Shown here: one piece after another, positions 1 through 64,000 of the stretch
How the letters are laid out: each line of letters opens with the position of its first letter
Position numbering within the stretch: position 1 is the first letter of the stretch
Origin: an uncultured Candidatus Saccharibacteria bacterium
GTDB taxonomy: Bacteria; Patescibacteriota; Minisyncoccia; UBA6257; 1-14-0-10-40-38
Reading direction: 5' to 3'
Assembly (NCBI GenBank): GCA_964543265.1
Contig: CAZIWN010000002.1
Span: 29,554-93,553 of the forward strand
Length of the DNA stretch: 64,000 bases
The notes under the pieces: generated by a model
What the model saw: only the letters and a program-made list of their open reading frames with translations
Database searches by the model: none
What the model was told of the DNA's origin: nothing
Program-made: the position numbers and the translations under genes

Positions 1-74
1 AGAGCAGATTCAACTGCGTCTTTTTCTTTAAGAACTTTTTCCTCGCTTGGCTTTGCAACTTTCTTCTTTCCCAT
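1..74 (-). CDS. rpsK: 30S ribosomal protein S11, N-terminal fragment (gene continues beyond window start)
   Basis: Reverse-strand ATG at 74 gives MGKKKVAKPSEEKVLKEKDAVESAL..., a basic Lys-rich N-terminus. It lies immediately downstream of rpsM in the conserved rpmJ-rpsM-rpsK order. Identity rests mainly on synteny. Confidence 0.5.
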   Translation of the reverse strand, partial: MGKKKVAKPSEEKVLKEKDAVESA

Positions 75-89
75 AAATTTTTATAATTA

Positions 90-473
90 TTATTTCAAAT
101 CAACTTTTTTCTTTCCCGACCCTGCAGTCTTTCTAACATTTCCTCTTACTGTTCTAGAATTGGTCTTTGTCCTCTGCCCCCTTACTGGAAGACGTCTCAT
201 GTGCCTTGTACCTACATAACTTTCTATTTCTTTCATTCCCTGTATGTTCTGTTTTATAACTTGTCTCAATTCTCCCTCAACTTTGAAATTATTTCTTATA
301 TAATCCTGAATCAAATTAACTTCTGCAGGTGTTAAATCTTTAGCTCTTTTATTCGGGTCAATTTTTGTAACCTCTAAAATTTTTTTAGATAAAGTAGCGC
401 CAACTCCATATATATATGGAAGCGCTGCTTCTACTCTCTTTGCATCCGGTATATTTACTCCGCTTATTCTCAT
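90..473 (-). CDS. rpsM: 30S ribosomal protein S13
   Basis: 127 aa; MRISGVNIPDAKRVEAALPYIYGVG... and a basic C-terminus are typical of S13. It follows rpmJ as expected. Confidence 0.9.
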   Translation of the reverse strand: MRISGVNIPDAKRVEAALPYIYGVGATLSKKILEVTKIDPNKRAKDLTPAEVNLIQDYIRNNFKVEGELRQVIKQNIQGMKEIESYVGTRHMRRLPVRGQRTKTNSRTVRGNVRKTAGSGKKKVDLK

Positions 474-495
474 GGTTGTTTATATAAAATAAAAA

Positions 496-609
496 TTAGC
501 CCTGTCTTTGTTTGTGTTTTGGGGTCTGGCAAATAATGTGAATTCTTTTACCTCTTCTCACAGTTTTGCACTTATTACATATTGGCTTAACAGACGCTCT
601 AACCTTCAT
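496..609 (-). CDS. rpmJ: 50S ribosomal protein L36
   Basis: Not in the ORF track because it is too short. Reverse-strand translation [37 protein letters not shown] (37 aa) carries the L36 zinc-ribbon signature. It sits between infA and rpsM. Confidence 0.85.
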
Positions 610-720
610 TTTTTTATTGAATATTAATTGTTGAATAAAACAGCTAAAAAATCAAGTATATTAGCTTAAACGAGAAAATATTCAGGCCAAATCTGCCATT
701 TTAATTGCAGAATTATCAAA

Positions 721-939
721 CTAGAATCTTCTCGAAATTCTACCTCTAGTTTCGTCATAGGGAGTAAATTCCACCATCACCCTATCCCCAGGGAGAACCC
801 TTATATGGTTCATCCTCATTTTTCCGGATAGATATGCTAAAACCTCTCTCCCATCCTCATTTATTTTAACCTTAAAAGTAGTTGCAGGAAGGGCTTCTAA
901 TACCACCCCCTCAAGACTCTTTAAATCCTTGCTCTTCAT
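721..939 (-). CDS. infA: translation initiation factor IF-1
   Basis: 72 aa; the S1-like OB fold sequence ...VLEALPATTFKVKINEDGREVLAYLSGKMRMNHIRVLPGDRVMVEFTPYD... is the canonical IF-1. Confidence 0.9.
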   Translation of the reverse strand: MKSKDLKSLEGVVLEALPATTFKVKINEDGREVLAYLSGKMRMNHIRVLPGDRVMVEFTPYDETRGRISRRF

Positions 940-1004
940 TACTTAAGATTTTAATAAATTAAGGTTTTTTAACTCGTGGATATATGATAGCTAAAGACAA
1001 TAAA

Positions 1005-2687
1005 TTAGTCAACGGTTAAGTTGATTTTTTCTACTTTTGGCACTTTTTTAACCCAAAAAGGCCAAAGAGCCACTTCCGCACTCTGCAATCCAGAAACTGA
1101 GAAAATAAGAGCCTTAACTTCAGATTCAGATTTAGCGGAAAGCTTATTCCTCAAATCATCAATATTAATTTTTTTAGAAACAACAGCATCATAATTAAAC
1201 TCGAAGGAAAGCTCAGCTCCCTTATTTTTCTGATCATTTTTTAAAGCATAATTAGATGTTGCGCTTTTAACGTCAACATCAACTCCCTCGCCCTTCTTTA
1301 ATTTTTGATCCACTATAGATAAAACATCGGATTCCTTAAATCCTATAATAGAAGCCTCTCCCTCAGAGAACACTGAAAAGGTATTATTTTTAGAGTAGTC
1401 GGTTGTTATCTCTTGTTTTAAAATTTTAAAAGAAATACTGTTCTCTAAAAATTTAAGTTCTGTTGGAATTTTAGCTAAAAGAATTGATTTTATAGAAGAC
1501 TCTAAATTCTTTGCAGATTCCTGTTTTGCCTTGCTAATTTCATCAGTTGTTGGACTAGCTATTTCACCGACAAATCCCCCGGTAAATTTGTCCTTTACAA
1601 CAGCATATATGGAATTTTCCTTAGGTGTTCCCTTAAATGCTGGAAGTTTTAATTTAATCCCTTCTAAAATATTATAATCAGCCCCCGCATTTTCAGAGAC
1701 AACATCGGCAACAATTTCAGAGCCTTCAATTTTTCCATCTGTTACCTTAGCTCCTGGTACAACAACCTTCTTTACTAATCTATAGATTTTTCCATCAGGA
1801 GTTTCAAATCTTGAGTTTTGAACCAAAGACTGTGAAGCAGAACTAAAAGTGTTATAAATCGTAATTTTACCAGAAGCTTTCTCGGCTATTCTTTTTTTAG
1901 AGTTAGTAGGAAAAGACATTGTAAAGTTTCTTTGTTCCTTAAAAACTTGTCCTGGAATTTTATTTAAAGAAACATCAATTCTCGCTAAATTAAGATCGGC
2001 ACTGACAACTTCTTTAAAAGACCAATTTTTTCTTGCCAATTTTATTTTTATATCAGCTTTTGGAAAAGCAAAGACAGTTAAATAAAACATTAAAGGCAAA
2101 AACACCAACACGCACGCCATTAGAACAAATTTATATTTTTTTCTTGGTTTTTTCTCAACTACATCGTCCTGAGCGTATTCATTAACTTTTTTATTTTTTT
2201 TAAAAAATGAGAATTTACTGCCCTCTTTAAAATCAGTCAGAACAGGAACATCCCCTTCTTCCTCAAATTTCTCATCATCAGCAACAAGTCTTTCTTCTGG
2301 TAAATTTTTCTTTGGATTAAACAATATCTCTGGAGCTTCTTCCACCGAATCCACTTCTAAAAATTCACTACCCTGTTTCTTCTGCTTAACACCTATATCA
2401 AAAACTTTTTTGGTAGGAATATCTGAAAAAAATGGATTAAAAGCTTTAAATCCATGATGTTTAGCGAATCCTATTAATTTTTCATCTACAGACTCAAAAA
2501 CAACATTTTTTCCCAATGCATCTACTTCTTTTTTTAGTATTCTAAAATTAGAACCGCTAGACACAAGTTTTGAAAATCTTGGCACCTCTAAAGTAATATC
2601 CGCTACTTCGGCTTTTGAAATAATATCAACTATTTCAGATAAATCTGTATTTTTTTCAATGACTATTTTGCCCAATTGGTTTTTCAT
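1005..2687 (-). CDS. hypothetical bitopic membrane protein. It has a ~190-aa cytoplasmic N-domain with an acidic linker, a single TM (VLMACVLVFLPLMFYLTVFAF) and a ~350-aa extracytoplasmic beta-rich domain.
   Basis: A long ORF with a clear hydrophobic segment after a Lys-rich stop-transfer (KKPRKKYKF). I recognise no family. It occupies the position where secY-adk-map usually precede infA. Confidence 0.55.
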   Translation of the reverse strand: MKNQLGKIVIEKNTDLSEIVDIISKAEVADITLEVPRFSKLVSSGSNFRILKKEVDALGKNVVFESVDEKLIGFAKHHGFKAFNPFFSDIPTKKVFDIGVKQKKQGSEFLEVDSVEEAPEILFNPKKNLPEERLVADDEKFEEEGDVPVLTDFKEGSKFSFFKKNKKVNEYAQDDVVEKKPRKKYKFVLMACVLVFLPLMFYLTVFAFPKADIKIKLARKNWSFKEVVSADLNLARIDVSLNKIPGQVFKEQRNFTMSFPTNSKKRIAEKASGKITIYNTFSSASQSLVQNSRFETPDGKIYRLVKKVVVPGAKVTDGKIEGSEIVADVVSENAGADYNILEGIKLKLPAFKGTPKENSIYAVVKDKFTGGFVGEIASPTTDEISKAKQESAKNLESSIKSILLAKIPTELKFLENSISFKILKQEITTDYSKNNTFSVFSEGEASIIGFKESDVLSIVDQKLKKGEGVDVDVKSATSNYALKNDQKNKGAELSFEFNYDAVVSKKINIDDLRNKLSAKSESEVKALIFSVSGLQSAEVALWPFWVKKVPKVEKINLTVD

Positions 2688-2791
2688 TATTAAATCTATT
2701 ATACGTAAAAACAGAAACTATTTCCACTAATTTGTAAACAAATTGTTTTTAATATTGAAGAGATATAAGATTGATTAAAAGAATAAATTAA

Positions 2792-3664
2792 ATGAAAAAT
2801 TTACTACTCATAGATGCCAGCGCTCTAATTCATCGCTTCTATCATGCCCTGCCAGAATTCGAGAATCAAAAAGGAGAAAGAACAGAAAGTTTATACGGTC
2901 TTTCCAACCTAATGCTTAAATTTTTTATAGATAAAAAAATGGATTTTTGGCTAGCTGGATTAGATAGGCCAGAACCAACCTGGAGAAAAAAAGAGTTTGA
3001 TGAATACAAAATTCAAAGACCCAAAGCAGAAAATCGTTTAATTGAGCAAATTAAAAGGATGCCAGAAATATTTTCAGCTTTCGGAATAGCGGCGCTCAGT
3101 TCCCCCGGATTTGAAGCTGACGATATTATCGGTACCGTTGTAGAAAAATTAAAAAATAATCCAGAAATTAAAATCACGATTCTTTCTGGTGACCACGACA
3201 TGTTTCAACTTATCGAAGATGACAAAATAGTAGTTGAACTTCCCCAAAGCGGAATTAATGAAATTAAAACCTATAATGAACAGGGTATTTTTGAAAAATA
3301 TGAAATACTTCCCAATCAAATTCCAGATTTTAAAGGATTAAAAGGAGACGCTTCCGATAATATTCCAGGCATTGAAGGTATCGGAGAAAAAGCCGCTAAA
3401 GATCTACTTAAAGAATTTAAAAATATAGAAGGTATTTATGAAAATCTTCCGATTATAAAAAATAAAATTGCCGAAAAACTAGAAAATAAATATGAAGATT
3501 GTTTGCTATACAGACGCCTTGCCACCATTAGACGCGATGCCCCAATCGAAATTCCCGAAATAGAAAATCTTGCCGCCACAAAACTAAATAAAGAAAATCT
3601 TCTGAAATTATTTGAAAATCTCGGTTTCCCTAGTCTGACAAAAAAACTAGAGGAGATTAAATAA
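2792..3664 (+). CDS. 5'-3' exonuclease (FEN / Pol I N-terminal-like, stand-alone)
   Basis: 290 aa; LLIDASALIHRFYHAL, GFEADDIIGT and the H3TH-region LKGDASDNIPGIEGIGEKAAKDLL are characteristic of the 5'-3' exonuclease/flap nuclease family. Confidence 0.8.
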   Translation: MKNLLLIDASALIHRFYHALPEFENQKGERTESLYGLSNLMLKFFIDKKMDFWLAGLDRPEPTWRKKEFDEYKIQRPKAENRLIEQIKRMPEIFSAFGIAALSSPGFEADDIIGTVVEKLKNNPEIKITILSGDHDMFQLIEDDKIVVELPQSGINEIKTYNEQGIFEKYEILPNQIPDFKGLKGDASDNIPGIEGIGEKAAKDLLKEFKNIEGIYENLPIIKNKIAEKLENKYEDCLLYRRLATIRRDAPIEIPEIENLAATKLNKENLLKLFENLGFPSLTKKLEEIK

Positions 3665-3666
3665 CA

Positions 3667-4950
3667 TTATTCCTCTTCTTCTAAAATTTCTCTTTGAGGA
3701 ATTAATTTTGCTTCAAGTGGAAGCGTAAAATAAACTACCGTTCCCCTATTCAATCTAGAAGCAATCCAAATCTTTCCTCCATGTCTGGCTATAATGTTTT
3801 TAGCTATAAATAATCCCAAGCCATTCCCTTCAACAGAGGTTCTGCGCGCATTGTTGCCACGGAAAAACTTTTGGAATATTTTATCAATATCTGCCTCATC
3901 TATACCCACGCCAGTATCCTTAATGCTTACCTGAAGATATGGCTCTTCCGACATTTTTTCTATTTTTACTATTATCTCTCCGTTTTGAATATTGTATCTT
4001 ATAGAATTATCTAAAATATTTTTCAAAGCTATTCCTAGTCTTATCGGATCAAAACTCATCTTAAGAATCTCAATTCCAGACTTATCAAAATAAATCTTAA
4101 TTTTTCTTAAATCTGCTCTTTCCTGTATTTCTGAAAGAAGTTTCTCTAAAAATTCAACAAAATTTTCTTCCTTAAATTCATAACCAAATCTACCCTCTTC
4201 AATTTTTGCCACATCTAGTAAATTAGAAACTATTTTAAGCAATTGAGATACCCCTCCTTGCGCACTCGCAACTAGCATTTTTTGAGAATCAGACAAAGGT
4301 TCATTTTTTAAATTTTCAATTGACCAGTTTATTGCAGTAAGAGGTGTTTGAAGTTGATGCGAAGCAATTGTTAAAAACTCTTTCTTCTGGGCTAAAAGCT
4401 TTAATTCTCTAGTTTTATCTTCTATTAATTTTATAAAAAGAGACTCTTTCTGATTTTTTAATTCATTTGTAGTTACTTTTATTTCTAAATAAGGATCAGA
4501 AAATGTGAATGTTAAAATTTGAGGATATTCTCCCGGATTAGTCCTCCTCACAACCGTCTCGGCAAGAGCTGGAAATATGGTCGAAGTTAAAACTATCATC
4601 TTAGACTGTAAATTTTTCTTATCATTTAAAGTTATGGTTTGACCGATAACTTCTGAAGCAGATAATCCAAATATTTTTTCAGCAGATTTATTAAATTTTA
4701 AAATCTTAAAGTTTTGATCATGAATGATTATTCCCTCTCTAGCCTCATTTAAGATATTTTCGAATTCTTCTCTTTGAGCTAAAAACAGTTTCCTTTTTCT
4801 AAGAAAATTAACAAAAAATACTACAGTTAAAACTAAAATTTCAAATAGAAGAATAAAAAGACCATTTTCTGGAGGAATTAAAAATCCCAAAGTACCAAAA
4901 AAAATAGCTGAAGACAAAAATAATATAGAAAACAAATCAAAGATAGGCAT
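3667..4950 (-). CDS. sensor histidine kinase (N-terminal TM helices, PAS, HisKA, HATPase_c)
   Basis: H-box HQLQTPLTAINWSIENL and G-boxes DTGVGIDEADIDKIFQKFFRG...GNGLGLFIAKNIIARHGGKIWIASRLNRGTVVYFTLP. Hydrophobic N-terminus. No response regulator lies adjacent. Confidence 0.8.
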   Translation of the reverse strand: MPIFDLFSILFLSSAIFFGTLGFLIPPENGLFILLFEILVLTVVFFVNFLRKRKLFLAQREEFENILNEAREGIIIHDQNFKILKFNKSAEKIFGLSASEVIGQTITLNDKKNLQSKMIVLTSTIFPALAETVVRRTNPGEYPQILTFTFSDPYLEIKVTTNELKNQKESLFIKLIEDKTRELKLLAQKKEFLTIASHQLQTPLTAINWSIENLKNEPLSDSQKMLVASAQGGVSQLLKIVSNLLDVAKIEEGRFGYEFKEENFVEFLEKLLSEIQERADLRKIKIYFDKSGIEILKMSFDPIRLGIALKNILDNSIRYNIQNGEIIVKIEKMSEEPYLQVSIKDTGVGIDEADIDKIFQKFFRGNNARRTSVEGNGLGLFIAKNIIARHGGKIWIASRLNRGTVVYFTLPLEAKLIPQREILEEEE

Positions 4951-5017
4951 CGAAACAAATTATAACACGATTTTACGACAAGGCGGAGCTATGATTTAAT
5001 TTGAATATTAAACAAAA

Positions 5018-5860
5018 ATGCCCGAATTACCAGAAGTTGAAACCATAGTTGGTGACCTAAATAAAGAAATTAAAGGAAATACAATTTCCGATATTTTAGT
5101 CTTTAACGAAAGAACTTTTAAAAATTATTCTCCAAAAACAAGAGAATTGATTAAAAACTCTAAAATAGAAAAATTTGAACGTGCTGGTAAATACATAATC
5201 TTTCACCTAAAAAAAGCTGATAAAAATTCATTTTTAATAACTCATCTTAAAATGACGGGTAATTTTTCTATTATTAAAAATACAAACCCCAAAGAAATAA
5301 AAAACATCAAGCACGCGCGTGCTGCATTCGTTCTCAAATCAAAAGATGCACTTGTTTTCAAAGATATAAGAAAATTTGGAAAAATATATTTTGAAAGTAA
5401 AAACTCTGCCGAAGATCTAGAAACAATAAAAAATCTCGGCCCTGATGCCCTACTCAATCTCAATCTAAAAGAGTTTGAAAAAAATATCTTAAAAAGGAAA
5501 ACCAAAATAAAACCCCTTCTTTTAAATCAAGAATTTATTTCCGGCTTAGGCAATATTTATGCCGACGAAAGTCTTTGGTCTTCAAAAATACACCCACTTA
5601 CTCCAGCAAATAAATTATCCAAAAAACAAATAAAAGAATTATTTAATTCCATTCAAGCAATTCTTAAAACCGCTGTCGAACTAAGAGGATCTTCAATGCG
5701 AGACTATAAAGACTTACTTGGCAAAGAAGGTGGTTACATAAAAATCAGAAAAGTATATATGCGGGAAGGTCTTCCTTGTTTTAGGTGTAAAACTAAAATT
5801 ATAAAAACAAAAATAGGCGCCCGAAGCGCCCATTTCTGCCCTAACTGTCAGAAGATTTAA
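5018..5860 (+). CDS. mutM: formamidopyrimidine-DNA glycosylase (Fpg/Nei family)
   Basis: Starts MPELPEVETIV (catalytic Pro2 and Glu3). C-terminal zinc finger CFRCKTKIIKTKIGARSAHFCPNCQK. Confidence 0.85.
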   Translation: MPELPEVETIVGDLNKEIKGNTISDILVFNERTFKNYSPKTRELIKNSKIEKFERAGKYIIFHLKKADKNSFLITHLKMTGNFSIIKNTNPKEIKNIKHARAAFVLKSKDALVFKDIRKFGKIYFESKNSAEDLETIKNLGPDALLNLNLKEFEKNILKRKTKIKPLLLNQEFISGLGNIYADESLWSSKIHPLTPANKLSKKQIKELFNSIQAILKTAVELRGSSMRDYKDLLGKEGGYIKIRKVYMREGLPCFRCKTKIIKTKIGARSAHFCPNCQKI

Positions 5861-7602
5861 TCTACTATTCCCCTAATTCTTCTAACTCCTGCTCCAACCG
5901 CTTCCTCTTTAGCAATTTTAAATTTACCAACCTCTCCCGTATGAGTTACGTGCGGACCTCCGCAAAACTCTTTCGAAAAAGCATCTTCTAGCGATTTTCC
6001 GGCAAAATAAACCTTAACTCGTTCTGGATATTTTTCCCTAAAGAAATATAGAGCTCCTGTTTTTTCAGCTTCAGACTTACTCATTTCTCTAAATTGCATT
6101 GGCAAATCAGCCTGCACGGCCCCATTTACCAACTCCTCAACTTTTTTAATTTCATCTGGGGTTAGCTTTCTTGGAAAAGCAAAATCAAAACGCGTTCTTT
6201 CGGCTGTTATATCTGATCCTTTTTGCGAAACTTCTGGTCCTAAAACTTTTCTCAAAGCCGCCTGAAGCAAATGAGTCGCCGTATGAAGCCGAGTCACTTT
6301 TTTAAGCTCTACCTCATCTTTTGCCTTTAATTCACCAGTATCCAAGAGTAATCCATGTCCGCCAAATTTCTTTTCTGCCCCAGCCTTGGATATTTCCTGA
6401 TGTTTAGCAAATTCCCTATCAAAGTCTTCTCTATTTAAACCTGAAGCTCTGGATTTTCCAAACTCTTTTACAACTTCATATGGCAAGCCGAAACTCTGAT
6501 AAAGGTCGAACGCCCCCTTTGCGTCTATCGCCTCTAAAATATCCAACTCTTTTAATCCTTTTTCGATTGTACGATTAAATTTTATATACTCCTCTTCGCA
6601 AACACCTCTAATAATTTCTATTTTTAAATTTGGATAAATACTTCCATATCTGACAACAACTTCATCAATTAGATTATAAAAATCAAAACCCGATCCTGAA
6701 TTTGATCTTAGCCATATATAGCTATAGGTGATAACCCTTCTTAACAACCTTCTCAAAACATAACCAGCATCCTTATTAGAAGGTCTAATTCCATCGGAAA
6801 TCAAAAATGCGGAGCTACGTGCATGATCGGCAAAAATCAGTTTTGTCTTAAGCTCCATTTCCTTTGGCAATTTTTCAACTATAGACTCAAATAAATCCGT
6901 TTCAAAAACATTTTTCTTCTTCTGACCTACCATAGCCAATCTCTCTAAACCCATTCCCGTATCAATTCCCTGTATCTTTAAATCAGTAAGCCTATTTTCC
7001 TTATCACGATAAAACTGATTAAAAACAACATTCCAAATTTCAATTCCATTAACATATATTTCAGTTGTCGGTCCGCAAGGTCCCTCATTTCCAGTTGGTC
7101 CCCAAAAATTATCAGATCCCTCTCTTCTAATCTTATCTTTTGGAACATATTTCTGCCAAATCTCATAAGACTCCTCATCGAACGGCACGCCCTTTCTCCA
7201 ATCACCGGCCGGAACTTTTTCAGGGTCGAAAACAGTCACATAATCAATATCAAGCCTCATTTCTTTAGCAATAAATTCATAAGCATATTTAATCGCTTCT
7301 TCTTTCCAATAGCCGCCGAACGAAAAATTACCCAACATTTCAAAAAACGTTAAATGTCTTTCATCTCCAACTTCATCTATATCAGAAGTTCTAAAACATT
7401 TTTGGATTGAAACAGTATTTTTAGATTTAAAATCAGCCATCGGATCCAGCTCTCCAGTAAAATACTTTTTAAACTGTTGCATTCCAGCGGTCGTCAAAAG
7501 TACCGATGGATCATCTGGCAAAAGAGAGGAGGATGGCACATATTTATGGCCATTCTTTTCAAAAAAACTTATGAATTTTTTTCTGATTTCTTCGTGAGTC
7601 AT
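5857..7602 (-). CDS. alaS: alanine--tRNA ligase, compact form (catalytic plus editing domains; no C-Ala domain)
   Basis: The N-terminus MTHEEIRKKFISFFEKNGHKYVPSSSLLPDDPSVLLTTAGMQQFK matches AlaRS motif 1. Motif 3 GMGLERL is present. The editing-domain signature ATHLLQAALRKVLG...CGGPHVTHTGEVG sits at the C-terminus. Only 581 aa versus ~870 typical. Confidence 0.85.
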   Translation of the reverse strand: MTHEEIRKKFISFFEKNGHKYVPSSSLLPDDPSVLLTTAGMQQFKKYFTGELDPMADFKSKNTVSIQKCFRTSDIDEVGDERHLTFFEMLGNFSFGGYWKEEAIKYAYEFIAKEMRLDIDYVTVFDPEKVPAGDWRKGVPFDEESYEIWQKYVPKDKIRREGSDNFWGPTGNEGPCGPTTEIYVNGIEIWNVVFNQFYRDKENRLTDLKIQGIDTGMGLERLAMVGQKKKNVFETDLFESIVEKLPKEMELKTKLIFADHARSSAFLISDGIRPSNKDAGYVLRRLLRRVITYSYIWLRSNSGSGFDFYNLIDEVVVRYGSIYPNLKIEIIRGVCEEEYIKFNRTIEKGLKELDILEAIDAKGAFDLYQSFGLPYEVVKEFGKSRASGLNREDFDREFAKHQEISKAGAEKKFGGHGLLLDTGELKAKDEVELKKVTRLHTATHLLQAALRKVLGPEVSQKGSDITAERTRFDFAFPRKLTPDEIKKVEELVNGAVQADLPMQFREMSKSEAEKTGALYFFREKYPERVKVYFAGKSLEDAFSKEFCGGPHVTHTGEVGKFKIAKEEAVGAGVRRIRGIVD

Positions 7603-7655
7603 TTGGTATTAAAAATACAATAAAAAAGGATAATTTCAAAATTCACCATAAAATA

Positions 7656-7694
7656 AAAAATAACCCCTCTATATTAGAGGGGTTATTTTTTATT
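7656..7694 (-). terminator. rho-independent terminator (bidirectional-looking) downstream of the 7696..8235 gene
   Basis: Hairpin AACCCCTC-tatatta-GAGGGGTT flanked by A-run and T-run (aaaaaataacccctctatattagaggggttattttttattttt). Confidence 0.6.
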
Positions 7695-7695
7695 T

Positions 7696-8235
7696 TTAAG
7701 AATTCAAATTTTTTAAAATCTCTGACATATCTGAATATAAATCAGATACTCCGTCTATTTCTATTTTTCCAGAATTAACAAATCTTCTAAGTCTCGCCCA
7801 ACTAGATTTCATCCTCGAAATAGAATCTGATAAATCATTTATATTTTCTTCACTTAAAGAAGAGGAAACTTCTTTCATATTTCCCAAACTCTCCTTAAAA
7901 GCTGATATAGATTTTTCAACAGCTGAAGGATTGTCAATTTCCATTGAAATCATTTTTCTAATTTCCAAAACAGCTTTTTCTTGAATCTGCTCCTCTAGTT
8001 CAAACTTTTTAAATGGAGAATTGGAAAAAATCCTATAAGCACCCCTCTTCATTCCCCTGCCAAAAGATTCCATAAAATAGAATGGATTTGTAGGTAAAAT
8101 ACCCGCGGAAGACAAGTTTTCTACAGAAGAATCATCAGTATTAGATTGTTCTTCGGAAGCAAAAGCAGTAGAAGTCAAAAGAAAAGAAATAGCCAATAAC
8201 ATTGCCAAAAAGCTATATTTCATTGATTTTTTCAT
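7696..8235 (-). CDS. secreted hypothetical protein (signal peptide; coiled-coil; NPFYF motif)
   Basis: N-terminal MKKSMKYSFLAMLLAISFLLTSTAFA|SEE signal peptide. The rest is charged and helical. It resembles the DUF5667-type secreted proteins common in Patescibacteria, but that is memory-based with no search. Confidence 0.5.
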   Translation of the reverse strand: MKKSMKYSFLAMLLAISFLLTSTAFASEEQSNTDDSSVENLSSAGILPTNPFYFMESFGRGMKRGAYRIFSNSPFKKFELEEQIQEKAVLEIRKMISMEIDNPSAVEKSISAFKESLGNMKEVSSSLSEENINDLSDSISRMKSSWARLRRFVNSGKIEIDGVSDLYSDMSEILKNLNS

Positions 8236-8310
8236 ATGTTTTATAAGTATAGCAGATCCACGGTTAATATCAAAACCCTATCCACTTATACCTATATTAT
8301 ACTAAATAAT

Positions 8311-9552
8311 TTAATAACCGTCAAGCATGTGGCTTTTATCGTGTTCTTTTATCTTTTGGAGAGCCTTAGCCTCAATCTGCCTTATTCTCTCTCTGGTAAC
8401 TCCGAATTTCTGACCCACCTCTTCAAGAGTATGAGAAATATCATCGCTAAGCCCGAATCTCATCTTTAAAATATCCTGCTCTCTAGGAGCCAAATCAACT
8501 AAAATTTCTGTTATTTTTTCTTTCAATAATCCCTGAGAAGCGATCTGGGACGGCGTAAGATTTTTATCGTCTGGAATAAATTCGGCAAGTAATGAATCCT
8601 CATCATCGCCACCAATCGGTGATTCAAGTGAAATTACTTCCTGAGAAATTTTCTGTATATGATGAACCTTCTCAACAGGCAAACCCATCTCAACCGCGAT
8701 CTCCTCTGGCAACGGCACACGACCTAAATCTTGAGTTAACTGTCTTTTAGCTTGGGTAAACTTAGCAATCGTCTCAACCATATGCACAGGAATCCTAATA
8801 GTCCTTGATTGGTCTGCCAAAGCGCGAGTAACAGCCTGCCTAATCCACCAAGTCGCATAAGTAGAAAACTTAAAACCTCTCCTATAGTCGAATTTATCCA
8901 CTGCTTTCGATAAACCAATATTTCCTTCCTGGATAAGATCCAACAAACTCAAATTAAATGACCTATGGGCATATCTTTTTGCAATAGAAACTACGAGTCT
9001 CAAGTTTGACTTAATAAATTTATGTCTAGCATCCTCATCACCCTTTTCGCATCTTTTAGCCAATTCTTTTTCCTCTTCAAAAGTTAAAAGAGGCGTCCTG
9101 CCTATTTCTCTTAAATACATCTGGACAGAATCTGGCAACTCTTCAAATCCAGGCACATATGCTGCTTCTTCCAGCTCCTTCTTAGAAATCTCACTTCTAT
9201 CATCTATATCTATAAGCTGATTAGCCTCAACAACCTTAATATTGCTCTTATCAAGCTCTTTATATATCTCTTCTATAAAATTCACATCATCCTCTATGTG
9301 AGGAAAGAAATGTATAACCTCTGATTCAGTGACAAATCCCCTACTTCTTCCCTTTTCTATAAGCTCATTTAAAGCTTCTATATTTATCTTTTTCTTTAAA
9401 GCATCCTTAGAAAGCTTACCTTCTTTCTTTTTACTTTTTGATTTAGAACTGGATTTTTTTAATCCACTCTTTTTAGCCTTAGGCTTTTTAATTTTCGCTT
9501 TTTTAAGCGATTTTGAACCTTTCTTATTAAGTTTTTTAAGCTTTTTCTTCAT
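8311..9552 (-). CDS. rpoD: RNA polymerase sigma-70 factor RpoD, with a Lys-rich N-terminal extension
   Basis: Regions 1.2 to 4 recognisable: [62 protein letters not shown], and C-terminal [30 protein letters not shown]. Immediately downstream of dnaG. Confidence 0.92.
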
Positions 9553-9567
9553 TAGAAGATTTAGACC

Positions 9568-11340
9568 TTAACTATATCTCTCTCTGTTTAAATCGTCAAA
9601 TTTTTTTAATAATTCTTTTAAAAGCTTTTCATCACCCATTTTTTCGGCTTCTTTTATTTTTAATTTCAATTCCGAAACAGTATCTTTTAATATGTCTTTT
9701 TTTAACTCTTTTAGGGTTTTAGAAAAATTAGAAATAGAATCTCCTTGAAAAATATCAGACCCGGAATGAAATCTTAGATAATCTGACATTTTTTGCACTT
9801 CAATATCTGAACTATTATTTTCGGTTATATTTTTTATAACTATTTTATAAAATTCTGGAAAAAATATAATATTTTCCAATAAATCCTTCCACAATTCTTG
9901 ATTATTCAACGCCATAGCTATGGCATTTTTAGACAAAGTATCTTTTCTAGAATTAAATTTTTTTAACAAATCTTGTTCCGAAAAATTATCTTCATCTTTT
10001 TTTACAACCTGATTTGGGATCTTTATTAATTTCAACTCCTCTTGAACATCGCGTTCAGAAACACCCACAACATCAGCAATCTCCCTCATCCACAAAGATT
10101 GCTCTATCGGGCTCTTTATCATTTTTAGCTTTGCTAATATTTTCTTTAAATCAGTTTTCTTTTGAAAAGAATCTTTAGTTTTAAATTCTCTAGATTCTCC
10201 TAAAATTGTCTTAATATAAAAATGCATAGCCGGCTCAGCCCTCTTTAATAATTCTTCGCGTAAAAATCCACTATGAGATAAAACAACATCCGCAGCATCT
10301 TTAAAATTTTCTGACTCAAACTCTTTCAGCATCCCGACATTAAAAATCTTAACCGAAAAATCTTCACTAAGCGCCATTTCGTTGGCTCTTTCTGTGGCAA
10401 TTTTTCCAGCCTCATCATTATCGTAGAAAATAATAATATTTTGAGTAATCTTTTTTAAAACATCTAAATGGTCTTTAGTTAAAGATGTTCCAGAACTGGC
10501 AAAAGTATTTTTAAGTCCATCCTGATACAACATAATTAAGTCCATCTGCCCCTCAACCAAGACAGCTAAATTCATTTCTCTTATTATATTTTTTGACTTA
10601 TTAAAACCATAAAGAATTCTTGATTTGTTAAATATTGGAGTCTCTGGAGAATTAACATATTTTCCAGAAGTTTCCGCTTCCGGACTTCCTGGCATTATTC
10701 TTCCGGTAAATCCAACCACTTTTCCAAAACTATTCCATATTGGAAACATTATCCTATCCCTAAATCTATCCCAATAAGTTCCATTATTGGTTTTAAAAAC
10801 CAAACCAGCCCTTTCTATTTCTGACATTTTAAACCCCTTAGAAAGTAAAAATCTAGACAGAGCATCATTGGAGTTTGGAGCCAACCCCATCTCAAACTCT
10901 AAAACGGTCTCTTTCTTTAGTCCCCTCTCCTTTAAATAACTCCTAGCTTTTTCAGCGATTAAAGATTCCGAAAATAAATTATTTTTAAAAAAGTCTCTAG
11001 CAGATTCAACTATCTCATATAAAACATTGTATTCTCTCTCATCCTTTGATCCGGAAATCTTCAAATTAACCCCAGCCTTGTCAGCTAGAATTTTTAAAGC
11101 TTCTATGAATTCTAAATTGTCATGCTTCATTAAAAATCCGAAAATATCACCACCAGCACCACAACCAAAACATTTAAAAATCTGCCTATCCACATTAACC
11201 ATAAAAGATGGAGTTTTTTCTTTATGAAATGGACAGTTTCCCTTAAAATTTCTTCCTGCCGGAAGAAGCGGCATGTATTGCTTTATAAATTCAACAATGT
11301 CTATTTTTTCCTTTACCAAGTCTGATGATTTCTGATCCAT
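9568..11340 (-). CDS. dnaG: DNA primase
   Basis: Zinc-binding domain CPFHKEKTPSFMVNVDRQIFKCFGCGAGGD, TOPRIM region EGQMDLIMLYQDG ... IIFYDNDEAGKIAT. Forms the classic dnaG-rpoD operon. Confidence 0.9.
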   Translation of the reverse strand: MDQKSSDLVKEKIDIVEFIKQYMPLLPAGRNFKGNCPFHKEKTPSFMVNVDRQIFKCFGCGAGGDIFGFLMKHDNLEFIEALKILADKAGVNLKISGSKDEREYNVLYEIVESARDFFKNNLFSESLIAEKARSYLKERGLKKETVLEFEMGLAPNSNDALSRFLLSKGFKMSEIERAGLVFKTNNGTYWDRFRDRIMFPIWNSFGKVVGFTGRIMPGSPEAETSGKYVNSPETPIFNKSRILYGFNKSKNIIREMNLAVLVEGQMDLIMLYQDGLKNTFASSGTSLTKDHLDVLKKITQNIIIFYDNDEAGKIATERANEMALSEDFSVKIFNVGMLKEFESENFKDAADVVLSHSGFLREELLKRAEPAMHFYIKTILGESREFKTKDSFQKKTDLKKILAKLKMIKSPIEQSLWMREIADVVGVSERDVQEELKLIKIPNQVVKKDEDNFSEQDLLKKFNSRKDTLSKNAIAMALNNQELWKDLLENIIFFPEFYKIVIKNITENNSSDIEVQKMSDYLRFHSGSDIFQGDSISNFSKTLKELKKDILKDTVSELKLKIKEAEKMGDEKLLKELLKKFDDLNRERYS

Positions 11341-11408
11341 TGTCTTGATTCTACACTAATAAGTAAAAAAAATTAACAAAAACAACTAATTAGCCTATAA
11401 TCATCAAA

Positions 11409-12566
11409 ATGAAGCTGATATACATAAGTCATTGGCGTTTTCCTTCAGAGAAAACAATGTCTCCATTAATAATGAAAACCTGTTCGGAACTGGCAAGTTC
11501 TGGTTTTGATGTGGAGTTATGGGCTCCCAAAAGAATAAATAAAGAATTTAAAAATATTGACCCACACCAATATCACAATGTCTCTAAAAATTTTGAAATC
11601 AAAAAATTACCAGTCATAGATCTGATTGGCACAATTCCATCCATTGGTTTTCCATTAATGGTAGCGAGTTTCAATCTTTCTCTGTTTATATATTCTCTTA
11701 TCAGAAATTTTTCCCAAAAAGTCATATATTATGGACACGACTTTAGAGATTTCGAATTAATATCTCTTATTTCAAAAAATATTTTTATAGAAATTCACGA
11801 TTTTAATAAGAGTAATTTTAATATTTTAAATAAATTTGTCTTAAGAAAAACAATGGGCTTAATAGTGACTAATAAAATTAAAATTGAACAATTTAAAAAA
11901 GATTTTAATTTGGCTGATAATAAATTCTTACACCAACCAAATGCAGTAGATTTAAAAATGTTTGAAATTGAAAAATCTCAAAACTCAGCAAGGGAAATTT
12001 TAAAACTTCCCAAAAATGAAAAAATAGTGCTCTATACAGGACATTTATTCTCTTGGAAAGGGGTCGATACCTTATTGTCTGCGGCACTACTCTTAGATAA
12101 ATCAATAAAAGTATATTTTGTCGGCGGAACAGATGAAGATATATCCTCGTTTAAAGAAAAACAAAAGAACCTAAATATAAATAACGTTTTTATAATTGGT
12201 AGAGTTCCCCATCAAGAAATACCAATATGGCTCAAATCTGCTGACGTACTAGTTTTACCCAACACAGCCAAAGAAGATGTTTCAAAATACGAAACGTCTC
12301 CTGTAAAAATATTTGAATATATGGCTTCTAGTATTCCAATAGTGGCCTCTGACTTACCATCCATAAGAAATATAGTTAATGAAAAAATGGTTTATTTTTT
12401 TGAGGCAGATAATTCTAAATCCTTATCAGATAAGGTGATCGAGGCCTTAAATAACAAAAAAGAGAGTTTTTCTAAAATTCAAGCCTCTTTAATTGAAGTC
12501 AAAAAATATTCTTGGGAAATTAGAACTAAAAATATAACAAATTTTATAGAAAAACTATTAAAATAA
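11409..12566 (+). CDS. glycosyltransferase, GT-B fold, family 1 (GT4-like)
   Basis: C-terminal half shows the GT1 nucleotide-sugar binding pattern: LYTGHLFSWKGVDTLL, VLVLPN, EYMASSIPIVASDLPSIRNIV. Confidence 0.7.
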   Translation: MKLIYISHWRFPSEKTMSPLIMKTCSELASSGFDVELWAPKRINKEFKNIDPHQYHNVSKNFEIKKLPVIDLIGTIPSIGFPLMVASFNLSLFIYSLIRNFSQKVIYYGHDFRDFELISLISKNIFIEIHDFNKSNFNILNKFVLRKTMGLIVTNKIKIEQFKKDFNLADNKFLHQPNAVDLKMFEIEKSQNSAREILKLPKNEKIVLYTGHLFSWKGVDTLLSAALLLDKSIKVYFVGGTDEDISSFKEKQKNLNINNVFIIGRVPHQEIPIWLKSADVLVLPNTAKEDVSKYETSPVKIFEYMASSIPIVASDLPSIRNIVNEKMVYFFEADNSKSLSDKVIEALNNKKESFSKIQASLIEVKKYSWEIRTKNITNFIEKLLK

Positions 12567-12611
12567 AGAGCTCTTGCCAAAATAAAAAGCTTATACTATA
12601 ATCTCTCTACT

Positions 12612-12839
12612 ATGAGAAAATGTGCAATTTGCTCCAAGGGTTCATTATTGGCTGGAACAAGAAAGCTATTAAGAGGCCACTATAATCCAACCGGCTGGGA
12701 GAGAAAATACCCAAATCTTCAGAAAACAAGGCTAGGAACCGGCCGTCGTGTTTTAGCTTGTGTTACTTGTATAAAACAAATTTCAAAAAGCGCAAAACCA
12801 GTAATCCCAACCAAGAAAGAAACAGTATCAGTTAAATAA
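12612..12839 (+). CDS. rpmB: 50S ribosomal protein L28
   Basis: 75 aa; MRKCAICSKGSLLAGTRK...RKYPNLQKTRL...RVLACVTCIK matches the L28 pattern (C-x-x-x-GK, R(K/R)xxPNLQ, second Cys pair). Confidence 0.75.
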   Translation: MRKCAICSKGSLLAGTRKLLRGHYNPTGWERKYPNLQKTRLGTGRRVLACVTCIKQISKSAKPVIPTKKETVSVK

Positions 12840-12841
12840 TT

Positions 12842-12872
12842 AAAAAACACCGGATTAATCCGGTGTTTTTTA
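12842..12872 (+). terminator. rho-independent terminator of rpmB
   Basis: aaaaaACACCGGAttaaTCCGGTGTtttttt lies 3 nt after the rpmB stop. Confidence 0.75.
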
Positions 12873-12929
12873 ATTGTAAAAAATAATCCAATAACTTAAC
12901 CTAAATATACAACTTAATATTATGTAAAT

Positions 12930-13000
12930 CGGGCTGTAGTATAACGGTAGTATATACCCTTGGGGTGGGTACGAACCGGGTTCAACTCCCGGCAGCCCGA
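12930..13000 (+). tRNA. tRNA-Pro, anticodon GGG (71 nt, no encoded CCA)
   Basis: Hand-folded cloverleaf. Acceptor CGGGCTG/CAGCCCG plus discriminator A. D-arm GTAT-AACGGTA-GTAT (two G.U pairs). Anticodon stem TACCC/GGGTA with loop TTGGGGT. T-arm CCGGG-TTCAACT-CCCGG. If the anticodon stem is shorter, the anticodon could instead be read UGG, which is still Pro. Confidence 0.8.
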
Positions 13001-13012
13001 CAAAATATCAAA

Positions 13013-15487
13013 CTACTTAATGATTGCCTTACTGTGAAGTTTTAAAAACTTATCATCTATCATTCTCTCTATCTCTCCTCGAGGACTTCCGTAAACCACT
13101 CTAGACAACTCCTTTATTTTTTCAGAAATTCCAGAACCACTCCTCACAGGATCTGTAATTTTTAAACTAAAAGCTGGTGCCGTCTGTCCATCAATTAAAA
13201 TTCTAGCGTAGCAATTAAAATTATCTATATTCATCAAATCATTTGCCGTAAATTCCGGAGTAAACTCTTTTTCCAATAAATCACCATCATCAGCCCCAAC
13301 TCTAAACGCAATCTTTGAACCAACATTCCCAAAAACCGCTTTAGATATATTTTCACTCAACTGCCCCACAAATTGATTGGCAATTATAAGATTCAATTTA
13401 TACTTTCTAGCCTCTGATAGTATTTTCTCGATAGAGTTTGTTGTTACGTTTTGAAATTCATCTATATAAAGATAAAACGGTTTTCTGTCGCCTTCCTGAA
13501 TATTAGACCTAGAAAAAGCAGCTAAAGCAATTTTACCAACAATTATTAAACCAATAAGAGCAGAATTTAGCTCACCAAGTTTACCCTTAGAAAGATTCAC
13601 TAGCAAAATCTTTCCAGAGTCCATAACCTCTCTAAAATTAAAAGAAGATTTTTCCTGCAAAACTATGGGGCGCATTATATCGTTTGAAAGAAACGAATCG
13701 AATTTTGACGATATGTATGGAATCATATTTTGCAAACTTGCCTCTCCCCCAGCCTTTTCAGCGATCTCTTTCCAAAATAATTTAACTAATTGATTTTTAC
13801 ATTTTTCAAGCTTCATTTCCCTGAATTTCTTATCTGCAAAAACCAAATTTATTTCCAACAAAGTATTCCCCAACTCCGGGCTATCCATCACTAAAGAAGT
13901 TGCATTTCTAAAATATTGCTCGAACATTGGACCACCAACGGTTTTCATATCGTATAATTTATTAAATATTTCCAAAAGCTCATTTATCACAAAAGTTTTT
14001 TGTTCAGGAAGCTTTTCGTCATATTCAAGCATATTTAAAGCCAATGGCCTCTCTGTGTCGCTAGGATTAAAATATATAACATCTTTTGCTCTTTCTTTTG
14101 GAATTTTAGACAAGATATCCTCAACAGCATCACCATGCGGATCAATAAAACAAACTCCCTTACCAGAGTTAATATCCTGAATAACCAAATTCTTTAAAAA
14201 ACTAGTCTTACCAGTTCCAGTTTGCCCTATTACATACAAATGCCTTGCTCTGTCATCATCCTTCATGTAAATATTTTTTTCTTCTCCTCTAAAAATATTT
14301 TTTCCTAAAAGAATTCCAGATTCTGCAATGTTAAGCGGTGCAGAACTCTGCTTTGCTTTTGAAGCAGAAAGTAGCGCATGAAAAATATTATTTGGAAAAT
14401 GAATCAAGCTGGATAATTCTTCCGTAGAAACATATGTAGCAGAAGATTTTTTTACAGGAGCTCTAAAGACGAAATCGTAAACAAACTTTTTTAACTTATT
14501 TTTTTGAATTTTTTTTACATTTAATCTATTAACCTCTTCCAAATTAAACTGAGAAAAATAAGAAGAAAATTCATCTATCAAAGCATCTGCCCTCTCTTGT
14601 GTTTGGGCAGAAGATAAGATTCTTAAAGTTGATTCAAAAATTTGTTTTTGTGATTTTGTTTTTAAAGCATTTACCAATCCCTCATCAAAATAAGTATTTA
14701 CACCCAAATCCCCAACTTCATCTTTTTTCTTATTTTTAGACATAGCCTCCCTCAACCCCTTGCCACTTTTAACATTTTTAGCCACATCTGAAAGACGCTT
14801 ATTATAATAACCCTTAGAGTATCTGCCAATAATTTGTATGGCTAAACTTTCGTTTTCTTTTTGGATTTTTGAAAAATTATTCAATAAAACGCTTAAAGGA
14901 TCTATCTCCATGCCATTGTAAGTTTTTATTGGCAAAAATTTATTTTTAGCAGTTATCATGGCTCCAGAAACCATTGACCCAGCTTTAAACATCTTATAAC
15001 CCCTAACATTATTTAAAATTGCCTCTGGATATATTCCTTGAATACTTTTTGATATTGATTTTTCATATTTTTTAGGAATTAAAACAAAAAATTCTATCTG
15101 TTGACCAGAATTCTGAACAACCACCTCCATAGAAAAAAACGGCTCACCATATAAAAAACCCTTAAACCCTCCCCTCTTAATGGTTATAAATTGAGAAAAA
15201 ACCTGTTCCATAATGGAAATTTTTTCTCTAATCTCTGCTAATCCCATTTTTTCCTTTTGGTCCTTGTTTTGATTATTTTTTGGAAATTGAACGTTTATAA
15301 CAGAAAGTCCCAAAGAATCTGAAAAAAATCCTTTTCTTAAAAAGAAATTTCTCAGAAAAATAAAAACAACAGAAATAACTAAAACAAATATAACGAAAAT
15401 TAAAAAACCGCCACTAAATATAAAATTAGTTAAAAAATCAATAATTCCAAAATTATAATCCTGAAACGATGAAAAAATATCGTTCAT
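13013..15487 (-). CDS. type IV coupling protein-like ATPase (VirD4/TraD/TrwB family; N-terminal TM anchor)
   Basis: 824 aa. N-terminal hydrophobic helices are present. The Walker A block VIGQTGTGKTSFLKNLV...GVCFIDPHGD matches TrwB GATGTGKS...VIVDPNGD. Walker B is YLYIDEFQNV. The C-terminal T4CP signature is ARKYKLNLIIANQFVGQL...FGNVGSKIAFRVGADDGDLL. HerA/DUF87-like ATPases share the DPHG motif, so exact family assignment needs HMM confirmation. Confidence 0.7.
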   Translation of the reverse strand: MNDIFSSFQDYNFGIIDFLTNFIFSGGFLIFVIFVLVISVVFIFLRNFFLRKGFFSDSLGLSVINVQFPKNNQNKDQKEKMGLAEIREKISIMEQVFSQFITIKRGGFKGFLYGEPFFSMEVVVQNSGQQIEFFVLIPKKYEKSISKSIQGIYPEAILNNVRGYKMFKAGSMVSGAMITAKNKFLPIKTYNGMEIDPLSVLLNNFSKIQKENESLAIQIIGRYSKGYYNKRLSDVAKNVKSGKGLREAMSKNKKKDEVGDLGVNTYFDEGLVNALKTKSQKQIFESTLRILSSAQTQERADALIDEFSSYFSQFNLEEVNRLNVKKIQKNKLKKFVYDFVFRAPVKKSSATYVSTEELSSLIHFPNNIFHALLSASKAKQSSAPLNIAESGILLGKNIFRGEEKNIYMKDDDRARHLYVIGQTGTGKTSFLKNLVIQDINSGKGVCFIDPHGDAVEDILSKIPKERAKDVIYFNPSDTERPLALNMLEYDEKLPEQKTFVINELLEIFNKLYDMKTVGGPMFEQYFRNATSLVMDSPELGNTLLEINLVFADKKFREMKLEKCKNQLVKLFWKEIAEKAGGEASLQNMIPYISSKFDSFLSNDIMRPIVLQEKSSFNFREVMDSGKILLVNLSKGKLGELNSALIGLIIVGKIALAAFSRSNIQEGDRKPFYLYIDEFQNVTTNSIEKILSEARKYKLNLIIANQFVGQLSENISKAVFGNVGSKIAFRVGADDGDLLEKEFTPEFTANDLMNIDNFNCYARILIDGQTAPAFSLKITDPVRSGSGISEKIKELSRVVYGSPRGEIERMIDDKFLKLHSKAIIK

Positions 15488-15864
15488 AAAATTTCTCTTC
15501 TTTTTAAAAGCTCATTATAATAATCCGGATTTTGAGATAGAGTGTTCCATAAATCTTCCACAGCATTTGGATCTTCTAAAACCATATCAACACCTCTCGC
15601 AATGCCATCTTCAAAAACAACATATATCGGAGAGTCGGACTCCAAAACAACATCTCCCCTACCAACTTCCTTCTTTGGTTTATCGATAGCCCCATTCACG
15701 CTATCTTTACCAGCCACAAAATCCCGAACAATTGTCTCTTTTCTAAGGTGTTGCTCACTAAACCCACCCAAAGCACTCTCGCGCCTAGGAGCTTCTTTTT
15801 TTTCCTCCTTAATAACCTCAATCGTCCCGCCACTTTTATTATTAAAAACATCTTGACCTTCCAT
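15484..15864 (-). CDS. hypothetical soluble protein, translationally coupled to the downstream ATPase (ATGA overlap)
   Basis: 126 aa, no TM, charged. Its stop overlaps the ATPase start by 4 nt. No recognisable motif. Confidence 0.45.
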   Translation of the reverse strand: MEGQDVFNNKSGGTIEVIKEEKKEAPRRESALGGFSEQHLRKETIVRDFVAGKDSVNGAIDKPKKEVGRGDVVLESDSPIYVVFEDGIARGVDMVLEDPNAVEDLWNTLSQNPDYYNELLKRREIL

Positions 15865-15977
15865 AATTAAATATTATATCAGAATTTATAATTAATAACT
15901 TAAATTACTCCCAACTATAGATAGTTAAATAGAGAAATTCGTAGTAATATTTAATAAAACATAAGTAAAAAAATAAA

Positions 15978-18900
15978 ATGATTTTACAACCACATAAGCA
16001 CGCATTTAGATCAATATTGCTTACAATCTTTATGGCGAGCTTCGCGCTCTTTTTATTCGTAAATTTTAGAAACACTCCAGAAAATACAGCTTTAGGAGTA
16101 AGCTGTCCGGCTGGCATTGCCGGTCAAATGGATTTATGTCCATCAACCAGAATTCCCCATCAGGGTGATACCGTTCAATTCACTGTTAACACCAGACAAG
16201 CCCAGTCCGGAATATCTGTAACTATTTATATTGGAGGTAGACCAGGAAGCGATGGCTACATCACCAATCCTCAAATTTTCACAACGGGCTCAACAAATTC
16301 TAGTGGAAATTTTGACTTCTCTTATACTGTTCCATCTGGCGACGCCTGGAACACTTTTCACTATTTTAGAGCAGAAGCCACTGTCGGAGGATCTCTCTTA
16401 AAAAGTAATCAAGTAGCCCTAACCGTAATTCCAAAAACAACCGATGCTGACTGGATCTTAACTCCAACGACTTATTGCCAAGTACAAACTGGTGGCAACT
16501 GTACTCCAATTAATAATTCATACCCACTCGACAAAGTTTACCCCCTAGCAGCAACAGGAGACGTAATTTTGCTTGAAGACGGTCAATATAATCATGCAGA
16601 ATTTAAAAGAAGTTGTCATAGTCAAACGGGACCAATGATCTGGGTTATGGCTAGAAACATAAACGGCCCAGTTTTTAATCCAAATCCTGTCGGAAGCAGC
16701 GATACAATATCTTTTAATCAAAAAAGCTGCTGGACTACATTAGTTGGTTTAAAAATTATGGGCGATGATAGAGCTGGAGTTCATTTTGTTACTTCAACCA
16801 ATAATGGACCGTACTTAAATGATCAATTTTTAGAAGTCACCATAGATGGTGGATGGGATTATTACAATAATTCTGGAACTACGGCAAAGTGGGGATTTCA
16901 ATCATACGGACTGCAAGGCTTTAGATATGTCGGAGGGGAAGTAAAAAACGTAGGAGATATGTCTGTTGGAGAACATGCTTTTTATATGCATAATCCAGAC
17001 ACAGACGCTACGGGTAATGCAATTGAACTTAGAGATGTTAATTCATCTAACGTTGGAAGAACATACGTACAAATAGTAAACAGGCCAGATGACTGCAGTT
17101 ATGCCAACCCTTGCCCACCAGGAAGTGGAATAGTCACCATAGAACATGCCGTCATTAAAAATACTGGACTTGAAGGTAATTGCACGGGAGGATCATCTTT
17201 AACTTTTGGTGGAAGAAACGACTACAACATTATAGTAAGTAATACATATGTAGAATCTGGTTTAGATACAGGGCTTTCATGTAAGGGAACTGGAGAATTT
17301 GTCACTTGGGACGGAAACAATGTTCCAGCAGAAAATAACGGCCCAACAACTGTTAGAAATTCATACTTCATAATGGCTCCTAATCAAGGTAATAAGCCAT
17401 TATCAGAAATCGGAACAGTTGATTCAATAACTATAGAAAAAAGCACATTCATTAGCGGAAAAACTTATTCGATGAACGCCAAAAAAAGTGCCGTTACTAA
17501 ATGCTTTGATAGAGATTCAAATATAACTGGAAATCCAGAAAAGAGAGTTACGGTTGACGGCGTAGATTATGCAAATTACCAAGCCATGTTAGACGCCTTA
17601 GGAGATTGCGGAAGCTCTGGAGGAAATCCAACAGTAACCCTTTCAGCCACCGATGCTAATGCCTCAGAAACAGCAGGAGATCCGGGAACATATACAATCT
17701 CAAGAACTGGAAGTACTGCAAATTCTTTATCTGTGAAGTTTTCAGTTTCCGGAACCGCCACCAACGGAACAGATTACAATCAAATCAATTCGCCAGTAAC
17801 AATCCCAGCGGGGGCATCTAGTGTAACAGTGCAACTATCCCCCATAGATGACACCTCTGCTGAATCATCAGAGACAGCAATATTAACCCTAAACTCTGAT
17901 CCATTGTATATAATCGGCTCTCCAAGCTCCGGAACGGTAACTATTGCCGACAATGATAGCGGAGGAGGGCTTCCAACTGTAACGGTTTCAACAACAGACG
18001 CTAATGCTTCTGAAACAGCCGGTGATACTGGAACTATAAAAATAATAAGAACTGGTTCAACAGCCAGTTCGCTAACTGTCTATTTTTCTATCTCAGGAAC
18101 AGCCACTAATGGTTCTGATTATTCCTCCATAAGTTCGCCGATAACAATTCCATCTGGAACCTCAACGGTAGCAATTCAAATCTCTCCAATAGACGACACC
18201 TCTATCGAATCATCAGAAACAGCCATAATCACCATAACCTCAAACGCCAGCTACACAATCGGCTCTCCAAGCTCCGGAACGGTAACTATTACTGACAACG
18301 ATAGTAGCAGCACGCCAACAGTAAGTCTCACAACCACAGACAGTAGCGCATCCGAAGCTGGACTAGATCCGGGAAGCTTCACCCTCTCAAGAACAGGAGC
18401 AACAACCAATCCATTAACTGTTTCTGTCAGTATTTCCGGAACCGCTACTAACGGAACGGATTATAATCAAATAATTTCCCCCATTACAATTCCGGCAGGT
18501 TTATCTTCAACCAATATAAACATTACACCGGTAGACGACATATCAGTTGAAAACACAGAGACGGCTGTTATAACTATTAATTCAGATCCATCTTATATAA
18601 TTGGCTCTCCAAACACCGGAACTGTTAACATCTTAGACAATGACGGAGTTCCACCTCCCCCGCTACCAACAATAAGTGTCATAGCCAATGACCCGACATC
18701 GTCTGAACCTGGATCAGATACTGGAAGCTTTACGGTCTCAAGAACAGGATCAACAACAAATTCCTTGACTATAATATTCACAATGTCGGGCACAGCCACT
18801 AACGGCTCAGACTATCAGCAAATAAATTCACCAGTAACAATTCCAGTAGGATTTTCATCTGTCTTCGTTAACCTAACACCTCTCAATGATTCCAGTATAG

Positions 18901-20198
18901 AAAATACAGAATCTGCAACCCTAACCATATCTCCAGACTCATCATACTCCATCGGTTCACCAAATAGCGCCTCCGTAGATATTCTCGATGATGATAGTGC
19001 TCCTCCACCAACCCCAATAGTCAGCATCGCAGCTAACGACCCAACAGCCTCTGAATTAGGACTAGATAATGGAATAATAACCATCTCCAGAAATGGCTCA
19101 ACAATATCCCCTCTCACAGTATCTTTCATAATCTCAGGAGACGCTATAAATGGCACAGACTATAATCAAATATTTTCATCAGCCACAATAGGAAGCGGTC
19201 TCTCTTCTGTTTCTATAAATCTAACACCGATCAACGATACAATTATAGAAAATACAGAGACCATAACATTAACAATAGCCTCCGATCCAAACTACGTAAT
19301 AGACACTCAAAACACCGCCACGGTCAACATTCTAGATGACGACAACACCCAGCCAAATCCCCCACCACCACCAACAAATCCGACAAACACCCAGCAGGCA
19401 CCTTCCAACTTCTCTGGATTAGCTCTTTCACCAAGTAAAATATATCTTAGCTGGAATTTGGTTTCTGGAGCTTCTGGAATAGAATTGTCTGAAAGTTCAG
19501 ATAATATTACCTTTGGTAAAATATATAATTTACCAGGAAATTATTACTACTATAAATTAGACGTAGTACCCGGAAGTACTCATTACTACAGAGTTAGAAG
19601 CTATGATAGTTCAGGAAGCTACTCGAGCTATTCAAACTCAACCCAGGTTTCAACCTCAAATTCAACGTCGCAGTTTACTAAGCTTCTTTATCAAGGAGTT
19701 AGCGACAAAGAAGTTTCCATACTTCAAGAGTGTCTAAAAACAGATTCTACTATTTATCCAACCGGTAAAATAACTGGCTACTTTGGACCATTAACCGAAA
19801 CTGCTGTTAGAAACTTCCAAAATAAATATGGAATAAATTCGATAGGTATAGTTGGACCACTCACAAGAGCTAAACTCAACACCGTATGCTCCCCATCATC
19901 TACAAGCTATCAATCACCAGCCGCCACAGCTCTAAAAATATCTGTAAATTTCAATCTAAGTTTTGACACGATTCTTGGTCTTGGAAGTTCAGGTGATCAA
20001 GTCTCTCTTCTTCAGGCTGTTTTAGCCAAAAATCCTAGTCTTTATCCTTCAGGAATCATTTCTGGCTACTTTGGACCATTAACCGAAACTGCTGTTAAAA
20101 ACTTCCAAAATAAATACGGAATAGAGCCGCTGGGAACGGTTGGCACAAAAACAATAATAAAACTAAACGAAATAAAGTCAGCAGGAATTAATCCATAA
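15978..20198 (+). CDS. giant cell-surface protein: N-terminal membrane anchor, right-handed beta-helix-like domain, 5 Calx-beta repeats, FN3-like domain, 2 peptidoglycan-binding (PG_binding_1) domains
   Basis: 1406 aa. Calx-beta units read TV(T/S)xSxTDxxASExxxDxGxxxISRTGSTxxxLxVxxxxSGTATNGxDYxxIxSPxTIPxGxSSxxxxxxPxxDxxxExxETAxxTxxS...IGSPxxxxVxIxDxD, five times. A Pro-rich linker PPPPTNPTN follows. C-terminal duplicated LxQGVSDKEVSILQECL...ITGYFGPLTETAVRNFQNKYGI is a PG-binding-1-like motif. Confidence 0.8.
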   Translation: MILQPHKHAFRSILLTIFMASFALFLFVNFRNTPENTALGVSCPAGIAGQMDLCPSTRIPHQGDTVQFTVNTRQAQSGISVTIYIGGRPGSDGYITNPQIFTTGSTNSSGNFDFSYTVPSGDAWNTFHYFRAEATVGGSLLKSNQVALTVIPKTTDADWILTPTTYCQVQTGGNCTPINNSYPLDKVYPLAATGDVILLEDGQYNHAEFKRSCHSQTGPMIWVMARNINGPVFNPNPVGSSDTISFNQKSCWTTLVGLKIMGDDRAGVHFVTSTNNGPYLNDQFLEVTIDGGWDYYNNSGTTAKWGFQSYGLQGFRYVGGEVKNVGDMSVGEHAFYMHNPDTDATGNAIELRDVNSSNVGRTYVQIVNRPDDCSYANPCPPGSGIVTIEHAVIKNTGLEGNCTGGSSLTFGGRNDYNIIVSNTYVESGLDTGLSCKGTGEFVTWDGNNVPAENNGPTTVRNSYFIMAPNQGNKPLSEIGTVDSITIEKSTFISGKTYSMNAKKSAVTKCFDRDSNITGNPEKRVTVDGVDYANYQAMLDALGDCGSSGGNPTVTLSATDANASETAGDPGTYTISRTGSTANSLSVKFSVSGTATNGTDYNQINSPVTIPAGASSVTVQLSPIDDTSAESSETAILTLNSDPLYIIGSPSSGTVTIADNDSGGGLPTVTVSTTDANASETAGDTGTIKIIRTGSTASSLTVYFSISGTATNGSDYSSISSPITIPSGTSTVAIQISPIDDTSIESSETAIITITSNASYTIGSPSSGTVTITDNDSSSTPTVSLTTTDSSASEAGLDPGSFTLSRTGATTNPLTVSVSISGTATNGTDYNQIISPITIPAGLSSTNINITPVDDISVENTETAVITINSDPSYIIGSPNTGTVNILDNDGVPPPPLPTISVIANDPTSSEPGSDTGSFTVSRTGSTTNSLTIIFTMSGTATNGSDYQQINSPVTIPVGFSSVFVNLTPLNDSSIENTESATLTISPDSSYSIGSPNSASVDILDDDSAPPPTPIVSIAANDPTASELGLDNGIITISRNGSTISPLTVSFIISGDAINGTDYNQIFSSATIGSGLSSVSINLTPINDTIIENTETITLTIASDPNYVIDTQNTATVNILDDDNTQPNPPPPPTNPTNTQQAPSNFSGLALSPSKIYLSWNLVSGASGIELSESSDNITFGKIYNLPGNYYYYKLDVVPGSTHYYRVRSYDSSGSYSSYSNSTQVSTSNSTSQFTKLLYQGVSDKEVSILQECLKTDSTIYPTGKITGYFGPLTETAVRNFQNKYGINSIGIVGPLTRAKLNTVCSPSSTSYQSPAATALKISVNFNLSFDTILGLGSSGDQVSLLQAVLAKNPSLYPSGIISGYFGPLTETAVKNFQNKYGIEPLGTVGTKTIIKLNEIKSAGINP
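17627..19350 (+). repeat. five tandem ~345-bp intragenic repeats encoding the Calx-beta modules
   Basis: Unit starts recur at ~17627, 17972, 18315, 18666 and 19014 (ccaacagtaac / ccaactgtaac / ccaacagtaag / ccaacaataag / ccaatagtcag). Units are related but diverged, so they are not recent duplicates. Confidence 0.8.
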
Positions 20199-20207
20199 TT
20201 AAAACAA

Positions 20208-20783
20208 ATGTCATATAATCCAAAAAAATACGAATCACTTTTAGGACTTCAGGGATTCAGCGATGCCCTATTGAAAAATCACTTCACTCTTTATGAAGGT
20301 TACGTAAAAAACGTTAATTTAATAATGAAAGAGTTAGAAGCCATGGTTAAAGAAAATAAAACGGGAACTCCAGCGCATTCTGAAATACAGCGCCGTTTTG
20401 GTTGGGAATGGAACGGTATGCGACTTCACGAACTCTATTTTGAAAACATGACCAAATCCCCATCCCCTCTTGGCGCTGGGCAATTAAAAAATTTGATAGA
20501 AAAAATTTATGGCAAATTAGAAAATTGGGAGAAAGATTTCAGAGCCTTAGCCTCAATGAGAGGAATTGGTTGGGTTATTCTTTATCATGACCCATCTGAT
20601 AATCAACTTTTTAATGTTTGGGTTAATGAACATGACATGGGTCACCTTGCAGGACTAAAACCATTATTAGTTTTGGATGTTTTTGAACATGCCTACACTC
20701 TAGACTATGGCATCAAGAAAGCTGATTATCTTGAAACTTTTATGAAATCCATTGATTGGAATGCTGTAGAAAAAAGAATTTAA
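20208..20783 (+). CDS. Fe/Mn superoxide dismutase family protein (divergent)
   Basis: 191 aa. The C-terminal DVFEHAYTLDYGIKKADYLETFMKSIDWNAV matches the SOD D-x-W-E-H-AYYLDY...W..V(N)W metal-ligand region. N-terminal ...HFTLYEGYVKNVN aligns to HHxKHHxxYVNNxN with substitutions. Confidence 0.7.
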   Translation: MSYNPKKYESLLGLQGFSDALLKNHFTLYEGYVKNVNLIMKELEAMVKENKTGTPAHSEIQRRFGWEWNGMRLHELYFENMTKSPSPLGAGQLKNLIEKIYGKLENWEKDFRALASMRGIGWVILYHDPSDNQLFNVWVNEHDMGHLAGLKPLLVLDVFEHAYTLDYGIKKADYLETFMKSIDWNAVEKRI

Positions 20784-20787
20784 ATAA

Positions 20788-20826
20788 AAATCCCCTGGCG
20801 AAAACCAAGGGGTTTTTTATTTTTCA
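20788..20826. terminator. bidirectional rho-independent terminator shared by sod (+) and the PAP2 gene (-)
   Basis: aaaaaTCCCCTGGcgaaaaCCAAGGGGttttttatttt. The PAP2 stop codon lies in the T-run. Confidence 0.75.
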
Positions 20827-21395
20827 AGAACAACCTGACCAGAAAAACTATCCCTAAGTCTAGATTCTTTTATTTGCTTTCTAAATACAAGCCAGGAAAT
20901 AAGATATGCTATAGCTCCAAAAGCAAATCCAGCAATAATATCTGATAAGAAATGAACGCCAACAAAAATTCTCGCCAAGCCAATCAAAATTGCCGAAAAT
21001 ATATATATCCACCCTCTTTTCTTAGAAAAATGAAATACGGAGAGTGCTAAGGCAAAATAAAAAGTTGCATGTCCTGATGGAAAACTAGAAAGATCTGATA
21101 ATTTTATTAAAGGATCAAAACCAAAAACCAACGGAGGTCTTAGTCTAAAATAAAAAAGGTTAAATAATTCAGTAATAAATCCCCTAGCTATAACACAAGA
21201 AAAAGCAGCCACAGCAAACTCAAAAAAATTAAGTTTCCAATTTCTTTTCGAAAAGAATATAAATGTAAAAAAATAGACTAACAAAAAATATGGTAGATAT
21301 TGAGCAATAAAAACTCCTAAAAAATCTAACACCACACTCTTCCCAGCGAAATCATGAATAAACTCAAATATCTTATAATCGTAAGTTAAGAACAT
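20817..21395 (-). CDS. PAP2-family membrane phosphatase (undecaprenyl-diphosphatase/BcrC-like)
   Basis: 192 aa polytopic. The PAP2 motifs are present as RLRPP, PSGHA and VGVHFLSDIIAG (the SRxxxxxHxxxD equivalent). Confidence 0.7.
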   Translation of the reverse strand: MFLTYDYKIFEFIHDFAGKSVVLDFLGVFIAQYLPYFLLVYFFTFIFFSKRNWKLNFFEFAVAAFSCVIARGFITELFNLFYFRLRPPLVFGFDPLIKLSDLSSFPSGHATFYFALALSVFHFSKKRGWIYIFSAILIGLARIFVGVHFLSDIIAGFAFGAIAYLISWLVFRKQIKESRLRDSFSGQVVLEK

Positions 21396-21426
21396 ATAAA
21401 AAGTATATCCAAAACAACCTCTTTAA

Positions 21427-21458
21427 TCAAAAAAATAGAGGATTTAATCCTCTATTTT
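21427..21458 (-). terminator. rho-independent terminator of the rpsF-ssb-rpsR operon
   Basis: aaaaaAATAGAGGatttaaTCCTCTATTtttta, immediately after the rpsR stop on the minus strand. Confidence 0.7.
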
Positions 21459-21464
21459 TAATCT

Positions 21465-21665
21465 TTATCTTCTAACAAATGGAATTAATCCCAAAAACCT
21501 AGATCTCTTTATGGCCGTTGCTAAAGCTCTTTGATGCTTTGCGCAGGTTCCAGTAAATTTAGGTTTTACTATTTTGGCTTGAGAAGAAATAAATCTCCTC
21601 AACAATTCAGCATCCTTATAGTCAATTTCTCTCAAATTCTGGGAACAAAAATAGCACTGTGTCAT
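21465..21665 (-). CDS. rpsR: 30S ribosomal protein S18
   Basis: 66 aa; IDYKDAELLRRFISSQAKIVKPKFTGTCAKHQRALATAIKRSRFLGLIPF is canonical S18. Confidence 0.9.
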   Translation of the reverse strand: MTQCYFCSQNLREIDYKDAELLRRFISSQAKIVKPKFTGTCAKHQRALATAIKRSRFLGLIPFVRR

Positions 21666-21669
21666 ATTT

Positions 21670-22128
21670 TTAAAATGGCAAATCTTCTGCCTTAATTTCT
21701 TCTTCGACCTCTATTGTTGGAATTTCTTCCTTTGCAGAATCAGCTCCTCTGCTGAACTCAAAGTTTTCCGATTTTCCAGAAGCTCCTCCCTGATTACCCA
21801 TAGATCTTGGTCCTAACTGAATAGCTTCAGCTATTATTTCTGTTGTTTTTCTTTTCTGACCCTGCTTATCCTCCCACGCACGAGTCTGCAGTCTTCCCTC
21901 TATTAAAGCCAAACTACCTTTAGCTAAAAATTTAGAAGCCACCTCTGCTTGCCTACCCCAAACTATCACATTATGAAATTCAACTTGTTCTTGTTTGGCT
22001 CCAGCTTTATCCTTCCAAACCCTATTTGTTGCCAATGAAAAACTGGCCACCTGTGCACCCGACGTTGTAGATCTAAGCTGTGGATCTGAAGTTAACCTTC
22101 CCAAAACAAAAACCTTATTAAGATTCAT
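21670..22128 (-). CDS. ssb: single-stranded DNA-binding protein
   Basis: OB fold MNLNKVFVLGRLTSDPQLR...FHNVIVWGRQAE..., Gly/Gln-rich tail and the acidic C-terminal EEEIKAEDLPF tip. Confidence 0.9.
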   Translation of the reverse strand: MNLNKVFVLGRLTSDPQLRSTTSGAQVASFSLATNRVWKDKAGAKQEQVEFHNVIVWGRQAEVASKFLAKGSLALIEGRLQTRAWEDKQGQKRKTTEIIAEAIQLGPRSMGNQGGASGKSENFEFSRGADSAKEEIPTIEVEEEIKAEDLPF

Positions 22129-22135
22129 CTGATGA

Positions 22136-22555
22136 TTAATTTAAAATTTCCTTTATTTTTTCTTCAATAACCTCATTGGAAGAAGTATTGGCACCCTCCT
22201 TATCTTTACTCAAAAACCTCTCTTGCCTTGTCTTAATTTCAATTGGAGGAGTAACCACTAATGATCTTAATATGTTCGTATTGAACTTAAGAGCTTCATT
22301 TATCTTAATAATCATCTCTGGTTTTCCAACAAAATAAACAAATCCAAAACTAGCAGAATTCTTTTTATTAATTGGATAAGCAAGTCTGATAACATTCACC
22401 GGACTTTCAAAATAGACACTAGCTCCAAAAGACGAAAGTATCTGCTTAACATCACTTAATCCGTTTTCGTTAACAGAAATGAAACTAAGCTCATATTTCT
22501 TATGCCCTTCTTCAACCTCTGGAACGTTTAATTTGTTTAATACTGTTTCACTCAT
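22136..22555 (-). CDS. rpsF: 30S ribosomal protein S6
   Basis: Contains the RLAYPINK motif and sits in the S6-SSB-S18 operon. Confidence 0.8.
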   Translation of the reverse strand: MSETVLNKLNVPEVEEGHKKYELSFISVNENGLSDVKQILSSFGASVYFESPVNVIRLAYPINKKNSASFGFVYFVGKPEMIIKINEALKFNTNILRSLVVTPPIEIKTRQERFLSKDKEGANTSSNEVIEEKIKEILN

Positions 22556-22598
22556 TTGTTTAAAAACTAATTTAAAATCGCAATTTTGTCAATAATAA

Positions 22599-25500
22599 CT
22601 AGGAAATTGACTCTTCCTTTTGCCCGACCATTCCATCCAATTCTAAGGCCTCCAAGCCATCAGAATCTCTTTCTCTGTAGCCAGTTCCTGCAGGAATAAG
22701 TCTTCCTATAATGACGTTTTCCTTCAATCCACGCAAAGTATCGTGTCTTCCCTCTAGGGCAGCGCCAGTTAAAGCCTTAACCGTCTCCTGGAAAGAAGCT
22801 GCTGAAAGGAAACTTTGAGCAGAAGAAGCAACCTTAGTTACACCCATCAAAAGCTGCTTAGCTTTAGCTGGAACCTTGCCGTCTCTTCTTAATTTTCTAT
22901 TATTTTCTAAGAAGATTGCCTTCTCCACCATCTCACCGGAAACAAATGCGCTATCTCCCGGATCAGAAACCCTAACCCTAGAAAACATCTGCCTAGCTAT
23001 AACTTCAAGGTGCTTATTGCTAATTTGAGCTCCTTCGTTCATGTAAATCTTTTGGACTTCTGAGATAATATATTTTTCCGCCTCTCTTACTCCCTTAATC
23101 TTAAATATTTCCCTTAGATCTAATGAACCTTCAGAAATATAATCCCCCTTTCTTACAGCATCACCAACCTTAAATAAGGTCTGAGAAATTCTAGGTATTG
23201 GATATTCGACAACCTTCTCATCGTTCTTATCTCCAGTCTTTATTTTAATTATTTTCAAAGAGCCCCTCTCTTCAATATCAATAACATTACCATCCTCTTC
23301 AGCTATGAAGCCCTTTCCTTTTGGAGTTCTAGCTTCAAATATTTCTTCTACTCTAGGAAGACCGTGAGTAATATCTGCTCCGGCAACTCCTCCGATATGG
23401 AAAGTTCTCATTGTAAGCTGTGTTCCTGGTTCTCCAATTGATTGAGCAGCAACTATTCCAACCGCCTCTCCAAGTTTAATTGGCTTATTAGTTCCCAAAT
23501 CAAATCCATAACACTTCTGGCAAACTCCATACAAAGTCTTACAAGTTAATGGAGATCTTATAAATACAGAATCTAAACCAGAAGCATCTATTTCTTCTGC
23601 GGTTTTTTCAGTAATATATTCTCCTCCCTCAACTAAAACTTTATTTCCAGATTTAATATCTTCAAGAGCAACCCTAGAAACCAACCTTGATATAAAAGAT
23701 TGCCCGAATTTAAGACCTTCTGATCTAACCACTTCAATTCCGTCCTTAACTCCACAGTCCTCATCTCTAACTATAATATCCTGAGCTACATCAACCAATC
23801 TTCTCGTTAGATATCCTGCCTGAGCCGTTTTTAAAGCAGTATCAGCCAATCCTTTTCTGGCTCCGTGAGTCGCAATAAAATATTCCAAAACATTGAATCC
23901 TTCCTTATATGAAGATCTAATAGGAAGCTCTATGGTTTCATTCTTTGGGTTGGCAACCAAACCTTTCATACCCATCATCTGAGATGGCTGAGCCCAAGAA
24001 CCTCTAGCTCCAGAATCAATAATCATAAAGACCGATCCGTTCTGATCTAATGATTTAGGTATTAATTTCTTTAAAGCGTCTGTGGTCTTTTTCCAAATTT
24101 CTATAGTCCTCTCTTTTCTTTCACTATCAGTTAAAACTCCTTCCAAATAATAACCCCTAACGACAGCCTCCTCTTTTTCTGCTTGTTTCAAAATTTCTGG
24201 CTTTTCTTTTGGAACTATAAGCTCGTTCATTCCCCAAGTTATTCCAGAGATTGTCGCATATTTAAATCCAACATCTTTTATATCATCCAAATGTTTGGCG
24301 GCAATAAGAGGTTCATAACTATTAACTAATTCTGAGCAAATTTTTTCTAACTCTTTCTTGTTAACTAGATAATTTATATATCTGAATCCTTCTGGTAAGG
24401 CAGAATTGAATATCAATCTTCCTAAAGTTGTTTCTAGCTTGCTTCCTTTCAAATAAACTTTAATTTTTGCGTTTATATCTAAGAAACCAGCATCATAAGC
24501 AAGCATAGCTTCCTTATCGGAACTAAATATTTTCCCCTCTCCCACAACCCCAGCCTTCTCCTTTGTTAAGTAATAAGAACCCAAAACAACGTCTTTAGTA
24601 GGAGTCGCAATAGATTGTCCCGTGGCTGGTTTTAATAAATTTAAAGAGGATAACATGAGCTCTCTAGCTTCTTTTTGAGCTTTAGAACTTAATGGAACGT
24701 GAACAGCCATCTGATCTCCATCGAAGTCTGCGTTAAAAGCAGTACAGACTAATGGAGGAATCTGAATAGCCAAACCCTCAACCAAGATTGGTTTAAATGC
24801 CTGGACTCCAAGTCTATGTAAAGTTGGAGCTCTGTTTAAAAGAACCTTTTTATCTTGAATAACTTCTTCTAAGATAGCCCAAATTTCAGGAGTTGCCTGC
24901 TCTATTAATCTATTAGAATTCCTAATATTGTGAGCTAATCCTCTTTCGATAACTTTTTGAATTACAAATGGCTTGAAAAGTTCCAATGCCATCTTCTTAG
25001 GCAAACCACACTCTCCAAGTCTCAAATTTGGACCGACTACAATAACGGAACGACCAGAATAGTCCACTCTTTTTCCTAGTAAGTTTTGCCTAAATCTTCC
25101 CTGCTTTCCCTTCAACATGTCTGCCAATGACCTAAGAGGTCTGCGAAGTGTAGACATCTGCTGGCTTCCCATTTTTTGAGAATTATCAATCAAAGAGTCC
25201 ACTGCCTCCTGCAACATTCTTTTTTCATTAACCACGATAACATCAGGAGCTTTAAGCTCTATCAACTTCTTTAAACGATTATTTCTATTAATAACTCTTC
25301 TATATAAATCATTTAAGTCAGATGTAGCATATCGTCCTCCATCCAACGCAACCATTGGTCTTAAATCTGGTGGCAAAACAGGAAGAACATTCATAATCAT
25401 CCACTCAGGTCTTATATTGTTATTATAAAAAGATCTAGCAATTTTTAATCTCTTTAATAATTTAGCCTCTTTCAAAGGATCTTCAGTATCCTTAATTTCT

Positions 25501-26189
25501 TCCTCAATTTCCGCTATCAACTTCTTTAGGTCTGTTTTAACTAATATGTTTCTTACAGCCTCTGCTCCAGAAGAAGCCTCAAAAACTTCTCCAAATCTTT
25601 TAGCTAAAGAGAAATATTCCAATTCAGTTAATGTTTGTCCGATCTTTAAAGACTCTAAAGTCTTCTTAATCTTACTCATCGCACTCCTTAATTCATCTTC
25701 TTTCTCTTTATCGTCTAGAGACTTCTTTCTTGTTTTAAATTCCTTTTCTAATTCTCCCAAAACCCTCTTTCTAGCTTCCTCATTAACAGCAACAACTATA
25801 TAAATCGCATAGTAAATAACTTTTTCCAATTTAGCTGGAGGAATATTTAACAAGGTTCCTATTTTTGAAGGAACATTTTTAAAATACCAAATATGTGCAA
25901 TAGGAGCAGCAAGAGCAATGTGCCCCATTCTTTCGCGCCTAACGATAGATCTAGTTACCTCAACTCCGCATTTATCACAAACCAAGCCCTTATATCTGGC
26001 TCTTCTATACTTTCCACAATAACATTCCCAATCCTTAGCTGGTCCGAAAATTCTTTCAGAGAAAAGACCGTCTTTTTCGGGACGTTGAGTTCTATAATTA
26101 ATAGTTTCTGGTTTAATTACTTCCCCGTGAGACCACTTAAGTATTTCCTCAGGAGACGCCAACTTAATTTTTATTGCCTTTAAATTCAT
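22599..26189 (-). CDS. rpoC: DNA-directed RNA polymerase subunit beta' (compact, 1196 aa)
   Basis: Zn-finger CYCGKYRRARYKGLVCDKCGVEV, catalytic NADFDGDQMAVHVP, bridge helix and trigger loop regions are recognisable. Confidence 0.95.
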   Translation of the reverse strand: MNLKAIKIKLASPEEILKWSHGEVIKPETINYRTQRPEKDGLFSERIFGPAKDWECYCGKYRRARYKGLVCDKCGVEVTRSIVRRERMGHIALAAPIAHIWYFKNVPSKIGTLLNIPPAKLEKVIYYAIYIVVAVNEEARKRVLGELEKEFKTRKKSLDDKEKEDELRSAMSKIKKTLESLKIGQTLTELEYFSLAKRFGEVFEASSGAEAVRNILVKTDLKKLIAEIEEEIKDTEDPLKEAKLLKRLKIARSFYNNNIRPEWMIMNVLPVLPPDLRPMVALDGGRYATSDLNDLYRRVINRNNRLKKLIELKAPDVIVVNEKRMLQEAVDSLIDNSQKMGSQQMSTLRRPLRSLADMLKGKQGRFRQNLLGKRVDYSGRSVIVVGPNLRLGECGLPKKMALELFKPFVIQKVIERGLAHNIRNSNRLIEQATPEIWAILEEVIQDKKVLLNRAPTLHRLGVQAFKPILVEGLAIQIPPLVCTAFNADFDGDQMAVHVPLSSKAQKEARELMLSSLNLLKPATGQSIATPTKDVVLGSYYLTKEKAGVVGEGKIFSSDKEAMLAYDAGFLDINAKIKVYLKGSKLETTLGRLIFNSALPEGFRYINYLVNKKELEKICSELVNSYEPLIAAKHLDDIKDVGFKYATISGITWGMNELIVPKEKPEILKQAEKEEAVVRGYYLEGVLTDSERKERTIEIWKKTTDALKKLIPKSLDQNGSVFMIIDSGARGSWAQPSQMMGMKGLVANPKNETIELPIRSSYKEGFNVLEYFIATHGARKGLADTALKTAQAGYLTRRLVDVAQDIIVRDEDCGVKDGIEVVRSEGLKFGQSFISRLVSRVALEDIKSGNKVLVEGGEYITEKTAEEIDASGLDSVFIRSPLTCKTLYGVCQKCYGFDLGTNKPIKLGEAVGIVAAQSIGEPGTQLTMRTFHIGGVAGADITHGLPRVEEIFEARTPKGKGFIAEEDGNVIDIEERGSLKIIKIKTGDKNDEKVVEYPIPRISQTLFKVGDAVRKGDYISEGSLDLREIFKIKGVREAEKYIISEVQKIYMNEGAQISNKHLEVIARQMFSRVRVSDPGDSAFVSGEMVEKAIFLENNRKLRRDGKVPAKAKQLLMGVTKVASSAQSFLSAASFQETVKALTGAALEGRHDTLRGLKENVIIGRLIPAGTGYRERDSDGLEALELDGMVGQKEESIS

Positions 26190-26206
26190 GTTTTTATATT
26201 TTATTT

Positions 26207-29200
26207 CTAGTCTTTTAATGGCATTTCAGAATTCTCGTCGACGCTTTTTATCAATTCAATGTCGAATGCTAAAGATTTTAACTCATTTACTAACACATTG
26301 AACGATGCTGGGATATTAGGAGTTTTTATTTCTTGTCCCCTTATTATAGATTCGTAAGCAGATGATCTTCCTAAAATATCGTCAGATTTTGTTGTGAGCA
26401 TTTCTTGCAGAATATTTGCCGCTCCATACCCTTCCAATGCCCAGACTTCCATTTCTCCAAATCTCTGACCTCCGAACTGGGCTTTTCCTCCCAATGGTTG
26501 TTGAGTTATTAAGGAGTATGGTCCGATTGACCTCATGTGGATCTTATCTTCAACTAAGTGGTTAAGTTTCAACATATAAATAACTCCAACAGTAACCGGT
26601 TGAGCAAATGGCATTCCAGTTCTTCCATCGAAAAGCACCGATTTTCCAGTATCAGAAAAACCAGCCTTTCTAAGTTCGGTTTTAATTTCTTCTTCCGTAG
26701 CTCCAGAAAGCGCTGGGGTTTCAGCTCTATATCCAAGTTTTTTAGCTGCCATTCCCAAATGAATCTCGAACATTTGTCCCAGGTTCATACGAGAAACTAT
26801 TCCTAATGGATTAAGGACTATGTCAACAGGAGTTCCATCTTCCAAATAAGGCATATCTTCAACTGGTCTTACCTGTGAAATAACACCCTTATTTCCATGT
26901 CTTCCAGACAACTTGTCTCCAGCTTGAACTTTTCTTAATTGAGCGATTTCAACTTGAATCCTCTTAATAATTCCGGGCTCCAACTTATCACTAAACTCCC
27001 TAGACTTAACTTTGATATTAACAATTCTTCCTGTTTTTCCGTGAGGCAAAACTAAAGAAGTATCCTTAACATCTCTAGCTTTTTCTCCGAAAATAGCTCT
27101 CAAAAGTCTTTCTTCGGAAGTTAATTCACTCTCTCCTTTTGGAGAAATTTTTCCAACTAAAATATCCCCAGCCTTAACCTCGGCTCCAATTCTTATAATT
27201 CCATCCTCGTCTAGATTCTTAAGTTTTTCCTCTGATACGTTTGGAATATCTGGAGTTGTCATTTCGGGTCCAAGCTTAGTGTCACGAACATCACATTCAT
27301 ATTCTTCTATGTGAATTGACGTAAATAAATCGCTCTCTACAACCCTCTCAGAAAGAACAATGGCATCTTCATGGTTTGCGCCCTCCCAAGACAAGAATGC
27401 AACGGTTAAATTCTGCCCCAAAGCCAAAGTGCCGTTTTCTATAGAAGGACCATCTGCCAAAACATCTCCCTTCTTAATCTTGTCACCCTTAGAGACAACT
27501 GGTTTCTGAGAAATACAGGTGAATTGGTTAGATCTCTTAAATTTAATCAAATCAAACTTCTTAATCTCAGATTTTGTTTTTAGCGTAATGTGAGCACTAT
27601 CAACGCTTTCAACAACTCCATCTTCCGGAGCAATCAAAAGATAACCAGAATCTCTAGCAACTTTTTTCTCCATTCCAGTTCCTACATAAGGAGCTCTTGC
27701 TTTAACAGAAACAACAGCCTGCCTTTGCATGTTAGAACCCATTCCTGCCCTATTAGCATCAGTGTGCTCCAAAAATGGAACCAATGACGTTCCAATACTG
27801 AAAGCTTGTCTTGGAGCAACGTCTATTAGTGTAATTTCATCCTTAGAACAAATACCTGGTTTTCCAAAAATTCTAGCTCCCACTATTTCATCAATAATTT
27901 TTCCGGTCTTATAATCAATATTAATTCCAGCATGAGCTATTTTTTCCTTCTCCTCTTCTAATGCATCTAACCAAACTATTTCATCTGTCATTTTTGCATT
28001 CTTAACAACCACATAAGGAGTTTCCAAGAAGCCGAATTCATTAATTTTTATAAAACTCGCAAAATAGTTAATCAAACCTATGCTTGATCCTTCAGGGGTT
28101 TGAATTGGACAAATTCTTCCATAATGAGATTGGTGAACGTCTCTTACTTCAAATCCGGCCCTATCCTTATTCAATCCTCCTCCAGGTCCTAGAGCTGAAA
28201 TTCTTCTCTTGTGCTCAACTTCAGATAATGGATTTACCTGATCCATAAACTGTGATAATTGAGATGAAGAGAAAAATTCTCTTATTACAGAAATTAGTGG
28301 CTTTGAATTAACTAATTGCAAAGGAGAGATGGTGTCATCGCTTATAGTGGACATCCTGTCTTGAATAATCCTTCTCATTCTAGCCAATCCTACTCTCATC
28401 TTTGATTGTATAAGCTCACCAACAGCTTTCACGCGCCTATTTCCAAGATGGTCTATATCATCTGGCTCTGAAGATTGATCGTTATTCAACTTAATTATCT
28501 CCCTTAAAATAGCTATTAAAATATTTGCATTCAAAAGTCTATCCGTCGCCTTCTCTTTAAGACCCAATCTGCTCATGGTCTTAAACCAACCGACATCAGA
28601 AAGATCATATCTATCGGTCCTGAAAAATATTGAGTCAATTAAACTCTTCATATTTTCAATAGTAGCCAAATCCCCCGGCCTAACCCTCTTATAAACCTCA
28701 ATATAAGACTCATCCAACGTCTTAGTTTCGCTCTTTTTTAAGGTAGTTTCGATATATTTAATTGGACCATTATCAACATCCTTCAAAAGAGTTGAAAAAT
28801 CATCTATTCCAAAAATGCGCAAAATATCAGTTGCAGCAACCTTTCTCTTTCTATCAATTTTAATTCCTATAAAACCATCTGAATCAGTTTCAAATTCAAT
28901 CCAAACTCCACGGCCTGGAATTATTTTTGCTCCAAACAACTTCTTCCCTCTCCAAAGATTGGCGGTGAAATACACTCCAGGAGATCTAATAAGCTGAGAA
29001 ATAACAACTCTTTCAACTCCATTAATAATAAAAGTTCCCCTGTCTGTCATAACAGGAAAATCTCCGAAATAAACCTCTTGAGTTTTTTCGTCGTTCAACT
29101 TTTTATTAATCAATTTAACCTTAACCCTTAAAGAAGCTTCGTAGGTTAAATCTTTTAGTCTTGATTGATTCTCGTCGTACTTAGGTTCATCAAAATAGTA

Positions 29201-29389
29201 ATCAACGAAATGAACCTCATACTCTTTTCCGGTATAGTCCTTAATAGGAGAAACTTCCTTGAATAATTCTTTTAATCCATCTTTCTTAAACCACTCATAA
29301 GAATTAATTTGGATTTCTGCTAAGTGATCTTGAGTTGCAAAAGATCCTGGATGAGCAGAAAAAACCTTTACAGGAAGCTGATTCTTCAT
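26207..29389 (-). CDS. rpoB: DNA-directed RNA polymerase subunit beta (compact, 1060 aa)
   Basis: Rif-cluster region ...FFSSSQLSQFMDQVNPLSEVEHKRRISALGPGG..., conserved GEMEVWALEGYGAA near the C-terminus. 17-nt gap to rpoC. Confidence 0.95.
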   Translation of the reverse strand: MKNQLPVKVFSAHPGSFATQDHLAEIQINSYEWFKKDGLKELFKEVSPIKDYTGKEYEVHFVDYYFDEPKYDENQSRLKDLTYEASLRVKVKLINKKLNDEKTQEVYFGDFPVMTDRGTFIINGVERVVISQLIRSPGVYFTANLWRGKKLFGAKIIPGRGVWIEFETDSDGFIGIKIDRKRKVAATDILRIFGIDDFSTLLKDVDNGPIKYIETTLKKSETKTLDESYIEVYKRVRPGDLATIENMKSLIDSIFFRTDRYDLSDVGWFKTMSRLGLKEKATDRLLNANILIAILREIIKLNNDQSSEPDDIDHLGNRRVKAVGELIQSKMRVGLARMRRIIQDRMSTISDDTISPLQLVNSKPLISVIREFFSSSQLSQFMDQVNPLSEVEHKRRISALGPGGGLNKDRAGFEVRDVHQSHYGRICPIQTPEGSSIGLINYFASFIKINEFGFLETPYVVVKNAKMTDEIVWLDALEEEKEKIAHAGINIDYKTGKIIDEIVGARIFGKPGICSKDEITLIDVAPRQAFSIGTSLVPFLEHTDANRAGMGSNMQRQAVVSVKARAPYVGTGMEKKVARDSGYLLIAPEDGVVESVDSAHITLKTKSEIKKFDLIKFKRSNQFTCISQKPVVSKGDKIKKGDVLADGPSIENGTLALGQNLTVAFLSWEGANHEDAIVLSERVVESDLFTSIHIEEYECDVRDTKLGPEMTTPDIPNVSEEKLKNLDEDGIIRIGAEVKAGDILVGKISPKGESELTSEERLLRAIFGEKARDVKDTSLVLPHGKTGRIVNIKVKSREFSDKLEPGIIKRIQVEIAQLRKVQAGDKLSGRHGNKGVISQVRPVEDMPYLEDGTPVDIVLNPLGIVSRMNLGQMFEIHLGMAAKKLGYRAETPALSGATEEEIKTELRKAGFSDTGKSVLFDGRTGMPFAQPVTVGVIYMLKLNHLVEDKIHMRSIGPYSLITQQPLGGKAQFGGQRFGEMEVWALEGYGAANILQEMLTTKSDDILGRSSAYESIIRGQEIKTPNIPASFNVLVNELKSLAFDIELIKSVDENSEMPLKD

Positions 29390-29614
29390 AAAATTTAAAT
29401 TAATTTATTTTAATAAAAACGAATCAAAACTAACTTCTGACTATGTATATTTATTTATATTAATAACCAAGAAGACAAAAAATCCCCGCGTCTGCGACGA
29501 TTTTCTTATTTTTTAAAATTTTTGCTTATTTAGACAAATCACAATATACTAACATGCCATTTTTTTAAATGCAAGTCCTCTTGACTAACAGGTCAAAATA
29601 AGCATATCAAGCAC

Positions 29615-30652
29615 CTACAATCCTAAGTGGGTAGATCTGTTTGCGGTATGCTCATCAAAGTCTACTGAAAATATTGTCTTCTTTGATTTTGGGTTAGATA
29701 AGTAATAAAAATAAGGTGATTTTTTAGGATTCAATGCGGCTAAAATCGCATCCTTTCCAGGATTTGATATTGGTCCAGCCGGCAAACCAGAAACAAAATA
29801 TGTATTATATTCAGATTTTAAAGAAAAGTCTGATTTCGATAAAGAACCACATTTATTTAAGTCACCACCAGCACCAAGTAGATCTAAACATTTTGCATAT
29901 ATAACACTAGCATCCACCTGTAGAGGCATTCCCAAAATATATCTTTTCCATAAAATACCAGAAACAATAAGTCTATCCGCCTGAAGTGGAACTTCTTTTT
30001 CTATAATCGAGGCCATCTTTAAAACATCATAAAAAGATGGAGTTATTCCGCTAAGATAACTTATTAATCTGCCATCCGCATCAAATAACGGTAATGCTTT
30101 CTCTTTAAAATTATTAAGGGCCAATTTAATAAAACTTTTTATATCTGATGTTTGAGCTATGTTGTAAGTATCTGGAAATATAAATCCTTCCAAATTAGAA
30201 ACTCCCTTTAAAAAATCAAACTCCTGGGCAAAATCAGATGCCCTATAATTCAACAGCTCTCCCCCATCAATCATACCTAGTTCCGTTAACTGATTTTCTA
30301 TAGAAAACAAATTTTTACCCTCTGTTATTAAAAATTTAAAGTCTTTTGGACCATCAACAAAATCAGAAACTATTTTAAAAACAGAATCATCATCTTTTAT
30401 TTGATAAAATCCCGGCTTCATCTTGTGGGCTCTTCCAGTTAAAATCGTCCAAACTTCAAAAGTTATTCTTGATCTTATACCGCCCATAGATTCCAATCTT
30501 TTTGATATCTCCGAAACGCCATCACCCCTCTCTATTTTAAAAGCATCTATATTGTTTCCAGCTGGTCTAGCTAAATAAAAAAAATATGCTAAAAATAATA
30601 AAAATATTATGCTAATTATTCCCCCCAAAAACACTTTTTTACTATGATTCAT
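29615..30652 (-). CDS. mltG: endolytic murein transglycosylase MltG/YceG family
   Basis: N-terminal TM, then EGFIFPDTY, MASIIEKE, GMPLQVDASVIY, YNTYFVSGLPAGPISNPG. These blocks match the YceG family consensus. Confidence 0.8.
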   Translation of the reverse strand: MNHSKKVFLGGIISIIFLLFLAYFFYLARPAGNNIDAFKIERGDGVSEISKRLESMGGIRSRITFEVWTILTGRAHKMKPGFYQIKDDDSVFKIVSDFVDGPKDFKFLITEGKNLFSIENQLTELGMIDGGELLNYRASDFAQEFDFLKGVSNLEGFIFPDTYNIAQTSDIKSFIKLALNNFKEKALPLFDADGRLISYLSGITPSFYDVLKMASIIEKEVPLQADRLIVSGILWKRYILGMPLQVDASVIYAKCLDLLGAGGDLNKCGSLSKSDFSLKSEYNTYFVSGLPAGPISNPGKDAILAALNPKKSPYFYYLSNPKSKKTIFSVDFDEHTANRSTHLGL

Positions 30653-30699
30653 GATTTAACTCTTTATATCTTAAAATTTTTATTTCAGAAAATAGATAA

Positions 30700-31773
30700 C
30701 TAAAACACTGATACCCTATAGGCACCCTGTACGATCCCCATCAAAATCGCCTTGGTAATAAAAGAAGATCCACCATAACTCAAGAATGGAAAGGTTACTC
30801 CTACAACGGGCGTAAGTCCTAGATTTGAGCCAATATTTAAAAATAATTCGACAAGCAGCAAGCTAGCAGATCCTAATGCGAATAGTTTTAAAAAATTTCC
30901 CTGAGTCTTCAAACTTATAACCAAGATTCTATAGATAATAACCGCAAAAGCAGACAAAATCAAAATTCCACCAAACAGTCCCCACTCTTCAACGAAAGCA
31001 GAAAAAATAAAATCGGTCGACGGCTCCGTTAAAAAACCTAAATGAGTCTGGGTTCCTTGAGAAAAACCCTTTCCAAAAAACCCAGCCGACCCCACGGCAA
31101 TTTTAGCCTGATTAGTGCTGTAATTAATTCCTAAAACATCATAACTTGGATTTAAAAATCCGATAATCCTCTCTTTTTGATAATCTTTAAAAAGGAAAAA
31201 CCAGGAAAAAACACCAAGCAACAAAAACACAAATCCGCCCAACACAACTTTCTTAAATGGCAACCCACCCACCAATAAAAATGTTATCCAGACAGATATT
31301 AAAACCATAGCAGAACCCCAGTCCGGTTCTTTAAAAATTATAAAAGCAGGAACTGCTAAATAAAAAAAGCTCACTGCTATTACGGAAAAATTTGCTATTC
31401 CAACATGTCTTTTTCCAAAAAAATAAGAAAATATAATTATTAAAGCAATCTTGGTTAGCTCTGATGGCTGAAATCTAAAAAACCCTATATCGATCCAACC
31501 CCTAGATTCTCTAACTATTGGAGCAAAGAAAGTTAAACAAAGTAAAATTACACTGAAAAGATAAACTCCAAAAATAAACCACCTATAATTAGATATGGCC
31601 CGCCAATCAACTGAAGATAAAAAAAATATTATCAAAAAAGAAAACAATACCCATATCAATTGCTGATAAAATATAGCATTAGAAATACTCAACAACTGAA
31701 CAAGGCTTGCGCCCGATAAAAATAAAATTGCCAAATTTAAAACCCAATCCTGTCTCTTAAAAAATGAAATCAT
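30700..31773 (-). CDS. SEDS-family peptidoglycan glycosyltransferase (RodA/FtsW)
   Basis: 357 aa, ~10 TM. Conserved PSELTK, TDFIFSAFVEEWGLFGG, SYGGSSF blocks. Confidence 0.8.
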   Translation of the reverse strand: MISFFKRQDWVLNLAILFLSGASLVQLLSISNAIFYQQLIWVLFSFLIIFFLSSVDWRAISNYRWFIFGVYLFSVILLCLTFFAPIVRESRGWIDIGFFRFQPSELTKIALIIIFSYFFGKRHVGIANFSVIAVSFFYLAVPAFIIFKEPDWGSAMVLISVWITFLLVGGLPFKKVVLGGFVFLLLGVFSWFFLFKDYQKERIIGFLNPSYDVLGINYSTNQAKIAVGSAGFFGKGFSQGTQTHLGFLTEPSTDFIFSAFVEEWGLFGGILILSAFAVIIYRILVISLKTQGNFLKLFALGSASLLLVELFLNIGSNLGLTPVVGVTFPFLSYGGSSFITKAILMGIVQGAYRVSVF

Positions 31774-31775
31774 AA

Positions 31776-32537
31776 TTATCTCTTGGAAGAGACTGAAACC
31801 TTAACAGAATTTCTATCAATTGTCTCAAAATTAATAATTGGAATAATAATTAAAAAATCTTTTTCTCCAAATTCTGATATGTTCTCTATAAATGTTTGAG
31901 AAGCGCCAGACAAGATGCCTAAATTATTTTCAACGGTTGCCAATATCTCTGATTTAGAAACGCTTCCAGCTTCTCCATTGTTCACAATACCGCTTATCCT
32001 TATCTTTCTTGCCGCATCATCAAACTCATATTTAACCTCTCTTAAGCTAATTTTAGGGGAATAAAAACCGCTCTTATTTTTCCATTTAAAATCAGAAAAG
32101 CTAATCTCTGTTTTTATAATATTTTTAGTTTCAAATTTTATTCCAAAATTAACTATTTTTTTAACCTCTCCGGGATATATAAAAGATTCTCCCGAAATAC
32201 TTCCCGCTAAAGAATTATTTGGGTTAAAAAAATCAACTTTATAAATAAAACTTTCCGCCCCCCATTCTAAATTAGGATTAATAACATCAAAAACCGCAGA
32301 CTTATATCCATCTCCATAAACAATATCAACATTACTATATTTAAATTGCTTTAAAGCCTGTAGGGCGCAAGGAGCACAACTTCCGCCACAGTCGACCCCC
32401 TCTTCTCCTACATCCTTATAGTTATTAGTACAACTTGGCGCTGGAATCAAAAAAGACTTCCAAAACAAAAAACCTATTCCAATCCAAACAAAAAGAAAAA
32501 AAGCTCCATAAATTAACTGTTTAAAAAATCGTTTCAT
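31776..32537 (-). CDS. hypothetical membrane-anchored protein with Cys-rich motif (C-x9-C-GGSC-x-PC)
   Basis: 253 aa, one N-terminal TM, 3-nt gap to rodA. No recognisable family. Confidence 0.5.
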   Translation of the reverse strand: MKRFFKQLIYGAFFLFVWIGIGFLFWKSFLIPAPSCTNNYKDVGEEGVDCGGSCAPCALQALKQFKYSNVDIVYGDGYKSAVFDVINPNLEWGAESFIYKVDFFNPNNSLAGSISGESFIYPGEVKKIVNFGIKFETKNIIKTEISFSDFKWKNKSGFYSPKISLREVKYEFDDAARKIRISGIVNNGEAGSVSKSEILATVENNLGILSGASQTFIENISEFGEKDFLIIIPIINFETIDRNSVKVSVSSKR

Positions 32538-32583
32538 TTTGCATAAATTTTACCATTTCTTATATATAAATTACTAGAAGATT

Positions 32584-32611
32584 AAAAAAACACGACTTTC
32601 ATCGTGTTTTT
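32584..32611 (-). terminator. rho-independent terminator of the 23S-5S rRNA operon
   Basis: aaaaaaACACGActttcaTCGTGTttttt, about 45 nt downstream of the 5S 3' end. Confidence 0.65.
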
Positions 32612-32666
32612 CAATTAATAACTTAATAAGTTGATCTTCAATACTTTCGCGCTTCTGAATTTTTAA

Positions 32667-32785
32667 CTGCCGGCATAGCCTACTTTCCCGACCACCAAAG
32701 CAGCAAGTATCATCAGCTTTATACGGTTTCACTTCCGAGTTCGGAAAGGGATCGGGTGGGTCACGTATAAACAAAACACCAGCAG
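32667..32785 (-). rRNA. rrf: 5S rRNA
   Basis: Minus-strand sequence CTGCTGG...CCGAACTCGGAAGTGAAAC...GGTCGGGAAAGTAGGCTATGCCGGCAG has the helix I closing pair and the conserved CCGAAC/GAAGTGAAAC loop C region. ~119 nt. Confidence 0.85.
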
Positions 32786-32911
32786 ATAAAAATCCAGAAA
32801 CGTTAATAAAGAATATATTTATAGAATCAATAACCGATACAAAATAGTCATTTGGACTTTAAATTTTGATATTTAAAGTTATCATAACGTGCTTTCCGTT
32901 ACGAAAAATAT

Positions 32912-36028
<3,117 letters not shown>

Positions 36029-36149
36029 ACATATATATTTCTCGTAACGGAAAATACATTATTTCCCGTTACTTAAAGTAATTTCACAAATGACTTGTTG
36101 TCTTTCATTCTACTTAAAAATGCTCTTTTGTACCTGTGTATTTCTACAC

Positions 36150-36180
36150 AATATATTACTTTACTCTCTTGAAAATCAAC
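36150..36180 (-). promoter_or_regulatory. candidate sigma-70 promoter for the 23S-5S operon (TTGATT-N18-TATATT)
   Basis: On the minus strand, TTGATTttcaagagagtaaagtaaTATATT lies between the upstream terminator (36264..36299) and the 23S 5' end. Sequence-only guess. Confidence 0.25.
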
Positions 36181-36263
36181 TTATTAAATTATCAATGTCC
36201 ACTCGTTTCAATCGTATTTTCTTGACTGTCCGATCCTAAGCTCATCACTTCTCAGATTCGGAT

Positions 36264-36299
36264 AGTCAAAAATAAAAGCCGCTATTTAAGCGGCTTTTA
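36264..36299 (-). terminator. rho-independent terminator downstream of the 36501..37187 gene
   Basis: aaaaGCCGCttaaataGCGGCtttt followed on the minus strand by tatttttgac. Confidence 0.55.
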
Positions 36300-36500
36300 C
36301 AAGGGCGAACTAAAAGCAAATTAGGACCGCTTAAAAAGGCTGATATTTATATGTGAAATTAACATCTATAGTTAGTAAGGATAAGTATATCCATAGAAAT
36401 CCTCTTGTCAAGCACTTACGTTGTCCACAATGTAAAAAGATACAACTTCTATAAAAAATCCCCCGATTAAGGGGAATTTTTTATTCATGAGTTACTAAAC

Positions 36501-37187
36501 TTAAGAATGATTATCAAACTCATCCTTCATTCTAGAAATCCACTTATCGGCGTGATCCTTGCCACCTAATCCGAAGGCTAATCCTCCAGCTATAGCAAGC
36601 ATAGCCACAAGTCCAGTTATTAATGTATTAATAATCTGAACAGCAACTCCCAACTGTGAAAGGGCTGCTAAAAATCCGAAGACTACAACTCCCCACCAAG
36701 CAACTTCGCCAAGAGTCTTTCCAGAATGCATTTTAACACCCATAACAGAAGCTCTCACGAAATGTTTAACAAACTTTGCTGCAACCATTGCCGCTAAAAG
36801 AATAAGTGAAGCAATGATAACGTTTGGAATATAGCTCAACACTCCCTGTATAAATCCAGACAAGGCAGTGAATCCCAATATATCAGAAGCTGCTAAGAAG
36901 AATACTAAAATGAAAAACCAATAAACTATTCTTCCTAAAAAGTTTCCAGAATTAAGCTTCATGTTTCCTCTCTGCATAAAGCTATCCATTCCGACTTGCT
37001 TCAATATATTATCTAGCTTCAAATAGAAAACTATTCTTTCTACTAATTTTTCTAATGCAGCTGCGACTATTATTCCAACAACTATTGTTATTAAAGCTCC
37101 GACTAGTGATGGTAAAAAACCAGCAACTCTCAACCATAGGTTATAAAACGAGCTGGTTAAAGCCTCTATCCAATTTTGAAAAACCAT
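36501..37187 (-). CDS. polytopic membrane protein with conserved-TM-helix repeats (MscS-like N-terminal type)
   Basis: 228 aa. Repeated amphipathic TM units LVGALITIVVGIIVAAALEKLVERIV / VIIASLILLAAMVAAKFVKHFV / GVAVQIINTLITGLVAMLAIAGG. Confidence 0.55.
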   Translation of the reverse strand: MVFQNWIEALTSSFYNLWLRVAGFLPSLVGALITIVVGIIVAAALEKLVERIVFYLKLDNILKQVGMDSFMQRGNMKLNSGNFLGRIVYWFFILVFFLAASDILGFTALSGFIQGVLSYIPNVIIASLILLAAMVAAKFVKHFVRASVMGVKMHSGKTLGEVAWWGVVVFGFLAALSQLGVAVQIINTLITGLVAMLAIAGGLAFGLGGKDHADKWISRMKDEFDNHS

Positions 37188-37273
37188 ATATTTTTATAAT
37201 TTAAACGCGACCAATTAATAATATTACTTATTTTATAAGTATAACCCTTTTAATTTAAATTAGTATGTTAATA

Positions 37274-37301
37274 AAACAAGCGGCCTTATGGCCGCTTGTT
37301 T
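37274..37301 (-). terminator. hairpin terminator after the 37319..37537 gene
   Basis: AAAACAAGCGGCC-tta-TGGCCGCTTGTTTT, a 13-bp perfect stem 18 nt past the stop. Flanking T-runs are short. Confidence 0.55.
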
Positions 37302-37318
37302 TATTATTCTAAATAATA

Positions 37319-37537
37319 TTATTTCAACTCTTTCTCTATATTGTTTAATTCATTTTCTAAACTAGAAGTATCTAACGCTCTAAGATCGCTTTCCGCGCTT
37401 GCAGTATTAGAAACTTGATCCTGATTATTAGATTGTTGCTGGTTCTTAGAACTTCCTACAAATAAATACACCAATCCCCCCAAAACAATCACTCCAAGTA
37501 TTATCCATAATCCTCCAGATTTCTTTTGTGGTTCCAT
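37319..37537 (-). CDS. small membrane protein (one TM, Gln/Asn-rich tail)
   Basis: 72 aa; WIILGVIVLGGLVYLFVG is a TM segment. Followed by a strong hairpin. Confidence 0.4.
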   Translation of the reverse strand: MEPQKKSGGLWIILGVIVLGGLVYLFVGSSKNQQQSNNQDQVSNTASAESDLRALDTSSLENELNNIEKELK

Positions 37538-37566
37538 ATTTTTTAATTAATTTTATTAATTATCTT

Positions 37567-38487
37567 TTAATTATTTGTTGTTTGTGTAGTGCTAGTTGCT
37601 TGACTCTCTCCCCTTAAAGATCTTATTTGAGGAATTAAATCCATAAGTTCCTTATGAGCAGCCCTGATTGCTTCAGCAACTTTTTTTCCAGAACTCTTAA
37701 CTGTATTAAATTCAGATTTTGGATCCGTAGATGAAGTCATTTTAGTATAAGCAGATTGGAATTCGGTCAAAGCAGATTCTGCCTCAGAAATATCAACCTT
37801 AGCATCGGCAAGCATTGATGAAAGACTTACTACATCTTTTCCCGCCTGAGATAAAATATTAATTTCAGATTCTATTTTTGAAGAAACTTCGTTCAATTTT
37901 TCTATATGCTTTGTAAAATTAGCTAAAGCATTTTCTATAGATTTTGAAATATTTTCTGATTTTTCAGATGCCCTATCTCCAAATTTTGCCTTTAATCTAT
38001 CCTTTAAATTATTTTTACTTTCTTCAAATTTATTTTTAAACTCTTCCCTTCTATCTTCCATCCTTTTCTTAAGCTCTTCCCTTTCTAAACCCATCTTCTC
38101 AATACGCTCATTTTCTCCAAGCCTCATCCTCTCTTCGATATTTTTCATCATCTCTAATCTATCAGCCCTAAGCTCACCAACATCTTCTCTTAGATCCACA
38201 ACTGCTCCCCTTCTGTCTTGTGTATTGGTCGCATTTTTTATATTTCTAATATCGGTTCTAATTTCTTTTTTATCGTTTCTAATTTCTGGAACGCCCATCT
38301 TTTTAACAGCTCCTTGCGCAGCCTTAAAAGCCTCATACTCCTTCAATGTTTTAAAATCACCCTCCCTTACTACAGCGTTTGGCTGCAAAACCGATGAAGT
38401 TGGTTTGACTTCTTCAGCTAAAGAAATTGAAGGATAAATAACAACTAAAGCAAATAACAAAGTTCCTGTTTTTAAAATTTTATTCAT
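37567..38487 (-). CDS. secreted coiled-coil protein (signal peptide; highly charged)
   Basis: 306 aa. N-terminal LLFALVVIYPSISLA|EE signal peptide, then long KE/R-rich heptad-like helices. Confidence 0.5.
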   Translation of the reverse strand: MNKILKTGTLLFALVVIYPSISLAEEVKPTSSVLQPNAVVREGDFKTLKEYEAFKAAQGAVKKMGVPEIRNDKKEIRTDIRNIKNATNTQDRRGAVVDLREDVGELRADRLEMMKNIEERMRLGENERIEKMGLEREELKKRMEDRREEFKNKFEESKNNLKDRLKAKFGDRASEKSENISKSIENALANFTKHIEKLNEVSSKIESEINILSQAGKDVVSLSSMLADAKVDISEAESALTEFQSAYTKMTSSTDPKSEFNTVKSSGKKVAEAIRAAHKELMDLIPQIRSLRGESQATSTTQTTNN

Positions 38488-38647
38488 TTAATTTTTAATA
38501 ATTTAAAGCGACTCAATATTTAATCAAGTTCATCATATCAGAAAGAATCGACTATGAAAATAGATCGTTGCCCTAATTATTAAACCGTTTTCTAATAGTT
38601 GAATAAAAACATTCCAAATAATACAATTCTAAAGATATCTAATTATT

Positions 38648-38718
38648 GGGCCCGTAGTAAAACGGCATTACGCACCCTTCGCATGGGTGAGGTAGGAGTT
38701 CAATTCTCCTCGGGTCCA
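38648..38718 (+). tRNA. tRNA-Ala, anticodon CGC (71 nt, no encoded CCA)
   Basis: Acceptor GGGCCCG/CGGGTCC with the G3.U70 wobble that is the AlaRS identity element. D-arm GTAA-AACGGCA-TTAC. Anticodon stem CACCC/GGGTG with loop TTCGCAT. T-arm AGGAG-TTCAATT-CTCCT. Confidence 0.8.
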
Positions 38719-38742
38719 CTATTTTACAAAAAAAGAATTGAA

Positions 38743-39927
38743 CTATTTTCCCTGACTTAATCCCCTCATTAAATTGGCAATTTTTTCGATATAGCTATAA
38801 GTATCTTTTATACTAGAGGATGTTTTTATAAACAAAGGTTTTAAATTTTTTTCATATCTCACTTTAAGATCATCTTCAGACTGCGCATCCACTATGTATA
38901 AATAATTTTCTCTTAAACTATTTATTAAGGAATTTGAATTTCTGACCTGCTCCATAGCAAATCTCAATTTTAACACTATCTCTTTTTCAGTTGATGGATC
39001 TGGGTTGCTGATAAAAAAGTTTTTAGATCCTCTTACTATATTTAAATTAAAATCTATTATTCTAGACAAAAGATTGGAGAATTTTCCAGAAATATTTTGA
39101 ATCCCATTATCAATATCAACCGCTCTTCTATCCCCCACTAAAATTATCAATTTAGAAATTCTTTCCTGTTTTAATTCATTAAAAATAGAAAAAGAATTCA
39201 AAACCCTATCTTTTTCAGCCATTAATTTAAAATTCAAATCATCAAAAGGATTAGTCAAAGAACCGTTTTGATCGGTCGGCAATTGATCATTTGAAGGAAC
39301 GCCCTCACCCCCAGAACCTCCAGGGGTCAATCCTGGATCTGAGCCCGGAAGATTTCCGGATCCTGAATCTGACCCAGAACCACCATTGTCACCAGAACCA
39401 TCCCCAGAGCCACTTTTAGAATCATCTTTAGAATCTTTTTCTTCAGAACCATTATTTGATCCGCCACCACTAAAAATATCTTTAGTGTCATTAATATCTT
39501 TTTTAGTATCATCAATAGGCTCCTTAACGGCATCCTTAAAATCATTCACATCATCTTTAAAGTCCTTTTCCAAATCCTCTTTTAATTCTCCAAAATCTCC
39601 CTTAGAGGTGTCCTTGGTAATTTCAATACCATCCTGAACCGTGTCTACGGCATGATCAACTCCCTCTTTAACTGTATCTATGGGTTTATCAACAACGATA
39701 TCTTTTATCTTATCTTTTATCTTTTTGGCTGCTTTTTTTATTTTATTTCTCAATCTACTACCCCAACCAGCAGTAAAAAAACTATTTATATCAACATCGC
39801 CACTCAAAACTATTGTTGGCTGATATTTATTATTTGATTCATTAATAATTTCTGCCCTAGAAATACTAACCGTGTTTAAGATCAGAACCAAAGAAACCAA
39901 AAAAACACCAACTTTCTTTAAAAACAT
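38743..39927 (-). CDS. secreted acidic protein with a Gly/Ser/Asp low-complexity linker and a C-terminal ~170-aa globular domain
   Basis: 394 aa. Signal peptide, DxxK-rich helical part, GSGDGSGDNGGSGSDSGSG linker, then ...NPFDDLNF... domain. Confidence 0.5.
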   Translation of the reverse strand: MFLKKVGVFLVSLVLILNTVSISRAEIINESNNKYQPTIVLSGDVDINSFFTAGWGSRLRNKIKKAAKKIKDKIKDIVVDKPIDTVKEGVDHAVDTVQDGIEITKDTSKGDFGELKEDLEKDFKDDVNDFKDAVKEPIDDTKKDINDTKDIFSGGGSNNGSEEKDSKDDSKSGSGDGSGDNGGSGSDSGSGNLPGSDPGLTPGGSGGEGVPSNDQLPTDQNGSLTNPFDDLNFKLMAEKDRVLNSFSIFNELKQERISKLIILVGDRRAVDIDNGIQNISGKFSNLLSRIIDFNLNIVRGSKNFFISNPDPSTEKEIVLKLRFAMEQVRNSNSLINSLRENYLYIVDAQSEDDLKVRYEKNLKPLFIKTSSSIKDTYSYIEKIANLMRGLSQGK

Positions 39928-39976
39928 ATTAACTAAATTATAGTATAATTACCCATAATTAAAAACCTTCAAAAAT

Positions 39977-40396
39977 ATGAAATTTAAATACATAGCATTA
40001 ATAATATTAGCAACTATCACTCTAATAATATGGAATCCATTTTCTGCAACCAATAAGAATAAAGACACGGTTATTAATAATCAAATAAACCCAGAAGAAA
40101 AATTGATTAATAATGAAAAAATTTCAAAAATAAATATTAATATAGACGACAATGGATTTTCACCTTCATCTTTAAAAATTAATAAGGGTGATATTGTAGC
40201 TTTCACTAATATTGGTAAAAACGCTCACTGGCCAGCATCAAATAATCATCCGTCTCATGAAATTTATCCAGAATTTGACCCAAAAAAACCCATCTCTCCA
40301 GGCTCATCTTGGGAATTCCAATTTAACAAATCCGGATCCTGGAAAATGCATGATCATCTATCTCCTAGATTTAGCGGAGTCATTATAGTTAATTAA
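39977..40396 (+). CDS. cupredoxin-fold-like secreted protein (no Cys ligand)
   Basis: 139 aa. Signal/TM, then the beta-sandwich pattern FSPSSLKINKGDIVAFTNIGKNAHWPASNNHPSH...SWKMHDHLSPRFSGVIIVN resembles plastocyanin/azurin-like domains. It has His and Met but lacks the Cys ligand. Confidence 0.45.
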   Translation: MKFKYIALIILATITLIIWNPFSATNKNKDTVINNQINPEEKLINNEKISKININIDDNGFSPSSLKINKGDIVAFTNIGKNAHWPASNNHPSHEIYPEFDPKKPISPGSSWEFQFNKSGSWKMHDHLSPRFSGVIIVN

Positions 40397-40400
40397 CTTT

Positions 40401-40432
40401 AAAAACATCCGGCTTAAAAGCCGGATGTTTTT
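40401..40432. terminator. bidirectional rho-independent terminator between convergent genes
   Basis: aaaaACATCCGGCTTaaAAGCCGGATGTtttt. Confidence 0.7.
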
Positions 40433-40436
40433 AAAG

Positions 40437-41195
40437 TTATTGTTTAATTGCTTCTAAAAATAGAAACATTGGTATCTCTTTTCTTATTCTATTCTCCTCT
40501 TCAGCCCTCTTACCTGGCTCACTTACTCTGTTAGAATTCCACTCCTCAAGACGAGAAATTAAAAAACCCGCCTTTTTCAATGCTTTAACATAAGACTGAA
40601 TTGGTCTATGAAAAGAAAATGTCACAATACTTTTATCATCGCCTGGATGCATTTCTATTTTTTGAGTAAATTCTCCTAAATATTCATCCACTCTTCTGTA
40701 TTGCCTGTTTTGCTCCTCATCCCACCCCCAACTAGATTGTTTTGGAATTCTAAAGGCCGGATGATTTAAAACTATATAAATAAATCCTCCCCTTTTTAAA
40801 ACTCTTCCCGCTTCAATTATTGCCTCTCCAAATTCTTTAATATTTTGCAAAGATAAAATAAAAACAGCCTTATTAAAAGTTGCGTCTTTAAATTGCCTTA
40901 AATCATCGGCTTTTCCTTTAATGAAGGATGGGTTAGTAATACTAACTCGTTTTTGTTCTGCAATTTTTATCAATTCTGAAGATGGCTCTACTCCAAAAAC
41001 TTTAGCCCCAGTCTTTGCAAATTCTTTTGAAAAAAATCCAGAACCAGAACCAATATCAAGTAAAACATCACCATTTTTCAATTCAAGCAATCTGACTAGA
41101 TTTGGTAATATCAAAGTCTTCTGATAACTATTATCAGAATCAACCGCATCATCGTACCACTTAGCAACATGACCCCAATCAGTATTTTTACTCAT
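40437..41195 (-). CDS. class I SAM-dependent methyltransferase
   Basis: Motif I VLDIGSGSGFFS, motif II KVFGVEPS, post-I acidic residue. 252 aa. Confidence 0.75.
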   Translation of the reverse strand: MSKNTDWGHVAKWYDDAVDSDNSYQKTLILPNLVRLLELKNGDVLLDIGSGSGFFSKEFAKTGAKVFGVEPSSELIKIAEQKRVSITNPSFIKGKADDLRQFKDATFNKAVFILSLQNIKEFGEAIIEAGRVLKRGGFIYIVLNHPAFRIPKQSSWGWDEEQNRQYRRVDEYLGEFTQKIEMHPGDDKSIVTFSFHRPIQSYVKALKKAGFLISRLEEWNSNRVSEPGKRAEEENRIRKEIPMFLFLEAIKQ

Positions 41196-41205
41196 ATTCT
41201 TTTAA

Positions 41206-41835
41206 TTATTTTTTCTCAGCAATCACAACCAATGTTTCAATATATTTTGAAGTAAAGAGGGATAAAAAATAATATATTAAATTTAATATCTTTTTTTTCC
41301 AACTCTCCTTATGCGATAACTCTAAAGTATAAATATAAGAAATTTCTTTAACTACAAAATTATTTTTTTCCAACAAGCGACGCAATGTTTTTGAATTAAA
41401 ATATGCCGTATGGTCAGAATTAACTGTGGGCTCAAACTTAGACATTTTCTCTGCAATATTAAAAAGATTAAAAGCATTCGGTGTCGTTATTATAAGCTTT
41501 CCGTTGGTCTTTAAATGTCTAAATGCGCATCCCAAAAATAATCCAGGATTTGAAAGGTGCTCAATTAAATCGCCCGCAAAAATGACGTTAAAATCAGTAT
41601 CTATAGAAAAAGATTCTGCGCTAGATTTTTTATAAAAAGCCGCCGATTGTTTTAATCGTGACAAATCATAATCAAGATCTATTCCCCAAACCTCTGACGC
41701 TCTAGATAATAAAATATTATGTACCCAATTTTCATGATCAGGATTTAATCCATGACCCCAAAAACCGACATCCAAAACAACGTCGCTTGATTCAATTTGA
41801 TTCTCTATTAATTCTTTCTTATTCCTATAAACCAT
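41206..41835 (-). CDS. class I SAM-dependent methyltransferase (second, divergent)
   Basis: VLDVGFWGHG (motif I variant) ... IFAGDLIEHL ... GKLIITTPN. 209 aa. Start overlaps the upstream gene end. Confidence 0.6.
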   Translation of the reverse strand: MVYRNKKELIENQIESSDVVLDVGFWGHGLNPDHENWVHNILLSRASEVWGIDLDYDLSRLKQSAAFYKKSSAESFSIDTDFNVIFAGDLIEHLSNPGLFLGCAFRHLKTNGKLIITTPNAFNLFNIAEKMSKFEPTVNSDHTAYFNSKTLRRLLEKNNFVVKEISYIYTLELSHKESWKKKILNLIYYFLSLFTSKYIETLVVIAEKK

Positions 41836-43345
41836 TTTGTTGAATATTTTTAGCGAGACTATCTAACAATATTTTTAAGCTATGATTATTTCTAACTATT
41901 TCTATAAAATCATTCTTGATACGTTTACGCTCTTCTGGTGATGTTTTAAATAAAAATTCAAGCTTATCCGCAAGGACCCTTGCATCTCCAGCAGGAAAAA
42001 CAAACCTATCATCAACTATTTTTGCAAAATCACTACTAGAAGCAACAACCAATAGCCCGCAAGCCATAGCTTCAAAAATAGTCTTATCAAACATACCATC
42101 CCTACTCAAATTAACAAAAAATTCATTGTTCTGATAAAAATTGACGGTCTCTCTCTTAGCTACTCCTGGAACAAAAACAACTCTATCATTAATGTTATAT
42201 TTTACTACTAATTCTTTTAAATAATCAGGATATTTAGAAGATTGATCGGATGGATCACCAACAATTGTTGCAGAAAATAATGCACCCCTCTCCTTCAAGA
42301 TACTTAAAGCCTCCAATAATATATGAATATTTTTCGACTCATCCAGTCTCCCCAAAGATAAAACACAATTTTCCAAAAAAGTTATTTTATTATTTGGAAC
42401 AAAAAAATCATCATCAACGCCAACTGGCATCTGTAAAGATTTTTTATAACGGGCAGTGTAAGAGAATTTTGATGTATAAAATACCTTATTACAAAACCAA
42501 GCAGCAAGAGAAGTCTTCCAAGAACCGGAGTAATGATTTCTCCACATAAAAATTTTTTTTCTAAACAAAATCCAGAATATTCCTCCAAGTAAAACATATT
42601 CCTCATTCATGTGCACAAACACGGCATCGTATTCTTTTCTTAAATTAAATATTAATCTATAAAAGTTTTTTAAATTTTTTAGCTTAGAAACTCCTGCCTC
42701 CTTGCCCAAAGAAAAAACATCTATATTTTCCGGCAAATTAAATTGTCCCCTATATAGACAAATTACTTTAATGCTTTCAAATCTTTTTGATAATTTTTCA
42801 ACCCAACCCTCCACAAATCCAAGAACAGAATCCTTATCATCTATTTTTTGAGTTATAAATAATAATCTATTAACCCTCATCTTGTGATCCCTGAATATAA
42901 TTTTTTTATAAAACCAAAAATTCCAAAGACCCACCAAAAATGCAGTAGTTGCCTGAGTCAGCACTAAACCATAAGATTTTCTATGAAAAAAACTTTTTAA
43001 TATACCAAAATCAAGAAAACGACCAAGTAGTGACGGTAGATTGAAAAATTCAACGAACAGATAAAACACAGCGGCATTTAAAAAAAGATTCAAAATAACA
43101 ACTCCTAAATACATAAGAACCTCACCCTTCATATAAACAGTTTCCTTATGTTTAAATGTCCAAAATTTTTGTAAACTAAAACTCACAAAAAAAGACAAAA
43201 TCAAGGCAATTGAGCTAGCCACAATATACCAAACCCTAAATTCCTCTAAAATAAATTTAAATATCAAAAGCTCAACCGAATAAGCCAAAAATCCAGATAT
43301 GGCAAATTTAAATATTTTAGTATCTTTAAAAATATTTTTTGTCAT
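41825..43345 (-). CDS. GtrA-like 4-TM domain fused to a GT1 (GT4-type) glycosyltransferase
   Basis: N-terminal ~140 aa with 4 hydrophobic helices (GtrA-like). C-terminal GT-B fold: GRLDESKNIHILLEA...VVFVPGV...GMFDKTIFEAMACGLLVVASS. Confidence 0.65.
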   Translation of the reverse strand: MTKNIFKDTKIFKFAISGFLAYSVELLIFKFILEEFRVWYIVASSIALILSFFVSFSLQKFWTFKHKETVYMKGEVLMYLGVVILNLFLNAAVFYLFVEFFNLPSLLGRFLDFGILKSFFHRKSYGLVLTQATTAFLVGLWNFWFYKKIIFRDHKMRVNRLLFITQKIDDKDSVLGFVEGWVEKLSKRFESIKVICLYRGQFNLPENIDVFSLGKEAGVSKLKNLKNFYRLIFNLRKEYDAVFVHMNEEYVLLGGIFWILFRKKIFMWRNHYSGSWKTSLAAWFCNKVFYTSKFSYTARYKKSLQMPVGVDDDFFVPNNKITFLENCVLSLGRLDESKNIHILLEALSILKERGALFSATIVGDPSDQSSKYPDYLKELVVKYNINDRVVFVPGVAKRETVNFYQNNEFFVNLSRDGMFDKTIFEAMACGLLVVASSSDFAKIVDDRFVFPAGDARVLADKLEFLFKTSPEERKRIKNDFIEIVRNNHSLKILLDSLAKNIQQNGL

Positions 43346-43346
43346 T

Positions 43347-44456
43347 TTATTTAAAAGCTTTTTGCGCGCTAATCCAAGAATCGCGATACTTTTTCAAATA
43401 TTCGGCTTCCGATATTTTATAAAAACTATTAAAATTTTTTATCCTCTTGTGTTCTCTCATTTTAGAAATTAATATCTTTGAGGCTAGTCTTGGATCTCTA
43501 GGTATTATATCTGCTCCTACTTCACCAGCCACACCACAATCAACAGAAGCAACGGGACAACCCAAAGACATTGCCTCCACCATAGTCCTTCCAAACCCCT
43601 CATATAAAGAAGTTAAAAGCAGCATATCTGCACCAAGATAGTATGGAGATAAATCATTAACCCACTCCTCTATCACAACATTTGAAGAAATCCCTGCTTG
43701 TGCAGCCTTCTTTAAAATGAATTCTTTTTCACTCCCGCTTCCAACGATTAACAAAAGTATTCTCGTGCTACCAGATACGCCTCCCCTCTTTAGAATTTCA
43801 TCCATTATTTCTATAGCTAAACCAAAATCTTTTTCCTTTTCTAATCTCGAAGCCATAAGAATTATATAATCATAATTTTTATATTTTTGCCTTAAATCAA
43901 AAAGATTTTCTTGCCCTCTTTCTCTTTTCCAATCAGTAAGTATTGGAAGCACTGTGATAAAATTTTCCGATATGCCAATCTTCATTAAAGAAAATTTAAT
44001 CCTATTAGATACCACTCTTATCTCTGAAGCTTTTTTGGTTATTAATTTTCCCAAAACAACTCTGACATCGTTTAAAAATGATAGTTTTCTAAATAATGGA
44101 TTTAAAAAATCAGTATGAATTTGAATATGTAATGGTAGTTTGAATTTTTTAGCCAAAATTCTCGCAATTAAACCGCATTCAAAAGGATCCTGGGAAGATA
44201 CTATGTCTATTTTATTTTCTTTGATTATTCTTTTTCCTAAAAAATAAAATTTAAAAAGAAATCCCAACTTGTAAGAGTTTTTAGTCGGATATAAATATAA
44301 GCTGCCGTCACGCATAAAATCTAAACCATCTTTTTTATTACTTTTTATAACCACGTGAAGACCATCGCAAAGATCAGAATATTTCTTCAATCTTAAAAAA
44401 GTTTCTGAAGTTTTCGAGAAGGCATTTTTATCCGTTCCTAAAACTAATACTTTCAT
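43347..44456 (-). CDS. glycosyltransferase family 1
   Basis: C-terminal EGFGRTMVEAMSLGCPVASVDCGVAGEV is the GT1 E-x7-E-like motif region. Confidence 0.75.
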   Translation of the reverse strand: MKVLVLGTDKNAFSKTSETFLRLKKYSDLCDGLHVVIKSNKKDGLDFMRDGSLYLYPTKNSYKLGFLFKFYFLGKRIIKENKIDIVSSQDPFECGLIARILAKKFKLPLHIQIHTDFLNPLFRKLSFLNDVRVVLGKLITKKASEIRVVSNRIKFSLMKIGISENFITVLPILTDWKRERGQENLFDLRQKYKNYDYIILMASRLEKEKDFGLAIEIMDEILKRGGVSGSTRILLLIVGSGSEKEFILKKAAQAGISSNVVIEEWVNDLSPYYLGADMLLLTSLYEGFGRTMVEAMSLGCPVASVDCGVAGEVGADIIPRDPRLASKILISKMREHKRIKNFNSFYKISEAEYLKKYRDSWISAQKAFK

Positions 44457-44458
44457 TC

Positions 44459-45592
44459 TTATAAATTAAATAGTCTCAAAATTTTATCAGAGTAATCATT
44501 CCAAGATACTTGATATTTTATACTTTCCAGGCTTTTTTGATAAGCCTTATAATTCCTTTCATTAGCTAGATATTCGAAAATATTTAAAAGCTCTAATTTA
44601 TTAAAAGGATCAAACGTTTTAGCTTTTCCCTCTAAAAAATATTGAAAACCAGTTTCTTCGGTGCAAATAAACGGAGTTCCAACAGAAAAAGAGTCTAAAA
44701 CAGAATTTGGTGTCATATCAGATAATGACGGTAAAACATAAAGATAAGATTTATAAAGCTCTCTTAAAAAATCTGCCCTTAAAAGAGCTGGTCCAATAAC
44801 TATTCCAGCATTAATTCCGCCCAATCCCCTAACCCTATCTTCCAAATCTTTCCTATAAGGACCATCTCCTAAAATTTTTAATTTAAATTCTTTATGATCT
44901 TTTCTAAATTCTAAAAATACATCTATTAAAAAATCTAGATTTTTTAATCTCATTATTCTTCCAGCATATATAATCGTTTTTTCTCTATCTTTATAATTCA
45001 ATTCACTTTCTAATTCATTTTTACTTTCGTAAGGATTTTCTATAATTGAAATGCTTTTTTCATTTATGGAATAATTTTTAACAAAAACACTCTTTTGAAG
45101 CTCTCCGGAAAAAACAATCTTATATGCCCTGACCAATGAAAAGTTTATTAGATATTTAATAATTTTCTCCTTTAGAGATAAATTAGATTCATAATATTTC
45201 TTAAACATTCCAAAATAGGCGCCAGACTCAACAGCTTTCTCCCATAAAAAATCACCACCATTTCTAATAATTAATCTCTTTCTTAAAAATAAATTAGCCA
45301 AAACAGATGGAAATGCTGCTGAAAAATTATCTAAAACTAAAATAGCATCACATTTTTTACCAAGCCTAAGACAAGCAAAAAGATAATTTAGATGCCTAAA
45401 TTTAGATTTTCTAGAAATCCTAAAAACCTCAAACCCTTGCTCTAAAGAAGATTCAGAATTATCGGCGAAAGTTAAAACGGAAACTTTAACACCCCTCTCT
45501 AAAGACCAAATCTTGGCCAATCTTCTTGCGTATTCACCAGATCCGCCCAATTCTGGTGGATAAATTCCGGTGGCTATCAAAATTGATTTCAT
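44459..45592 (-). CDS. glycosyltransferase family 1
   Basis: N-terminal ILIATGIYPPELGGSGEY and C-terminal GT-B nucleotide-binding half. Confidence 0.7.
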   Translation of the reverse strand: MKSILIATGIYPPELGGSGEYARRLAKIWSLERGVKVSVLTFADNSESSLEQGFEVFRISRKSKFRHLNYLFACLRLGKKCDAILVLDNFSAAFPSVLANLFLRKRLIIRNGGDFLWEKAVESGAYFGMFKKYYESNLSLKEKIIKYLINFSLVRAYKIVFSGELQKSVFVKNYSINEKSISIIENPYESKNELESELNYKDREKTIIYAGRIMRLKNLDFLIDVFLEFRKDHKEFKLKILGDGPYRKDLEDRVRGLGGINAGIVIGPALLRADFLRELYKSYLYVLPSLSDMTPNSVLDSFSVGTPFICTEETGFQYFLEGKAKTFDPFNKLELLNIFEYLANERNYKAYQKSLESIKYQVSWNDYSDKILRLFNL

Positions 45593-45593
45593 A

Positions 45594-47774
45594 TTATTGC
45601 CTTAAAGTCGAAATAAAATCTTTCATTTCTTCTCTTAATATATTCCAATCATACTTACCCCATACAAATTTAAAAGCCTTCTTAGACAAATCATCTCTAA
45701 GCTCTTTATTGTTTAAAATTAAAATTATTTTATTAGCCAAATCATTTTCGTCTTCTATTTTCATCTCTAATCCATTTTCACCATCCCTTAAAAAATCCGC
45801 TATTCCTCCAACTCTTGGAGCTATTATTGGCAAACCAAGAGCCATAGCCTCCAAAAAAGAACTTCCCAACCCCTCAGATCTAGATGGCCTAATGAAAACA
45901 TATGCCTCTCTTAAAAAATCTGGAATTTTATCATATTCAACCTGCCCCTTAAATGAAACCAAATTAGAAATTCCCAAATCAAAAGCTAATTTTTTTAAAT
46001 TATCTTCTTCTGGACCACTACCCGCAATTTCTAAAACCGAATTAAATTTCTCCTTAGAATTTTTTGCTAAATCTCTAGCCTTGGCAAAAGCTTTTATTAA
46101 AATATCTATGCCATTTTTATTAACCAATCTAGAAGTTGTTACTATTCTTTTAGCACCAACAAAATTAATGGGCAAATCAAAATCTTTTTTAAAAACCTCG
46201 AAATCAACTCCATTAGGAATTATTTTAATTTCTGATTTAGCCCCATGTTTTTTAGCAAATTCTCCCAAATAAGAACTTATAACTTGAATTTTATCCGCCT
46301 TTTTGAAAATCATTTTCCATAAAGGATAAAATATACCCACCCTTCTTAATATGTGACTTTCGGAATCTCCCTCCTGTAAAGTTAAAATAAAAGGAATCTT
46401 TGGATGTCTCAATTTAAACAATAGCGCCGCAAATCCTCCATAAGAAGCCATCATTCCCCAAATAGCGTCGAATGGCTTTTTTTTATGCTCAATCTCGGCT
46501 CTTCTCCAGGCCCTAAAAACATAAAGTATTTTTTCGAAACGCCTACCATAATAATCTCCAGATCCTCCCCTACCAACGCGAATTATGCTCGCACCAGAGT
46601 TTTCATCTATTCCCTCCCATTCAGCATTAAATTTATTGGTAAAAATTTTAAATCCAAAAGGCATTCTCTTTATAAATTCTCTAAGAGCAATTTCAGCTCC
46701 ACCCTCAAAAGGAAAATATGCCAAAGAAAAGACTGCAATATTAGAATTGTCCGCAAAAATCTTTCTTGTTACTGAAGAAGAAAACTCGGTTATTTTTTCC
46801 TCTTCCAAACCGACTAACCAATCCTGATTTTTCAAAAACCAATCTATAAATATTTTAACTCCATCCTCAATTTTAACTTTTGGCTTAAATCCAAAATCCT
46901 TATTTGCCCTCGAAGTATCGGCGATGGTAGCCGGAACATCTCCAGACTGAATCGGCATCAATTTCACCTTAGCTTTAATTCCTAGATTTTTTTCAATTAA
47001 ATGAACAAATTTTTTAAGAGACGTTGAGTCTGGCCCTCCAAGATTATAAATCTTACATCCCCTTATATCTTTTTTAATTATTCCCATTATTCCATCAACA
47101 ATGTCGCTTACGTAAGTGAAATTTCTCGTCATCTCTCCATTATTAAAAAGCATTATCTCTTTTCCCTGAATAATGTTTTTAGCAAACTTAAACAAAGCTA
47201 AGTCTGGCCTTCCATATTCTCCATAAACCGTAAAAAATCTTAAGCCGACAGTATCCATTCCCGACAAGTTATGATAAGAATATGCCAAGAGTTCATTAGC
47301 TCTTTTAGAAACTGCATACATAGACATCGGACTGCTAACGTCCTGACTCTCAGAAAAAGGCATTTCTTTATTGGCTCCGTAAACGGAACTAGAAGAAGCG
47401 TATAAAACTTTTTTAATACCCAAAGCCCTAGCTCCCTCGAAGATATTTAATGTGCCAATATAATTAGACTCTGCATAAGCCCAAGGATTTATTAATGAAT
47501 ATCTAACACCCGCCTGAGCAGCTAAATGAATTATTAAATCTGGTTTTTCTTTAGAGAAAATATCCTTAAGTTTTTCATAATCAACAATGTTTGTTTTATA
47601 AAATTTAAACTTTGGAAATTTACCTAAAATATTATTTCTGGCATATTTCATCCTCACATCGTAATAGTCTGTTATACAATCAATTCCAACCACACTCCAC
47701 CCCTCAGACAACATCCTCTTAGCAAGATGAAAACCTATAAATCCAGAAGTTCCGGTAATGAGCGCTTTTTTCAT
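45594..47774 (-). CDS. bifunctional fusion: NAD-dependent epimerase/dehydratase (UDP-sugar 4-epimerase-like SDR) plus C-terminal GT1 glycosyltransferase
   Basis: N-terminal Rossmann ITGTSGFIGFHLAKRML, catalytic SSSSVYG...YAVSK (YxxxK). C-terminal ~370 aa has SEGLGSSFLEAMALGLPIIAPRVGGIADFL, the GT1 motif. Confidence 0.8.
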   Translation of the reverse strand: MKKALITGTSGFIGFHLAKRMLSEGWSVVGIDCITDYYDVRMKYARNNILGKFPKFKFYKTNIVDYEKLKDIFSKEKPDLIIHLAAQAGVRYSLINPWAYAESNYIGTLNIFEGARALGIKKVLYASSSSVYGANKEMPFSESQDVSSPMSMYAVSKRANELLAYSYHNLSGMDTVGLRFFTVYGEYGRPDLALFKFAKNIIQGKEIMLFNNGEMTRNFTYVSDIVDGIMGIIKKDIRGCKIYNLGGPDSTSLKKFVHLIEKNLGIKAKVKLMPIQSGDVPATIADTSRANKDFGFKPKVKIEDGVKIFIDWFLKNQDWLVGLEEEKITEFSSSVTRKIFADNSNIAVFSLAYFPFEGGAEIALREFIKRMPFGFKIFTNKFNAEWEGIDENSGASIIRVGRGGSGDYYGRRFEKILYVFRAWRRAEIEHKKKPFDAIWGMMASYGGFAALLFKLRHPKIPFILTLQEGDSESHILRRVGIFYPLWKMIFKKADKIQVISSYLGEFAKKHGAKSEIKIIPNGVDFEVFKKDFDLPINFVGAKRIVTTSRLVNKNGIDILIKAFAKARDLAKNSKEKFNSVLEIAGSGPEEDNLKKLAFDLGISNLVSFKGQVEYDKIPDFLREAYVFIRPSRSEGLGSSFLEAMALGLPIIAPRVGGIADFLRDGENGLEMKIEDENDLANKIILILNNKELRDDLSKKAFKFVWGKYDWNILREEMKDFISTLRQ

Positions 47775-47852
47775 AAAATCTATATAATATAGCTATCTTT
47801 CTTTAATTAAAACCTTTCCTTGAAATCTACAGTTTTATAACAATAATCTTAT

Positions 47853-49007
47853 ATGAAAAGTCATAAAACTAAAATCCTCTATATAATAACCAAATCTGAC
47901 GTAGGCGGAGCTCAAAAATACGTGACCGACCTCTCAAATAATATTAATCCTGATATTTTTGAATCAAAAATAATTTATGGCGGACAGGATATAAAATCTC
48001 TATCCAACAAAACAAATCCTGGCTTATTTTTTTGGAATGATTGGAAGGCTATTTTTGAAATAGTAAAAATCTTAAGAAAAGAGTCTCCAGACATTATTCA
48101 TCTTAATAGCTCTAAAGCAGGAGTTTTAGGATCTCTCGCTGGACTGATTTATAAAAAAACCACTAATCAAAAATTAAAAATTATTTTTACTGCTCATGGT
48201 TGGATATTTAATCCTCAAAATAAGATTTCAAAATTAGAACATTTTTCCTACATAGCCCTCCATAAAATCTCTAGTCTTTTTCAAGACATAGTTATTAATG
48301 TCTCAAATTACGATAAAGAAATCGCTCTAAAATTTAACATAGCCAATCCTAAAAAATTAAAAGTAGTTTGGAATGGAATATACGAAAATATTAATTTTTT
48401 AAAGAGAGATGAGGCTAGAACGTTATTGCTTAAAAAAATACAAAACCAATCCCCAATCAAAATCACTCCAACAGAATTTCAAAACTCCAACATGGTAGGA
48501 TCAATCGGCAGACTAGTTAAAGAAAAAGATTATGAAACCCTAATCAAAGCTGCAAAACTAACAAATGAATCTATTTTTATAATTATTGGCGACGGATACG
48601 AAAAAGAAAAATTAGAAAATTTAATCAGATATTTTTCCTTAGAAAACAAATTTTTTCTTATCAAAAATGAAGGTAATGATGCTAGGTTTTTAAAAGCCTT
48701 TGATGCCTTTATTTTATCTTCTGTAAAAGAAGGTCTCCCCTACACATTAATAGAGGCGATGTCTTCTATGGTTCCAGTTATAGGAACTAAAACTGGCGGC
48801 ATAACAGAAATAATTAAATCTCAAAATTCAGAAAATGGAATCCTGGTAAATGTTAAAAATCCTCAAGAAATTACCCAGGCCATCGAAAATCTGAGAACCA
48901 ATCAAAATTTAAGAGAAAAGTTAACTAAGAATGCTTATAGCTTTTTTAAGAATCATTTAACTCTTAAGAACATGGTTCAGAGTACAGAAAAAATCTATCT
49001 AGAATAA
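47853..49007 (+). CDS. glycosyltransferase family 1
   Basis: 384 aa. DVGGAQKYV N-terminus. C-terminal KEGLPYTLIEAMSSMVPVIGTKTGGITEII. Confidence 0.75.
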   Translation: MKSHKTKILYIITKSDVGGAQKYVTDLSNNINPDIFESKIIYGGQDIKSLSNKTNPGLFFWNDWKAIFEIVKILRKESPDIIHLNSSKAGVLGSLAGLIYKKTTNQKLKIIFTAHGWIFNPQNKISKLEHFSYIALHKISSLFQDIVINVSNYDKEIALKFNIANPKKLKVVWNGIYENINFLKRDEARTLLLKKIQNQSPIKITPTEFQNSNMVGSIGRLVKEKDYETLIKAAKLTNESIFIIIGDGYEKEKLENLIRYFSLENKFFLIKNEGNDARFLKAFDAFILSSVKEGLPYTLIEAMSSMVPVIGTKTGGITEIIKSQNSENGILVNVKNPQEITQAIENLRTNQNLREKLTKNAYSFFKNHLTLKNMVQSTEKIYLE

Positions 49008-49029
49008 TAATATAGCATTAATAATAGAC

Positions 49030-49070
49030 AAAAAACAAAAAGCCCCGCTTTCGCGGGGACTTTTTGTTTT
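49030..49070. terminator. bidirectional rho-independent terminator between the convergent GT gene and the surface-protein gene
   Basis: aaaaAGCCCCGCtttcGCGGGGACtttttgtttt. Confidence 0.75.
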
Positions 49071-49094
49071 GAACATAACCTCTCTAACAAGCGA

Positions 49095-52000
49095 CTATTC
49101 GAATGAAACAGTGCTTGTGATTGGGATAATTCTGTCTTCGAGATATAAGGTCTCAGAAGCTGAATTTCCTTGAGATGACCATGTCAAAGCGGAGCTGCTT
49201 CCTAACTGCCATGACAAGCTGTCAGAAGTATTGGCAACGTTAGCAAATGCAGTCGAATCAACTCTCAACTTGAACACTTTGGATGTTCCTTGTGTTACAA
49301 GATAAGGAGTTGGAAGAGTCATTCCTAATCCAGTTGTTGTCGCATTTGTTGCGCTGGTGGTAGAAGTGATTGTGCTTCCTGTATCGCTGTCTACAAGTGA
49401 TAATGTTATGCCAGTTGCTCCAGATCCTAGGGCTGCACCAGAGAACTTGATTTGGAGAGTCTTTAACTCAACACCGTAATTTGCATCAGCGGTTATGGTT
49501 ATAGTTCCAATATCATCGTTCGCCTGTCTGGTTCTATTAGAAGTTGCTCCTAATGTTCCCAAGGCAGGGGTAAGCTTTGTTCTCAAAGCAGTTTGAATGT
49601 TTGAGGTCAAAGTCTGTGTGCTGCTAGAAGTTGTAGCAGTAACTTGCGTGTTCGAATCAACTCCGAAAGCTTTAATATCACCTCCTAATGTTGGAGTTGT
49701 ACTCGCAGAATTAATGGTGAATTGATAAAGCTTATTATGAGATGAGGTTGAATTCGTGAACGAAGCAACGTCTCCCTTCAAGGTATATGTCTTGGTTGTA
49801 TTCTTTGGAACAATCATAGAGCTTCCGAATGAAAAGTCAGAAGTATAATATGATGTCGAAGAAGCGACCAAAGAAGTTCCCGTTGGGCCAACTTGTGTAG
49901 CTCCGTCAAAGAATCTTAGATTGCTGAAAGTAGCAGGAGCTCCAGCAGATGTAGAAGCTGTAATTCTCAAGGTATCAAGTCTGATATCTTCATTATTATC
50001 AGCTGTAAATCTGAATTGAGCCAATGTTACACCATTTGATCCTAATACTATCTGTTGAGCAGATGGAGTAGAAGTATCAACTGTAGCAGTCAAAGTTCCA
50101 GCAGAAGCAACAACTATGTTTTGTCCATAGATTGGGTTAGATGAAGAAACAGCTGCACTGGTTGTTGCCAATGTCTGACTGCTTCTTGTAACAGCCCCAA
50201 CTCCAGTTGCTCCAGTGATTGATGTTGGAGCGCTGTATGTTGCAGCAGATGAACCGCTCAAAACATCTCCATAAACATCAAGGGTAATAGATGATCCGGC
50301 TGGGATCAAAGTTACGCCATTTGGTGATGTAAATGTGTATGCAGTAGAAGCGGCCAACGTTGGAACGTTATAGTTCCATTCTGTTGAACCATTCTTAACT
50401 CTCAAGTTTTGGACCTTCAATCCCGATGTAACATCCGAGGATGTTTTAACCGTGACATTGCTGACTTCAATTCCTTCAGCCGAAGAAGCTGAGAATGAGT
50501 ATGAACCCAATTTTCTCATTTGTCCTCCAGCTACATAGGTCTGAGCTCCAAATCCAGTGTTTTGTGAGGCCAAGAATGGAGAAGCAATGATTGTCAAAGC
50601 TGATCCATCCAATGTTCCTCCTGGAGCAGAAGCAGTCTGGAACGAAACTTGTCCTTCTATGTTAGATCCAGTAAATCCGGATGTTCCTGAAGGAGCAACT
50701 AATGATCCCTTAATAGAGCTAGAGGTTGCAGTTGTAGGAATTTCTACCTTCAAGCTCAACACTCTTGTAGTATTAGCTGGAATTATATAGTTGACGTTTG
50801 AAGAACTAGAACCAAATGAACAAATATAGGTTGCGCTCGTAGCTGCTGTTGCATATTCAGCAGTTCCATAAGTGCAAGATGATAATGTTCCAATTTCAGT
50901 TCCAACCTGTATTCCGTCATCTCCAACTAAACTTACGGCTCCAATTAAGCTGTCAATGTTTCCAGAGGAAACGCTAACTCCAGCAGTTGTGCTTGCTGTG
51001 AAGGTTAGTTTAAATGGTAACCATTTAATTCTAACGGCTTCTCCAGAAGCTCTAAGGTCAAATTTAGCCAAGGTAACATTTGTTGATCCCTTAGCAATAT
51101 TGCCTGTTGGGGTATTAACGTTTGTAGAAGCGGTTACTGTTCCAGCTCTTACTGTAACTTCCGTTGCAGAAGATGATGGTGTTCCACCGCTAATATTGGT
51201 GTTGTACTGTGTATCAGTTACAACCCAATCATATGGTCTCTGTAATTCAATCTTAACTGTTCTATTTGGAGTTCCAAGTACATCAAAGAATAAATCCATG
51301 ACGTGTGTTCCAGTTGTTAAGACTGGAGCGTTGGAAGCCATATCGAAAGTGATTTTTCCAGTAGCATCGGTGGATGCAGCTGTTCCAACAACTTTTCCAT
51401 CAATCATTAACTGGAAGTTTCTTGTATCGCTTCCTTTATTATTAGATCCAGTATCTCTCAAGGTTACATTACTGACCTTAATCGGGCTGTTTGAAACAGA
51501 GATTGTCCAAGCAGCTCCCCTGAATCCCATTGTTCCGGCATCAACAGTAGAAGCAACTCCTGTGTATGCAAAAGTTGCAACTGATGCTAATGATGGATTG
51601 GAAACGCTGGTAGTTACGAAGTTACCTCCATTGATTGGGAAGCTTCCTCCGACAGATCCAGTTGAAAGAGTGATATCAGATGCATTGGCCAAAGTGAACG
51701 ACAACGTATTACCGTTAGAAGCTCCTGTGGACATATCCATTCTGAGCCAAACATCAACAGTCTGACCTGCTGGGACTTCAAACAAATTTCCAGAGAAATT
51801 TACCATTCCTCCAGACAAGCTGTTGTACTGAGCAGCAATTGAACTGCCTACAGACAAATAAGCATTGGTAATGTTTGAATCTGAAACTACACCAGTCTTT
51901 AAGAATTTAGCTCCTGTGACCCAAACGTTTTGGTTTGTGCCGTTAGAAACTTTAAAGTTTAAAACTGGAATTTGAGCTGCGCCAGAAATAACTGATCCTC

Positions 52001-52490
52001 CAACATTAGATCCAGGGACGATAGTTACTTGTCCAGTAACAACTGGGGTAACTGTTGTTCCTCCGTTTCCTGTTGATGGAGTATATACAGCCATTGAAGC
52101 ATAAGCAGCTCTTGATTTAGATCCGAAATATCCTACAGCTGGGCTGATTCCGGAAGCAGATTGCCAAGCGGCAACTGCAGCTTTAGTCAAAGAACCGAAA
52201 TATCCCGTTGCGGAATAATTCAAGTGTCCTTTTGCTCTCAAGACATTCTGTAAGCAAGTAACATCATCTCCCTTAGCACCAACGGTGAGGTCGCGGGTGA
52301 AAGTGCAAGAAGCTGCTGTTGAAACAGAGGATCCTGATTGTAAAGCTACAAGCTGGGCTTGTAATTGGGCGATTTGCTGCAACAAAGCACTGATATCAGT
52401 TGTTTGAGCAGAAACCGATCCAACCAATACTGATCCAGAAAGCCACAAAACTGTCGCTAACACTAACATTCTAGAAAATATTTTACTCAT
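49095..52490 (-). CDS. large secreted Ser/Thr/Gly/Ala-rich cell-surface protein with N-terminal coiled-coil and a peptidoglycan-binding domain (S-layer/sheath-like candidate)
   Basis: 1131 aa. Signal peptide MSKIFSRMLVLATVLWLSGSVLVGSVSA|Q, then LLQQIAQLQAQLVALQ coiled-coil, then a PG_binding_1-like block DLTVGAKGDDVTCLQNVLRAKGHLNYSATGYFGSLTKAAVAAWQSASGI. The remaining ~950 aa are beta-rich and extremely rich in T/S/G/A/V/N with almost no charged residues. Confidence 0.75.
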   Translation of the reverse strand: MSKIFSRMLVLATVLWLSGSVLVGSVSAQTTDISALLQQIAQLQAQLVALQSGSSVSTAASCTFTRDLTVGAKGDDVTCLQNVLRAKGHLNYSATGYFGSLTKAAVAAWQSASGISPAVGYFGSKSRAAYASMAVYTPSTGNGGTTVTPVVTGQVTIVPGSNVGGSVISGAAQIPVLNFKVSNGTNQNVWVTGAKFLKTGVVSDSNITNAYLSVGSSIAAQYNSLSGGMVNFSGNLFEVPAGQTVDVWLRMDMSTGASNGNTLSFTLANASDITLSTGSVGGSFPINGGNFVTTSVSNPSLASVATFAYTGVASTVDAGTMGFRGAAWTISVSNSPIKVSNVTLRDTGSNNKGSDTRNFQLMIDGKVVGTAASTDATGKITFDMASNAPVLTTGTHVMDLFFDVLGTPNRTVKIELQRPYDWVVTDTQYNTNISGGTPSSSATEVTVRAGTVTASTNVNTPTGNIAKGSTNVTLAKFDLRASGEAVRIKWLPFKLTFTASTTAGVSVSSGNIDSLIGAVSLVGDDGIQVGTEIGTLSSCTYGTAEYATAATSATYICSFGSSSSNVNYIIPANTTRVLSLKVEIPTTATSSSIKGSLVAPSGTSGFTGSNIEGQVSFQTASAPGGTLDGSALTIIASPFLASQNTGFGAQTYVAGGQMRKLGSYSFSASSAEGIEVSNVTVKTSSDVTSGLKVQNLRVKNGSTEWNYNVPTLAASTAYTFTSPNGVTLIPAGSSITLDVYGDVLSGSSAATYSAPTSITGATGVGAVTRSSQTLATTSAAVSSSNPIYGQNIVVASAGTLTATVDTSTPSAQQIVLGSNGVTLAQFRFTADNNEDIRLDTLRITASTSAGAPATFSNLRFFDGATQVGPTGTSLVASSTSYYTSDFSFGSSMIVPKNTTKTYTLKGDVASFTNSTSSHNKLYQFTINSASTTPTLGGDIKAFGVDSNTQVTATTSSSTQTLTSNIQTALRTKLTPALGTLGATSNRTRQANDDIGTITITADANYGVELKTLQIKFSGAALGSGATGITLSLVDSDTGSTITSTTSATNATTTGLGMTLPTPYLVTQGTSKVFKLRVDSTAFANVANTSDSLSWQLGSSSALTWSSQGNSASETLYLEDRIIPITSTVSFE

Positions 52491-52643
52491 GTATGTGACT
52501 TAAAAAAAATTATTGATTTTATTTTATAATTACTAACTTTTAGGATGACTCTTGTGATGCTCGACCAAAAAGTCTTCCATTTTCAGGAAAAGCCGGTAAC
52601 GTCAGAGACCGACCAAGGGCTCTTAACGCCAAGCTTCTTTTAA

Positions 52644-52676
52644 CAAAAAAATCTCGCTCTTTGTGTGAAGCGAGAC
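52644..52676 (-). terminator. rho-independent terminator inside the 470-bp intergenic region upstream of the surface-protein gene
   Basis: On the minus strand GTCTCGCTtcacacaaagAGCGAGAT followed by ttttttt. Confidence 0.55.
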
Positions 52677-52766
52677 TGCGAGAAAAAAACAACAAGCCCC
52701 TTAGGGTATGAATATACCGCAAAAAGCCTGTAAAATAACGTTCCTCGCCTAGCCTCACACTAAGCA
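52644..52766 (-). ncRNA. candidate small transcript (~120 nt) bounded by a near-consensus promoter and an intrinsic terminator; identity unknown (sRNA or attenuated 5' leader)
   Basis: Promoter TTGAAA-N17-TATAAT at 52773..52801 (minus), terminator at 52644..52676. The interval has no credible ORF. The track ORF 52540..52767 reads through the terminator and is probably spurious. Confidence 0.3.
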
Positions 52767-52772
52767 AAACAT

Positions 52773-52801
52773 ATTATATCAGGTACCCCGATATATTTCA
52801 A
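52773..52801 (-). promoter_or_regulatory. sigma-70-type promoter, TTGAAA-17 nt-TATAAT
   Basis: Minus-strand TTGAAAtatatcggggtacctgaTATAATatg. Both hexamers match consensus with ideal spacing. Confidence 0.4.
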
Positions 52802-52962
52802 ATGTACAATCAATCCCTTAATCTGTGGACAATCTGTGCATAATGCTTATTTATTCAATAAACAAACGATATTAACAGTTGCCTTAAATATACAACGACT
52901 ATACGGTTCAAGTATTACGAACCCACAAAAACGAGCCACTTATAACAAATCAATATATTCCC

Positions 52963-53625
52963 CTATATATTTCTAACCCTATAAAAACTAGCCGGACCAG
53001 AACCAACTCTTTCAAGGCGACCCTCGGCACATGCCCTAGTTAAATCATATCTCAAAGTTCTTTCGCTAATATTTGGAAAGAGAGTGATTAAATCCTTTAA
53101 TTGAGCCGGCTTATCCATTTGCCTTATTTTATCTATTATAGAGGTTTGCCTTATTGCCGTATTGTCATTTGCCGCATTAAAACCATTATTAGAATCTAAT
53201 TGTTCATTAGCGGATAAATTTAAGGATTCGGCAATAACATCGCTCTTTGCCTTATTATTAGTTTTATTATCCTTCTTAAAGTTTGCCGTATTTTTATGAA
53301 TTTGATCATTGAGACCAAGATAATTACCATCAGAACTTAAACCGGTAACCATTCCCCTAGAAACATCATCCAATAAAGAAGATAATTCCTTTTTAACTAT
53401 TAACGCGTTTAATGGCTCTATTTCATAGATTATTTTACCGAAATCAACCAATCCAATAGCTAAATTAATAGACTCTATAACCTCTTCTCTCTTATTTAAG
53501 ATAACCCTTTCTAGCAAATCTAAAGACAATCTCTCTAATCTAGCCCTAAAATCATGCCTCCTTGAAGATACGGCAATTTGTATAAGTGCCAAGCTTATTT
53601 TTTTAACCCTCTCTTGTAGCTCCAT
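52963..53625 (-). CDS. hypothetical protein with an N-terminal helical bundle and a C-terminal winged-helix DNA-binding-like domain
   Basis: 220 aa. The C-terminus ISERTLRYDLTRACAEGRLERVGSGPASFYRV looks like a wHTH recognition helix plus wing. A central Asn-rich low-complexity segment separates the domains. Confidence 0.45.
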   Translation of the reverse strand: MELQERVKKISLALIQIAVSSRRHDFRARLERLSLDLLERVILNKREEVIESINLAIGLVDFGKIIYEIEPLNALIVKKELSSLLDDVSRGMVTGLSSDGNYLGLNDQIHKNTANFKKDNKTNNKAKSDVIAESLNLSANEQLDSNNGFNAANDNTAIRQTSIIDKIRQMDKPAQLKDLITLFPNISERTLRYDLTRACAEGRLERVGSGPASFYRVRNI

Positions 53626-53681
53626 TTGCCTTATATTCTATAAAAAATAAGGCAATTAAATCAAGTCTCGTAATAATATTT

Positions 53682-54275
53682 TTAAAGTAAAAGCAATGCC
53701 AACACAAAAGCTGCTAAAGCGAAAAAAGATATAGTCACACCCCTAACATCAACTCTTTCCCTAAAAACCAAAAAGAAGCTAGAAATAATAGTTACTAAGC
53801 TCAAAAAATAAGCCACAGATTCTCCGCTAGAAAAAATTAACCTAGAAATGAAAAACGACTCTGAAACTATAAGAGCTAAAACAGAAGACTTCAAAAAGCT
53901 ATTTTTCAAAGGGGCCAATCCCCCATCTTCACCGTAACTAACACTCATAGACCCAACAAACAAAAACATTACAAATAAAAATAATAAAGGTAATAAAAAA
54001 ATCATCTCTATGCCTCTAAATGAATTAAATTCAAAAAAAGCATAGAAAAATATGAAATTAGCCAAAACATAGTTCCACTCCCTTTTTCTCACAAAATAAT
54101 TATTTCTTAAACCTAAAGATATAAAGAAAACCACAGAGGCAGAAAATGAGGATATTAAAAAGTCTAAGCCACTAAAATTAAAAGCTGAAAAAAAACTCAA
54201 TATTAAAGAATATAGAAAAGGAAAAAAGAATTGAAAAAATCTCTTAGATTCAAAGCCATACAAAGCAAAACCCAT
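53682..54275 (-). CDS. polytopic membrane protein of unknown function (start uncertain)
   Basis: The track ORF runs to 54407 and would overlap the clpB 3' end by 53 nt. The internal Met at ~54275 (MGFALYGF...) avoids the overlap. Very Phe/Leu-rich, at least 6 TM. Confidence 0.4.
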   Translation of the reverse strand: MGFALYGFESKRFFQFFFPFLYSLILSFFSAFNFSGLDFLISSFSASVVFFISLGLRNNYFVRKREWNYVLANFIFFYAFFEFNSFRGIEMIFLLPLLFLFVMFLFVGSMSVSYGEDGGLAPLKNSFLKSSVLALIVSESFFISRLIFSSGESVAYFLSLVTIISSFFLVFRERVDVRGVTISFFALAAFVLALLLL

Positions 54276-54354
54276 TAAAACAATCAAAAATTGAAGGAAA
54301 AAAGACCCTCCGCTTAAATGAAGTAAAAATATGGATAGAAAAAATATCAGAGAC

Positions 54355-57000
54355 CTAACGACTAATTGAAATAGCCGAGCCTGAGTAAGAGATTTTAAGT
54401 TTGTCACCGTTTTTTATTTCACCCTTTAACATTTTGTCCGACAATTGGTTTAATATTGTTTTTTCAACAAATCTTTTAATAGGCCTTGCTCCATAGTCTG
54501 GATCAAAACCATTATCAACTAGATATTTTTTTGTATTGGCATCAAAAGCAACCTTTATATTCTTAGCCTCTAGCTTTTTTCTGACTATCTCCAACTGCAA
54601 ATCAACGATCTTTTCTATAACAGACCTACTTAAAGGATTAAATATAATTATTTCATCTAATCTATTTAAAAATTCTGGCCTGAAATTATCTTTTAATTCA
54701 GCAGATACCTTATTTTTAAAGTCGGATTCCTTTTCAGATCTATCTTTTTCAGCATTATTACCACTCCCCTCAAATCCAATCTTAGATATTTCTCTAAAGT
54801 AAAAACTACCGACATTAGATGTCATTATTATTATAGTGTTTTTAAAATTTACAGTTTTTCCCTTTGAATCAGTCAACCTTCCGTTATCTAAAACTTGTAG
54901 CAATAAATTCAAAACCTCTGGATGAGCTTTTTCAATTTCATCGAACAATATCAAATTATATGGCCTATGCCTTATAGCTTCGGTAAGTTGTCCACCATCT
55001 TCATGTCCGACATAGCCAGGAGGAGATCCAACCAAGCGAGAAACCGAATGCTTCTCCATATATTCCGACATATCAACCCTAATCATGGCCCTTTCATCAT
55101 TAAACATAAATTCAGCCAAAGCCCTGGCTAATTCAGTTTTTCCAACTCCAGTCGGACCAAGAAAGATAAAAGATCCCATCGGCCTATTTTCATCAGACAA
55201 TCCAGCCCTAGAACGCCTAAGAGCGCTAGATATTGATTTTATAGCATCATCCTGGCCAATAACTCTAGAACCTAAAACTTCTTCTATCTTTGATAATTTC
55301 TGAGATTCTGTTTCAAGCATCCTAGAAACCGGTATTCCAGTCCAACGACTTACAACTCCAGCAACATCCTCCTCATCAACCATCTCTTTTATAAAACTCT
55401 TGTCCTCGTTCTTTTTCTTAGATGTTTTTTTGCTAAAATTTTTCTTTTCGTAAGCCTGATACTCTTTTTCCGCCTGAGGTAAATTTCCATAGAGTATTTC
55501 AGCTACTTTTTCCAAATTTCCAGATCTTTCCGCAACTTCAGCCTCTCTTTTAAGATTTTCTATTCTCCTTCTTAAGTTATGTAAATTTTCAAAAATCATT
55601 TTCTCTGCATGCCAAGAAGCCGATAGCTCGTCATTTCTATCTTTTAATCCAGATATTAATTTTTCTATTTCTTTAACTCTTTCCTTGCCGGAAGATTCTT
55701 TAGATAGTGCCGATTTTTCTATCTCCAGCCTAGTGACTTCTTTTCTTACCTTCTCTATCTCTGAAGGCAAACTTTCAGACTCTAATTTTCTTGCAGCCGC
55801 TGCTTCATCTATTAAATCCACTGCTTTATCTGGTAAAAATCTATCCGTTATATATCTAGAAGATAAATTTACAGCGGAAATCAAGGCTTCATCGCTAATT
55901 CTAAGCCCATGGTGTATTTCATATTTTTCTTTCAATCCCCTCAAAATCGAAACCGCGTCTTCATAACTTGGCTCGTCAACTACTATTGGCTGAAATCTTC
56001 TCTCTAGTGCTGGATCTTTTTCTATATGTCTTTGATATTCTCTAGTGGTTGTTGCTCCAATTGCATGAAGCTCTCCCCTAGCAAGTGGCGGTTTTAATAA
56101 ATTTGAAGCATCAAGCGCTCCCTCGGCTGCTCCAGCCCCCACAATCATATGAATCTCATCTATAAATAAAATAAGTCTTCCTTGAGAATTTTGTATCTCT
56201 TTTATAAAAGCCTTTAATCTATCCTCAAATTCTCCTCTAAATTTAGTTCCGGCTATCAAGCTTCCTAAATCAAGCATAATAATCTCTTTATTTTTAAGAG
56301 TTTCTGGAACATTTCCTTCGATGATTCTTTGCGCCAATCCTTCAACTATAGCTGTTTTACCAACCCCAGGCTCTCCTATTAAGACTGGATTATTTTTTGT
56401 TCTTCTTGAAAGAACCTGTATCAATCTTCTCAATTCCTCCTCCCTGCCTATTACCGGATCAAGCTTACCCTGCTTAGCTCTTTCGGTTAAATTTATGGCA
56501 TATTTTTCCAAAACTTGAAATTTTGCCTCCGGAGTTTCGTCCGTTATCCTCATGGAACCTCTAAGTTGAGCCAAAATTCTTAGTACCTGCTCTCTTTTTA
56601 AAGAAAATTCCTCTAAAACAGTTTTTGCCTGAGATGGAGTTTCTAATATTGCCAATAATAAATGTTCGCAAGAAATAAACTCATCCTTTTGAGAAGCTGC
56701 AACCTTAGCCGCCTTATCTAAAACCTGCATCAACTCTTGAGAAAGATAAAGCTGCCCGATAGATGATGCGGCAAATATTTTTGGAAGCTTTAAAAGCTCA
56801 TCTTCAATCACCTTATATAAGGAATCGATATTAACTCCAGCTTTAACTAAAACAGGTTTAACTAAAGATTGTTCATCCGAAATCAAGCTTAATAGAAGAT
56901 GTAGCGCCTTAAACTCTCCATGATTTCTTTGTGCGGCTAAATCCTGTGCATTTTGAAGAGCTTCTTGCGCTTTTATTGTAAATTTATTGAAATTTCTCAT
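54355..57000 (-). CDS. clpB: ATP-dependent chaperone ClpB
   Basis: 881 aa. Clp N-domain repeats, NBD1 GEPGVGKTAIVEGLAQRI, long middle coiled-coil, NBD2 GPTGVGKTELARALAEF, sensor-2 GARPIKR. Confidence 0.92.
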   Translation of the reverse strand: MRNFNKFTIKAQEALQNAQDLAAQRNHGEFKALHLLLSLISDEQSLVKPVLVKAGVNIDSLYKVIEDELLKLPKIFAASSIGQLYLSQELMQVLDKAAKVAASQKDEFISCEHLLLAILETPSQAKTVLEEFSLKREQVLRILAQLRGSMRITDETPEAKFQVLEKYAINLTERAKQGKLDPVIGREEELRRLIQVLSRRTKNNPVLIGEPGVGKTAIVEGLAQRIIEGNVPETLKNKEIIMLDLGSLIAGTKFRGEFEDRLKAFIKEIQNSQGRLILFIDEIHMIVGAGAAEGALDASNLLKPPLARGELHAIGATTTREYQRHIEKDPALERRFQPIVVDEPSYEDAVSILRGLKEKYEIHHGLRISDEALISAVNLSSRYITDRFLPDKAVDLIDEAAAARKLESESLPSEIEKVRKEVTRLEIEKSALSKESSGKERVKEIEKLISGLKDRNDELSASWHAEKMIFENLHNLRRRIENLKREAEVAERSGNLEKVAEILYGNLPQAEKEYQAYEKKNFSKKTSKKKNEDKSFIKEMVDEEDVAGVVSRWTGIPVSRMLETESQKLSKIEEVLGSRVIGQDDAIKSISSALRRSRAGLSDENRPMGSFIFLGPTGVGKTELARALAEFMFNDERAMIRVDMSEYMEKHSVSRLVGSPPGYVGHEDGGQLTEAIRHRPYNLILFDEIEKAHPEVLNLLLQVLDNGRLTDSKGKTVNFKNTIIIMTSNVGSFYFREISKIGFEGSGNNAEKDRSEKESDFKNKVSAELKDNFRPEFLNRLDEIIIFNPLSRSVIEKIVDLQLEIVRKKLEAKNIKVAFDANTKKYLVDNGFDPDYGARPIKRFVEKTILNQLSDKMLKGEIKNGDKLKISYSGSAISISR

Positions 57001-57075
57001 TTTTATATATGAGCTAATTATCGGCGATTAGCACTCCAAAGTCAAGATTGCTAATAATCAATATTCACATACCTA

Positions 57076-57110
57076 AAATAAAAAAATCCCCGCACACAAT
57101 GCGAGGATTT
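57076..57110 (-). terminator. rho-independent terminator of hppA
   Basis: Minus strand aaaaaATCCTCGCattgtgtGCGGGGATttttttat (one C.A mismatch in the stem). Confidence 0.55.
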
Positions 57111-57130
57111 TTTAATTTTCAAGTTATAAC

Positions 57131-57236
57131 TTTAAATTTAAAACGGGCAGATACGAGGCGTTTCGAGGAAGTTGCATCAGAGCCATGCGGATACTACGAC
57201 GAGAAACAACAAAGTAGCTGACGTTTTAAATTTAAA
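57131..57236 (-). repeat. 15-bp perfect inverted repeat (TTTAAATTTAAAACG ... CGTTTTAAATTTAAA) enclosing a 76-bp GC-rich core, located in the hppA 3' UTR and overlapping its stop codon
   Basis: Arms at 57131..57145 and 57222..57236. The core ggcagatacgaggcgtttcgaggaagttgcatcagagccatgcggatactacgacgagaaacaacaaagtagctga is far more GC-rich than the flanks. Confidence 0.5.
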
Positions 57237-59199
57237 GAATGAAGGGAATAATTAGAAGGGCTACTATATTGATAACCTTTATTAAAGGATTGATTGCAGG
57301 TCCAGCCGTATCCTTATAAGGATCTCCCACAGTATCTCCTGTTACAGCCGCTTTATGCCAATCAGTTCCCTTTCCGCCCTGGCTCTCAATATATTTTTTA
57401 GCATTGTCCCAAGCAGCTCCACCGGTTGTCATAGAAATCCCGAGGAATAATCCCGAAACCATGCTTCCGATCAAGAATCCCGCTAAAGCTTCTGCGCCAA
57501 GCAAAAATCCAACCAACAAAACAAATATTATTGGAACAATAGCAGGCATCATCATCTTTTTTAATGCAGCCTTAGTCACGATATCAACAGCAGCTCCATA
57601 ATCTGGTTTTCCGGTCCCCTCCATTATTCCCTTTATTTCTCTAAATTGTCTCCTTACTTCTTCCACCACAGCCGAAGCAGCCAAACCAACCGCCTTCATG
57701 GCATATGAAGAAAATAAAAATGGAATAGTTCCCCCTAAAATGAGTCCGATTAAAACTTGTGGATTATCCAATCCTAAACCCAAATCAGGGATAGTCTTGT
57801 AAGCCTCAGCTGTATAAACAGAGAATAATGCTAAGGCACCCAATCCAGCAGAAGCTATTGCATAACCCTTTGTCACAGCTTTTGTAGTGTTTCCAACAGC
57901 ATCTAATGCGTCTGTAATTTTTCTAACTTCAGCTGGAGCTCCGGCCATTTCAGCAATTCCCCCAGCATTGTCAGTAATTGGTCCAAAAGAGTCTATTGCA
58001 ATAACCATTCCAGCCACAGACAACATCGAAACCGTAGCTATAGCAATTCCGATAAGACCATAAATCCAATAGCTGAAAAAGATTCCGGCTACAATCACTA
58101 AAATAGGTAAAAATACAGATTCCTGACTAACAGACAAACCCATAATCACGTTTGTTCCATGACCAGACTTTGAAGCTTCGGCAATAGATTTTACTGGTCT
58201 GAATTTTTTAGCTGTATAGTAATCTGTTATTAAAACCATAAGAACAGTTACGATGAGACCGACCACTGAACTCCAAAATATCATCATGCCTTCACCGCCA
58301 TCAAAATCTTTAAAAGCTAAATAAAAGAAAATTAAAGCAAATATTATTGTCGCCGCAAAACCTTTATAAAGGGCGCCCATTATATTTTCAGATTTTCCAA
58401 GCTTAACAAAGAAAGATCCTAAAATTGATGAAACTATTGCTAATCCGCCAATTATAAGAGGAACAAAAACTGCTGTTCCAACTCCACCGGTAACTGCAGC
58501 TATTAAAAGCATGGCCGCAGAAAGAGTGACTGCATAAGTTTCGAACAAGTCAGCCGCCATTCCAGCACAATCTCCAACATTATCTCCAACGTTATCAGCA
58601 ATAACGGCTGGATTCCTTGGATCATCTTCTGGAATATCCTTCTCAACCTTTCCAACCAAATCAGCTCCAACATCTGCCGCCTTGGTATAAATTCCCCCTC
58701 CTAATCTTGCGAATATCGAAATTAAACTAGCTCCAAATCCTAAACCTACCAACGCATTGATATCTTTTGTTATATAAACAAATCCCGCCACAGCTAGAAG
58801 TCCGAGTGCTACAACTAAAAATCCAGTCACAGATCCGGCCTTAAAAGCTAGAGAAAGAGCCGCCCCCATTCCCTTCTCAGCAGCCTTTGCGGTTTTTGAA
58901 TTAGATTTTACAGCCACCTTCATTCCGAGATATCCAGCTAAAGCAGATGCTCCTCCTCCAATTAAAAATCCTATAGCCATAACAGAACCCAAATATGCAT
59001 AAATCAAAACTCCCAAGACAATGGCTACGATTCCAATAGTTTTATATTGCCTCTTTAAATAAGCAGAAGATCCTTCCTGTATAGCCCTGGAAATTTCTTC
59101 CATCTTATCTGTTCCCTTTGGTTGCCTCTTTAACCAAAAGCTAATATATCCACTCCACAAAACAGCTATTATTATCGGTCCGAATATTAGATATTCCAT
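57232..59199 (-). CDS. hppA: membrane-bound proton-translocating pyrophosphatase (H+-PPase)
   Basis: 655 aa, ~15 TM. Conserved [61 protein letters not shown]. Confidence 0.9.
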
Positions 59200-59222
59200 A
59201 TTTTATTTATTTAATAATGTTT

Positions 59223-60446
59223 TTAATTAGAATCATTTTCCTCCGATTTTTCCTTATTTTCAAGCTCAGCCTCATTTGAAGCAGCATCTGGTTCTCCATT
59301 AGCCTGAACCTCTTCTGGTTTAGCCTCGCTTCTCACGTCTATCTTCCAGCCAGTTAGCTTTGCCGCCAAACGGACATTTTGCCCTCCGCGACCGATAGCT
59401 AAACTAAGCTCATTATCAGCTATTACCACCTTCGCTTCCCTGTTGGGGAGTATCTCTATAGATTTTGGTTTAGCTGGTGACAAAGCATTCATTATTAATT
59501 TCGAAGGATCCTCCGACCATTCAATAATATCAATTTTTTCTTGTCCTAATTCCGAAGAGACAGCCATAACTCTTGCTCCACGCTGACCAACGCAAGCGCC
59601 AACCGGATCAAGGGCTTCCGATTTTGAGTAAACCGCCATTTTTGTTCTACTTCCCTCTTCTCTAGCAATCGCCCTAATCTCAACAGTTCCATCATTAATT
59701 TCTGGAACTTCTAAAGCAAATAATTTACTAACAAATTTAGGATGACTTCTAGATAGTATTATTCCAGGACCTCTTCCATCGGTATTAATGGTTAACACTA
59801 AAAATTTAAATCTATCTCCCACATTATATCTTTCAAATCTAATACCTTCTCCAGGAAACATAACCCCTATTGCCCTCCCTAAATCGACATAAACATTTCC
59901 TCTTTCAATTCTTTGGATTGTTCCAGAAACAATTTCCCCCTCTCTATTTTTAAATTCAGAAGTTATAGATTCTCTTTCCGCGTCTCTGATTTTCTGTAAA
60001 ATAACTTGCTTTGCTGTTTGCGCAGCAATTCTTCCAAAGTCATCCATGGTTTCAAGAGGAAATTCCAATTCCTCACCCAATTCTACTGTTTTTTTAATCT
60101 TTTTAGCCTCATCTAAGAATATGTGCTTATCGGAATTATACTTAGGCAAAATTGTTCCATCTAATGGATCCGCATCAATCATTTCCTCTTCTCCTTCTTT
60201 CGGAATTCTAACAGTTGTTTCATCAACAACTATTTTAATTTGAGCAAATTTAAGATCGCCTGACTTTAAATCAAATTTTGCTTTAATAATTTCACCCTTC
60301 TTGTCGTATTCTTTTTTATAAGCAGCAGCAATAGACTGCTCTATAGCTTCTAATATTTTTTTAGCATCTATACCCTTCTCTTGAGCAAGTTGCTCAATCG
60401 CTCTCCTTAAATTTTTTAAATCTATCATCTTATTTTTTAAAACCAA
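59223..60446 (-). CDS. nusA: transcription termination/antitermination factor NusA (with acidic C-terminal tail)
   Basis: N-terminal RNAP-binding domain (ILEAIEQSIAAAYKKEY), S1 domain (GEIVSGTIQRIERGNVYVDLG), two KH domains (GACVGQRGARV; AIGRGGQNVRLAAKLTGWKIDV). Confidence 0.85.
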   Translation of the reverse strand: MVLKNKMIDLKNLRRAIEQLAQEKGIDAKKILEAIEQSIAAAYKKEYDKKGEIIKAKFDLKSGDLKFAQIKIVVDETTVRIPKEGEEEMIDADPLDGTILPKYNSDKHIFLDEAKKIKKTVELGEELEFPLETMDDFGRIAAQTAKQVILQKIRDAERESITSEFKNREGEIVSGTIQRIERGNVYVDLGRAIGVMFPGEGIRFERYNVGDRFKFLVLTINTDGRGPGIILSRSHPKFVSKLFALEVPEINDGTVEIRAIAREEGSRTKMAVYSKSEALDPVGACVGQRGARVMAVSSELGQEKIDIIEWSEDPSKLIMNALSPAKPKSIEILPNREAKVVIADNELSLAIGRGGQNVRLAAKLTGWKIDVRSEAKPEEVQANGEPDAASNEAELENKEKSEENDSN

Positions 60447-60593
60447 CTCTAATGATTTTAATTTTGTTTTTCTGAAGCCCCCGCAGTCTGTTTTGCTTGG
60501 ATTCCGCTTTAGCGGAAAAAAACTGACGAGGACTGAGTAAATTTTTCCGCAGGAGAAAAATTTACAGGCTAAAGAAAAACAAAATTAAAATTT

Positions 60594-60615
60594 TAGCCAC
60601 CTCGACGGGTGGCTA
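60594..60615 (-). terminator. hairpin downstream of recA (weak terminator candidate)
   Basis: TAGCCACCcgtcgaGGTGGCTA (minus), followed by an A/T-rich run but no clean T-tract. Confidence 0.35.
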
Positions 60616-60648
60616 AACAGCTTCAAACTTACTTCAATAATACCAATC

Positions 60649-61713
60649 TTATTCCTCTTGGTCAATAGAGGCCATGGGATTGGAATTTGCTGCCTCTTTC
60701 GTGACTTTTTCAAGTTCAGCTAGCATCTTTTTATCTTCTGCAAGCTTATTTTTTGCAGCCTCCATTCCAACTCCAACCTTTTCTCCCTTAAAAGAATAAG
60801 TCATTCCACTCTTAGTCACTACACCATATTTTATAGCTGCATTTAGAACGTCTGATTCATAAGATATTCCCGAACCATAAGAAACATCAAATTCAGCAAC
60901 TCTAAACGGTGGCGCAACCTTATTTTTTACAACCTTAGCCTTTACCCTATTTCCAATAATTTCATCACCCTTTTTTATTTGAGCAGTCTTTCTTATATCG
61001 ATTCTAACTGAAGAGTAAAATCTTAATGCTCTTCCTCCGGGAGTTGTCTCTGGATTACCAAACATAACTCCGATTTGCATTCTTATTTGATTTATAAAAA
61101 TAATTAAAGTATTAGATTTTGAAGATATTGCAGTTAACTTTCTTAAAGCCTGGCTCATTAACCTAGCCTGTAATCCTATAAATTGAGCCCCCATTTCGCC
61201 CTCTATCTCTGCCTTAGGAGTTAAAGCAGCCACAGAATCAACCACCACCACATCGATTATTTCGCTTCTAACTAAACTCTCTAAAATATTTAAAGCCTCC
61301 TCTCCATTATCTGGTTGAGAAATTAAAAGCTCTCTCGTCTTAACGCCAAGCTTCTCAGCATAATCAGGATCAAGTGCGTGCTCCGCATCTATAAATGCTG
61401 CCTTTCCACCCATTTTCTGAGCTTGAGCAACTACATTTAGGGCCAAGGTTGTTTTTCCAGAACTCTCTGGACCAAAAACTTCAACAATCCTACCCTTAGG
61501 AAATCCGCCCACACCCAGCGCAAGATCTAAAGAAAAAGATCCGCTAGGAATAGCCTCAACGTTCATTTTTTTAGTATCCCCAAGCTTCATTATTGATCCT
61601 TCTCCAAATTTATCCTGTAAAGCTTCTAGTAATTTATCAACATCTTTAAATTGTCCTTCGGCTCTTTTTTCCTCTTTAGTTTTCTCTGCCTCCTTATTTT
61701 TTTTAAATGCCAT
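60649..61713 (-). CDS. recA: recombinase RecA
   Basis: Walker [13 protein letters not shown], loop L1/L2 regions, and [12 protein letters not shown] are all RecA hallmarks. Confidence 0.95.
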
Positions 61714-61725
61714 ATTTATAATTAA

Positions 61726-62409
61726 TTATTGATTTGTATTTATTTTATCACCATTCAATAAACTTTCCTCTACTTTTTGAGCGCTTGCTTCATATATTAT
61801 TTCTCTTTCAATCACCCTTTCTGATCCAAAAAGCTTTTTAGCAGATACCTTAAGCGTATTAATTCCGGAATTAAGTTCTATTTTTTTAGAAAAACTACCA
61901 TCAGTATCAACTAAAACCTCTTCATTATCTATTAAAACTTTAGCTTCTGGATTTGTTTTGCCTAAAATCAAGAAAGTGCTAGTCGATATTGTTAAAGTGT
62001 CTTCTGGAAAATTCAATAAACTAAGTTCAACTGATTTAAGATGATTAAATGCCTGAATGCTGAAATATAAAATAATAAGCAAAGCCAAAGAAGACAGTGC
62101 TAAAAATTTAATATTTAATGTTTTAATCGCAAATCTATTTCTGGGAAGCTCGTCAGCCACCCCAGACCTCTTAAGCTGAAGGGTGTCTTTATAAAATCCC
62201 CAAAGTTCGTCAAACTCAATTCCTAAAAATTTAGCTAAAATAACTATATATCCCCTAACATAAGGAAGAGCTGGTAAATTTTTATATTCACCAGAAAAAA
62301 TAGCATCCAAAAATCTTGGAGAAATTCCTGTTTGAGATTTTAATCTCGCTAAATCAAGTCCTTTTTCTGAAAGCTTTTCGCTTAATAGCTCTTGAAGAGA
62401 CTTTTCCAT
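61726..62409 (-). CDS. RodZ-like protein (N-terminal XRE-type HTH, single TM, extracytoplasmic domain)
   Basis: LARLKSQTGISPRFLDAIFSGEYKNLPALPYVRGYIVILAKFLGIE matches the RodZ HTH (...ALPGPAFVRGFLRNYA...). A TM LALSSLALLIILYFSI follows. Confidence 0.6.
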   Translation of the reverse strand: MEKSLQELLSEKLSEKGLDLARLKSQTGISPRFLDAIFSGEYKNLPALPYVRGYIVILAKFLGIEFDELWGFYKDTLQLKRSGVADELPRNRFAIKTLNIKFLALSSLALLIILYFSIQAFNHLKSVELSLLNFPEDTLTISTSTFLILGKTNPEAKVLIDNEEVLVDTDGSFSKKIELNSGINTLKVSAKKLFGSERVIEREIIYEASAQKVEESLLNGDKINTNQ

Positions 62410-62421
62410 GATAACCCTAGT

Positions 62422-64000
62422 CTAAACCTCTTCATCCATAGGAATCAAGATTTCCCTTGGCTTTGCGCCGTCTCCGGGACCAATAACTCCTTTTTCCTCC
62501 ATAAGATCAATAAGTCTTGCGGCTCTAGCATAACCAACGCGAAGCCTTCTTTGAAGTAATGATGATGATGCCTTCTTCGCTTCTCTCACTATCTCTATCG
62601 CCTCTCTTAAAAGATCGTCATCGTCGCCATTTTCCATATACTTATCAAACATTTGATCATTTTTTGCTTCCCCATTTTCAAAACCACTCAGAACACCTGG
62701 AGCTTTTTCCTTAGTTACATCTTCTAGAATTTTCTCTAAGTGCTTTGTTTCTGGGGCAGTACCCTCTTCTTCTTGAGAGTTGTTATTTTTTAAGAAATTA
62801 GTCACCCCAACAATTTCTTCCTCTGTTATAAACGGCGCCTGAATTCTTTTTGGTTTTGAGTATTCTTGAGACAGCAGCAATAAGTCACCTCCTCCTAATA
62901 ATTTTTCGGCTCCGGCAGTATCTAAAATTGTCTTTGAATCGATTTGGCTTCCCACCTTCAAAGCTAATCTAGTAGTAATATTTGCCTTAATTAACCCAGT
63001 TACAACATCCACCGATGGTCTCTGAGTTGAAAGAAGTAGATGTATTCCTGTAGCTCTAGCCATCTGAGCCAACCTAACAATAGAACCCTCAACGTCTTTT
63101 CCATATCTAGCCATTAAATCGGCCATTTCATCTATAACTATCATTATATAAGGCAATTTCTCTTTAGCCTTAGCATTATAACTCTTTATATCCCTCGAAC
63201 CATTCTCTTGAAGTAATTGATAGCGCTTATCCATTTCATCTATCGCCCACCTAAAAACTCCCATAGATTTTTTTACATCTGTTATAACTGGAGCAACCAA
63301 ATGAGGAATTCCATCGTAGTGAGCCAACTCAACTCTTTTTGGATCTATTAAAATTAATTTCAGAGTTTGTGGCGAATTCTTATATAAAAGAGAAATTAAA
63401 ATACTATGAATTGAAATTGATTTTCCCGAGCCAGAGCTTCCAGCAATCATCATGTGTGGCATTTTTTCAATATTGGCGAATATCGGTTCTCCACTAACGT
63501 CCCTACCAGCAGGAAAAACTAATGGGTCAGCATCTATAAAATCCTTATAAGAAAGAAGATTGCCCAATCTTACAATAGCTGCGGTTTTATTTGGCACCTC
63601 AATTCCCACCAAAGACTTACCTGGAATTGGCGCCTCAATCCTTATTGGATGAGCGGCTAAAGCAAGGGCTATGTCTTGGTTTAATGAGGTTATTTTGGCA
63701 ATTTTAACTCCCTCTGCTGGTTTTAATGTATATCTGGTAACTTTTGGGCCAATATTAATTTCACCCATCTCTACAGGAATTCCAAAACTCTCCAAAGTTC
63801 TTTTTATTATATTAGCGCTACTTCTTAAATCTCCTGACGTAGGTTTCTCAACTGCGGTTTTTAAAAGAGACATTGGTGGAGCAACATACTCTTTCGCATT
63901 AGAGATAGCTGATTTTATATTTAAATTAACTTTTTCTTTAGATTCTGCAACAACGGGCTCAAACTCTTTCTCTTTTTTCTCTTTTTCTTTTTTATTTTCA
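62422..64000 (-). CDS. ftsK: DNA translocase FtsK/SpoIIIE, C-terminal motor domain plus gamma domain; 5' end lies beyond the window
   Basis: Walker A MMIAGSSGSGKSISI, Walker B IMIVIDEMADL, gamma-domain wHTH LLQRRLRVGYARAARLIDLMEEKGVIGP. The reading frame stays open upstream of the track's Met at 63873 (...EKEKKEKEFEPVVAESKEKVNLNIKSAISNAKEYVAPPMSLL), so the gene is truncated by the window edge. Confidence 0.85.
   Translation of the reverse strand, partial: ENKKEKEKKEKEFEPVVAESKEKVNLNIKSAISNAKEYVAPPMSLLKTAVEKPTSGDLRSSANIIKRTLESFGIPVEMGEINIGPKVTRYTLKPAEGVKIAKITSLNQDIALALAAHPIRIEAPIPGKSLVGIEVPNKTAAIVRLGNLLSYKDFIDADPLVFPAGRDVSGEPIFANIEKMPHMMIAGSSGSGKSISIHSILISLLYKNSPQTLKLILIDPKRVELAHYDGIPHLVAPVITDVKKSMGVFRWAIDEMDKRYQLLQENGSRDIKSYNAKAKEKLPYIMIVIDEMADLMARYGKDVEGSIVRLAQMARATGIHLLLSTQRPSVDVVTGLIKANITTRLALKVGSQIDSKTILDTAGAEKLLGGGDLLLLSQEYSKPKRIQAPFITEEEIVGVTNFLKNNNSQEEEGTAPETKHLEKILEDVTKEKAPGVLSGFENGEAKNDQMFDKYMENGDDDDLLREAIEIVREAKKASSSLLQRRLRVGYARAARLIDLMEEKGVIGPGDGAKPREILIPMDEEV

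Follow-up and report, generated by a model that had tools for sequence, protein, structure and literature searches.

A type IV coupling protein-like ATPase of Patescibacteria and its candidate small partner protein

Results

Two coupled genes lie between a tRNA-Pro gene and a giant envelope protein

The locus lies within a 64-kb window (the whole stretch of DNA that was analysed) and comprises two overlapping minus-strand genes, encoding an 824-aa ATPase and a 126-aa protein, together with a neighbouring tRNA-Pro gene and a gene for a 1406-aa giant protein. The two ORFs, the giant and a 113-bp spacer lie where a preliminary description of the sequence had placed them, and the ATGA overlap of the small ORF with the ATPase ORF is present as described. 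The tRNA gene does adjoin the ATPase gene, although the gap is 11 nt (13002-13012) rather than 12 nt. The features are as follows.

12930..13001, plus strand: tRNA-Pro(GGG); neighbour only, convergent with the ATPase gene and outside the module
13013..15487, minus strand: ATPase ORF, 824 aa; Patescibacteria family with DUF8128 and a TrwB/VirD4-like motor (Pfam matches)
13145..14314, minus strand: RecA-like P-loop motor domain, about residues 392-781
13448..13477, minus strand: Walker B region FYLYIDEFQN, residues 671-680 (translation)
13655..14005, minus strand: all-helical insertion inside the motor domain, approximately residues 495-611 (modelled as six helices)
14204..14227, minus strand: Walker A GQTGTGKT, residues 421-428 (translation)
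14315..15307, minus strand: N-terminal DUF8128 alpha/beta domain, about residues 61-391, with a fold like the VirB4 N-terminal domain
15335..15445, minus strand: single N-terminal hydrophobic (TM) helix, residues 15-51 (hydropathy scan)
15484..15864, minus strand: small acidic protein, 126 aa, ATGA-coupled to the ATPase; probable divergent member of partner family c1
15487..15633, minus strand: helical module at the C-terminus of the small protein, residues 78-126, SPIYVVFEDGIARGVDMVLEDPNAVEDLWNTLSQNPDYYNELLKRREIL (MAFFT register against c1)
15865..15977, no strand: AT-rich divergent spacer, 113 bp (sequence)
15978..20198, plus strand: giant envelope protein, 1406 aa, five Calx-beta and two PG_binding_1 domains (Pfam); neighbour only

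A TATAAT-like box in the spacer precedes the ATG of the small ORF by a few nt, and a weak promoter-like site on the plus strand, at 15951-15979, is directed toward the giant protein. A promoter scan of the spacer returned sites no more numerous than in shuffled sequence, and any promoter here is putative.

All ORFs of at least 100 aa in the window were scanned against Pfam. Those with a match were all housekeeping, envelope or regulatory genes, a handful of ORFs matched nothing, and no other T4SS gene, relaxase or integrase was found in the entire 64 kb; the earlier remark that no relaxase, VirB4, VirB6, pilin or integrase lies within 10 kb therefore applies to the window as a whole. Beyond its ends, about 7 kb on the left and 1 kb on the right contributed nothing but ribosomal, murA-type and FtsK genes.

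The ATPase joins a coupling protein-like motor to a VirB4-like domain

The motifs GQTGTGKT and IDEFQN, picked out in the preliminary description, were both located and are invariant across homologues: Walker A in 22 aligned sequences, and the D/E/F/Q/N positions of Walker B in the homologue alignment. The description of the protein as VirD4/TraD/TrwB-like was borne out by Pfam, in which TrwB_AAD_bind (35.2 bits; cut-off 20.5) and TraG-D_C (25.2 bits; cut-off 22) both passed, whilst DUF87, also suggested for searching, fell slightly under its cut-off. A profile search of PDB sequences returned TrwB (E 9e-8) and DotL (E 6e-4). All NCBIfam T4CP models scored far under cut-off (e.g. SXT_TraD, 55 bits against 366). 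Judged by sequence, the protein is nearest to the type IV coupling proteins (T4CPs), and the likeness is measurable and weak.

The AlphaFold model (pLDDT 81) contains a long helix spanning residues 2-58, consistent with the single hydrophobic helix and with the membrane anchor previously proposed. Because R/K residues come after the TM helix, the topology is probably N-out/C-in. The six-helix insertion (H494-599 in model numbering) occupies, in the model, the same position as the all-alpha domain of T4CPs or the helical bundle of VirB4. The motor is structurally equally near to DptH, HerA and TrwB, and T4CP is not separable from VirB4, DptH or HerA by structure alone.

The ATPase is not a textbook VirD4. 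Whereas T4CPs (TrwB of R388, VirD4, TraD, DotL/IcmO, Cag-beta) usually possess two TM helices, this family has one or none, and anchor and motor are separated by an additional domain, about 330 aa long, that adopts the fold of the VirB4 N-terminal domain; moreover, the gene is chromosomal, core and not beside a relaxase or T4SS. The ATPase differs from VirB4 (TrwK of R388; Thermoanaerobacter VirB4, 4ag5) in having no match to CagE_TrbE_VirB or AAA_10 and in not being encoded with VirB3/6/8; unlike VirB3, the small partner lacks a TM segment.

Homologues were found in Bacillus plasmids and phages. A 'DUF87 domain-containing protein' of Tcp-type Bacillus plasmids (NZ_CP032854.1, WP_121549396.1) is homologous over its full length: hhalign of the ATPase family against the Bacillus subtilis plasmid protein gave a probability of 99.9% (E 3e-36) over 676 columns covering both domains, and tblastn gave 22% identity over 89%. 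The plasmid gene occupies the coupling-protein slot of a conjugation operon with the order ATPase, Replic_Relax, TcpC, TcpE and AAA_10 VirB4-like; against that operon's own VirB4-like AAA_10 protein, the family matched only in the P-loop, with an hhalign probability of 2.4%. The plasmid protein differs from the window's ATPase in lacking a TM helix and in carrying a long acidic tail at its C-terminus; its gene, which has no c1-like gene upstream, is plasmid-borne and linked to transfer genes rather than chromosomal and unlinked. In phages, phrog_5156 (Bacillus phage G gp156 / SPO1-like) matches ATPase residues 71-817 (E 2e-80). In phage G, gp156 directly follows gp155, annotated 'VirB-like', and Bacillus phages of SPO1-like and other types encode further homologues. 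These differ from the window's protein in being phage-borne and having no c1 partner, and phrog_5156 is annotated 'function unknown'.

These comparisons make it quite unlikely that the ATPase is a housekeeping DNA translocase of the HerA/FtsK type, serving repair or chromosome segregation and mislabelled as T4CP-like. The window has a separate gene, at 62422-63873, for a genuine FtsK that includes the alpha, motor and gamma domains. Compared with HerA, DptH, FtsK and EccC, the ATPase has no HerA HAS barrel (its N-terminal domain is VirB4-like), no FtsK gamma domain and no nuclease partner, neither NurA nor a Sir2-type protein being encoded adjacently. Its top sequence relatives are TrwB and DotL, and a full-length homologue resides within a conjugation operon.

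The ATPase family is widespread in Patescibacteria and encoded apart from T4SS genes

A single architecture, PF26449 (DUF8128) + PF10412 + PF01935/PF02534/PF12696, is shared by over 5,600 homologues, each about 800-830 aa long. Family matches with a named source all belong to the Patescibacteria/CPR lineage or to an unclassified bacterium, and species-representative genomes contain at least 594 loci coding for the family. Genomic context was compared across 80 related loci, with upstream sequence present for 78. A VirB4-like gene lies within 10 kb in just one of the 80 (L033). The operons that hold the family gene are housekeeping ones: one subgroup has secY-adk-map ... ndk, and in others the gene lies near dnaX or rmuC.

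This setting resembles that of the T4CP homologues reported by Quinonero-Coronel et al. 2025 (PMC12102498), which belong to the same phylum and are near-universal, chromosomal, away from virB4 and without a relaxase; the window gene most probably figures among their t4cp1-type hits. In that study, T4CP homologues occurred in 2,918 of 3,035 Patescibacteria genomes (96%), a count that pools t4cp1 and t4cp2 profile hits, and VirB4 occurred in 2,417 (80%). In our reading, the t4cp2 hits may be FtsK, and the absence of VirB4 from the remainder may partly reflect incomplete MAGs. Only 148 of 5,713 T4CP homologues lay near virB4. That Patescibacteria ATPases of T4CP type are normally encoded apart from T4SS genes was thus already known (PMC12102498), and the 'orphan' state of the ATPase is no anomaly, since its counterparts are near-universal and rarely near virB4.

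A small partner lies beside the ATPase or is fused to it

The 126-aa protein has no match in Pfam, NCBIfam, PADLOC or PHROG, and a single close homologue (69% identical) was found. It occupies the position held in related loci by a family that we term c1. The c1 HMM matches directly upstream of the ATPase in 56 of 78 loci (at most 360 nt away, mostly less than 100 nt), two to three genes upstream in four others, and within the ATPase N-terminus, as a fusion, in 13. Against the 126-aa ORF as single target, hmmsearch with c1 gave E 5e-4. The C-terminal module of the ORF falls in register with the conserved c1 module in a MAFFT alignment. The ORF therefore probably belongs to c1, an assignment that draws on position and on weak similarity (hhalign of the c1 profile against the ORF with P0122: E 2e-4, probability 46%, 46 columns, C-terminal in both).

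Among the 78 full-length ATPases, 62 possess a TM helix and no fusion, 12 (plus one) are fused and have no TM helix, and none has both. In the fusions, c1 takes the place of the membrane helix; since the fused forms have lost that helix, membrane insertion is dispensable. The pairing with a small upstream gene is conserved, so the earlier suggestion of an adaptor or partner is a reasonable reading, and the small protein is very probably a true functional partner of the ATPase.

The tRNA and the giant protein are chance neighbours

The preliminary description had raised the possibility of an integrated element (ICE) decaying at the tRNA. The tRNA-Pro gene does lie 11 nt from the ATPase stop codon, and the family is kin to conjugative coupling ATPases. 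However, no att-like repeat of the tRNA-Pro 3' end was found even when three mismatches were allowed; the 64 kb hold no integrase, relaxase or T4SS gene; the GC content (31-33%) is that of the background; and the flanking genes are housekeeping (rpoD, dnaG, L28, ssb, rpoBC, rRNA). The gene moreover belongs to the core of the phylum, being near-universal and of single-copy type (PMC12102498). Any tRNA lies within 1.5 kb in only 4 of the 80 related loci and tRNA-Pro in none, including the nearest relative (80% identical), which keeps the order ATPase-L28-GT4-dnaG-rpoD and has a 191-aa ORF where the tRNA stands. An ICE remnant is scarcely credible, being effectively refuted by the att, integrase, GC, core-gene and synteny evidence; the ATPase is almost certainly an ordinary, vertically inherited Patescibacteria core gene.

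A second proposal was that the module is minimal recruitment or export machinery dedicated to the Calx-beta/PG-binding giant, with which it shares the 113-bp spacer. About 27 related loci, within one subgroup, do have a gene for a large, fast-evolving protein (440-1580 aa) directly upstream of DUF5663-c1-ATPase. Most of these proteins show one hydrophobic segment near the middle, so a link with big envelope proteins is not far-fetched. Yet of eight such proteins tested, seven had no Pfam domain, one had only a PP2C phosphatase and none had an adhesin domain, and no Calx-beta, PG_binding or adhesin-type neighbour occurs in the 80 related loci. The giant's own N-terminal hydrophobic signal/anchor is consistent with Sec export, its GC content differs (40.7% against a background of about 33%), and the promoter scan of the shared spacer did no better than shuffled sequence. 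Dedication to the giant is accordingly highly unlikely. The tRNA-Pro and the Calx-beta giant are chance neighbours of the module.

Discussion

We cautiously favour, at somewhat better than even odds for the reading as a whole, a two-gene core module that supplies a coupling/energising ATPase and its adaptor to a dispersed T4SS. The 126-aa and 824-aa genes constitute a vertically inherited, Patescibacteria-wide module and no leftover of a mobile element. The single N-terminal helix would tether the ATPase to the cytoplasmic membrane, with DUF8128 (VirB4 N-terminal fold) and the RecA-like motor with its helical insertion forming the cytoplasmic part. By analogy with its structural relatives, the ATPase may assemble into a hexameric ring that uses ATP via the invariant Walker A/B motifs to engage and push a polymer, whether DNA or an unfolded protein. 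The small acidic protein would be co-translated and most likely docks on the N-terminal end of the ATPase by its C-terminal helical module, as suggested by conserved adjacency and by natural fusions that replace the membrane helix; it may serve as adaptor, regulator or docking subunit. For the ATPase, the likeliest role would be coupling or energising the chromosomal Patescibacteria T4SS, which originated from monoderm conjugation systems and has no relaxases (PMC12102498), its other genes lying elsewhere in the genome.

That the module works with a T4SS falls, as a separate claim, a little short of an even chance. T4CP homologues are commoner than VirB4, and the homologue of Southlakia epibionticum is reported to be non-essential where the T4SS is essential (PMC12102498); Wang et al. 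described a T4SS cluster without a recognisable coupling protein (PMC10633639). The window holds no T4SS gene, VirB4-like genes are near-absent from related loci, fused forms have no membrane helix, NCBIfam T4CP scores are low and structure does not discriminate.

Much of this would also suit an exapted, T4SS-independent machine, in which a module from a monoderm conjugative coupling ATPase now serves a separate core process, for example handling of incoming or outgoing DNA, or remodelling of protein or nucleic acid at the membrane or in the cytoplasm. The authors of PMC12102498 themselves leave exaptation possible. Also in its favour are the housekeeping-operon setting almost never near T4SS genes, the motor lying as near to DptH and HerA as to TrwB, and the presence of homologues in Bacillus phages, SPO1-like and others, for which no T4SS is known. 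On the other hand, homologues whose context is informative are confined to conjugation or VirB-like settings, sequence profiles favour T4CPs, the conserved neighbours include no other partner machinery, and the shortfall of VirB4 may be partly one of assembly. We regard exaptation as the less likely reading, though by no means a remote one.

Relative to PMC12102498, whose main text and, by term search, supplements make no mention of DUF8128 or a VirB4-like N-domain, a small partner or fusions, several aspects of the module are apparently new. Over its whole length, the ATPase is homologous to the ATPase that holds the coupling position in a Bacillus plasmid operon of Tcp type. A small unannotated partner is nearly always encoded beside the ATPase or fused to it. 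In the fusions this partner substitutes for the membrane helix, and the window's 126-aa ORF would be a divergent member of its family.

Organisation of the locus

The two genes of the module, encoding an 824-aa ATPase and a 126-aa protein, lie between a tRNA-Pro gene and the divergent gene of a giant protein. ORF, tRNA and Pfam results bore out the features and coordinates of the preliminary description, which are as follows.

12930..13001, plus strand: tRNA-Pro(GGG), convergent with the ATPase gene, whose stop codon is 11 nt away
13013..15487, minus strand: ATPase ORF, 824 aa
15484..15864, minus strand: small ORF, 126 aa, with an ATGA overlap with the ATPase ORF
15978..20198, divergent from the small ORF: giant-protein ORF, 1406 aa

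The small and giant-protein ORFs are separated by 113 bp. The giant protein, initially described as an adhesin, possesses an N-terminal signal or anchor, five Calx-beta domains and two PG_binding_1 stretches, and its gene has a GC content of 40.7% (genome ~33%). The module, at 31-33% GC, matches the background and showed no compositional anomaly. A second large PG-binding protein (49095-52490, 1131 aa, PG_binding_1) resembles the giant protein in being encoded at ~41% GC against ~33% elsewhere; amino-acid composition or a different origin could be the cause of this value in both giant envelope proteins. Scanning for promoters and terminators returned sites no more numerous than in shuffled sequence. 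A clean hairpin and T-run terminator lies at 12843-12872, between tRNA-Pro and a 75-aa ORF (12612-12839) that reads by eye as ribosomal protein L28 and was without a Pfam match at the threshold used.

Annotation of all ORFs of at least 100 aa revealed the window to be the housekeeping core of a low-GC (~33%) Patescibacteria genome. From the left end it contains rpsM, a 5'-3' exonuclease, a histidine kinase, fpg, alaS, rpoD and dnaG, followed by a GT4 glycosyltransferase, the L28-like 75-aa ORF, tRNA-Pro, the module and the giant protein. To the right of the latter lie sodA, a PAP2 phosphatase, ssb, rpsF, rpoC, rpoB, mltG and ftsW, then 5S and 23S rRNA, tRNA-Ala, a glycosyltransferase cluster and the second large PG-binding protein, with clpB, an H+-pyrophosphatase, nusA, recA and a true ftsK at the right end. 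This ftsK gene (62422-63873) encodes alpha, motor and gamma domains and is probably longer than the listed ORF; on the matching public contig its product is at least 723 aa, reaching the contig end. The rRNA region (32668-36031) comprises 5S and 23S, with 16S not found in the window, and the 23S match extends over 3120 nt against a 2925-nt model, suggesting insertions. In CPR bacteria, rRNA genes are frequently unlinked and interrupted.

No gene for VirB4, VirB6, VirB8, pilin, relaxase or integrase was found among these ORFs in the 64-kb window, over which the original remark that no T4SS, relaxase or integrase gene lies nearby thus holds. T4SS genes were likewise absent from the ~7 kb past the left end and ~1 kb past the right end, where only ribosomal-operon, murA-type and ftsK genes were found.

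The ATPase combines a T4CP-like motor with a VirB4-like N-terminal domain

The ATPase had been likened to type IV coupling proteins (T4CPs) of the VirD4/TraD/TrwB type, and Pfam agreed: TrwB_AAD_bind (35.2 bits, cut-off 20.5) and TraG-D_C (25.2 bits, cut-off 22, a small margin) both scored above their cut-offs, whilst DUF87 fell just short (22.8 bits, cut-off 23.2) and FtsK_SpoIIIE lay below (16.6 bits, cut-off 24). The P-loop domain is homologous to TrwB, with Walker A and B intact, and the closest solved relatives by sequence are TrwB (E 9e-8) and DotL (6e-4). PF02534 and PF12696 are annotated in many homologues. The NCBIfam T4CP models all scored far under cut-off (SXT_TraD 55 of 366, conj_TOL_TraD 39 of 648 and CD1115-type 34 of 250 bits), and Pfam returned no match to the VirB4 signature (CagE_TrbE_VirB / AAA_10).

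Two other identities were considered and rejected. An FtsK/SpoIIIE protein is argued against by the motor signature under cut-off and by the separate true FtsK at 62422-63873. A defence-system component was dismissed: PADLOC gave only HerA matches confined to the P-loop and a match of the motor to the MADS defence component mad8 (E 2e-18), the neighbouring genes include none for defence, and no nuclease or effector lies beside the ATPase as in HerA-NurA/HerA defence.

The AlphaFold model of the whole ATPase (pLDDT 81) has the following parts, hydropathy also having been used for the first.

N-terminus: long helix with the sole hydrophobic segment (residues 15-51)
residues ~61-391: alpha/beta domain
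residues ~392-781: RecA-like motor
residues ~495-611: six-helix insertion in the motor
end of the ATPase: C-terminal helices

Foldseek ranked full-length TrwK/VirB4 first, with TrwB next and aligned over the C-terminal half only. Taken with the sequence matches to TrwB and DotL, this ranking indicates a VirB4 architecture whose motor is T4CP-like in sequence. VirB4 proteins carry a helical insertion at the same motor position, so the six-helix insertion does not separate T4CP from VirB4. The ATPase is thus a VirB4-like N-terminal domain joined to a T4CP-like motor with intact catalytic motifs.

It matches neither class entirely. The N-terminal domain of VirD4/TrwB/TraD proteins has two TM helices, whereas the ATPase has one hydrophobic segment; furthermore, relaxase and T4SS genes do not accompany it in the 64-kb window, and a VirB4-like gene occurs within 10 kb in only one of 80 related loci. 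With VirB4 it shares the VirB4-fold N-terminal domain and the RecA-like C-terminal domain, but VirB3/VirB6/VirB8-type genes are not encoded with the family. In a published survey, VirB4 of Patescibacteria is encoded by another gene, near dnaA and pilin genes (PMC12102498).

Coupling-type ATPases of Patescibacteria are as a rule orphans

Precomputed Pfam annotation of the window ATPase places it in a family of ~800-830 aa with a DUF8128 (PF26449) N-terminal domain and a T4CP-like motor; it is 46-57% identical to the full-length members listed and 80% identical to a partial one. A search of a 5.8-billion-protein collection yielded more than 5,600 homologues. Among the matches listed, nearly all are 800-830 aa, the common architecture is PF26449 + PF10412 + PF01935/PF02534/PF12696, and the named sources are Harrisonbacteria, Sungbacteria, Colwellbacteria, Pacebacteria and similar groups, or unclassified bacteria. 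The window ATPase is an ordinary member of its family. At least 594 loci encoding the family were present in species-representative genomes, of which 80 (L001-L080) were kept for neighbourhood analysis. Many TPA_asm MAG records with this Patescibacteria-type locus bear the titles "Bdellovibrionales", "Micavibrio" or "Saccharibacteria", probably unreliable automatic taxonomic labels.

The survey reports T4CP homologues in 2,918 of 3,035 Patescibacteria genomes, with only 148 of 5,713 of their genes near virB4 and relaxases almost absent from the same genomes (PMC12102498). An orphan coupling-type ATPase is thus the rule in Patescibacteria, and its orphan status is already published. As the survey table pools t4cp1 and t4cp2 profile matches (PMC12102498), the approximately two matches per genome are probably the DUF8128 family and FtsK.

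Besides the small partner described below, the neighbours of the ATPase in the 80 loci are lineage-specific housekeeping genes, for example GT39-type glycosyltransferases, ftsQ, dnaX, gtrA, rmuC and secY-adk-map ... ndk. Approximately 27 loci share the operon order large variable protein - DUF5663 - small partner - ATPase. The large upstream proteins (440-1580 aa) are fast-evolving, and in most of them a single hydrophobic segment lies in the middle; Pfam scans of eight gave no domain in seven and a PP2C domain in one. The DUF5663 protein is ~105 aa and the large protein lies ~0.5-5 kb upstream of the ATPase; loci of this kind include L015, L019, L023, L026-L030, L046, L053, L058, L065, L074 and L078. 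The window encodes no DUF5663 protein and no large upstream protein of this kind (cluster c9).

A tRNA gene lies within 1.5 kb of the ATPase in four of the 80 loci, in no case tRNA-Pro. In the closest relative, L006, the ATPase is 80% identical and the order ATPase-L28-GT4-dnaG-rpoD is kept, including the L28-like 75-aa ORF, with a 191-aa ORF replacing the tRNA. This comparison of loci identifies the tRNA and the giant protein as incidental neighbours. The proposal that the module is the remnant of an integrative conjugative element at tRNA-Pro is effectively refuted: no integrase was found in the window, the composition equals the background, and the tRNA-Pro 3' end, which an att direct repeat would duplicate, matched nowhere in the window but in the tRNA itself, even when three mismatches were allowed. 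The alternative proposal, a recruitment machinery tied to the adhesin, is likewise effectively refuted.

A small partner protein is co-inherited with the ATPase

The 126-aa protein matched no Pfam or NCBIfam family and a direct homologue search returned one close homologue only, so its family was reached through synteny. Calling and clustering ORFs in the 80 loci defined a cluster, c1, of small soluble proteins (120-220 aa) whose genes directly precede that of the ATPase and share its strand; they have a variable charged N-terminal part and a conserved ~45-aa C-terminal module (L-x2-L-A-x2-K-G-x3-A-V-x-V-A ... D-x-[FL]-H-D-x-L ... Y-x2-L). When the c1 HMM was run against all six frames, 56 of 78 loci with upstream sequence had the module ending within 360 nt upstream of the ATPase, mostly less than 100 nt away; c1 lay two to three genes upstream in 4 more, and inside the N-terminus of a 905-1016-aa ATPase in 13. 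Amongst full-length family members, 62 of 78 have a TM helix and are unfused and 12 (plus one weak case) are fused and lack the TM helix, whilst none has both. The conserved adjacency and repeated fusion constitute strong genomic evidence that c1 and the ATPase act together. These arrangements also point to an N-terminal location on the ATPase for the partner.

The window ORF occupies the c1 position and is translationally coupled to the ATPase. Its last 49 residues aligned in register with the c1 module in MAFFT, with W/N at positions where the family has H/D, and the similarity was weak in both hmmsearch (E 5e-4, single target) and hhalign (E 2e-4, probability 46%). It is probably a divergent c1 member. 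The family forms 1,223 representative clusters in a 1.84-billion-protein library, all members with a source name being labelled hypothetical, and c1 had no match in Pfam, NCBIfam, PHROG, PADLOC or PDB sequences. DUF8128/PF26449 is unmentioned in the searchable literature; the partner, nameless and so not searchable by name, is unmentioned in the available text of three T4SS papers (PMC12102498, PMC12857230, PMC10633639). In sum, the small partner family is co-inherited with the ATPase, sometimes as a fusion, and the two genes constitute a core module of Patescibacteria that is passed on vertically.

Distant homologues reside in conjugation operons

Using tblastn, full-length homologues with 22-25% identity and 76-89% coverage were found in plasmids and phages of Bacillus. 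An operon of B. subtilis plasmid NZ_CP032854.1 begins with such a homologue, followed by Replic_Relax, two small ORFs, TcpC, a small ORF, TcpE, an AAA_10 VirB4-like ATPase and further transfer proteins. In hhalign, the Patescibacteria profile matched this homologue across both domains (probability 99.9%, E 3e-36, 676 columns) and the VirB4-like AAA_10 protein of the same operon in the P-loop only (probability 2.4%). Distant full-length homologues sit in conjugation operons, and the family, where its context is informative, takes the place of the coupling protein in monoderm conjugation systems. This is consistent with the origin of the Patescibacteria T4SS from such systems, as concluded in PMC12102498.

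In Bacillus phage G the homologue gp156 directly follows gp155, annotated "VirB-like", and phrog_5156 matched the ATPase over residues 71-817 (E 2e-80). Many Bacillus phages (60 records, including SPO1-like, SBSphiC and phage G) encode homologues that are either full-length or of the motor domain, their family, phrog_5156, being without annotated function. That the window gene came from a phage or a plasmid was rejected, relatives in those collections being less than 25% identical. L033 (2499-4976; Parcubacteria GW2011_GWA2_40_143), the sole locus of the 80 with a VirB4-like gene within 10 kb of the ATPase (match of that gene to gp155, E 2e-60), mirrors the gp155-gp156 pair and may be a phage-like or mobile copy.

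Possible roles of the ATPase and its partner

Patescibacteria possess the first T4SS for which an essential role in growth has been demonstrated, its substrate and its energising or coupling components not yet having been identified (PMC10633639, PMC12857230). We consider it possible, at somewhat less than an even chance, that the ATPase serves this dispersed T4SS. By analogy with TrwB, VirB4 and HerA, it would form a ring that translocates a polymer; the small partner would bind its N-terminal region, and the complex would work for a T4SS whose genes are scattered.

Set beside the conjugation operons of the distant relatives are observations that make a T4SS-independent, exapted role the principal alternative: the family has a wider distribution than VirB4, its membrane anchor can be lost, and Southlakia epibionticum can dispense with the T4CP homologue although its T4SS is essential, the survey authors not excluding exaptation (PMC12102498). 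We regard such a role as rather unlikely.

Equally doubtful is a broader proposal, in which the DUF8128 ATPase and its partner would be an unrecognised phylum-wide core machine: a domesticated conjugative coupling ATPase of VirB4 architecture needing no T4SS channel. The small protein would be a dedicated targeting or adaptor subunit able to replace membrane insertion, as in the Paceibacteria-type fusions, and DNA or protein trafficking central to a reduced, host-dependent lifestyle would be a possible role. Patescibacteria make up a large share of bacterial diversity.

The window itself holds neither a mobile element nor an adhesin-specific secretion system. The near-universal Patescibacteria T4CP homologue is instead a distinct ATPase with VirB4 architecture and a dedicated, unannotated partner, the fusions providing genetic evidence for their joint action. 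Three features appear undescribed, namely the resemblance of DUF8128 to VirB4, the existence of a dedicated partner and the alternation of TM helix and fusion, and they render the question of the role of the ATPase testable, the partner and the DUF8128 domain offering two concrete handles on whether it serves the T4SS or has been exapted.

Follow-up and report, generated by a model that had tools for sequence, protein, structure and literature searches.

Alginate lyase PsAly of Paenibacillus sp. FPU-7 (PDB: 6kfn) carries on its PB1 sheet an active-site stripe of Lys128, His154/Arg156, Glu181/Tyr184, Lys221 and Asp250/Lys252; Tyr184/Lys221 form the catalytic pair and Glu181/Glu216/Asp219 the cation site (PMC6796002). 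Phage tailspikes such as CBA120 TSP2 (5w6p), KP32gp38 (9qrm) and the K1 lyase (7w1c) are trimeric and attach to the particle by their N-termini. S. pneumoniae PfbA (3zpp/4mr0) and the binding region of L. reuteri SRRP (5nxk) are non-catalytic beta-helix adhesins anchored via LPXTG and sortase. PsAly belongs to CAZy family PL31, a name not used in the paper describing it. Tandem Calx-beta modules with Asp/Glu motifs for Ca2+ serve as extenders in giant adhesins (V. cholerae FrhA-type and the Ca2+-dependent adhesins of Pseudoalteromonas) and occur likewise in NCX1 (CBD1/CBD2). Few adhesins and pili of the CPR/Patescibacteria have been implicated experimentally, and host recognition, attachment and breaching are largely obscure in these organisms (PMC10633639). 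Here we describe, from a 64,000-nucleotide stretch of DNA (hereafter the window), a 1406-residue protein of a tiny, probably host-dependent CPR/Patescibacteria bacterium. Its domain types are already familiar; what is new is a rare, unnamed head family that may cut or grip host-cell sugars.

Gene, source organism and export

The 1406-aa open reading frame given in the preliminary description was recovered at the same coordinates, on the + strand (Table 1), and its ATG start is backed by conservation of the N-terminus in two orthologs, P0001 and P0002. The RpoB of the source organism is nearest to those of Ca. Harrisonbacteria and other Parcubacteria, which on this marker places the organism in the Parcubacteria group of the CPR. 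As for the gene, it appears to be native, since its GC3 (0.29) is the same as that of neighboring genes and part of the locus is syntenic in a Ca. Pacebacteria MAG (GCA_009694925.1). Housekeeping genes surround the locus and glycosyltransferase genes lie close by; a second large surface protein encoded in the window carries a PG_binding_1 domain adjoining its N-terminal end.

Table 1. Coordinates of the gene and of the features of its product within the window
Feature	Coordinates	Strand	Residues	Basis and remarks
Complete CDS	15978..20198	+	1406 aa	ORF list; ATG start; stop codon included
N-terminal hydrophobic segment (SILLTIFMASFALFLFVNF)	16011..16067	+	12-30	Sole Kyte-Doolittle 19-residue window >1.6
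Ig-like beta-sandwich	16128..16427	+	~51-150	AF2 strands, Foldseek; N-terminal to beta-helix
Right-handed parallel beta-helix head	16452..17600	+	~159-531, C-terminal capping helix 534-541	Unnamed family
Invariant polar stripe	16887..17084	+		Family conservation; putative active or binding site
Calx-beta R1	17628..17972	+	551-665	345 bp; Pfam, repeat register, NCX1 CBD1 alignment
Calx-beta R2	17973..18314	+	666-779	342 bp; Pfam (best stretch aa 667-775), repeat register
Calx-beta R3	18315..18665	+	780-896	351 bp; Pfam, repeat register; PPPP linker at end
Calx-beta R4	18666..19013	+	897-1012	348 bp; Pfam, repeat register
Calx-beta R5	19014..19361	+	1013-1128	348 bp; Pfam, repeat register; then Pro-rich linker (NTQPNPPPPPTNPT)
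FN3-like domain	19392..19661	+	~1139-1228	Alignment to P0001 and P0002 segments
PG_binding_1 domain 1	19704..19877	+	1243-1300	Best Pfam stretch; first copy of 288-bp direct repeat
PG_binding_1 domain 2	19992..20165	+	~1339-1396	Second Pfam stretch; second direct-repeat copy

The N-terminal hydrophobic segment is preceded by a basic n-region, and P0001 and P0002 conserve this region as well as the h-region. Following the h-region, which is 19 aa long, three orthologs conserve an A-L-G / (V/I)-(S/N)-C-P motif that fits a signal peptidase I site, with the putative cleavage site 10 residues downstream of the h-region. The segment is predicted to be either a Sec signal peptide, possibly cleaved at A-L-G before V41, or a signal-anchor. 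A motif scan of the protein detected neither an LPXTG-like nor an RTX motif, and this, together with 12 cysteines in the head, points to an extracellular location. We rejected a sortase-anchored surface protein, as both an LPXTG-like motif and a hydrophobic window at the C-terminus are lacking, and likewise a T1SS RTX adhesin, as GGxGxDxUx nonapeptide repeats are absent and the protein has a Sec-type N-terminal hydrophobic segment instead. The FrhA-type and Pseudoalteromonas adhesins, by contrast, are exported by a T1SS and bear RTX repeats as well as a C-terminal secretion signal, both lacking here, where the C-terminus is predicted to bind peptidoglycan.

The head domain and its invariant polar residues

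The Ig-like domain (AF2 strands at model residues 22-120, pLDDT >95) matched Ig/macroglobulin-like and dextranase N-terminal domains in Foldseek searches and is found in only part of the head family. The domain that follows has a three-sheet right-handed beta-helix fold, pectin-lyase-like at the clan level, as had been proposed for the N-terminal region. The Pfam Beta_helix match anticipated in the preliminary description was not obtained: a scan of the 1406-aa protein itself recovered neither Beta_helix (PF13229) nor Chondroitinas_B (PF14592), models that match 7 and 4, respectively, of 76 family members. The N-terminal 550 aa belong to a rare family of 107 representative clusters, for which no Pfam, NCBIfam or PHROG model was found. 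It includes stand-alone heads, soluble secreted proteins of ~400-540 aa from diverse lineages with classical cleavable signal peptides, and the genomic contexts of the relatives displayed no recurrent carbohydrate-utilisation neighborhood.

In the N-cap only, at positions 47-167, the profile of the family aligns with PL6, PL31, PL9 and chondroitinase B (E down to 6e-13), and the conserved core (aa 274-484, profile A4) has no PDB match at E<=10. In comparisons with PL6 (chondroitinase B 1dbg/1ofl, AlyGC 5gkd, BcAlyPL6 7dmk) and PL9 (Pel9A, 1ru4) the match ends before the catalytic coils, and the Lys/Arg pair and Asn/Glu/Glu Ca2+ site of PL6 have no alignable counterpart in the head. Membership of PL6 was rejected on the basis of the N-cap-only match and the core result. 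The dN/dS of the head against an 86%-identical ortholog is 0.04; the domain is under purifying selection and strongly constrained.

Examination of conservation across the family revealed an invariant polar stripe comprising K304-W305-G306, E332-H333-x-x-Y336-x-H338-N339 and G360-R361-T362-x-x-Q365-x-x-x-R369. Among 69 sequences with ~25% pairwise identity, W305, Y336, R361 and Q365 are conserved in 100%, and K304, E332, H333 and R369 in 94-99%. In successive coils the first strand begins with one of these motifs, and from the modeled strand register the residues would share a single strand from coil to coil, the arrangement known from active-site clefts of beta-helices. This would be the geometry of the PB1 stripe of PsAly (PMC6796002). 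The two proteins nonetheless share just 12% identity, and the profile of the head family's conserved core does not match PsAly; the order of residues also differs (K, H/R, E..Y, E.D.K, D.K in PsAly; K-W-G, E-H..Y.H-N, R-T..Q...R in the family), as does the number of acids, with three cation-binding acids in PsAly against one invariant acid in the stripe. This single invariant acid argues against a classical two-carboxylate glycosidase. Because the core matches no solved protein, putative catalytic roles are assigned to the stripe only from position and chemistry. At position 395, 86% of the family carry Asp, but both our protein and P0001 have Asn, a substitution that could alter activity if the Asp binds a cation or takes part in catalysis.

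Stalk, anchor and modular swapping

Calx-beta (PF03160) was recovered in five stretches (E = 6.4e-47; 158.9 bits vs a cut-off of 27), confirming the five modules reported earlier. R1 'IDDTSAESSE' aligns with 'IDDDIFEEDE' of NCX1 CBD1, and its 'DND' with 'DDD' (2fws/2dpk/3us9); the patterns (D/N)D-x3-E-x2-E and D(N/D)D are kept in all five modules. In NCX1 CBD1 the acidic motifs that coordinate Ca2+ are the DD-x-x-x-E-x-x-E loop and a D-D-D at the C-terminal end. The modules thus retain the residues of predicted Ca2+ sites, which fits the Ca2+ binding proposed for this protein. The FN3 assignment is probable, by alignment and not by direct match: aa 1139-1228 returned no fn3 (PF00041) match at E<=10, but share 32-34% identity, a conserved Trp and a Y-x-R-x-x-x-Y core with the corresponding regions of P0001 and P0002, which reach 32.4 and 39.4 bits against an fn3 gathering cut-off of 25. 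PG_binding_1 (PF01471) was recovered in two stretches (E = 7.4e-23; 80.9 bits vs a cut-off of 23), in accord with the two domains described before. Relatives have other proteins that combine it with FN3, and it is present in the second surface protein of the window, which suggests a recurrent anchor. With a beta-helix tip, a stalk of five Calx-beta and one FN3, and two PG_binding_1 domains, the protein has the architecture of the fibrillar adhesin class.

Among relatives the head is kept while stalk and anchor vary, with five, three or one Calx-beta, a C-terminal TM helix, or none. P0001 combines three Calx-beta with Big_7, fn3 and one PG_binding domain; P0002 has one Calx-beta, two Big_7, fn3 and two PG_binding domains; P0003 has Cys-rich repeats and, instead of the PG-binding pair, a C-terminal TM helix followed by an RKK tail; and head-only homologs lack any wall-binding domain. 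These swaps would place the C-terminus at the cell. The TM helix of P0003 and the cleavable signals of the stand-alone heads together point to a cell-proximal C-terminus and a cleaved N-terminal signal, and weigh against the tethering at both membrane and wall that the preliminary description envisaged. The head would accordingly face outward, at the distal end.

Functional implications

This evidence is in keeping with the proposed surface protein that is tethered to the cell wall, binds Ca2+ and is carbohydrate-active or adhesive. We see roughly even prospects for a more specific reading of the sequence, namely a glycan-active (lyase-like) enzyme or lectin that is anchored in the wall and displayed on a stalk. 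Such a protein would be exported by Sec and consist of three functional blocks. In the head block (aa ~41-545), made up of the Ig-like sandwich and the beta-helix, the Lys/Glu/His/Tyr/Arg/Gln stripe along one sheet would form a cleft that binds glycan and works by lyase-like chemistry, in which a Tyr/His pair acts as acid and base and Arg/Lys/Gln neutralise the substrate carboxylate; the likely substrate would be an acidic surface polysaccharide. The stalk, in which short Pro-rich linkers connect five Calx-beta modules and one FN3, might be stiffened by Ca2+ at the module junctions into a rod ~25-30 nm long, and the two C-terminal PG_binding_1 domains would fix the protein to the cell's own peptidoglycan by non-covalent binding. 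This architecture would put the head tens of nanometres from the cell, and its target could be a host-cell or matrix glycan, by analogy with phage tailspike depolymerases.

The term adhesin used previously goes further than the evidence: the invariant polar stripe of the head is of the kind found at beta-helix active sites, and some homologs are secreted as heads alone, so that an enzyme is at least as likely. A non-catalytic fibrillar adhesin, whose lectin-like head (as in PfbA and SRRP) grips a host polysaccharide or protein through the stripe, is possible if doubtful: adhesin ligands differ among hosts, and the strict invariance of the stripe at ~25% identity across very different organisms therefore favors catalysis, while soluble homologs without an anchor would be unable to attach. 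Unlike PfbA and SRRP, moreover, our protein uses PG_binding_1 rather than LPXTG and bears an invariant ionisable stripe. We regard as improbable a reverse or double tether, in which an uncleaved N-terminal anchor keeps the head at the cell's own membrane and the PG_binding_1 pair bridges to its own wall or, from the far end of the stalk, grasps host peptidoglycan. The 19-aa h-region with no canonical AXA directly after it, the conservation of the n- and h-regions in P0001 and P0002, and the generic peptidoglycan binding of PG_binding_1, which makes host peptidoglycan a conceivable ligand, are in its favor; yet the signal peptidase I-like motif of the three orthologs, the signal peptides of the stand-alone heads, the basic-tailed TM helix of P0003 and the near-N-terminal PG_binding_1 of the second surface protein, which implies a cell-proximal role for the domain, speak for the opposite orientation, and the peptidoglycan of a diderm host would be inaccessible.

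Very unlikely, in our estimate, is a housekeeping role, with an autolysin-type head remodeling the cell's own glycopolymer (e.g. teichuronic-acid-like) and no action on a host. PG_binding_1 is usually attached to wall hydrolases, NCBIfam gives partial matches to SleB and peptidoglycan hydrolases (via PG_binding_1 only), and the housekeeping neighbors, synteny in a relative and nearby glycosyltransferase genes would suit such a role. However, a rigid stalk of that length is ill-suited to action inside the own wall, head-only homologs have no wall-binding domain, and stalk length differs among close relatives, as expected of an outward function dependent on reach.

The glycan-active reading can be extended, speculatively and on the unlikely side, to a CPR cellular analogue of the phage tailspike, with a new polysaccharide-lyase (or epimerase/hydrolase) head on a Ca2+-stiffened stalk rooted in the cell's own peptidoglycan, which would cut host capsule or EPS so that pili or a T4SS reach the envelope. 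In contrast to tailspikes, our protein is cell-borne and would be attached by its C-terminal PG_binding_1 pair, and the PHROG search gave no match; PsAly, in turn, is a 33-kDa soluble enzyme without stalk or anchor. Were the analogy true, stalk length (five, three or one Calx-beta, or Big_7 swaps) would be adjusted to how thick the host glycan layer is, and K-W-G / E-H-x-x-Y-x-H-N / G-R-T-x-x-Q-x-x-x-R would be the active site. If active, the unnamed beta-helix family could be a new CAZy family; if the head is a plain lectin, this is merely another modular bacterial surface protein. The locus offers a concrete candidate for CPR host interaction, with a native, constrained head and a clear putative active site, and the stalk and anchor variation of its orthologs provides a natural experiment on surface-protein reach.

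Repeats at the DNA level

The Calx-beta modules are encoded by five in-register DNA copies with start-to-start spacings of 345/342/351/348 bp, bounded here at 17628..19361 (17627..19350 in the preliminary description). The PG_binding_1 pair is also a direct DNA repeat (19711-19880 and 19999-20168, 73% identical). The concern raised earlier over assembly collapse or expansion appears overstated: the five Calx-beta units are all distinct, the longest exact matches are 34 nt among them and 36 nt in the PG pair, and small-k assemblies break at exact repeats and do not collapse, the 36-nt repeat (at 19774 and 20062) being the breakpoint of an independent short-read contig. Collapse or expansion is unlikely at this locus. 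Tandem Repeats Finder reported nothing at the Calx-beta array because the copies are too diverged, their pairwise identities being 56-70% (nucleotide) and 47-71% (amino acid). Between copies, synonymous sites are saturated, with a dN/dS of 0.15-0.35. Other taxa hold positional orthologs of the first and last modules, R5 having its counterpart in the final module of P0230 (65% identity), all of which upholds the view of an old duplication held under selection.

Domain architecture and repeat structure

The gene for the surface protein opens with an ATG and encodes 1406 aa at exactly the coordinates and length given in the preliminary description (see the table of features). A Pfam scan recovered both the five Calx-beta modules (E 6.4e-47, five stretches) and the two PG_binding_1 domains (E 7.4e-23, two stretches) that had been proposed there, far over the curated cut-offs, while NCBIfam returned partial domain-level matches only, to the NCX 'caca', SleB and PG hydrolase models, by way of these same domains. 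The beta-helix and FN3 domains that had also been named gave no Pfam match in this protein, either whole or as excised segments at E<=10 (noise only); the former was recovered instead in an AlphaFold2 model, and the latter by transfer from two relatives, P0001 and P0002. We take aa 1139-1228 to be an FN3-like domain on the strength of 32-34% identity to segments of P0001 and P0002 that pass the fn3 cut-off, with which it shares a conserved Trp and a Y-x-R-x-x-x-Y motif.

The Calx array consists, in DNA terms, of five direct copies that keep perfect register (spacings of 345, 342, 351 and 348 bp), with pairwise identities of 56-70% in DNA and 47-71% in protein; these units are too diverged for Tandem Repeats Finder, which reported no repeat in the gene. 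The PG_binding_1 pair constitutes a second direct repeat (288-bp spacing, 73% identical). The first Calx module shares 82% identity with its counterpart at the start of the P0001 array, and the fifth finds its closest relative (65%) in the last module of P0230, a partial C-terminal ortholog from Ca. Pacebacteria. The array is therefore older than the divergence of these lineages, as the earlier suggestion of an old duplication would have it, and its inner copy number has changed since. That suggestion had been coupled to a warning that the locus is prone to assembly collapse or expansion, which seems overstated. The longest exact match among the units is 34 nt (R1 versus R2, at 17912 and 18257) and all other pairs share at most 15 nt; an artefact of copy number is judged unlikely because inflation would need near-identical units, whereas all five are distinct. 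What these repeats do is fragment small-k assemblies, as seen from where contigs break: a short-read (Logan) contig assembled independently from SRR12487045, which matches the window at 100% over 4373 nt, begins at 20068, within the second copy of a 36-nt exact word of the PG pair (19774 and 20062), and the contig end of P0230 falls inside its Calx array.

Features of the window discussed in the text
Feature	Position	Strand	Remarks
VirD4/TraG-like type IV coupling ATPase with overlapping ORF	13013-15864	-	824 aa; TrwB_AAD_bind, TraG-D_C; overlapping 126-aa ORF without Pfam match
Surface protein	15978-20198	+	1406 aa
Calx-beta R1	17628-17972	+	DNA repeat register
Calx-beta R2	17973-18314	+	DNA repeat register
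Calx-beta R3	18315-18665	+	DNA repeat register
Calx-beta R4	18666-19013	+	DNA repeat register
Calx-beta R5	19014-19361	+	DNA repeat register
Fe/Mn superoxide dismutase (SOD)	20208-20783	+	
23S rRNA	32668-36031	-	span given together with the adjacent 5S rRNA
Epimerase/GT4 fusion	45594-47774	-	726 aa; NAD-dependent sugar epimerase/dehydratase (GDP-mannose 4,6-dehydratase-like) + GT4
GT4 glycosyltransferase	47853-49007	+	adjoins the fusion gene
Second large protein	49095-52490	-	1131 aa; PG_binding_1 at aa 74-116

The head domain: fold and conserved residues

To characterize the N-terminal head (aa 1 to ~550) we built an AlphaFold2 model from a trimmed alignment of 69 sequences (pLDDT 92.1, pTM 0.92; a single-sequence run gave a pLDDT of 35). 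In the model, an Ig-like beta-sandwich (aa ~51-150) is followed by roughly ten coils, each made of three short strands (aa ~159-531), and by a C-terminal capping helix. Foldseek searches with it recovered weak PDB matches, with low TM-scores and identities of 7-16%, and generic tailspike folds only in BFVD. Conservation was scored over the 69 sequences, which are ~25% identical to the window protein: W305, Y336, R361 and Q365 are invariant, K304, E332, H333, T362 and R369 are conserved in 94-99%, and H338 and N339 in ~75%. When mapped on the secondary structure of the model, the conserved motifs begin the first strand in each of five successive coils, in the order K304-W-G, E332-H-x-x-Y-x-H-N, G-R361-T-x-x-Q-x-x-x-R369, G404-G-S-x-x-T and T438-G. 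These residues are thus predicted to form one continuous stripe along one sheet, an arrangement that may be likened to that of beta-helix lyases. For instance, in PsAly, the alginate lyase of Paenibacillus sp. FPU-7 (PDB: 6kfn), conserved Lys128, His154/Arg156, Glu181/Tyr184, Lys221 and Asp250/Lys252 line the PB1 cleft, Tyr184 and Lys221 being catalytic (PMC6796002).

The sole acid of the invariant stripe is E332, with D/E372 conserved in 90% and D395 in 86% of the sequences. From this we infer that the head is better suited to lyase or epimerase chemistry, in which a Tyr/His/Lys/Arg acid-base pair would be combined with neutralization of a substrate carboxylate, than to a two-carboxylate glycosidase mechanism. 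Position 395 (codon 17160-17162), an Asp in 86% of the family, is Asn both here and in P0001, the closest ortholog, a change that could alter a cation or catalytic site. Comparison with the 86%-identical head of P0001 gave a dN/dS of 0.04, with synonymous sites saturated, pointing to strong purifying selection. Further, 12 of the 14 cysteines of the protein lie in the head, consistent with an extracellular, disulfide-stabilized domain.

Sequence relationships of the head

An exhaustive HMMER search of 1.84 billion representatives recovered 107 clusters of head relatives at E<=1e-3, 60 at E<=1e-10 and 12 at E<=1e-30; all those examined are singletons or doubletons, unnamed or labelled 'hypothetical'. 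When aa 1-554 served as query, a word-indexed search across 5.8 billion proteins had returned zero matches, a limit of the tool and not an absence of relatives, since that collection includes P0001 as a cluster representative. A scan of contigs from GTDB species-representative genomes with the head found no relatives, and metagenome contigs yielded just two short, distant loci. Neither PHROGs nor NCBIfam holds a family model for the head, and a phmmer search of the PDB with aa 1-554 gave noise only. A profile of the family did recover PL6 alginate lyases, PsAly, Pel9A and chondroitinase B (E 6e-13 to 7e-4); this match is confined to the N-cap and the first coils, around a 'PGD-I-L--G-Y' region, and a profile restricted to the core (aa 274-484) matched nothing in the PDB at E<=10, so that catalytic residues cannot be transferred from any solved enzyme. 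Taken together, these sequence searches argue for a distinct, unnamed family within a well-known fold.

Modular relatives, stalk and topology

The head occurs in several architectural contexts.

Domain architectures of proteins sharing the head
Protein	Architecture
Window protein	head + 5 Calx + FN3 + 2 PG_binding
P0001	head + 3 Calx + Big_7 + FN3 + 1 PG_binding
P0002	head + 1 Calx + 2 Big_7 + FN3 + 2 PG_binding
P0003 (1051 aa)	head (51% identical) + long Cys-rich MopE/DUF4215-type repeats + C-terminal TM helix with basic tail
Stand-alone heads	~400-540 aa, nothing C-terminal, classical cleavable signal peptides

The organisms that encode the stand-alone heads are phylogenetically scattered and often of high GC, one MAG being labelled Thermoproteota. 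Conversely, the FN3 + PG_binding_1 cassette is joined to other N-terminal parts in two metagenomic relatives (P0242 and P0246). This modularity suggests that function resides in the head as a unit, that the stalk is an adjustable spacer and that the C-terminus is the cell-proximal anchor. The strongest argument for the last of these is the C-terminal TM helix of P0003, a natural anchor swap informative for topology.

The acidic motifs by which NCX1 CBD1 coordinates Ca2+ are retained in every Calx module (e.g. 'IDDTSAESSE' of R1 lines up with 'IDDDIFEEDE', and 'DND' or 'DDD' at the C-terminal position with 'DDD'), in keeping with the proposal of a Ca2+-binding surface protein. The putative sites fall at the module tip, which is the junction with the next module, so that Ca2+ may plausibly stiffen the array. 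Short, Pro-rich linkers (GVPPPPLP, SAPPPTP and NTQPNPPPPPTNPT) join the stalk domains, and from typical domain lengths we take the stalk to span ~25-30 nm. The protein contains no LPXTG motif, RTX repeat or second hydrophobic segment.

A second large protein of the window (1131 aa), encoded next to the glycosyltransferase genes, is Ser/Thr/Gly/Ala-rich (GC2 0.55) and has a PG_binding_1 domain near its N-terminus as its sole Pfam match; it is probably another wall-anchored surface protein.

Proposed function and alternatives

These observations can be combined in a model in which the protein would be exported via Sec, with its N-terminal signal probably cleaved, and anchored non-covalently in the cell's own peptidoglycan by the two PG_binding_1 domains, so that a Ca2+-loaded Calx/FN3 rod would project the beta-helix head outward. 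The head would then bind an acidic surface glycan and most likely cleave it by beta-elimination. By analogy to phage tailspike depolymerases, the targets of an obligate epibiont might be host capsule, EPS or secondary wall polymers. We consider this model as a whole, with an exported, wall-anchored and stalk-borne glycan-binding head that is most likely lyase-like, to be about evenly poised between right and wrong. The main rival, that the head is a non-catalytic lectin or adhesin, would share the same display on the cell and differ in the use of the conserved stripe; we hold it to be rather improbable.

A double tether, as in the preliminary description, or a reversed topology seems to us unlikely. 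The wall side of that tether would be provided by the PG_binding_1 pair, but its membrane side is less likely, the signal being probably cleaved: an A-L-G | (V/I)-(S/N)-C-P motif conserved in three orthologs fits a signal peptidase I site, although at a long spacing from the h-region. That the head remodels the cell's own wall we regard as very improbable. The six genomic contexts of relatives examined do not discriminate among these readings and contain no recurrent gene neighborhood. Their sole carbohydrate hint is a weak rhamnogalacturonan-lyase-like match (PcRGLX_2nd) in a 956-aa protein (9587-12457 of a groundwater metagenome contig), whose gene lies downstream of that of the stand-alone head P0004 and slightly overlaps it; an 889-aa DUF7948/SBBP protein precedes P0004. 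The 4589-nt contig of P0001, the closest full-length ortholog, is not syntenic with the window, and, judging from its translation, the oppositely oriented gene downstream of P0001 resembles SmpB.

Each domain type is known, and surface proteins with a tip, a repeat stalk and a wall anchor are of a known kind; nothing categorically unexpected is demonstrated. What is new is the unnamed head family, which has no Pfam, NCBIfam or PHROGs profile, a distinctive invariant motif set and a core sequence unlike any solved protein, and which is possibly a new CAZy family. New as well is that CPR bacteria join this head to a stalk of Calx-beta and FN3 modules with PG_binding_1 anchors, and that the stalk has evidently been retuned in a modular way from one ortholog to another. 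As a candidate for surface interaction between CPR bacteria and their hosts, the protein is well defined and testable.

Genomic context

The window RpoB has a 100% match on a 133-kb NCBI contig, and its closest named relatives are Candidatus Harrisonbacteria and other Parcubacteria/Paceibacteria MAGs (70-76% identity). This places the window on a CPR/Patescibacteria chromosome, in line with the small-genome, probably host-dependent type of organism proposed earlier. The surface-protein gene lies among housekeeping genes: alaS, rpoD, dnaG, ssb, rpsF and rpoC/rpoB, genes for Fe/Mn-SOD, PAP2, a VirD4/TraG-like coupling ATPase and a GT4 glycosyltransferase, and the 23S and 5S rRNA genes. Its GC is 0.405 versus ~0.31-0.37 in neighbors (~0.32 as a single figure). 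Horizontal transfer as the cause is ruled out, because GC3 (0.294) equals that of the neighbors (0.20-0.33) and the extra GC is found at codon position 2 (0.50), reflecting a composition of 13% Ser, 12% Thr, 9% Gly and 6% Pro. Moreover, P0230 (GCA_009694925.1) matches the window protein at 66% identity from the last Calx module through FN3 to the two PG domains and shows the same gene order (gene-SOD-PAP2-...-SSB-S6-rpoC-rpoB); hence the locus is vertically inherited in the lineage. The SOD gene starts 9 nt past the surface-protein stop codon, no terminator-like site is seen between them on the + strand, and the adjacency is kept in the Pacebacteria locus, making co-transcription of the two probable. 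In a promoter/terminator scan, sites were no more numerous than in shuffled sequence.

The coupling ATPase and its overlapping ORF are divergently oriented from the surface-protein gene, with no other T4SS genes seen nearby, and a functional link of the ATPase to the surface protein is not evident. The epimerase/GT4 fusion and the adjoining GT4 gene look like a small surface-glycan synthesis cluster. No 16S rRNA gene lies upstream of the 23S gene within the 64-kb window, so the rRNA operon appears to be unlinked; the 23S rRNA, at 3120 nt against a model of 2925 positions (~195 nt extra), may carry an insertion.

Follow-up and report, generated by a model that had tools for sequence, protein, structure and literature searches.

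A conserved GT4 operon beside a candidate surface-layer protein gene in a CPR bacterium, and a putative glycan ligase that adjoins that protein in relatives

Does a compact set of glycosyltransferase (GT) and methyltransferase genes in an ultra-small CPR (Paceibacteria) bacterium serve to decorate the large secreted protein encoded beside it? An earlier note on this DNA had proposed as much, describing a surface-protein O-glycosylation island. In the whole stretch of DNA analysed (64 kb; the window), the ORF map and Pfam place two methyltransferases, a GtrA::GT4 fusion, two GT4 enzymes and an epimerase::GT4 fusion in six same-strand genes, tightly spaced with intergenic gaps of -11 to +10 bp, plus one divergent GT4, GTdiv (Table 1). 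The coordinates and most domain calls of the earlier note hold up, but its counts do not: where it had seven co-directional genes, three stand-alone co-directional GTs and five GTs plus a divergent one, there are six co-directional genes and one divergent gene, and the GT domains number five: two in stand-alone co-directional enzymes, two in fusion proteins and the one in GTdiv. Every one of the five is GT4-type. The bidirectional terminator that it described is real, but it separates GTdiv from the surface-protein gene, SURF; the operon ends at a different hairpin.

Table 1. Features of the operon, SURF and associated sites (positions in the window).
Feature	Position	Strand	Basis or remark
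Stray GT4, near tRNA-Pro and a TrwB-like ATPase gene (13013-15487)	11409-12566	+	Pfam
Bidirectional terminator hairpin, perfect 20-bp stem	40394-40439		Closes the six-gene operon; convergent with a cupredoxin-like gene
Methyltransf_11 SAM methyltransferase, last gene of operon	40437-41195	-	Pfam
Methyltransf_23 SAM methyltransferase	41206-41835	-	Pfam
GtrA_DPMS_TM (residues 13-151) fused to GT4	41825-43345	-	Pfam
GT4 glycosyltransferase, 369 aa	43347-44456	-	Pfam
GT4 glycosyltransferase, 377 aa	44459-45592	-	Pfam Glycos_transf_1, Glyco_trans_1_4
SDR epimerase (residues 4-307) fused to GT4, first gene of operon	45594-47774	-	Pfam
Divergent promoter region, 78 bp, operon versus GTdiv	47775-47852		ORF map
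Promoter-like site TTGAAA-16-AATAAT	47820-47847	+	Consensus match only
GTdiv, divergent GT4	47853-49007	+	Pfam
Bidirectional intrinsic terminator CCCCGC-TTTC-GCGGGG, flanked by A and T runs	49043-49058		Common to GTdiv and SURF
SURF, 1131 aa	49095-52490	-	PG_binding_1 at residues 74-116
Terminator-like hairpin in SURF leader (~280 nt)	52677-52650	-	Consensus match only
SURF promoter-like site TTGAAA-17-TGnTATAAT	52801-52773, within 52491-52801	-	Consensus match only
p220, cytoplasmic, C-terminal winged helix	52963-53625	-	Just upstream of SURF

SURF consists of a signal peptide, a short helix, the PG_binding_1 domain, an S/T/P/G-rich linker (about residues 133-150) and a chain of beta-sandwich domains. 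Residues 150-1131 are beta-rich in the AF2 model (pLDDT 83) and 29% Ser+Thr, much as first described, but they are not charge-free: D/E/K/R make up 10.7%, versus about 28-31% in most housekeeping proteins compared. Foldseek returned generic multi-Ig arrays only, and SURF has no tandem repeats. The family is kept at full length across Paceibacteria (535+ matches; 378 representatives at E<=1e-30), with a variable S/T/P/G linker that is low-complexity family-wide. SURF is in our view a candidate for the major surface (S-layer) protein, and it would be the acceptor of the glycan. The window encodes another S/T-rich surface protein at 15978-20198.

The first gene of the operon joins an SDR sugar-nucleotide 4-epimerase (residues 1 to ~320; Pfam Epimerase, 1e-54) to a GT4 domain (residues ~390-726; Glycos_transf_1, 9.5e-37). 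The top PDB match of the epimerase is 5u4q (9e-98), with the Bacillus UDP-GlcA epimerase (6zl6/6zla) third. It carries SSSSVYG...YxxxK and RFFTVYG..GRPD motifs, the TDE motif of dehydratases being absent, and we take it to be probably of the UDP-glucuronate 4-epimerase type. Orthologs of its GT domain head a collinear operon in the related loci L085 (277 bits) and L086 (241 bits), where orthologs of the 377-aa GT4 (168 and 161 bits) and the 369-aa GT4 (205 and 188 bits) occupy the same positions as here. No GT of the cluster attained a curated NCBIfam cut-off, and the 377-aa GT4 reached none of the equivalog cut-offs.

In the GtrA::GT4 protein, Pfam scores are 61.7 bits for GtrA_DPMS_TM and 74.9 bits for Glycos_transf_1, and a simple hydropathy scan finds three hydrophobic segments in the GtrA-like part, starting at residues 11, 36 and 74. 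Its GT domain has more than 1000 homologs across orders at ~48% identity, mostly stand-alone proteins of ~345 aa among the matches listed, and a separate GtrA gene adjoins the homolog in three of five relatives examined. The Methyltransf_23 gene overlaps the fusion gene by 11 bp; L085, L086 and L087 likewise have a GtrA/GT pair followed by a Methyltransf_23 gene, and Methyltransf_11 has an ortholog in the L001 cluster (291 bits). A GtrA-family membrane domain is common to this operon and to GtrA/GtrB/GtrC systems, and clusters in relatives also include a GT2 and a PMT_2/GT-C enzyme; here, however, the partner of GtrA, whether fused or separate, is a GT4 and not a GT2 of GtrB type, and the window holds neither GT2 nor GT-C.

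Judged from sequence and gene order, the six-gene operon plus GTdiv is this lineage's version of an operon for glycan assembly, collinear and conserved across Paceibacteria. The earlier note had proposed synteny with SURF as a check, and the outcome largely goes against it: in five distant Paceibacteria the orthologous operon adjoins Mur ligase, DUF4015 and TrwB-like genes, not SURF. The TrwB-like gene followed by the GT operon is the order in L085-L089, and class-wide the usual neighbour is this TrwB-like ATPase, sometimes with Wzx and Wzy_C-TPR as well. Operon and SURF adjoin in the window, L006 and L001; among the relatives examined, the adjacency extends to the closest two alone, whose SURF is 78% and 62% identical. 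Because the usual site is Mur ligase-DUF4015-TrwB-like ATPase, it is lineage-specific and could be incidental. The stray GT4 has an ortholog inside the L086 cluster (362 bits) and appears to be a remnant at the operon's usual site.

Among relatives, 68 species-level genomes have at least 3 kb of flank downstream of SURF; in 45 of them the very next gene, in the same orientation as SURF, encodes a WaaL/PglL-type Wzy_C protein with TPR. A second Wzy_C paralog adjoins SURF in 14 loci, and in L090 the Wzy_C gene is divergent and just upstream. Because of the 45/68 adjacency, SURF is very probably a glycosylation target or, at minimum, the partner of a glycan ligase. Of 69 loci, only about 10 have a GT cluster after SURF. 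There a GTdiv ortholog heads the GT/methyltransferase cluster; it is encoded on the strand opposite to SURF and comes after either SURF itself or the SURF/Wzy_C-TPR pair (L006, 628 bits; L001, 475; L007, 168; L033, 131; L057, L065, L070 and L075, 191-225; L078 fragments, 86-94), and GTdiv is the cluster GT with the most consistent linkage to SURF in relatives. The ligase in turn adjoins a GT cluster in L009, L033, L057, L065, L070, L075, L078 and L090, and adjoins the orthologous operon, with Wzx, in L085. All three pairwise adjacencies (SURF-ligase, ligase-GT cluster and GT operon-SURF) thus occur, which supports decoration of SURF. The O-glycosylation proposal is partly supported, by the ligase and the roughly 10 GT/methyltransferase loci, but this operon's own link to SURF is confined to its lineage.

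The fold and conserved residues of the relatives' ligase family are shown. R297, G315, G317 and H347 are invariant; of 34 sequences, 32 have P312 and 21 have R223. Their spacing equals that of R298, P313, G316, G318, H349 and R224 in NmPglL, by published numbering and not direct alignment; G316 and G318 are termed PglL-specific (PMC3643930). O-OTase genes usually adjoin their target gene (21 of 31 cases; PMC3643930), and as with PilO/TfpO-pilA (P. aeruginosa) and PglL-comP (Acinetobacter baylyi), the relatives' ligase gene comes directly after the gene of its presumed substrate, in the same orientation. Unlike in those systems, the presumed substrate is an 1100-aa Ig-array wall protein rather than a pilin, the host is monoderm-like, and the ligase is not in the window. 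Compared with the WaaL O-antigen ligase (PDB 7TPG/7TPJ; identity about 16-18%), the CPR protein adds a ~300-aa TPR domain. CPR cells are known to have no LPS and no lipid A-core acceptor, so the lipid A acceptor of a WaaL-type enzyme is unavailable.

The closest known systems are the slg loci of Geobacillus stearothermophilus NRS 2004/3a (sgsE, wsaA-F, wsaP, wzm/wzt) and Paenibacillus alvei (spaA, wsfB). There too, a large secreted surface protein anchored to the wall is encoded by a monocistronic gene, with a tight operon for GTs, a sugar-nucleotide enzyme and methyltransferase activity beside it, and multidomain fusion enzymes occur; sgsE adjoins its slg cluster, and slg glycans are methyl-capped (PMC2943079). 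The Gram-positive S-layer O-OTases WsaB and WsfB have Wzy_C, and WsfB and PglL have a C-terminal TPR (PMC2943079), as does the relatives' Wzy_C transfer enzyme. Unlike slg, the window lacks an O-OTase, an ABC or Wzx exporter and a WsaP-type priming enzyme; its GTs are all GT4, one paired with GtrA; SURF has PG_binding_1 as its anchor, and neither an SLH nor an SCWP-binding domain; it belongs to a CPR host and is only a candidate S-layer former; and the GT operon is kept throughout the class instead of varying by strain. We saw no flagellin-type features, the other likeness that had been suggested.

The 64-kb window encodes no Wzy_C homolog, Wzx or other flippase, Wzy, Wzz, ligase or priming transferase (phosphoglycosyltransferase). 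The earlier note had reported this absence correctly and argued from it against a classical polysaccharide locus. As it bears on a classical lipid-linked pathway, relatives reverse that argument: their homologous or SURF-adjacent clusters hold Wzx, ABC exporters, Wzy_C ligases and GT-C enzymes, which makes the classical en bloc route more likely. No inspected cluster contained a Bac_transf or MraY-type priming enzyme.

Our best reading, tentatively held, is an S-layer-glycan-like pathway on a lipid carrier that decorates SURF; we infer its carrier, sugars, methyltransferase roles and acceptor. At the inner face of the membrane, soluble GT4s would assemble a short oligosaccharide on the carrier, and the GtrA-like membrane domain, of polyprenyl-phosphate type, would tether or guide them. 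The GT fused to the epimerase would receive from it a 4-epimerised sugar nucleotide, probably UDP-galacturonate formed from UDP-glucuronate, and the two methyltransferases may methylate or cap the glycan. Once flipped, the glycan would be transferred en bloc by a WaaL/PglL-type ligase with an extracytoplasmic TPR domain to Ser/Thr of SURF, plausibly in the S/T/P/G-rich linker and exposed loops. This genome's ligase, flippase and any priming enzyme would have to lie outside the window. With relatives as its basis, the analysis suggests that SURF is sugar-coated by a dedicated ligase, resembling known S-layer glycoproteins. Counting against this reading, Wzy_C enzymes can also serve as polymerases or as ligases for non-protein acceptors; and the ~48% identity of the core GTs across orders fits a core envelope polymer better than variable S-layer glycans.

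The main rival, somewhat unlikely in our view, is that the operon makes a conserved envelope glycoconjugate of which SURF is not the covalent acceptor. The product might be an acidic wall polysaccharide resembling teichuronic acid, or else a lipoglycan, with Wzy_C proteins as polymerase or ligase. SURF would be nearby because envelope genes cluster, or because it binds the polymer without a covalent link, in the way that secondary cell-wall polymers are bound by S-layer proteins. The class-wide, collinear operon mostly near Mur ligase genes suits this proposal, as do the uronic-acid signatures (the epimerase type and a UDP-Glc dehydrogenase::GT4 fusion in the L088 cluster). So do weak TuaC-like matches (81.6, far under the cut-off of 550) and the presence of two Wzy_C paralogs per locus, which could be polymerase and ligase; B. 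subtilis TuaE is a Wzy_C-type polymerase. The Bacillus subtilis tua operon likewise has GT4s and uronic-acid nucleotide metabolism, with Wzx and Wzy_C-type proteins paralleled in relatives. However, a TuaA-type priming enzyme was not seen, and neither an LCP-type wall ligase nor Wzz occurs in any cluster inspected. Moreover, the Wzy_C next to SURF has a TPR domain for protein interaction as well as the PglL-like GxG/His signature, its strict place right after SURF is the pattern of a target-specific O-OTase (PMC3643930), and SURF already has a direct peptidoglycan-binding domain.

We consider it improbable that SURF became the operon's neighbour by an accident of rearrangement and that the enzymes act on an unrelated target, for example glycolipids of the membrane made from scavenged host lipids, or a different glycoprotein (pilins, a Calx-beta protein). 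In its favour, the operon has relocated in this lineage while a stray GT4 stays at the ancestral TrwB-like site, a second S/T-rich surface protein is encoded in the window, and there are weak matches to monoglucosyl-diacylglycerol synthase and GlcN-PG synthase models; but these score far under their cut-offs, and independent, non-orthologous GT clusters adjoin SURF or Wzy_C-TPR in several other lineages. Chance is hard to square with this recurrence because 9-10 loci have GT4 genes on the downstream side of SURF and none of 67 has one on the upstream side.

Very improbable is direct glycosylation of SURF in the cytoplasm by soluble GT4s acting without an oligosaccharyltransferase, as GtfA/GtfB or SdgA/SdgB do on serine-rich adhesins, a reading close to what the earlier note implied by its stress on absent machinery: the window's lack of Wzx, ligase and priming transferase, the GT4 family shared with GtfA, SdgA and SdgB, and weak matches to their models would fit, but scores fall far under the curated cut-offs (GtfA 54 versus 574.6; SdgA 35-39 versus 800), SURF has an ordinary signal peptide with no accessory SecA2/SecY2 in the window, it is a folded beta-sandwich array without serine-rich tandem repeats, and the GtrA membrane domain and the Wzx, ABC, GT-C and Wzy_C genes of relatives' clusters indicate a lipid-linked route.

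On the other side of SURF, p220 has no TM segments and a weak PaaX-like match (residues 165-216), and is probably a regulator; about 50 loci have a homolog of it upstream of SURF, and the gene order ClpB-x-p220-SURF is conserved in relatives.

An ORF map combined with Pfam searches resolves the glycan region into eight genes (table below). The genes described in the earlier note are real and its picture of them is essentially right, so its observation is confirmed in part, but its counts were wrong: six genes rather than seven are co-directional, one is divergent (GTdiv, which lies between the six-gene operon and the gene for the secreted protein SURF), and there are five glycosyltransferase (GT) domains in all, not five plus a divergent sixth. 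The operon is tight, with gaps of -11 to +10 bp between genes, and the region's 5 GT4 domains, 1 SDR epimerase and 2 methyltransferases form the combination of GTs, sugar-nucleotide enzyme and glycan-modifying enzymes found in Gram-positive S-layer glycosylation (slg) loci. The bidirectional terminator thought to end the whole island is real, but it serves GTdiv and SURF; a separate hairpin ends the operon. GT4 membership was assigned where a C-terminal Glycos_transf_1 domain, usually with an N-terminal Glyco_transf_4, exceeded the Pfam gathering score. All five domains did so (56-127 bits against a cut-off of 26.4) and none matched GT2, settling in favour of GT4 the class check that had been proposed. 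No GT, methyltransferase or relatives' Wzy_C protein reached a curated NCBIfam subfamily cut-off, and an identical-protein look-up returned no record for the epimerase::GT fusion or SURF.

Features of the window and of related loci, with positions (window coordinates unless a locus of a related genome is named)
Feature	Position	Strand	Size	Remarks
Alanyl-tRNA synthetase	5857-7602	-	581 aa
Lone GT4	11409-12566	+
TrwB/TraG-like coupling ATPase	13013-15487	-		near tRNA-Pro and lone GT4
Calx-beta protein	15978-20198	+	1406 aa	secreted
23S rRNA	32912-36031	-	3120 nt	23S-5S pair 32668-36031
Glycan region	40437-52490			eight genes
Hairpin	40394-40439			perfect 20-bp stem; far end of six-gene operon
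SDR epimerase::GT4 fusion		-	726 aa	near end-to-end operon
GT377 (GT4)		-	377 aa	same operon
GT369 (GT4)		-	369 aa	same operon
GtrA::GT4 fusion		-	506 aa	same operon
Methyltransf_23 protein		-	209 aa	same operon
Methyltransf_11 protein		-	252 aa	same operon
Divergent region operon/GTdiv			78 bp
GTdiv (GT4)	47853-49007	+	384 aa	converges on SURF
Bidirectional terminator	49043-49058			G+C-rich; between GTdiv and SURF
SURF	49095-52490	-	1131 aa	secreted
Terminator-like hairpin with T-run	52677-52650
Promoter-like site	52801-52773	-		within 52491-52801
p220	52963-53625	-		just upstream of SURF
p241	53682-54407	-		8 predicted TM segments
L007 protein after SURF	3585-5102			no Pfam match
L016 protein after SURF	13354-14697			no Pfam match
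L090 protein after SURF	13864-15351			no Pfam match
L088 dehydrogenase::GT4 fusion	8019-9995			in orthologous operon

The window as a whole (GC ~33%) carries the housekeeping genes rpoB/C, sigma-70, dnaG, recA, nusA, clpB, H+-PPase and ftsW, and because homologs of its proteins are named Paceibacterota, Parcubacteria, Yanofsky-, Jorgensen-, Wolfe-, Lipton- and Azambacteria, we assign the host to the CPR bacteria, class Paceibacteria. Horizontal transfer of the island is unsupported, its GC of 29-33% not being anomalous against a window background of ~30-39%.

The closest known system is the slg locus, of which the window is an incomplete member because the defining oligosaccharyltransferase (OTase), exporter and priming enzyme were not found in it. 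Like slg and OTase-dependent O-glycosylation loci, it combines a surface-protein gene with a tight operon of GT, epimerase and methyltransferase genes; unlike them, it lacks a Wzy_C O-OTase, a priming enzyme and a Wzx/ABC exporter. The accessory-Sec GtfA-GtfB and SdgA/B systems fit poorly, since the window has neither their equivalogs nor a serine-rich repeat substrate nor SecA2/SecY2, and of the Gtr three-component system (GtrA, a GtrB-type GT2 and GtrC/GT-C) it holds a GtrA domain alone. GT2 and PMT_2-like GT-C enzymes do occur in the clusters of related genomes (L057, L065, L075, L078, L086). Glycosylation of the flagellin type, to which the region had been likened, is rejected, as the window has no flagellar genes.

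SURF itself supplies the secreted target protein of an slg-type locus, with its signal peptide, PG_binding_1 domain and orientation convergent with GTdiv. A short helix follows the signal peptide, then PG_binding_1 (residues 74-116), a low-complexity S/T/P/G linker (~133-150) and a beta-sandwich chain running to the C-terminus (AF2 mean pLDDT 83). The Ser/Thr-rich beta region of the earlier note is borne out (29% Ser+Thr), but not its absence of charge: the protein is low-charge and acidic, with 10.7% charged residues. We found no tandem repeats in SURF, and a serine-rich-repeat adhesin is ruled out, repeats being absent and the domains folded. Foldseek searches of the model against the PDB returned generic multi-Ig arrays only (PrgB, alpha-2-macroglobulin, mastigoneme), at TM-scores of 0.1-0.2 owing to domain flexibility, and no S-layer-specific match. 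Conservation of the family extends over the whole protein (35-80% identity), with at least 535 members in 90% clusters and, at E<=1e-30, 378 representatives of 50% clusters, and the gene order clpB, small membrane protein, p220, SURF is kept across 79 species-level genomes. Because of this full-length conservation and conserved neighbourhood, SURF is a core envelope protein of Paceibacteria. It is also a reasonable candidate for an S-layer protein, given a class-wide full-length family, a strong promoter-like site, an S/T-rich, low-charge, acidic composition and a modelled architecture in which beta domains, strung like beads, follow an N-terminal wall-binding domain; these features are only suggestive, and lattice formation is a prediction. 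PG-binding-domain proteins are highly expressed in Paceibacteria (PMC10936435), a lead only as regards SURF, the one traceable entry being listed at length 2079 and its identity with SURF unconfirmed.

The 470-bp gap before SURF contains a near-consensus extended -10 promoter-like site and, ~100 nt past it and ~160 nt before the SURF start, a terminator-like hairpin with a T-run, which could be a leader or attenuator, or else the terminator of p220, with a different true SURF promoter. Just upstream of SURF in ~50 genomes lies p220, a cytoplasmic protein whose middle is of low complexity and whose C-terminus is a winged helix; it is probably a dedicated regulator. The membrane protein p241, whose start overlaps the clpB end by 53 bp, showed homologs only in L001, L002 and L006, with a similar-sized ORF at the same position in L003, L005 and L090. 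Neither reached a curated family cut-off, p220 giving only weak sub-threshold Pfam matches. A second giant secreted protein, with five Calx-beta domains and, towards the C-terminus, two PG_binding_1 domains, is SURF-like in composition (25.5% S/T, 12.9% charged) and is possibly another glycosylation target.

The case for SURF as a probable glycosylation target draws on its relatives. Six-frame ORFs from 84 related loci were searched with the window proteins and with the Wzy_C proteins of one relative. In 45 of the 68 loci whose sequence continues for 3 kb or more downstream of SURF, a protein with a Wzy_C domain and a C-terminal TPR (690-860 aa, 10-12 predicted TM segments) directly follows SURF on the same strand, and 14 loci have a further Wzy_C paralog, a shorter one, that either follows the first immediately or sits just ahead of SURF in divergent orientation. 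An alignment of 34 Wzy_C-TPR sequences shows R297, G315, G317, D344 and H347 to be invariant, P312 nearly so, and R223 present in 21 of 34. Neisseria PglL has R298, P313, G316, G318, H349 and R224, with G316 and G318 listed as PglL-specific (PMC3643930); the spacing agrees with NmPglL within 1-2 residues, by comparison with the published numbering rather than by direct alignment. The gene beside SURF in relatives has the hallmarks of the WaaL/PglL family: the Wzy_C domain, the WaaL fold and the conserved Arg/Arg/His of the extracytoplasmic loops. PglL-type genes usually adjoin their own substrate gene (PMC3643930), and Gram-positive S-layer O-OTases carry Wzy_C, WsfB with a C-terminal TPR as well (PMC2943079). 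Sequence searches against the PDB were uninformative (the full protein was swamped by TPR proteins and the membrane part alone gave no match), and structural matches came from fold searches. CPR cells have, to our knowledge, no LPS acceptor. Most simply read, the Wzy_C-TPR protein would be an O-oligosaccharyltransferase that serves SURF specifically, and the comparative data point strongly to a glycan ligase working with SURF as its dedicated partner.

The window departs from this pattern. It contains no Wzy_C homolog by phmmer with 67 relatives' proteins or by Pfam scans covering almost every ORF of 100 aa or more, nor does one lie beside SURF in L006, L001, L003 or L004 (SURF 78%, 62%, 55% and 44% identical); in L090 (50% identical) a Wzy_C gene is divergent, just upstream of SURF. 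In L007, L090 and L016 the slot after SURF is filled by a ~450-505-aa protein, polytopic by hydropathy scan in L007 and L016 (7 and 11 predicted TM segments) and with a large soluble C-terminal part in L007, which may be an unrecognised GT-C-like transferase replacing the Wzy_C-TPR protein.

GT4 gene clusters occur in the 10 kb downstream of SURF at only ~10 of 69 loci, and upstream of it at none of 67. They begin with a GTdiv ortholog on the opposite strand, their remaining content varying by lineage: an Azambacteria-type group (L057, L065, L070, L075, L078) has GT4s, DUF2334 and a methyltransferase, several members adding a PMT_2-like GT-C and/or GT2; L009 combines an epimerase with a GT4::MT fusion and Wzx; and L090 has a TagD-like cytidylyltransferase, CDP-alcohol transferase, GT2, methyltransferase, Wzy_C and Wzx. 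Glycan clusters settle recurrently beside SURF. The operon of the window has a different history. The GT domain of its GtrA::GT4 fusion (GT-G) has >1000 homologs at ~48% identity, most of them stand-alone among the matches listed, and in 3 of 5 distant genomes examined a separate GtrA gene sits beside the GT ortholog; two of these are collinear with the window, in the order GT-E (the GT of the epimerase fusion), GT377, GT369, GtrA/GT-G, then Methyltransf_23. In all five (L085-L089) the orthologous cluster adjoins a TrwB-like ATPase, not SURF, usually with DUF4015 and a Mur ligase. Additions include Wzx and Wzy_C-TPR in L085, PMT_2 and GT2 in L086, an ABC exporter and a UDP-Glc dehydrogenase::GT4 fusion in L088, and DegT/FdtA-type sugar-nucleotide enzymes. 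The window has its own TrwB/TraG-like gene with a lone GT4 nearby, whose ortholog lies inside the L086 cluster (362 bits). By this gene content the two appear to mark the operon's usual site, which suggests that the operon moved beside SURF in this lineage. That arrangement is common to L006 and L001; the synteny proposed earlier as a check was seen for this operon in none of the five distant genomes, and the adjacency of operon and SURF is lineage-specific. Many GTDB records with a Paceibacteria-type SURF locus (L009-L011, L016-L018 and others) are titled 'uncultured Candidatus Saccharibacteria bacterium' (TPA assemblies), and a few Armatimonadota, Thermoleophilia, Terriglobia or Acidobacteriota; such records appear to be wrongly labelled bins or contaminating contigs.

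Glycosylation of SURF is our explanation for the operon, held tentatively and at somewhat less than an even chance. The GT4 enzymes would be soluble, one of them tethered by its GtrA-family membrane domain, and would build an oligosaccharide on a lipid carrier; this kind of domain is associated with polyprenyl-phosphate sugars. The fused epimerase would feed UDP-GalA to its own GT, and the two methyltransferases would methylate or cap the glycan much as WsaE does in Geobacillus (PMC2943079). The glycan would then be flipped and moved onto SURF by the Wzy_C-TPR ligase, and the variable S/T/P/G linker of SURF resembles, by analogy, the flexible low-complexity segments used as sites in PglL substrates (PMC3643930). 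The earlier note was correct that Wzx, a priming transferase and an O-antigen ligase are absent, Pfam and phmmer finding none in the 64 kb, but its argument from this against a classical locus is not supported: the classical lipid-linked en-bloc type of pathway is the most likely. A priming phosphoglycosyltransferase (WbaP/WsaP or WecA type) was found neither in the window nor in the relatives' clusters inspected; for export the window has a GtrA-like domain only, with no flippase (Wzx) or ABC exporter, and relatives have Wzx (L009, L085, L090) or an ABC exporter (L088).

The fused SDR domain is predicted to be an epimerase, not a dehydratase, because it has the Ser/Tyr/Lys set (SSSSVYG...YAVSK) and lacks the dehydratase TDE. 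Its best PDB match, 5u4q (9e-98), is deposited as 'dTDP-glucose 4,6-dehydratase', and a literature search on 5U4Q found nothing useful on its substrate; the Bacillus UDP-GlcA 4-epimerase BcUGAepi (6zl6/6zla) matches at 8e-42, and NCBIfam GalE and RmlB scores tie, both below cut-off. The substrate, which we take to be of the UDP-GlcA to UDP-GalA type, is assigned through sequence motifs, and we have moderate confidence that the epimerase supplies UDP-GalA to its fused GT. In L088, a UDP-glucose/GDP-mannose dehydrogenase::GT4 fusion is a counterpart of the window's epimerase::GT4 fusion and suggests that the glycan contains uronic acids.

Judged from the window alone, the glycan operon looks ordinary, and its connection with the neighbouring SURF is plausible but unproven. 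The main rival, somewhat unlikely in our view, is that it makes a non-protein envelope glycopolymer; the strong conservation of the core GTs throughout the class is at least as compatible with a core polymer as with an S-layer glycan, and against this stands the ligase beside SURF in relatives. The O-glycosylation reading is partly supported by that ligase and weakened by the lineage-specific adjacency of the operon; that the operon acts on an unrelated target is quite improbable. Direct cytoplasmic glycosylation of SURF is more improbable still, as GtfA/GtfB and SdgA/B scores fall far below cut-offs, SecA2/SecY2 are absent from the window, and SURF is a folded beta-domain array without tandem repeats. 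Extending the SURF-glycosylation reading, we propose, as an unlikely possibility, a class-wide and hitherto undescribed envelope module of the Paceibacteria, a major CPR class: a ~1100-aa PG-anchored beta-sandwich-array S-layer protein, a dedicated TPR-bearing PglL-like O-OTase right after it, and an all-GT4/GtrA/methyltransferase operon without a conventional priming phosphoglycosyltransferase, the window being a lineage in which the operon moved to its target. In such a module, initiation on polyprenyl phosphate might fall to the GtrA-GT4 pair.

A large fraction of bacterial diversity belongs to the CPR/Patescibacteria, and our literature search found no paper naming a Paceibacteria S-layer protein or describing its glycosylation. 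If SURF is glycosylated as proposed, SURF and the Wzy_C-TPR protein would be tangible candidates, throughout the class, for the main surface glycoprotein of these ultra-small cells and for their interface with their surroundings, including any hosts or phages, and targets for metaproteomics, cryo-ET, antibody/lectin capture and heterologous glyco-engineering; if the operon instead makes a wall polymer, it would mark a conserved and likewise undescribed CPR wall glycopolymer.

Two further features of the window deserve mention. The 23S rRNA gene is longer than the 2925-nt Rfam model, possibly through an insertion of ~195 nt; it is followed by 5S, but the 64 kb contain no 16S gene, which suggests that the rRNA genes are unlinked. 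The alanyl-tRNA synthetase is unusually short, consisting of the core and the second additional domain without the long C-terminal region.
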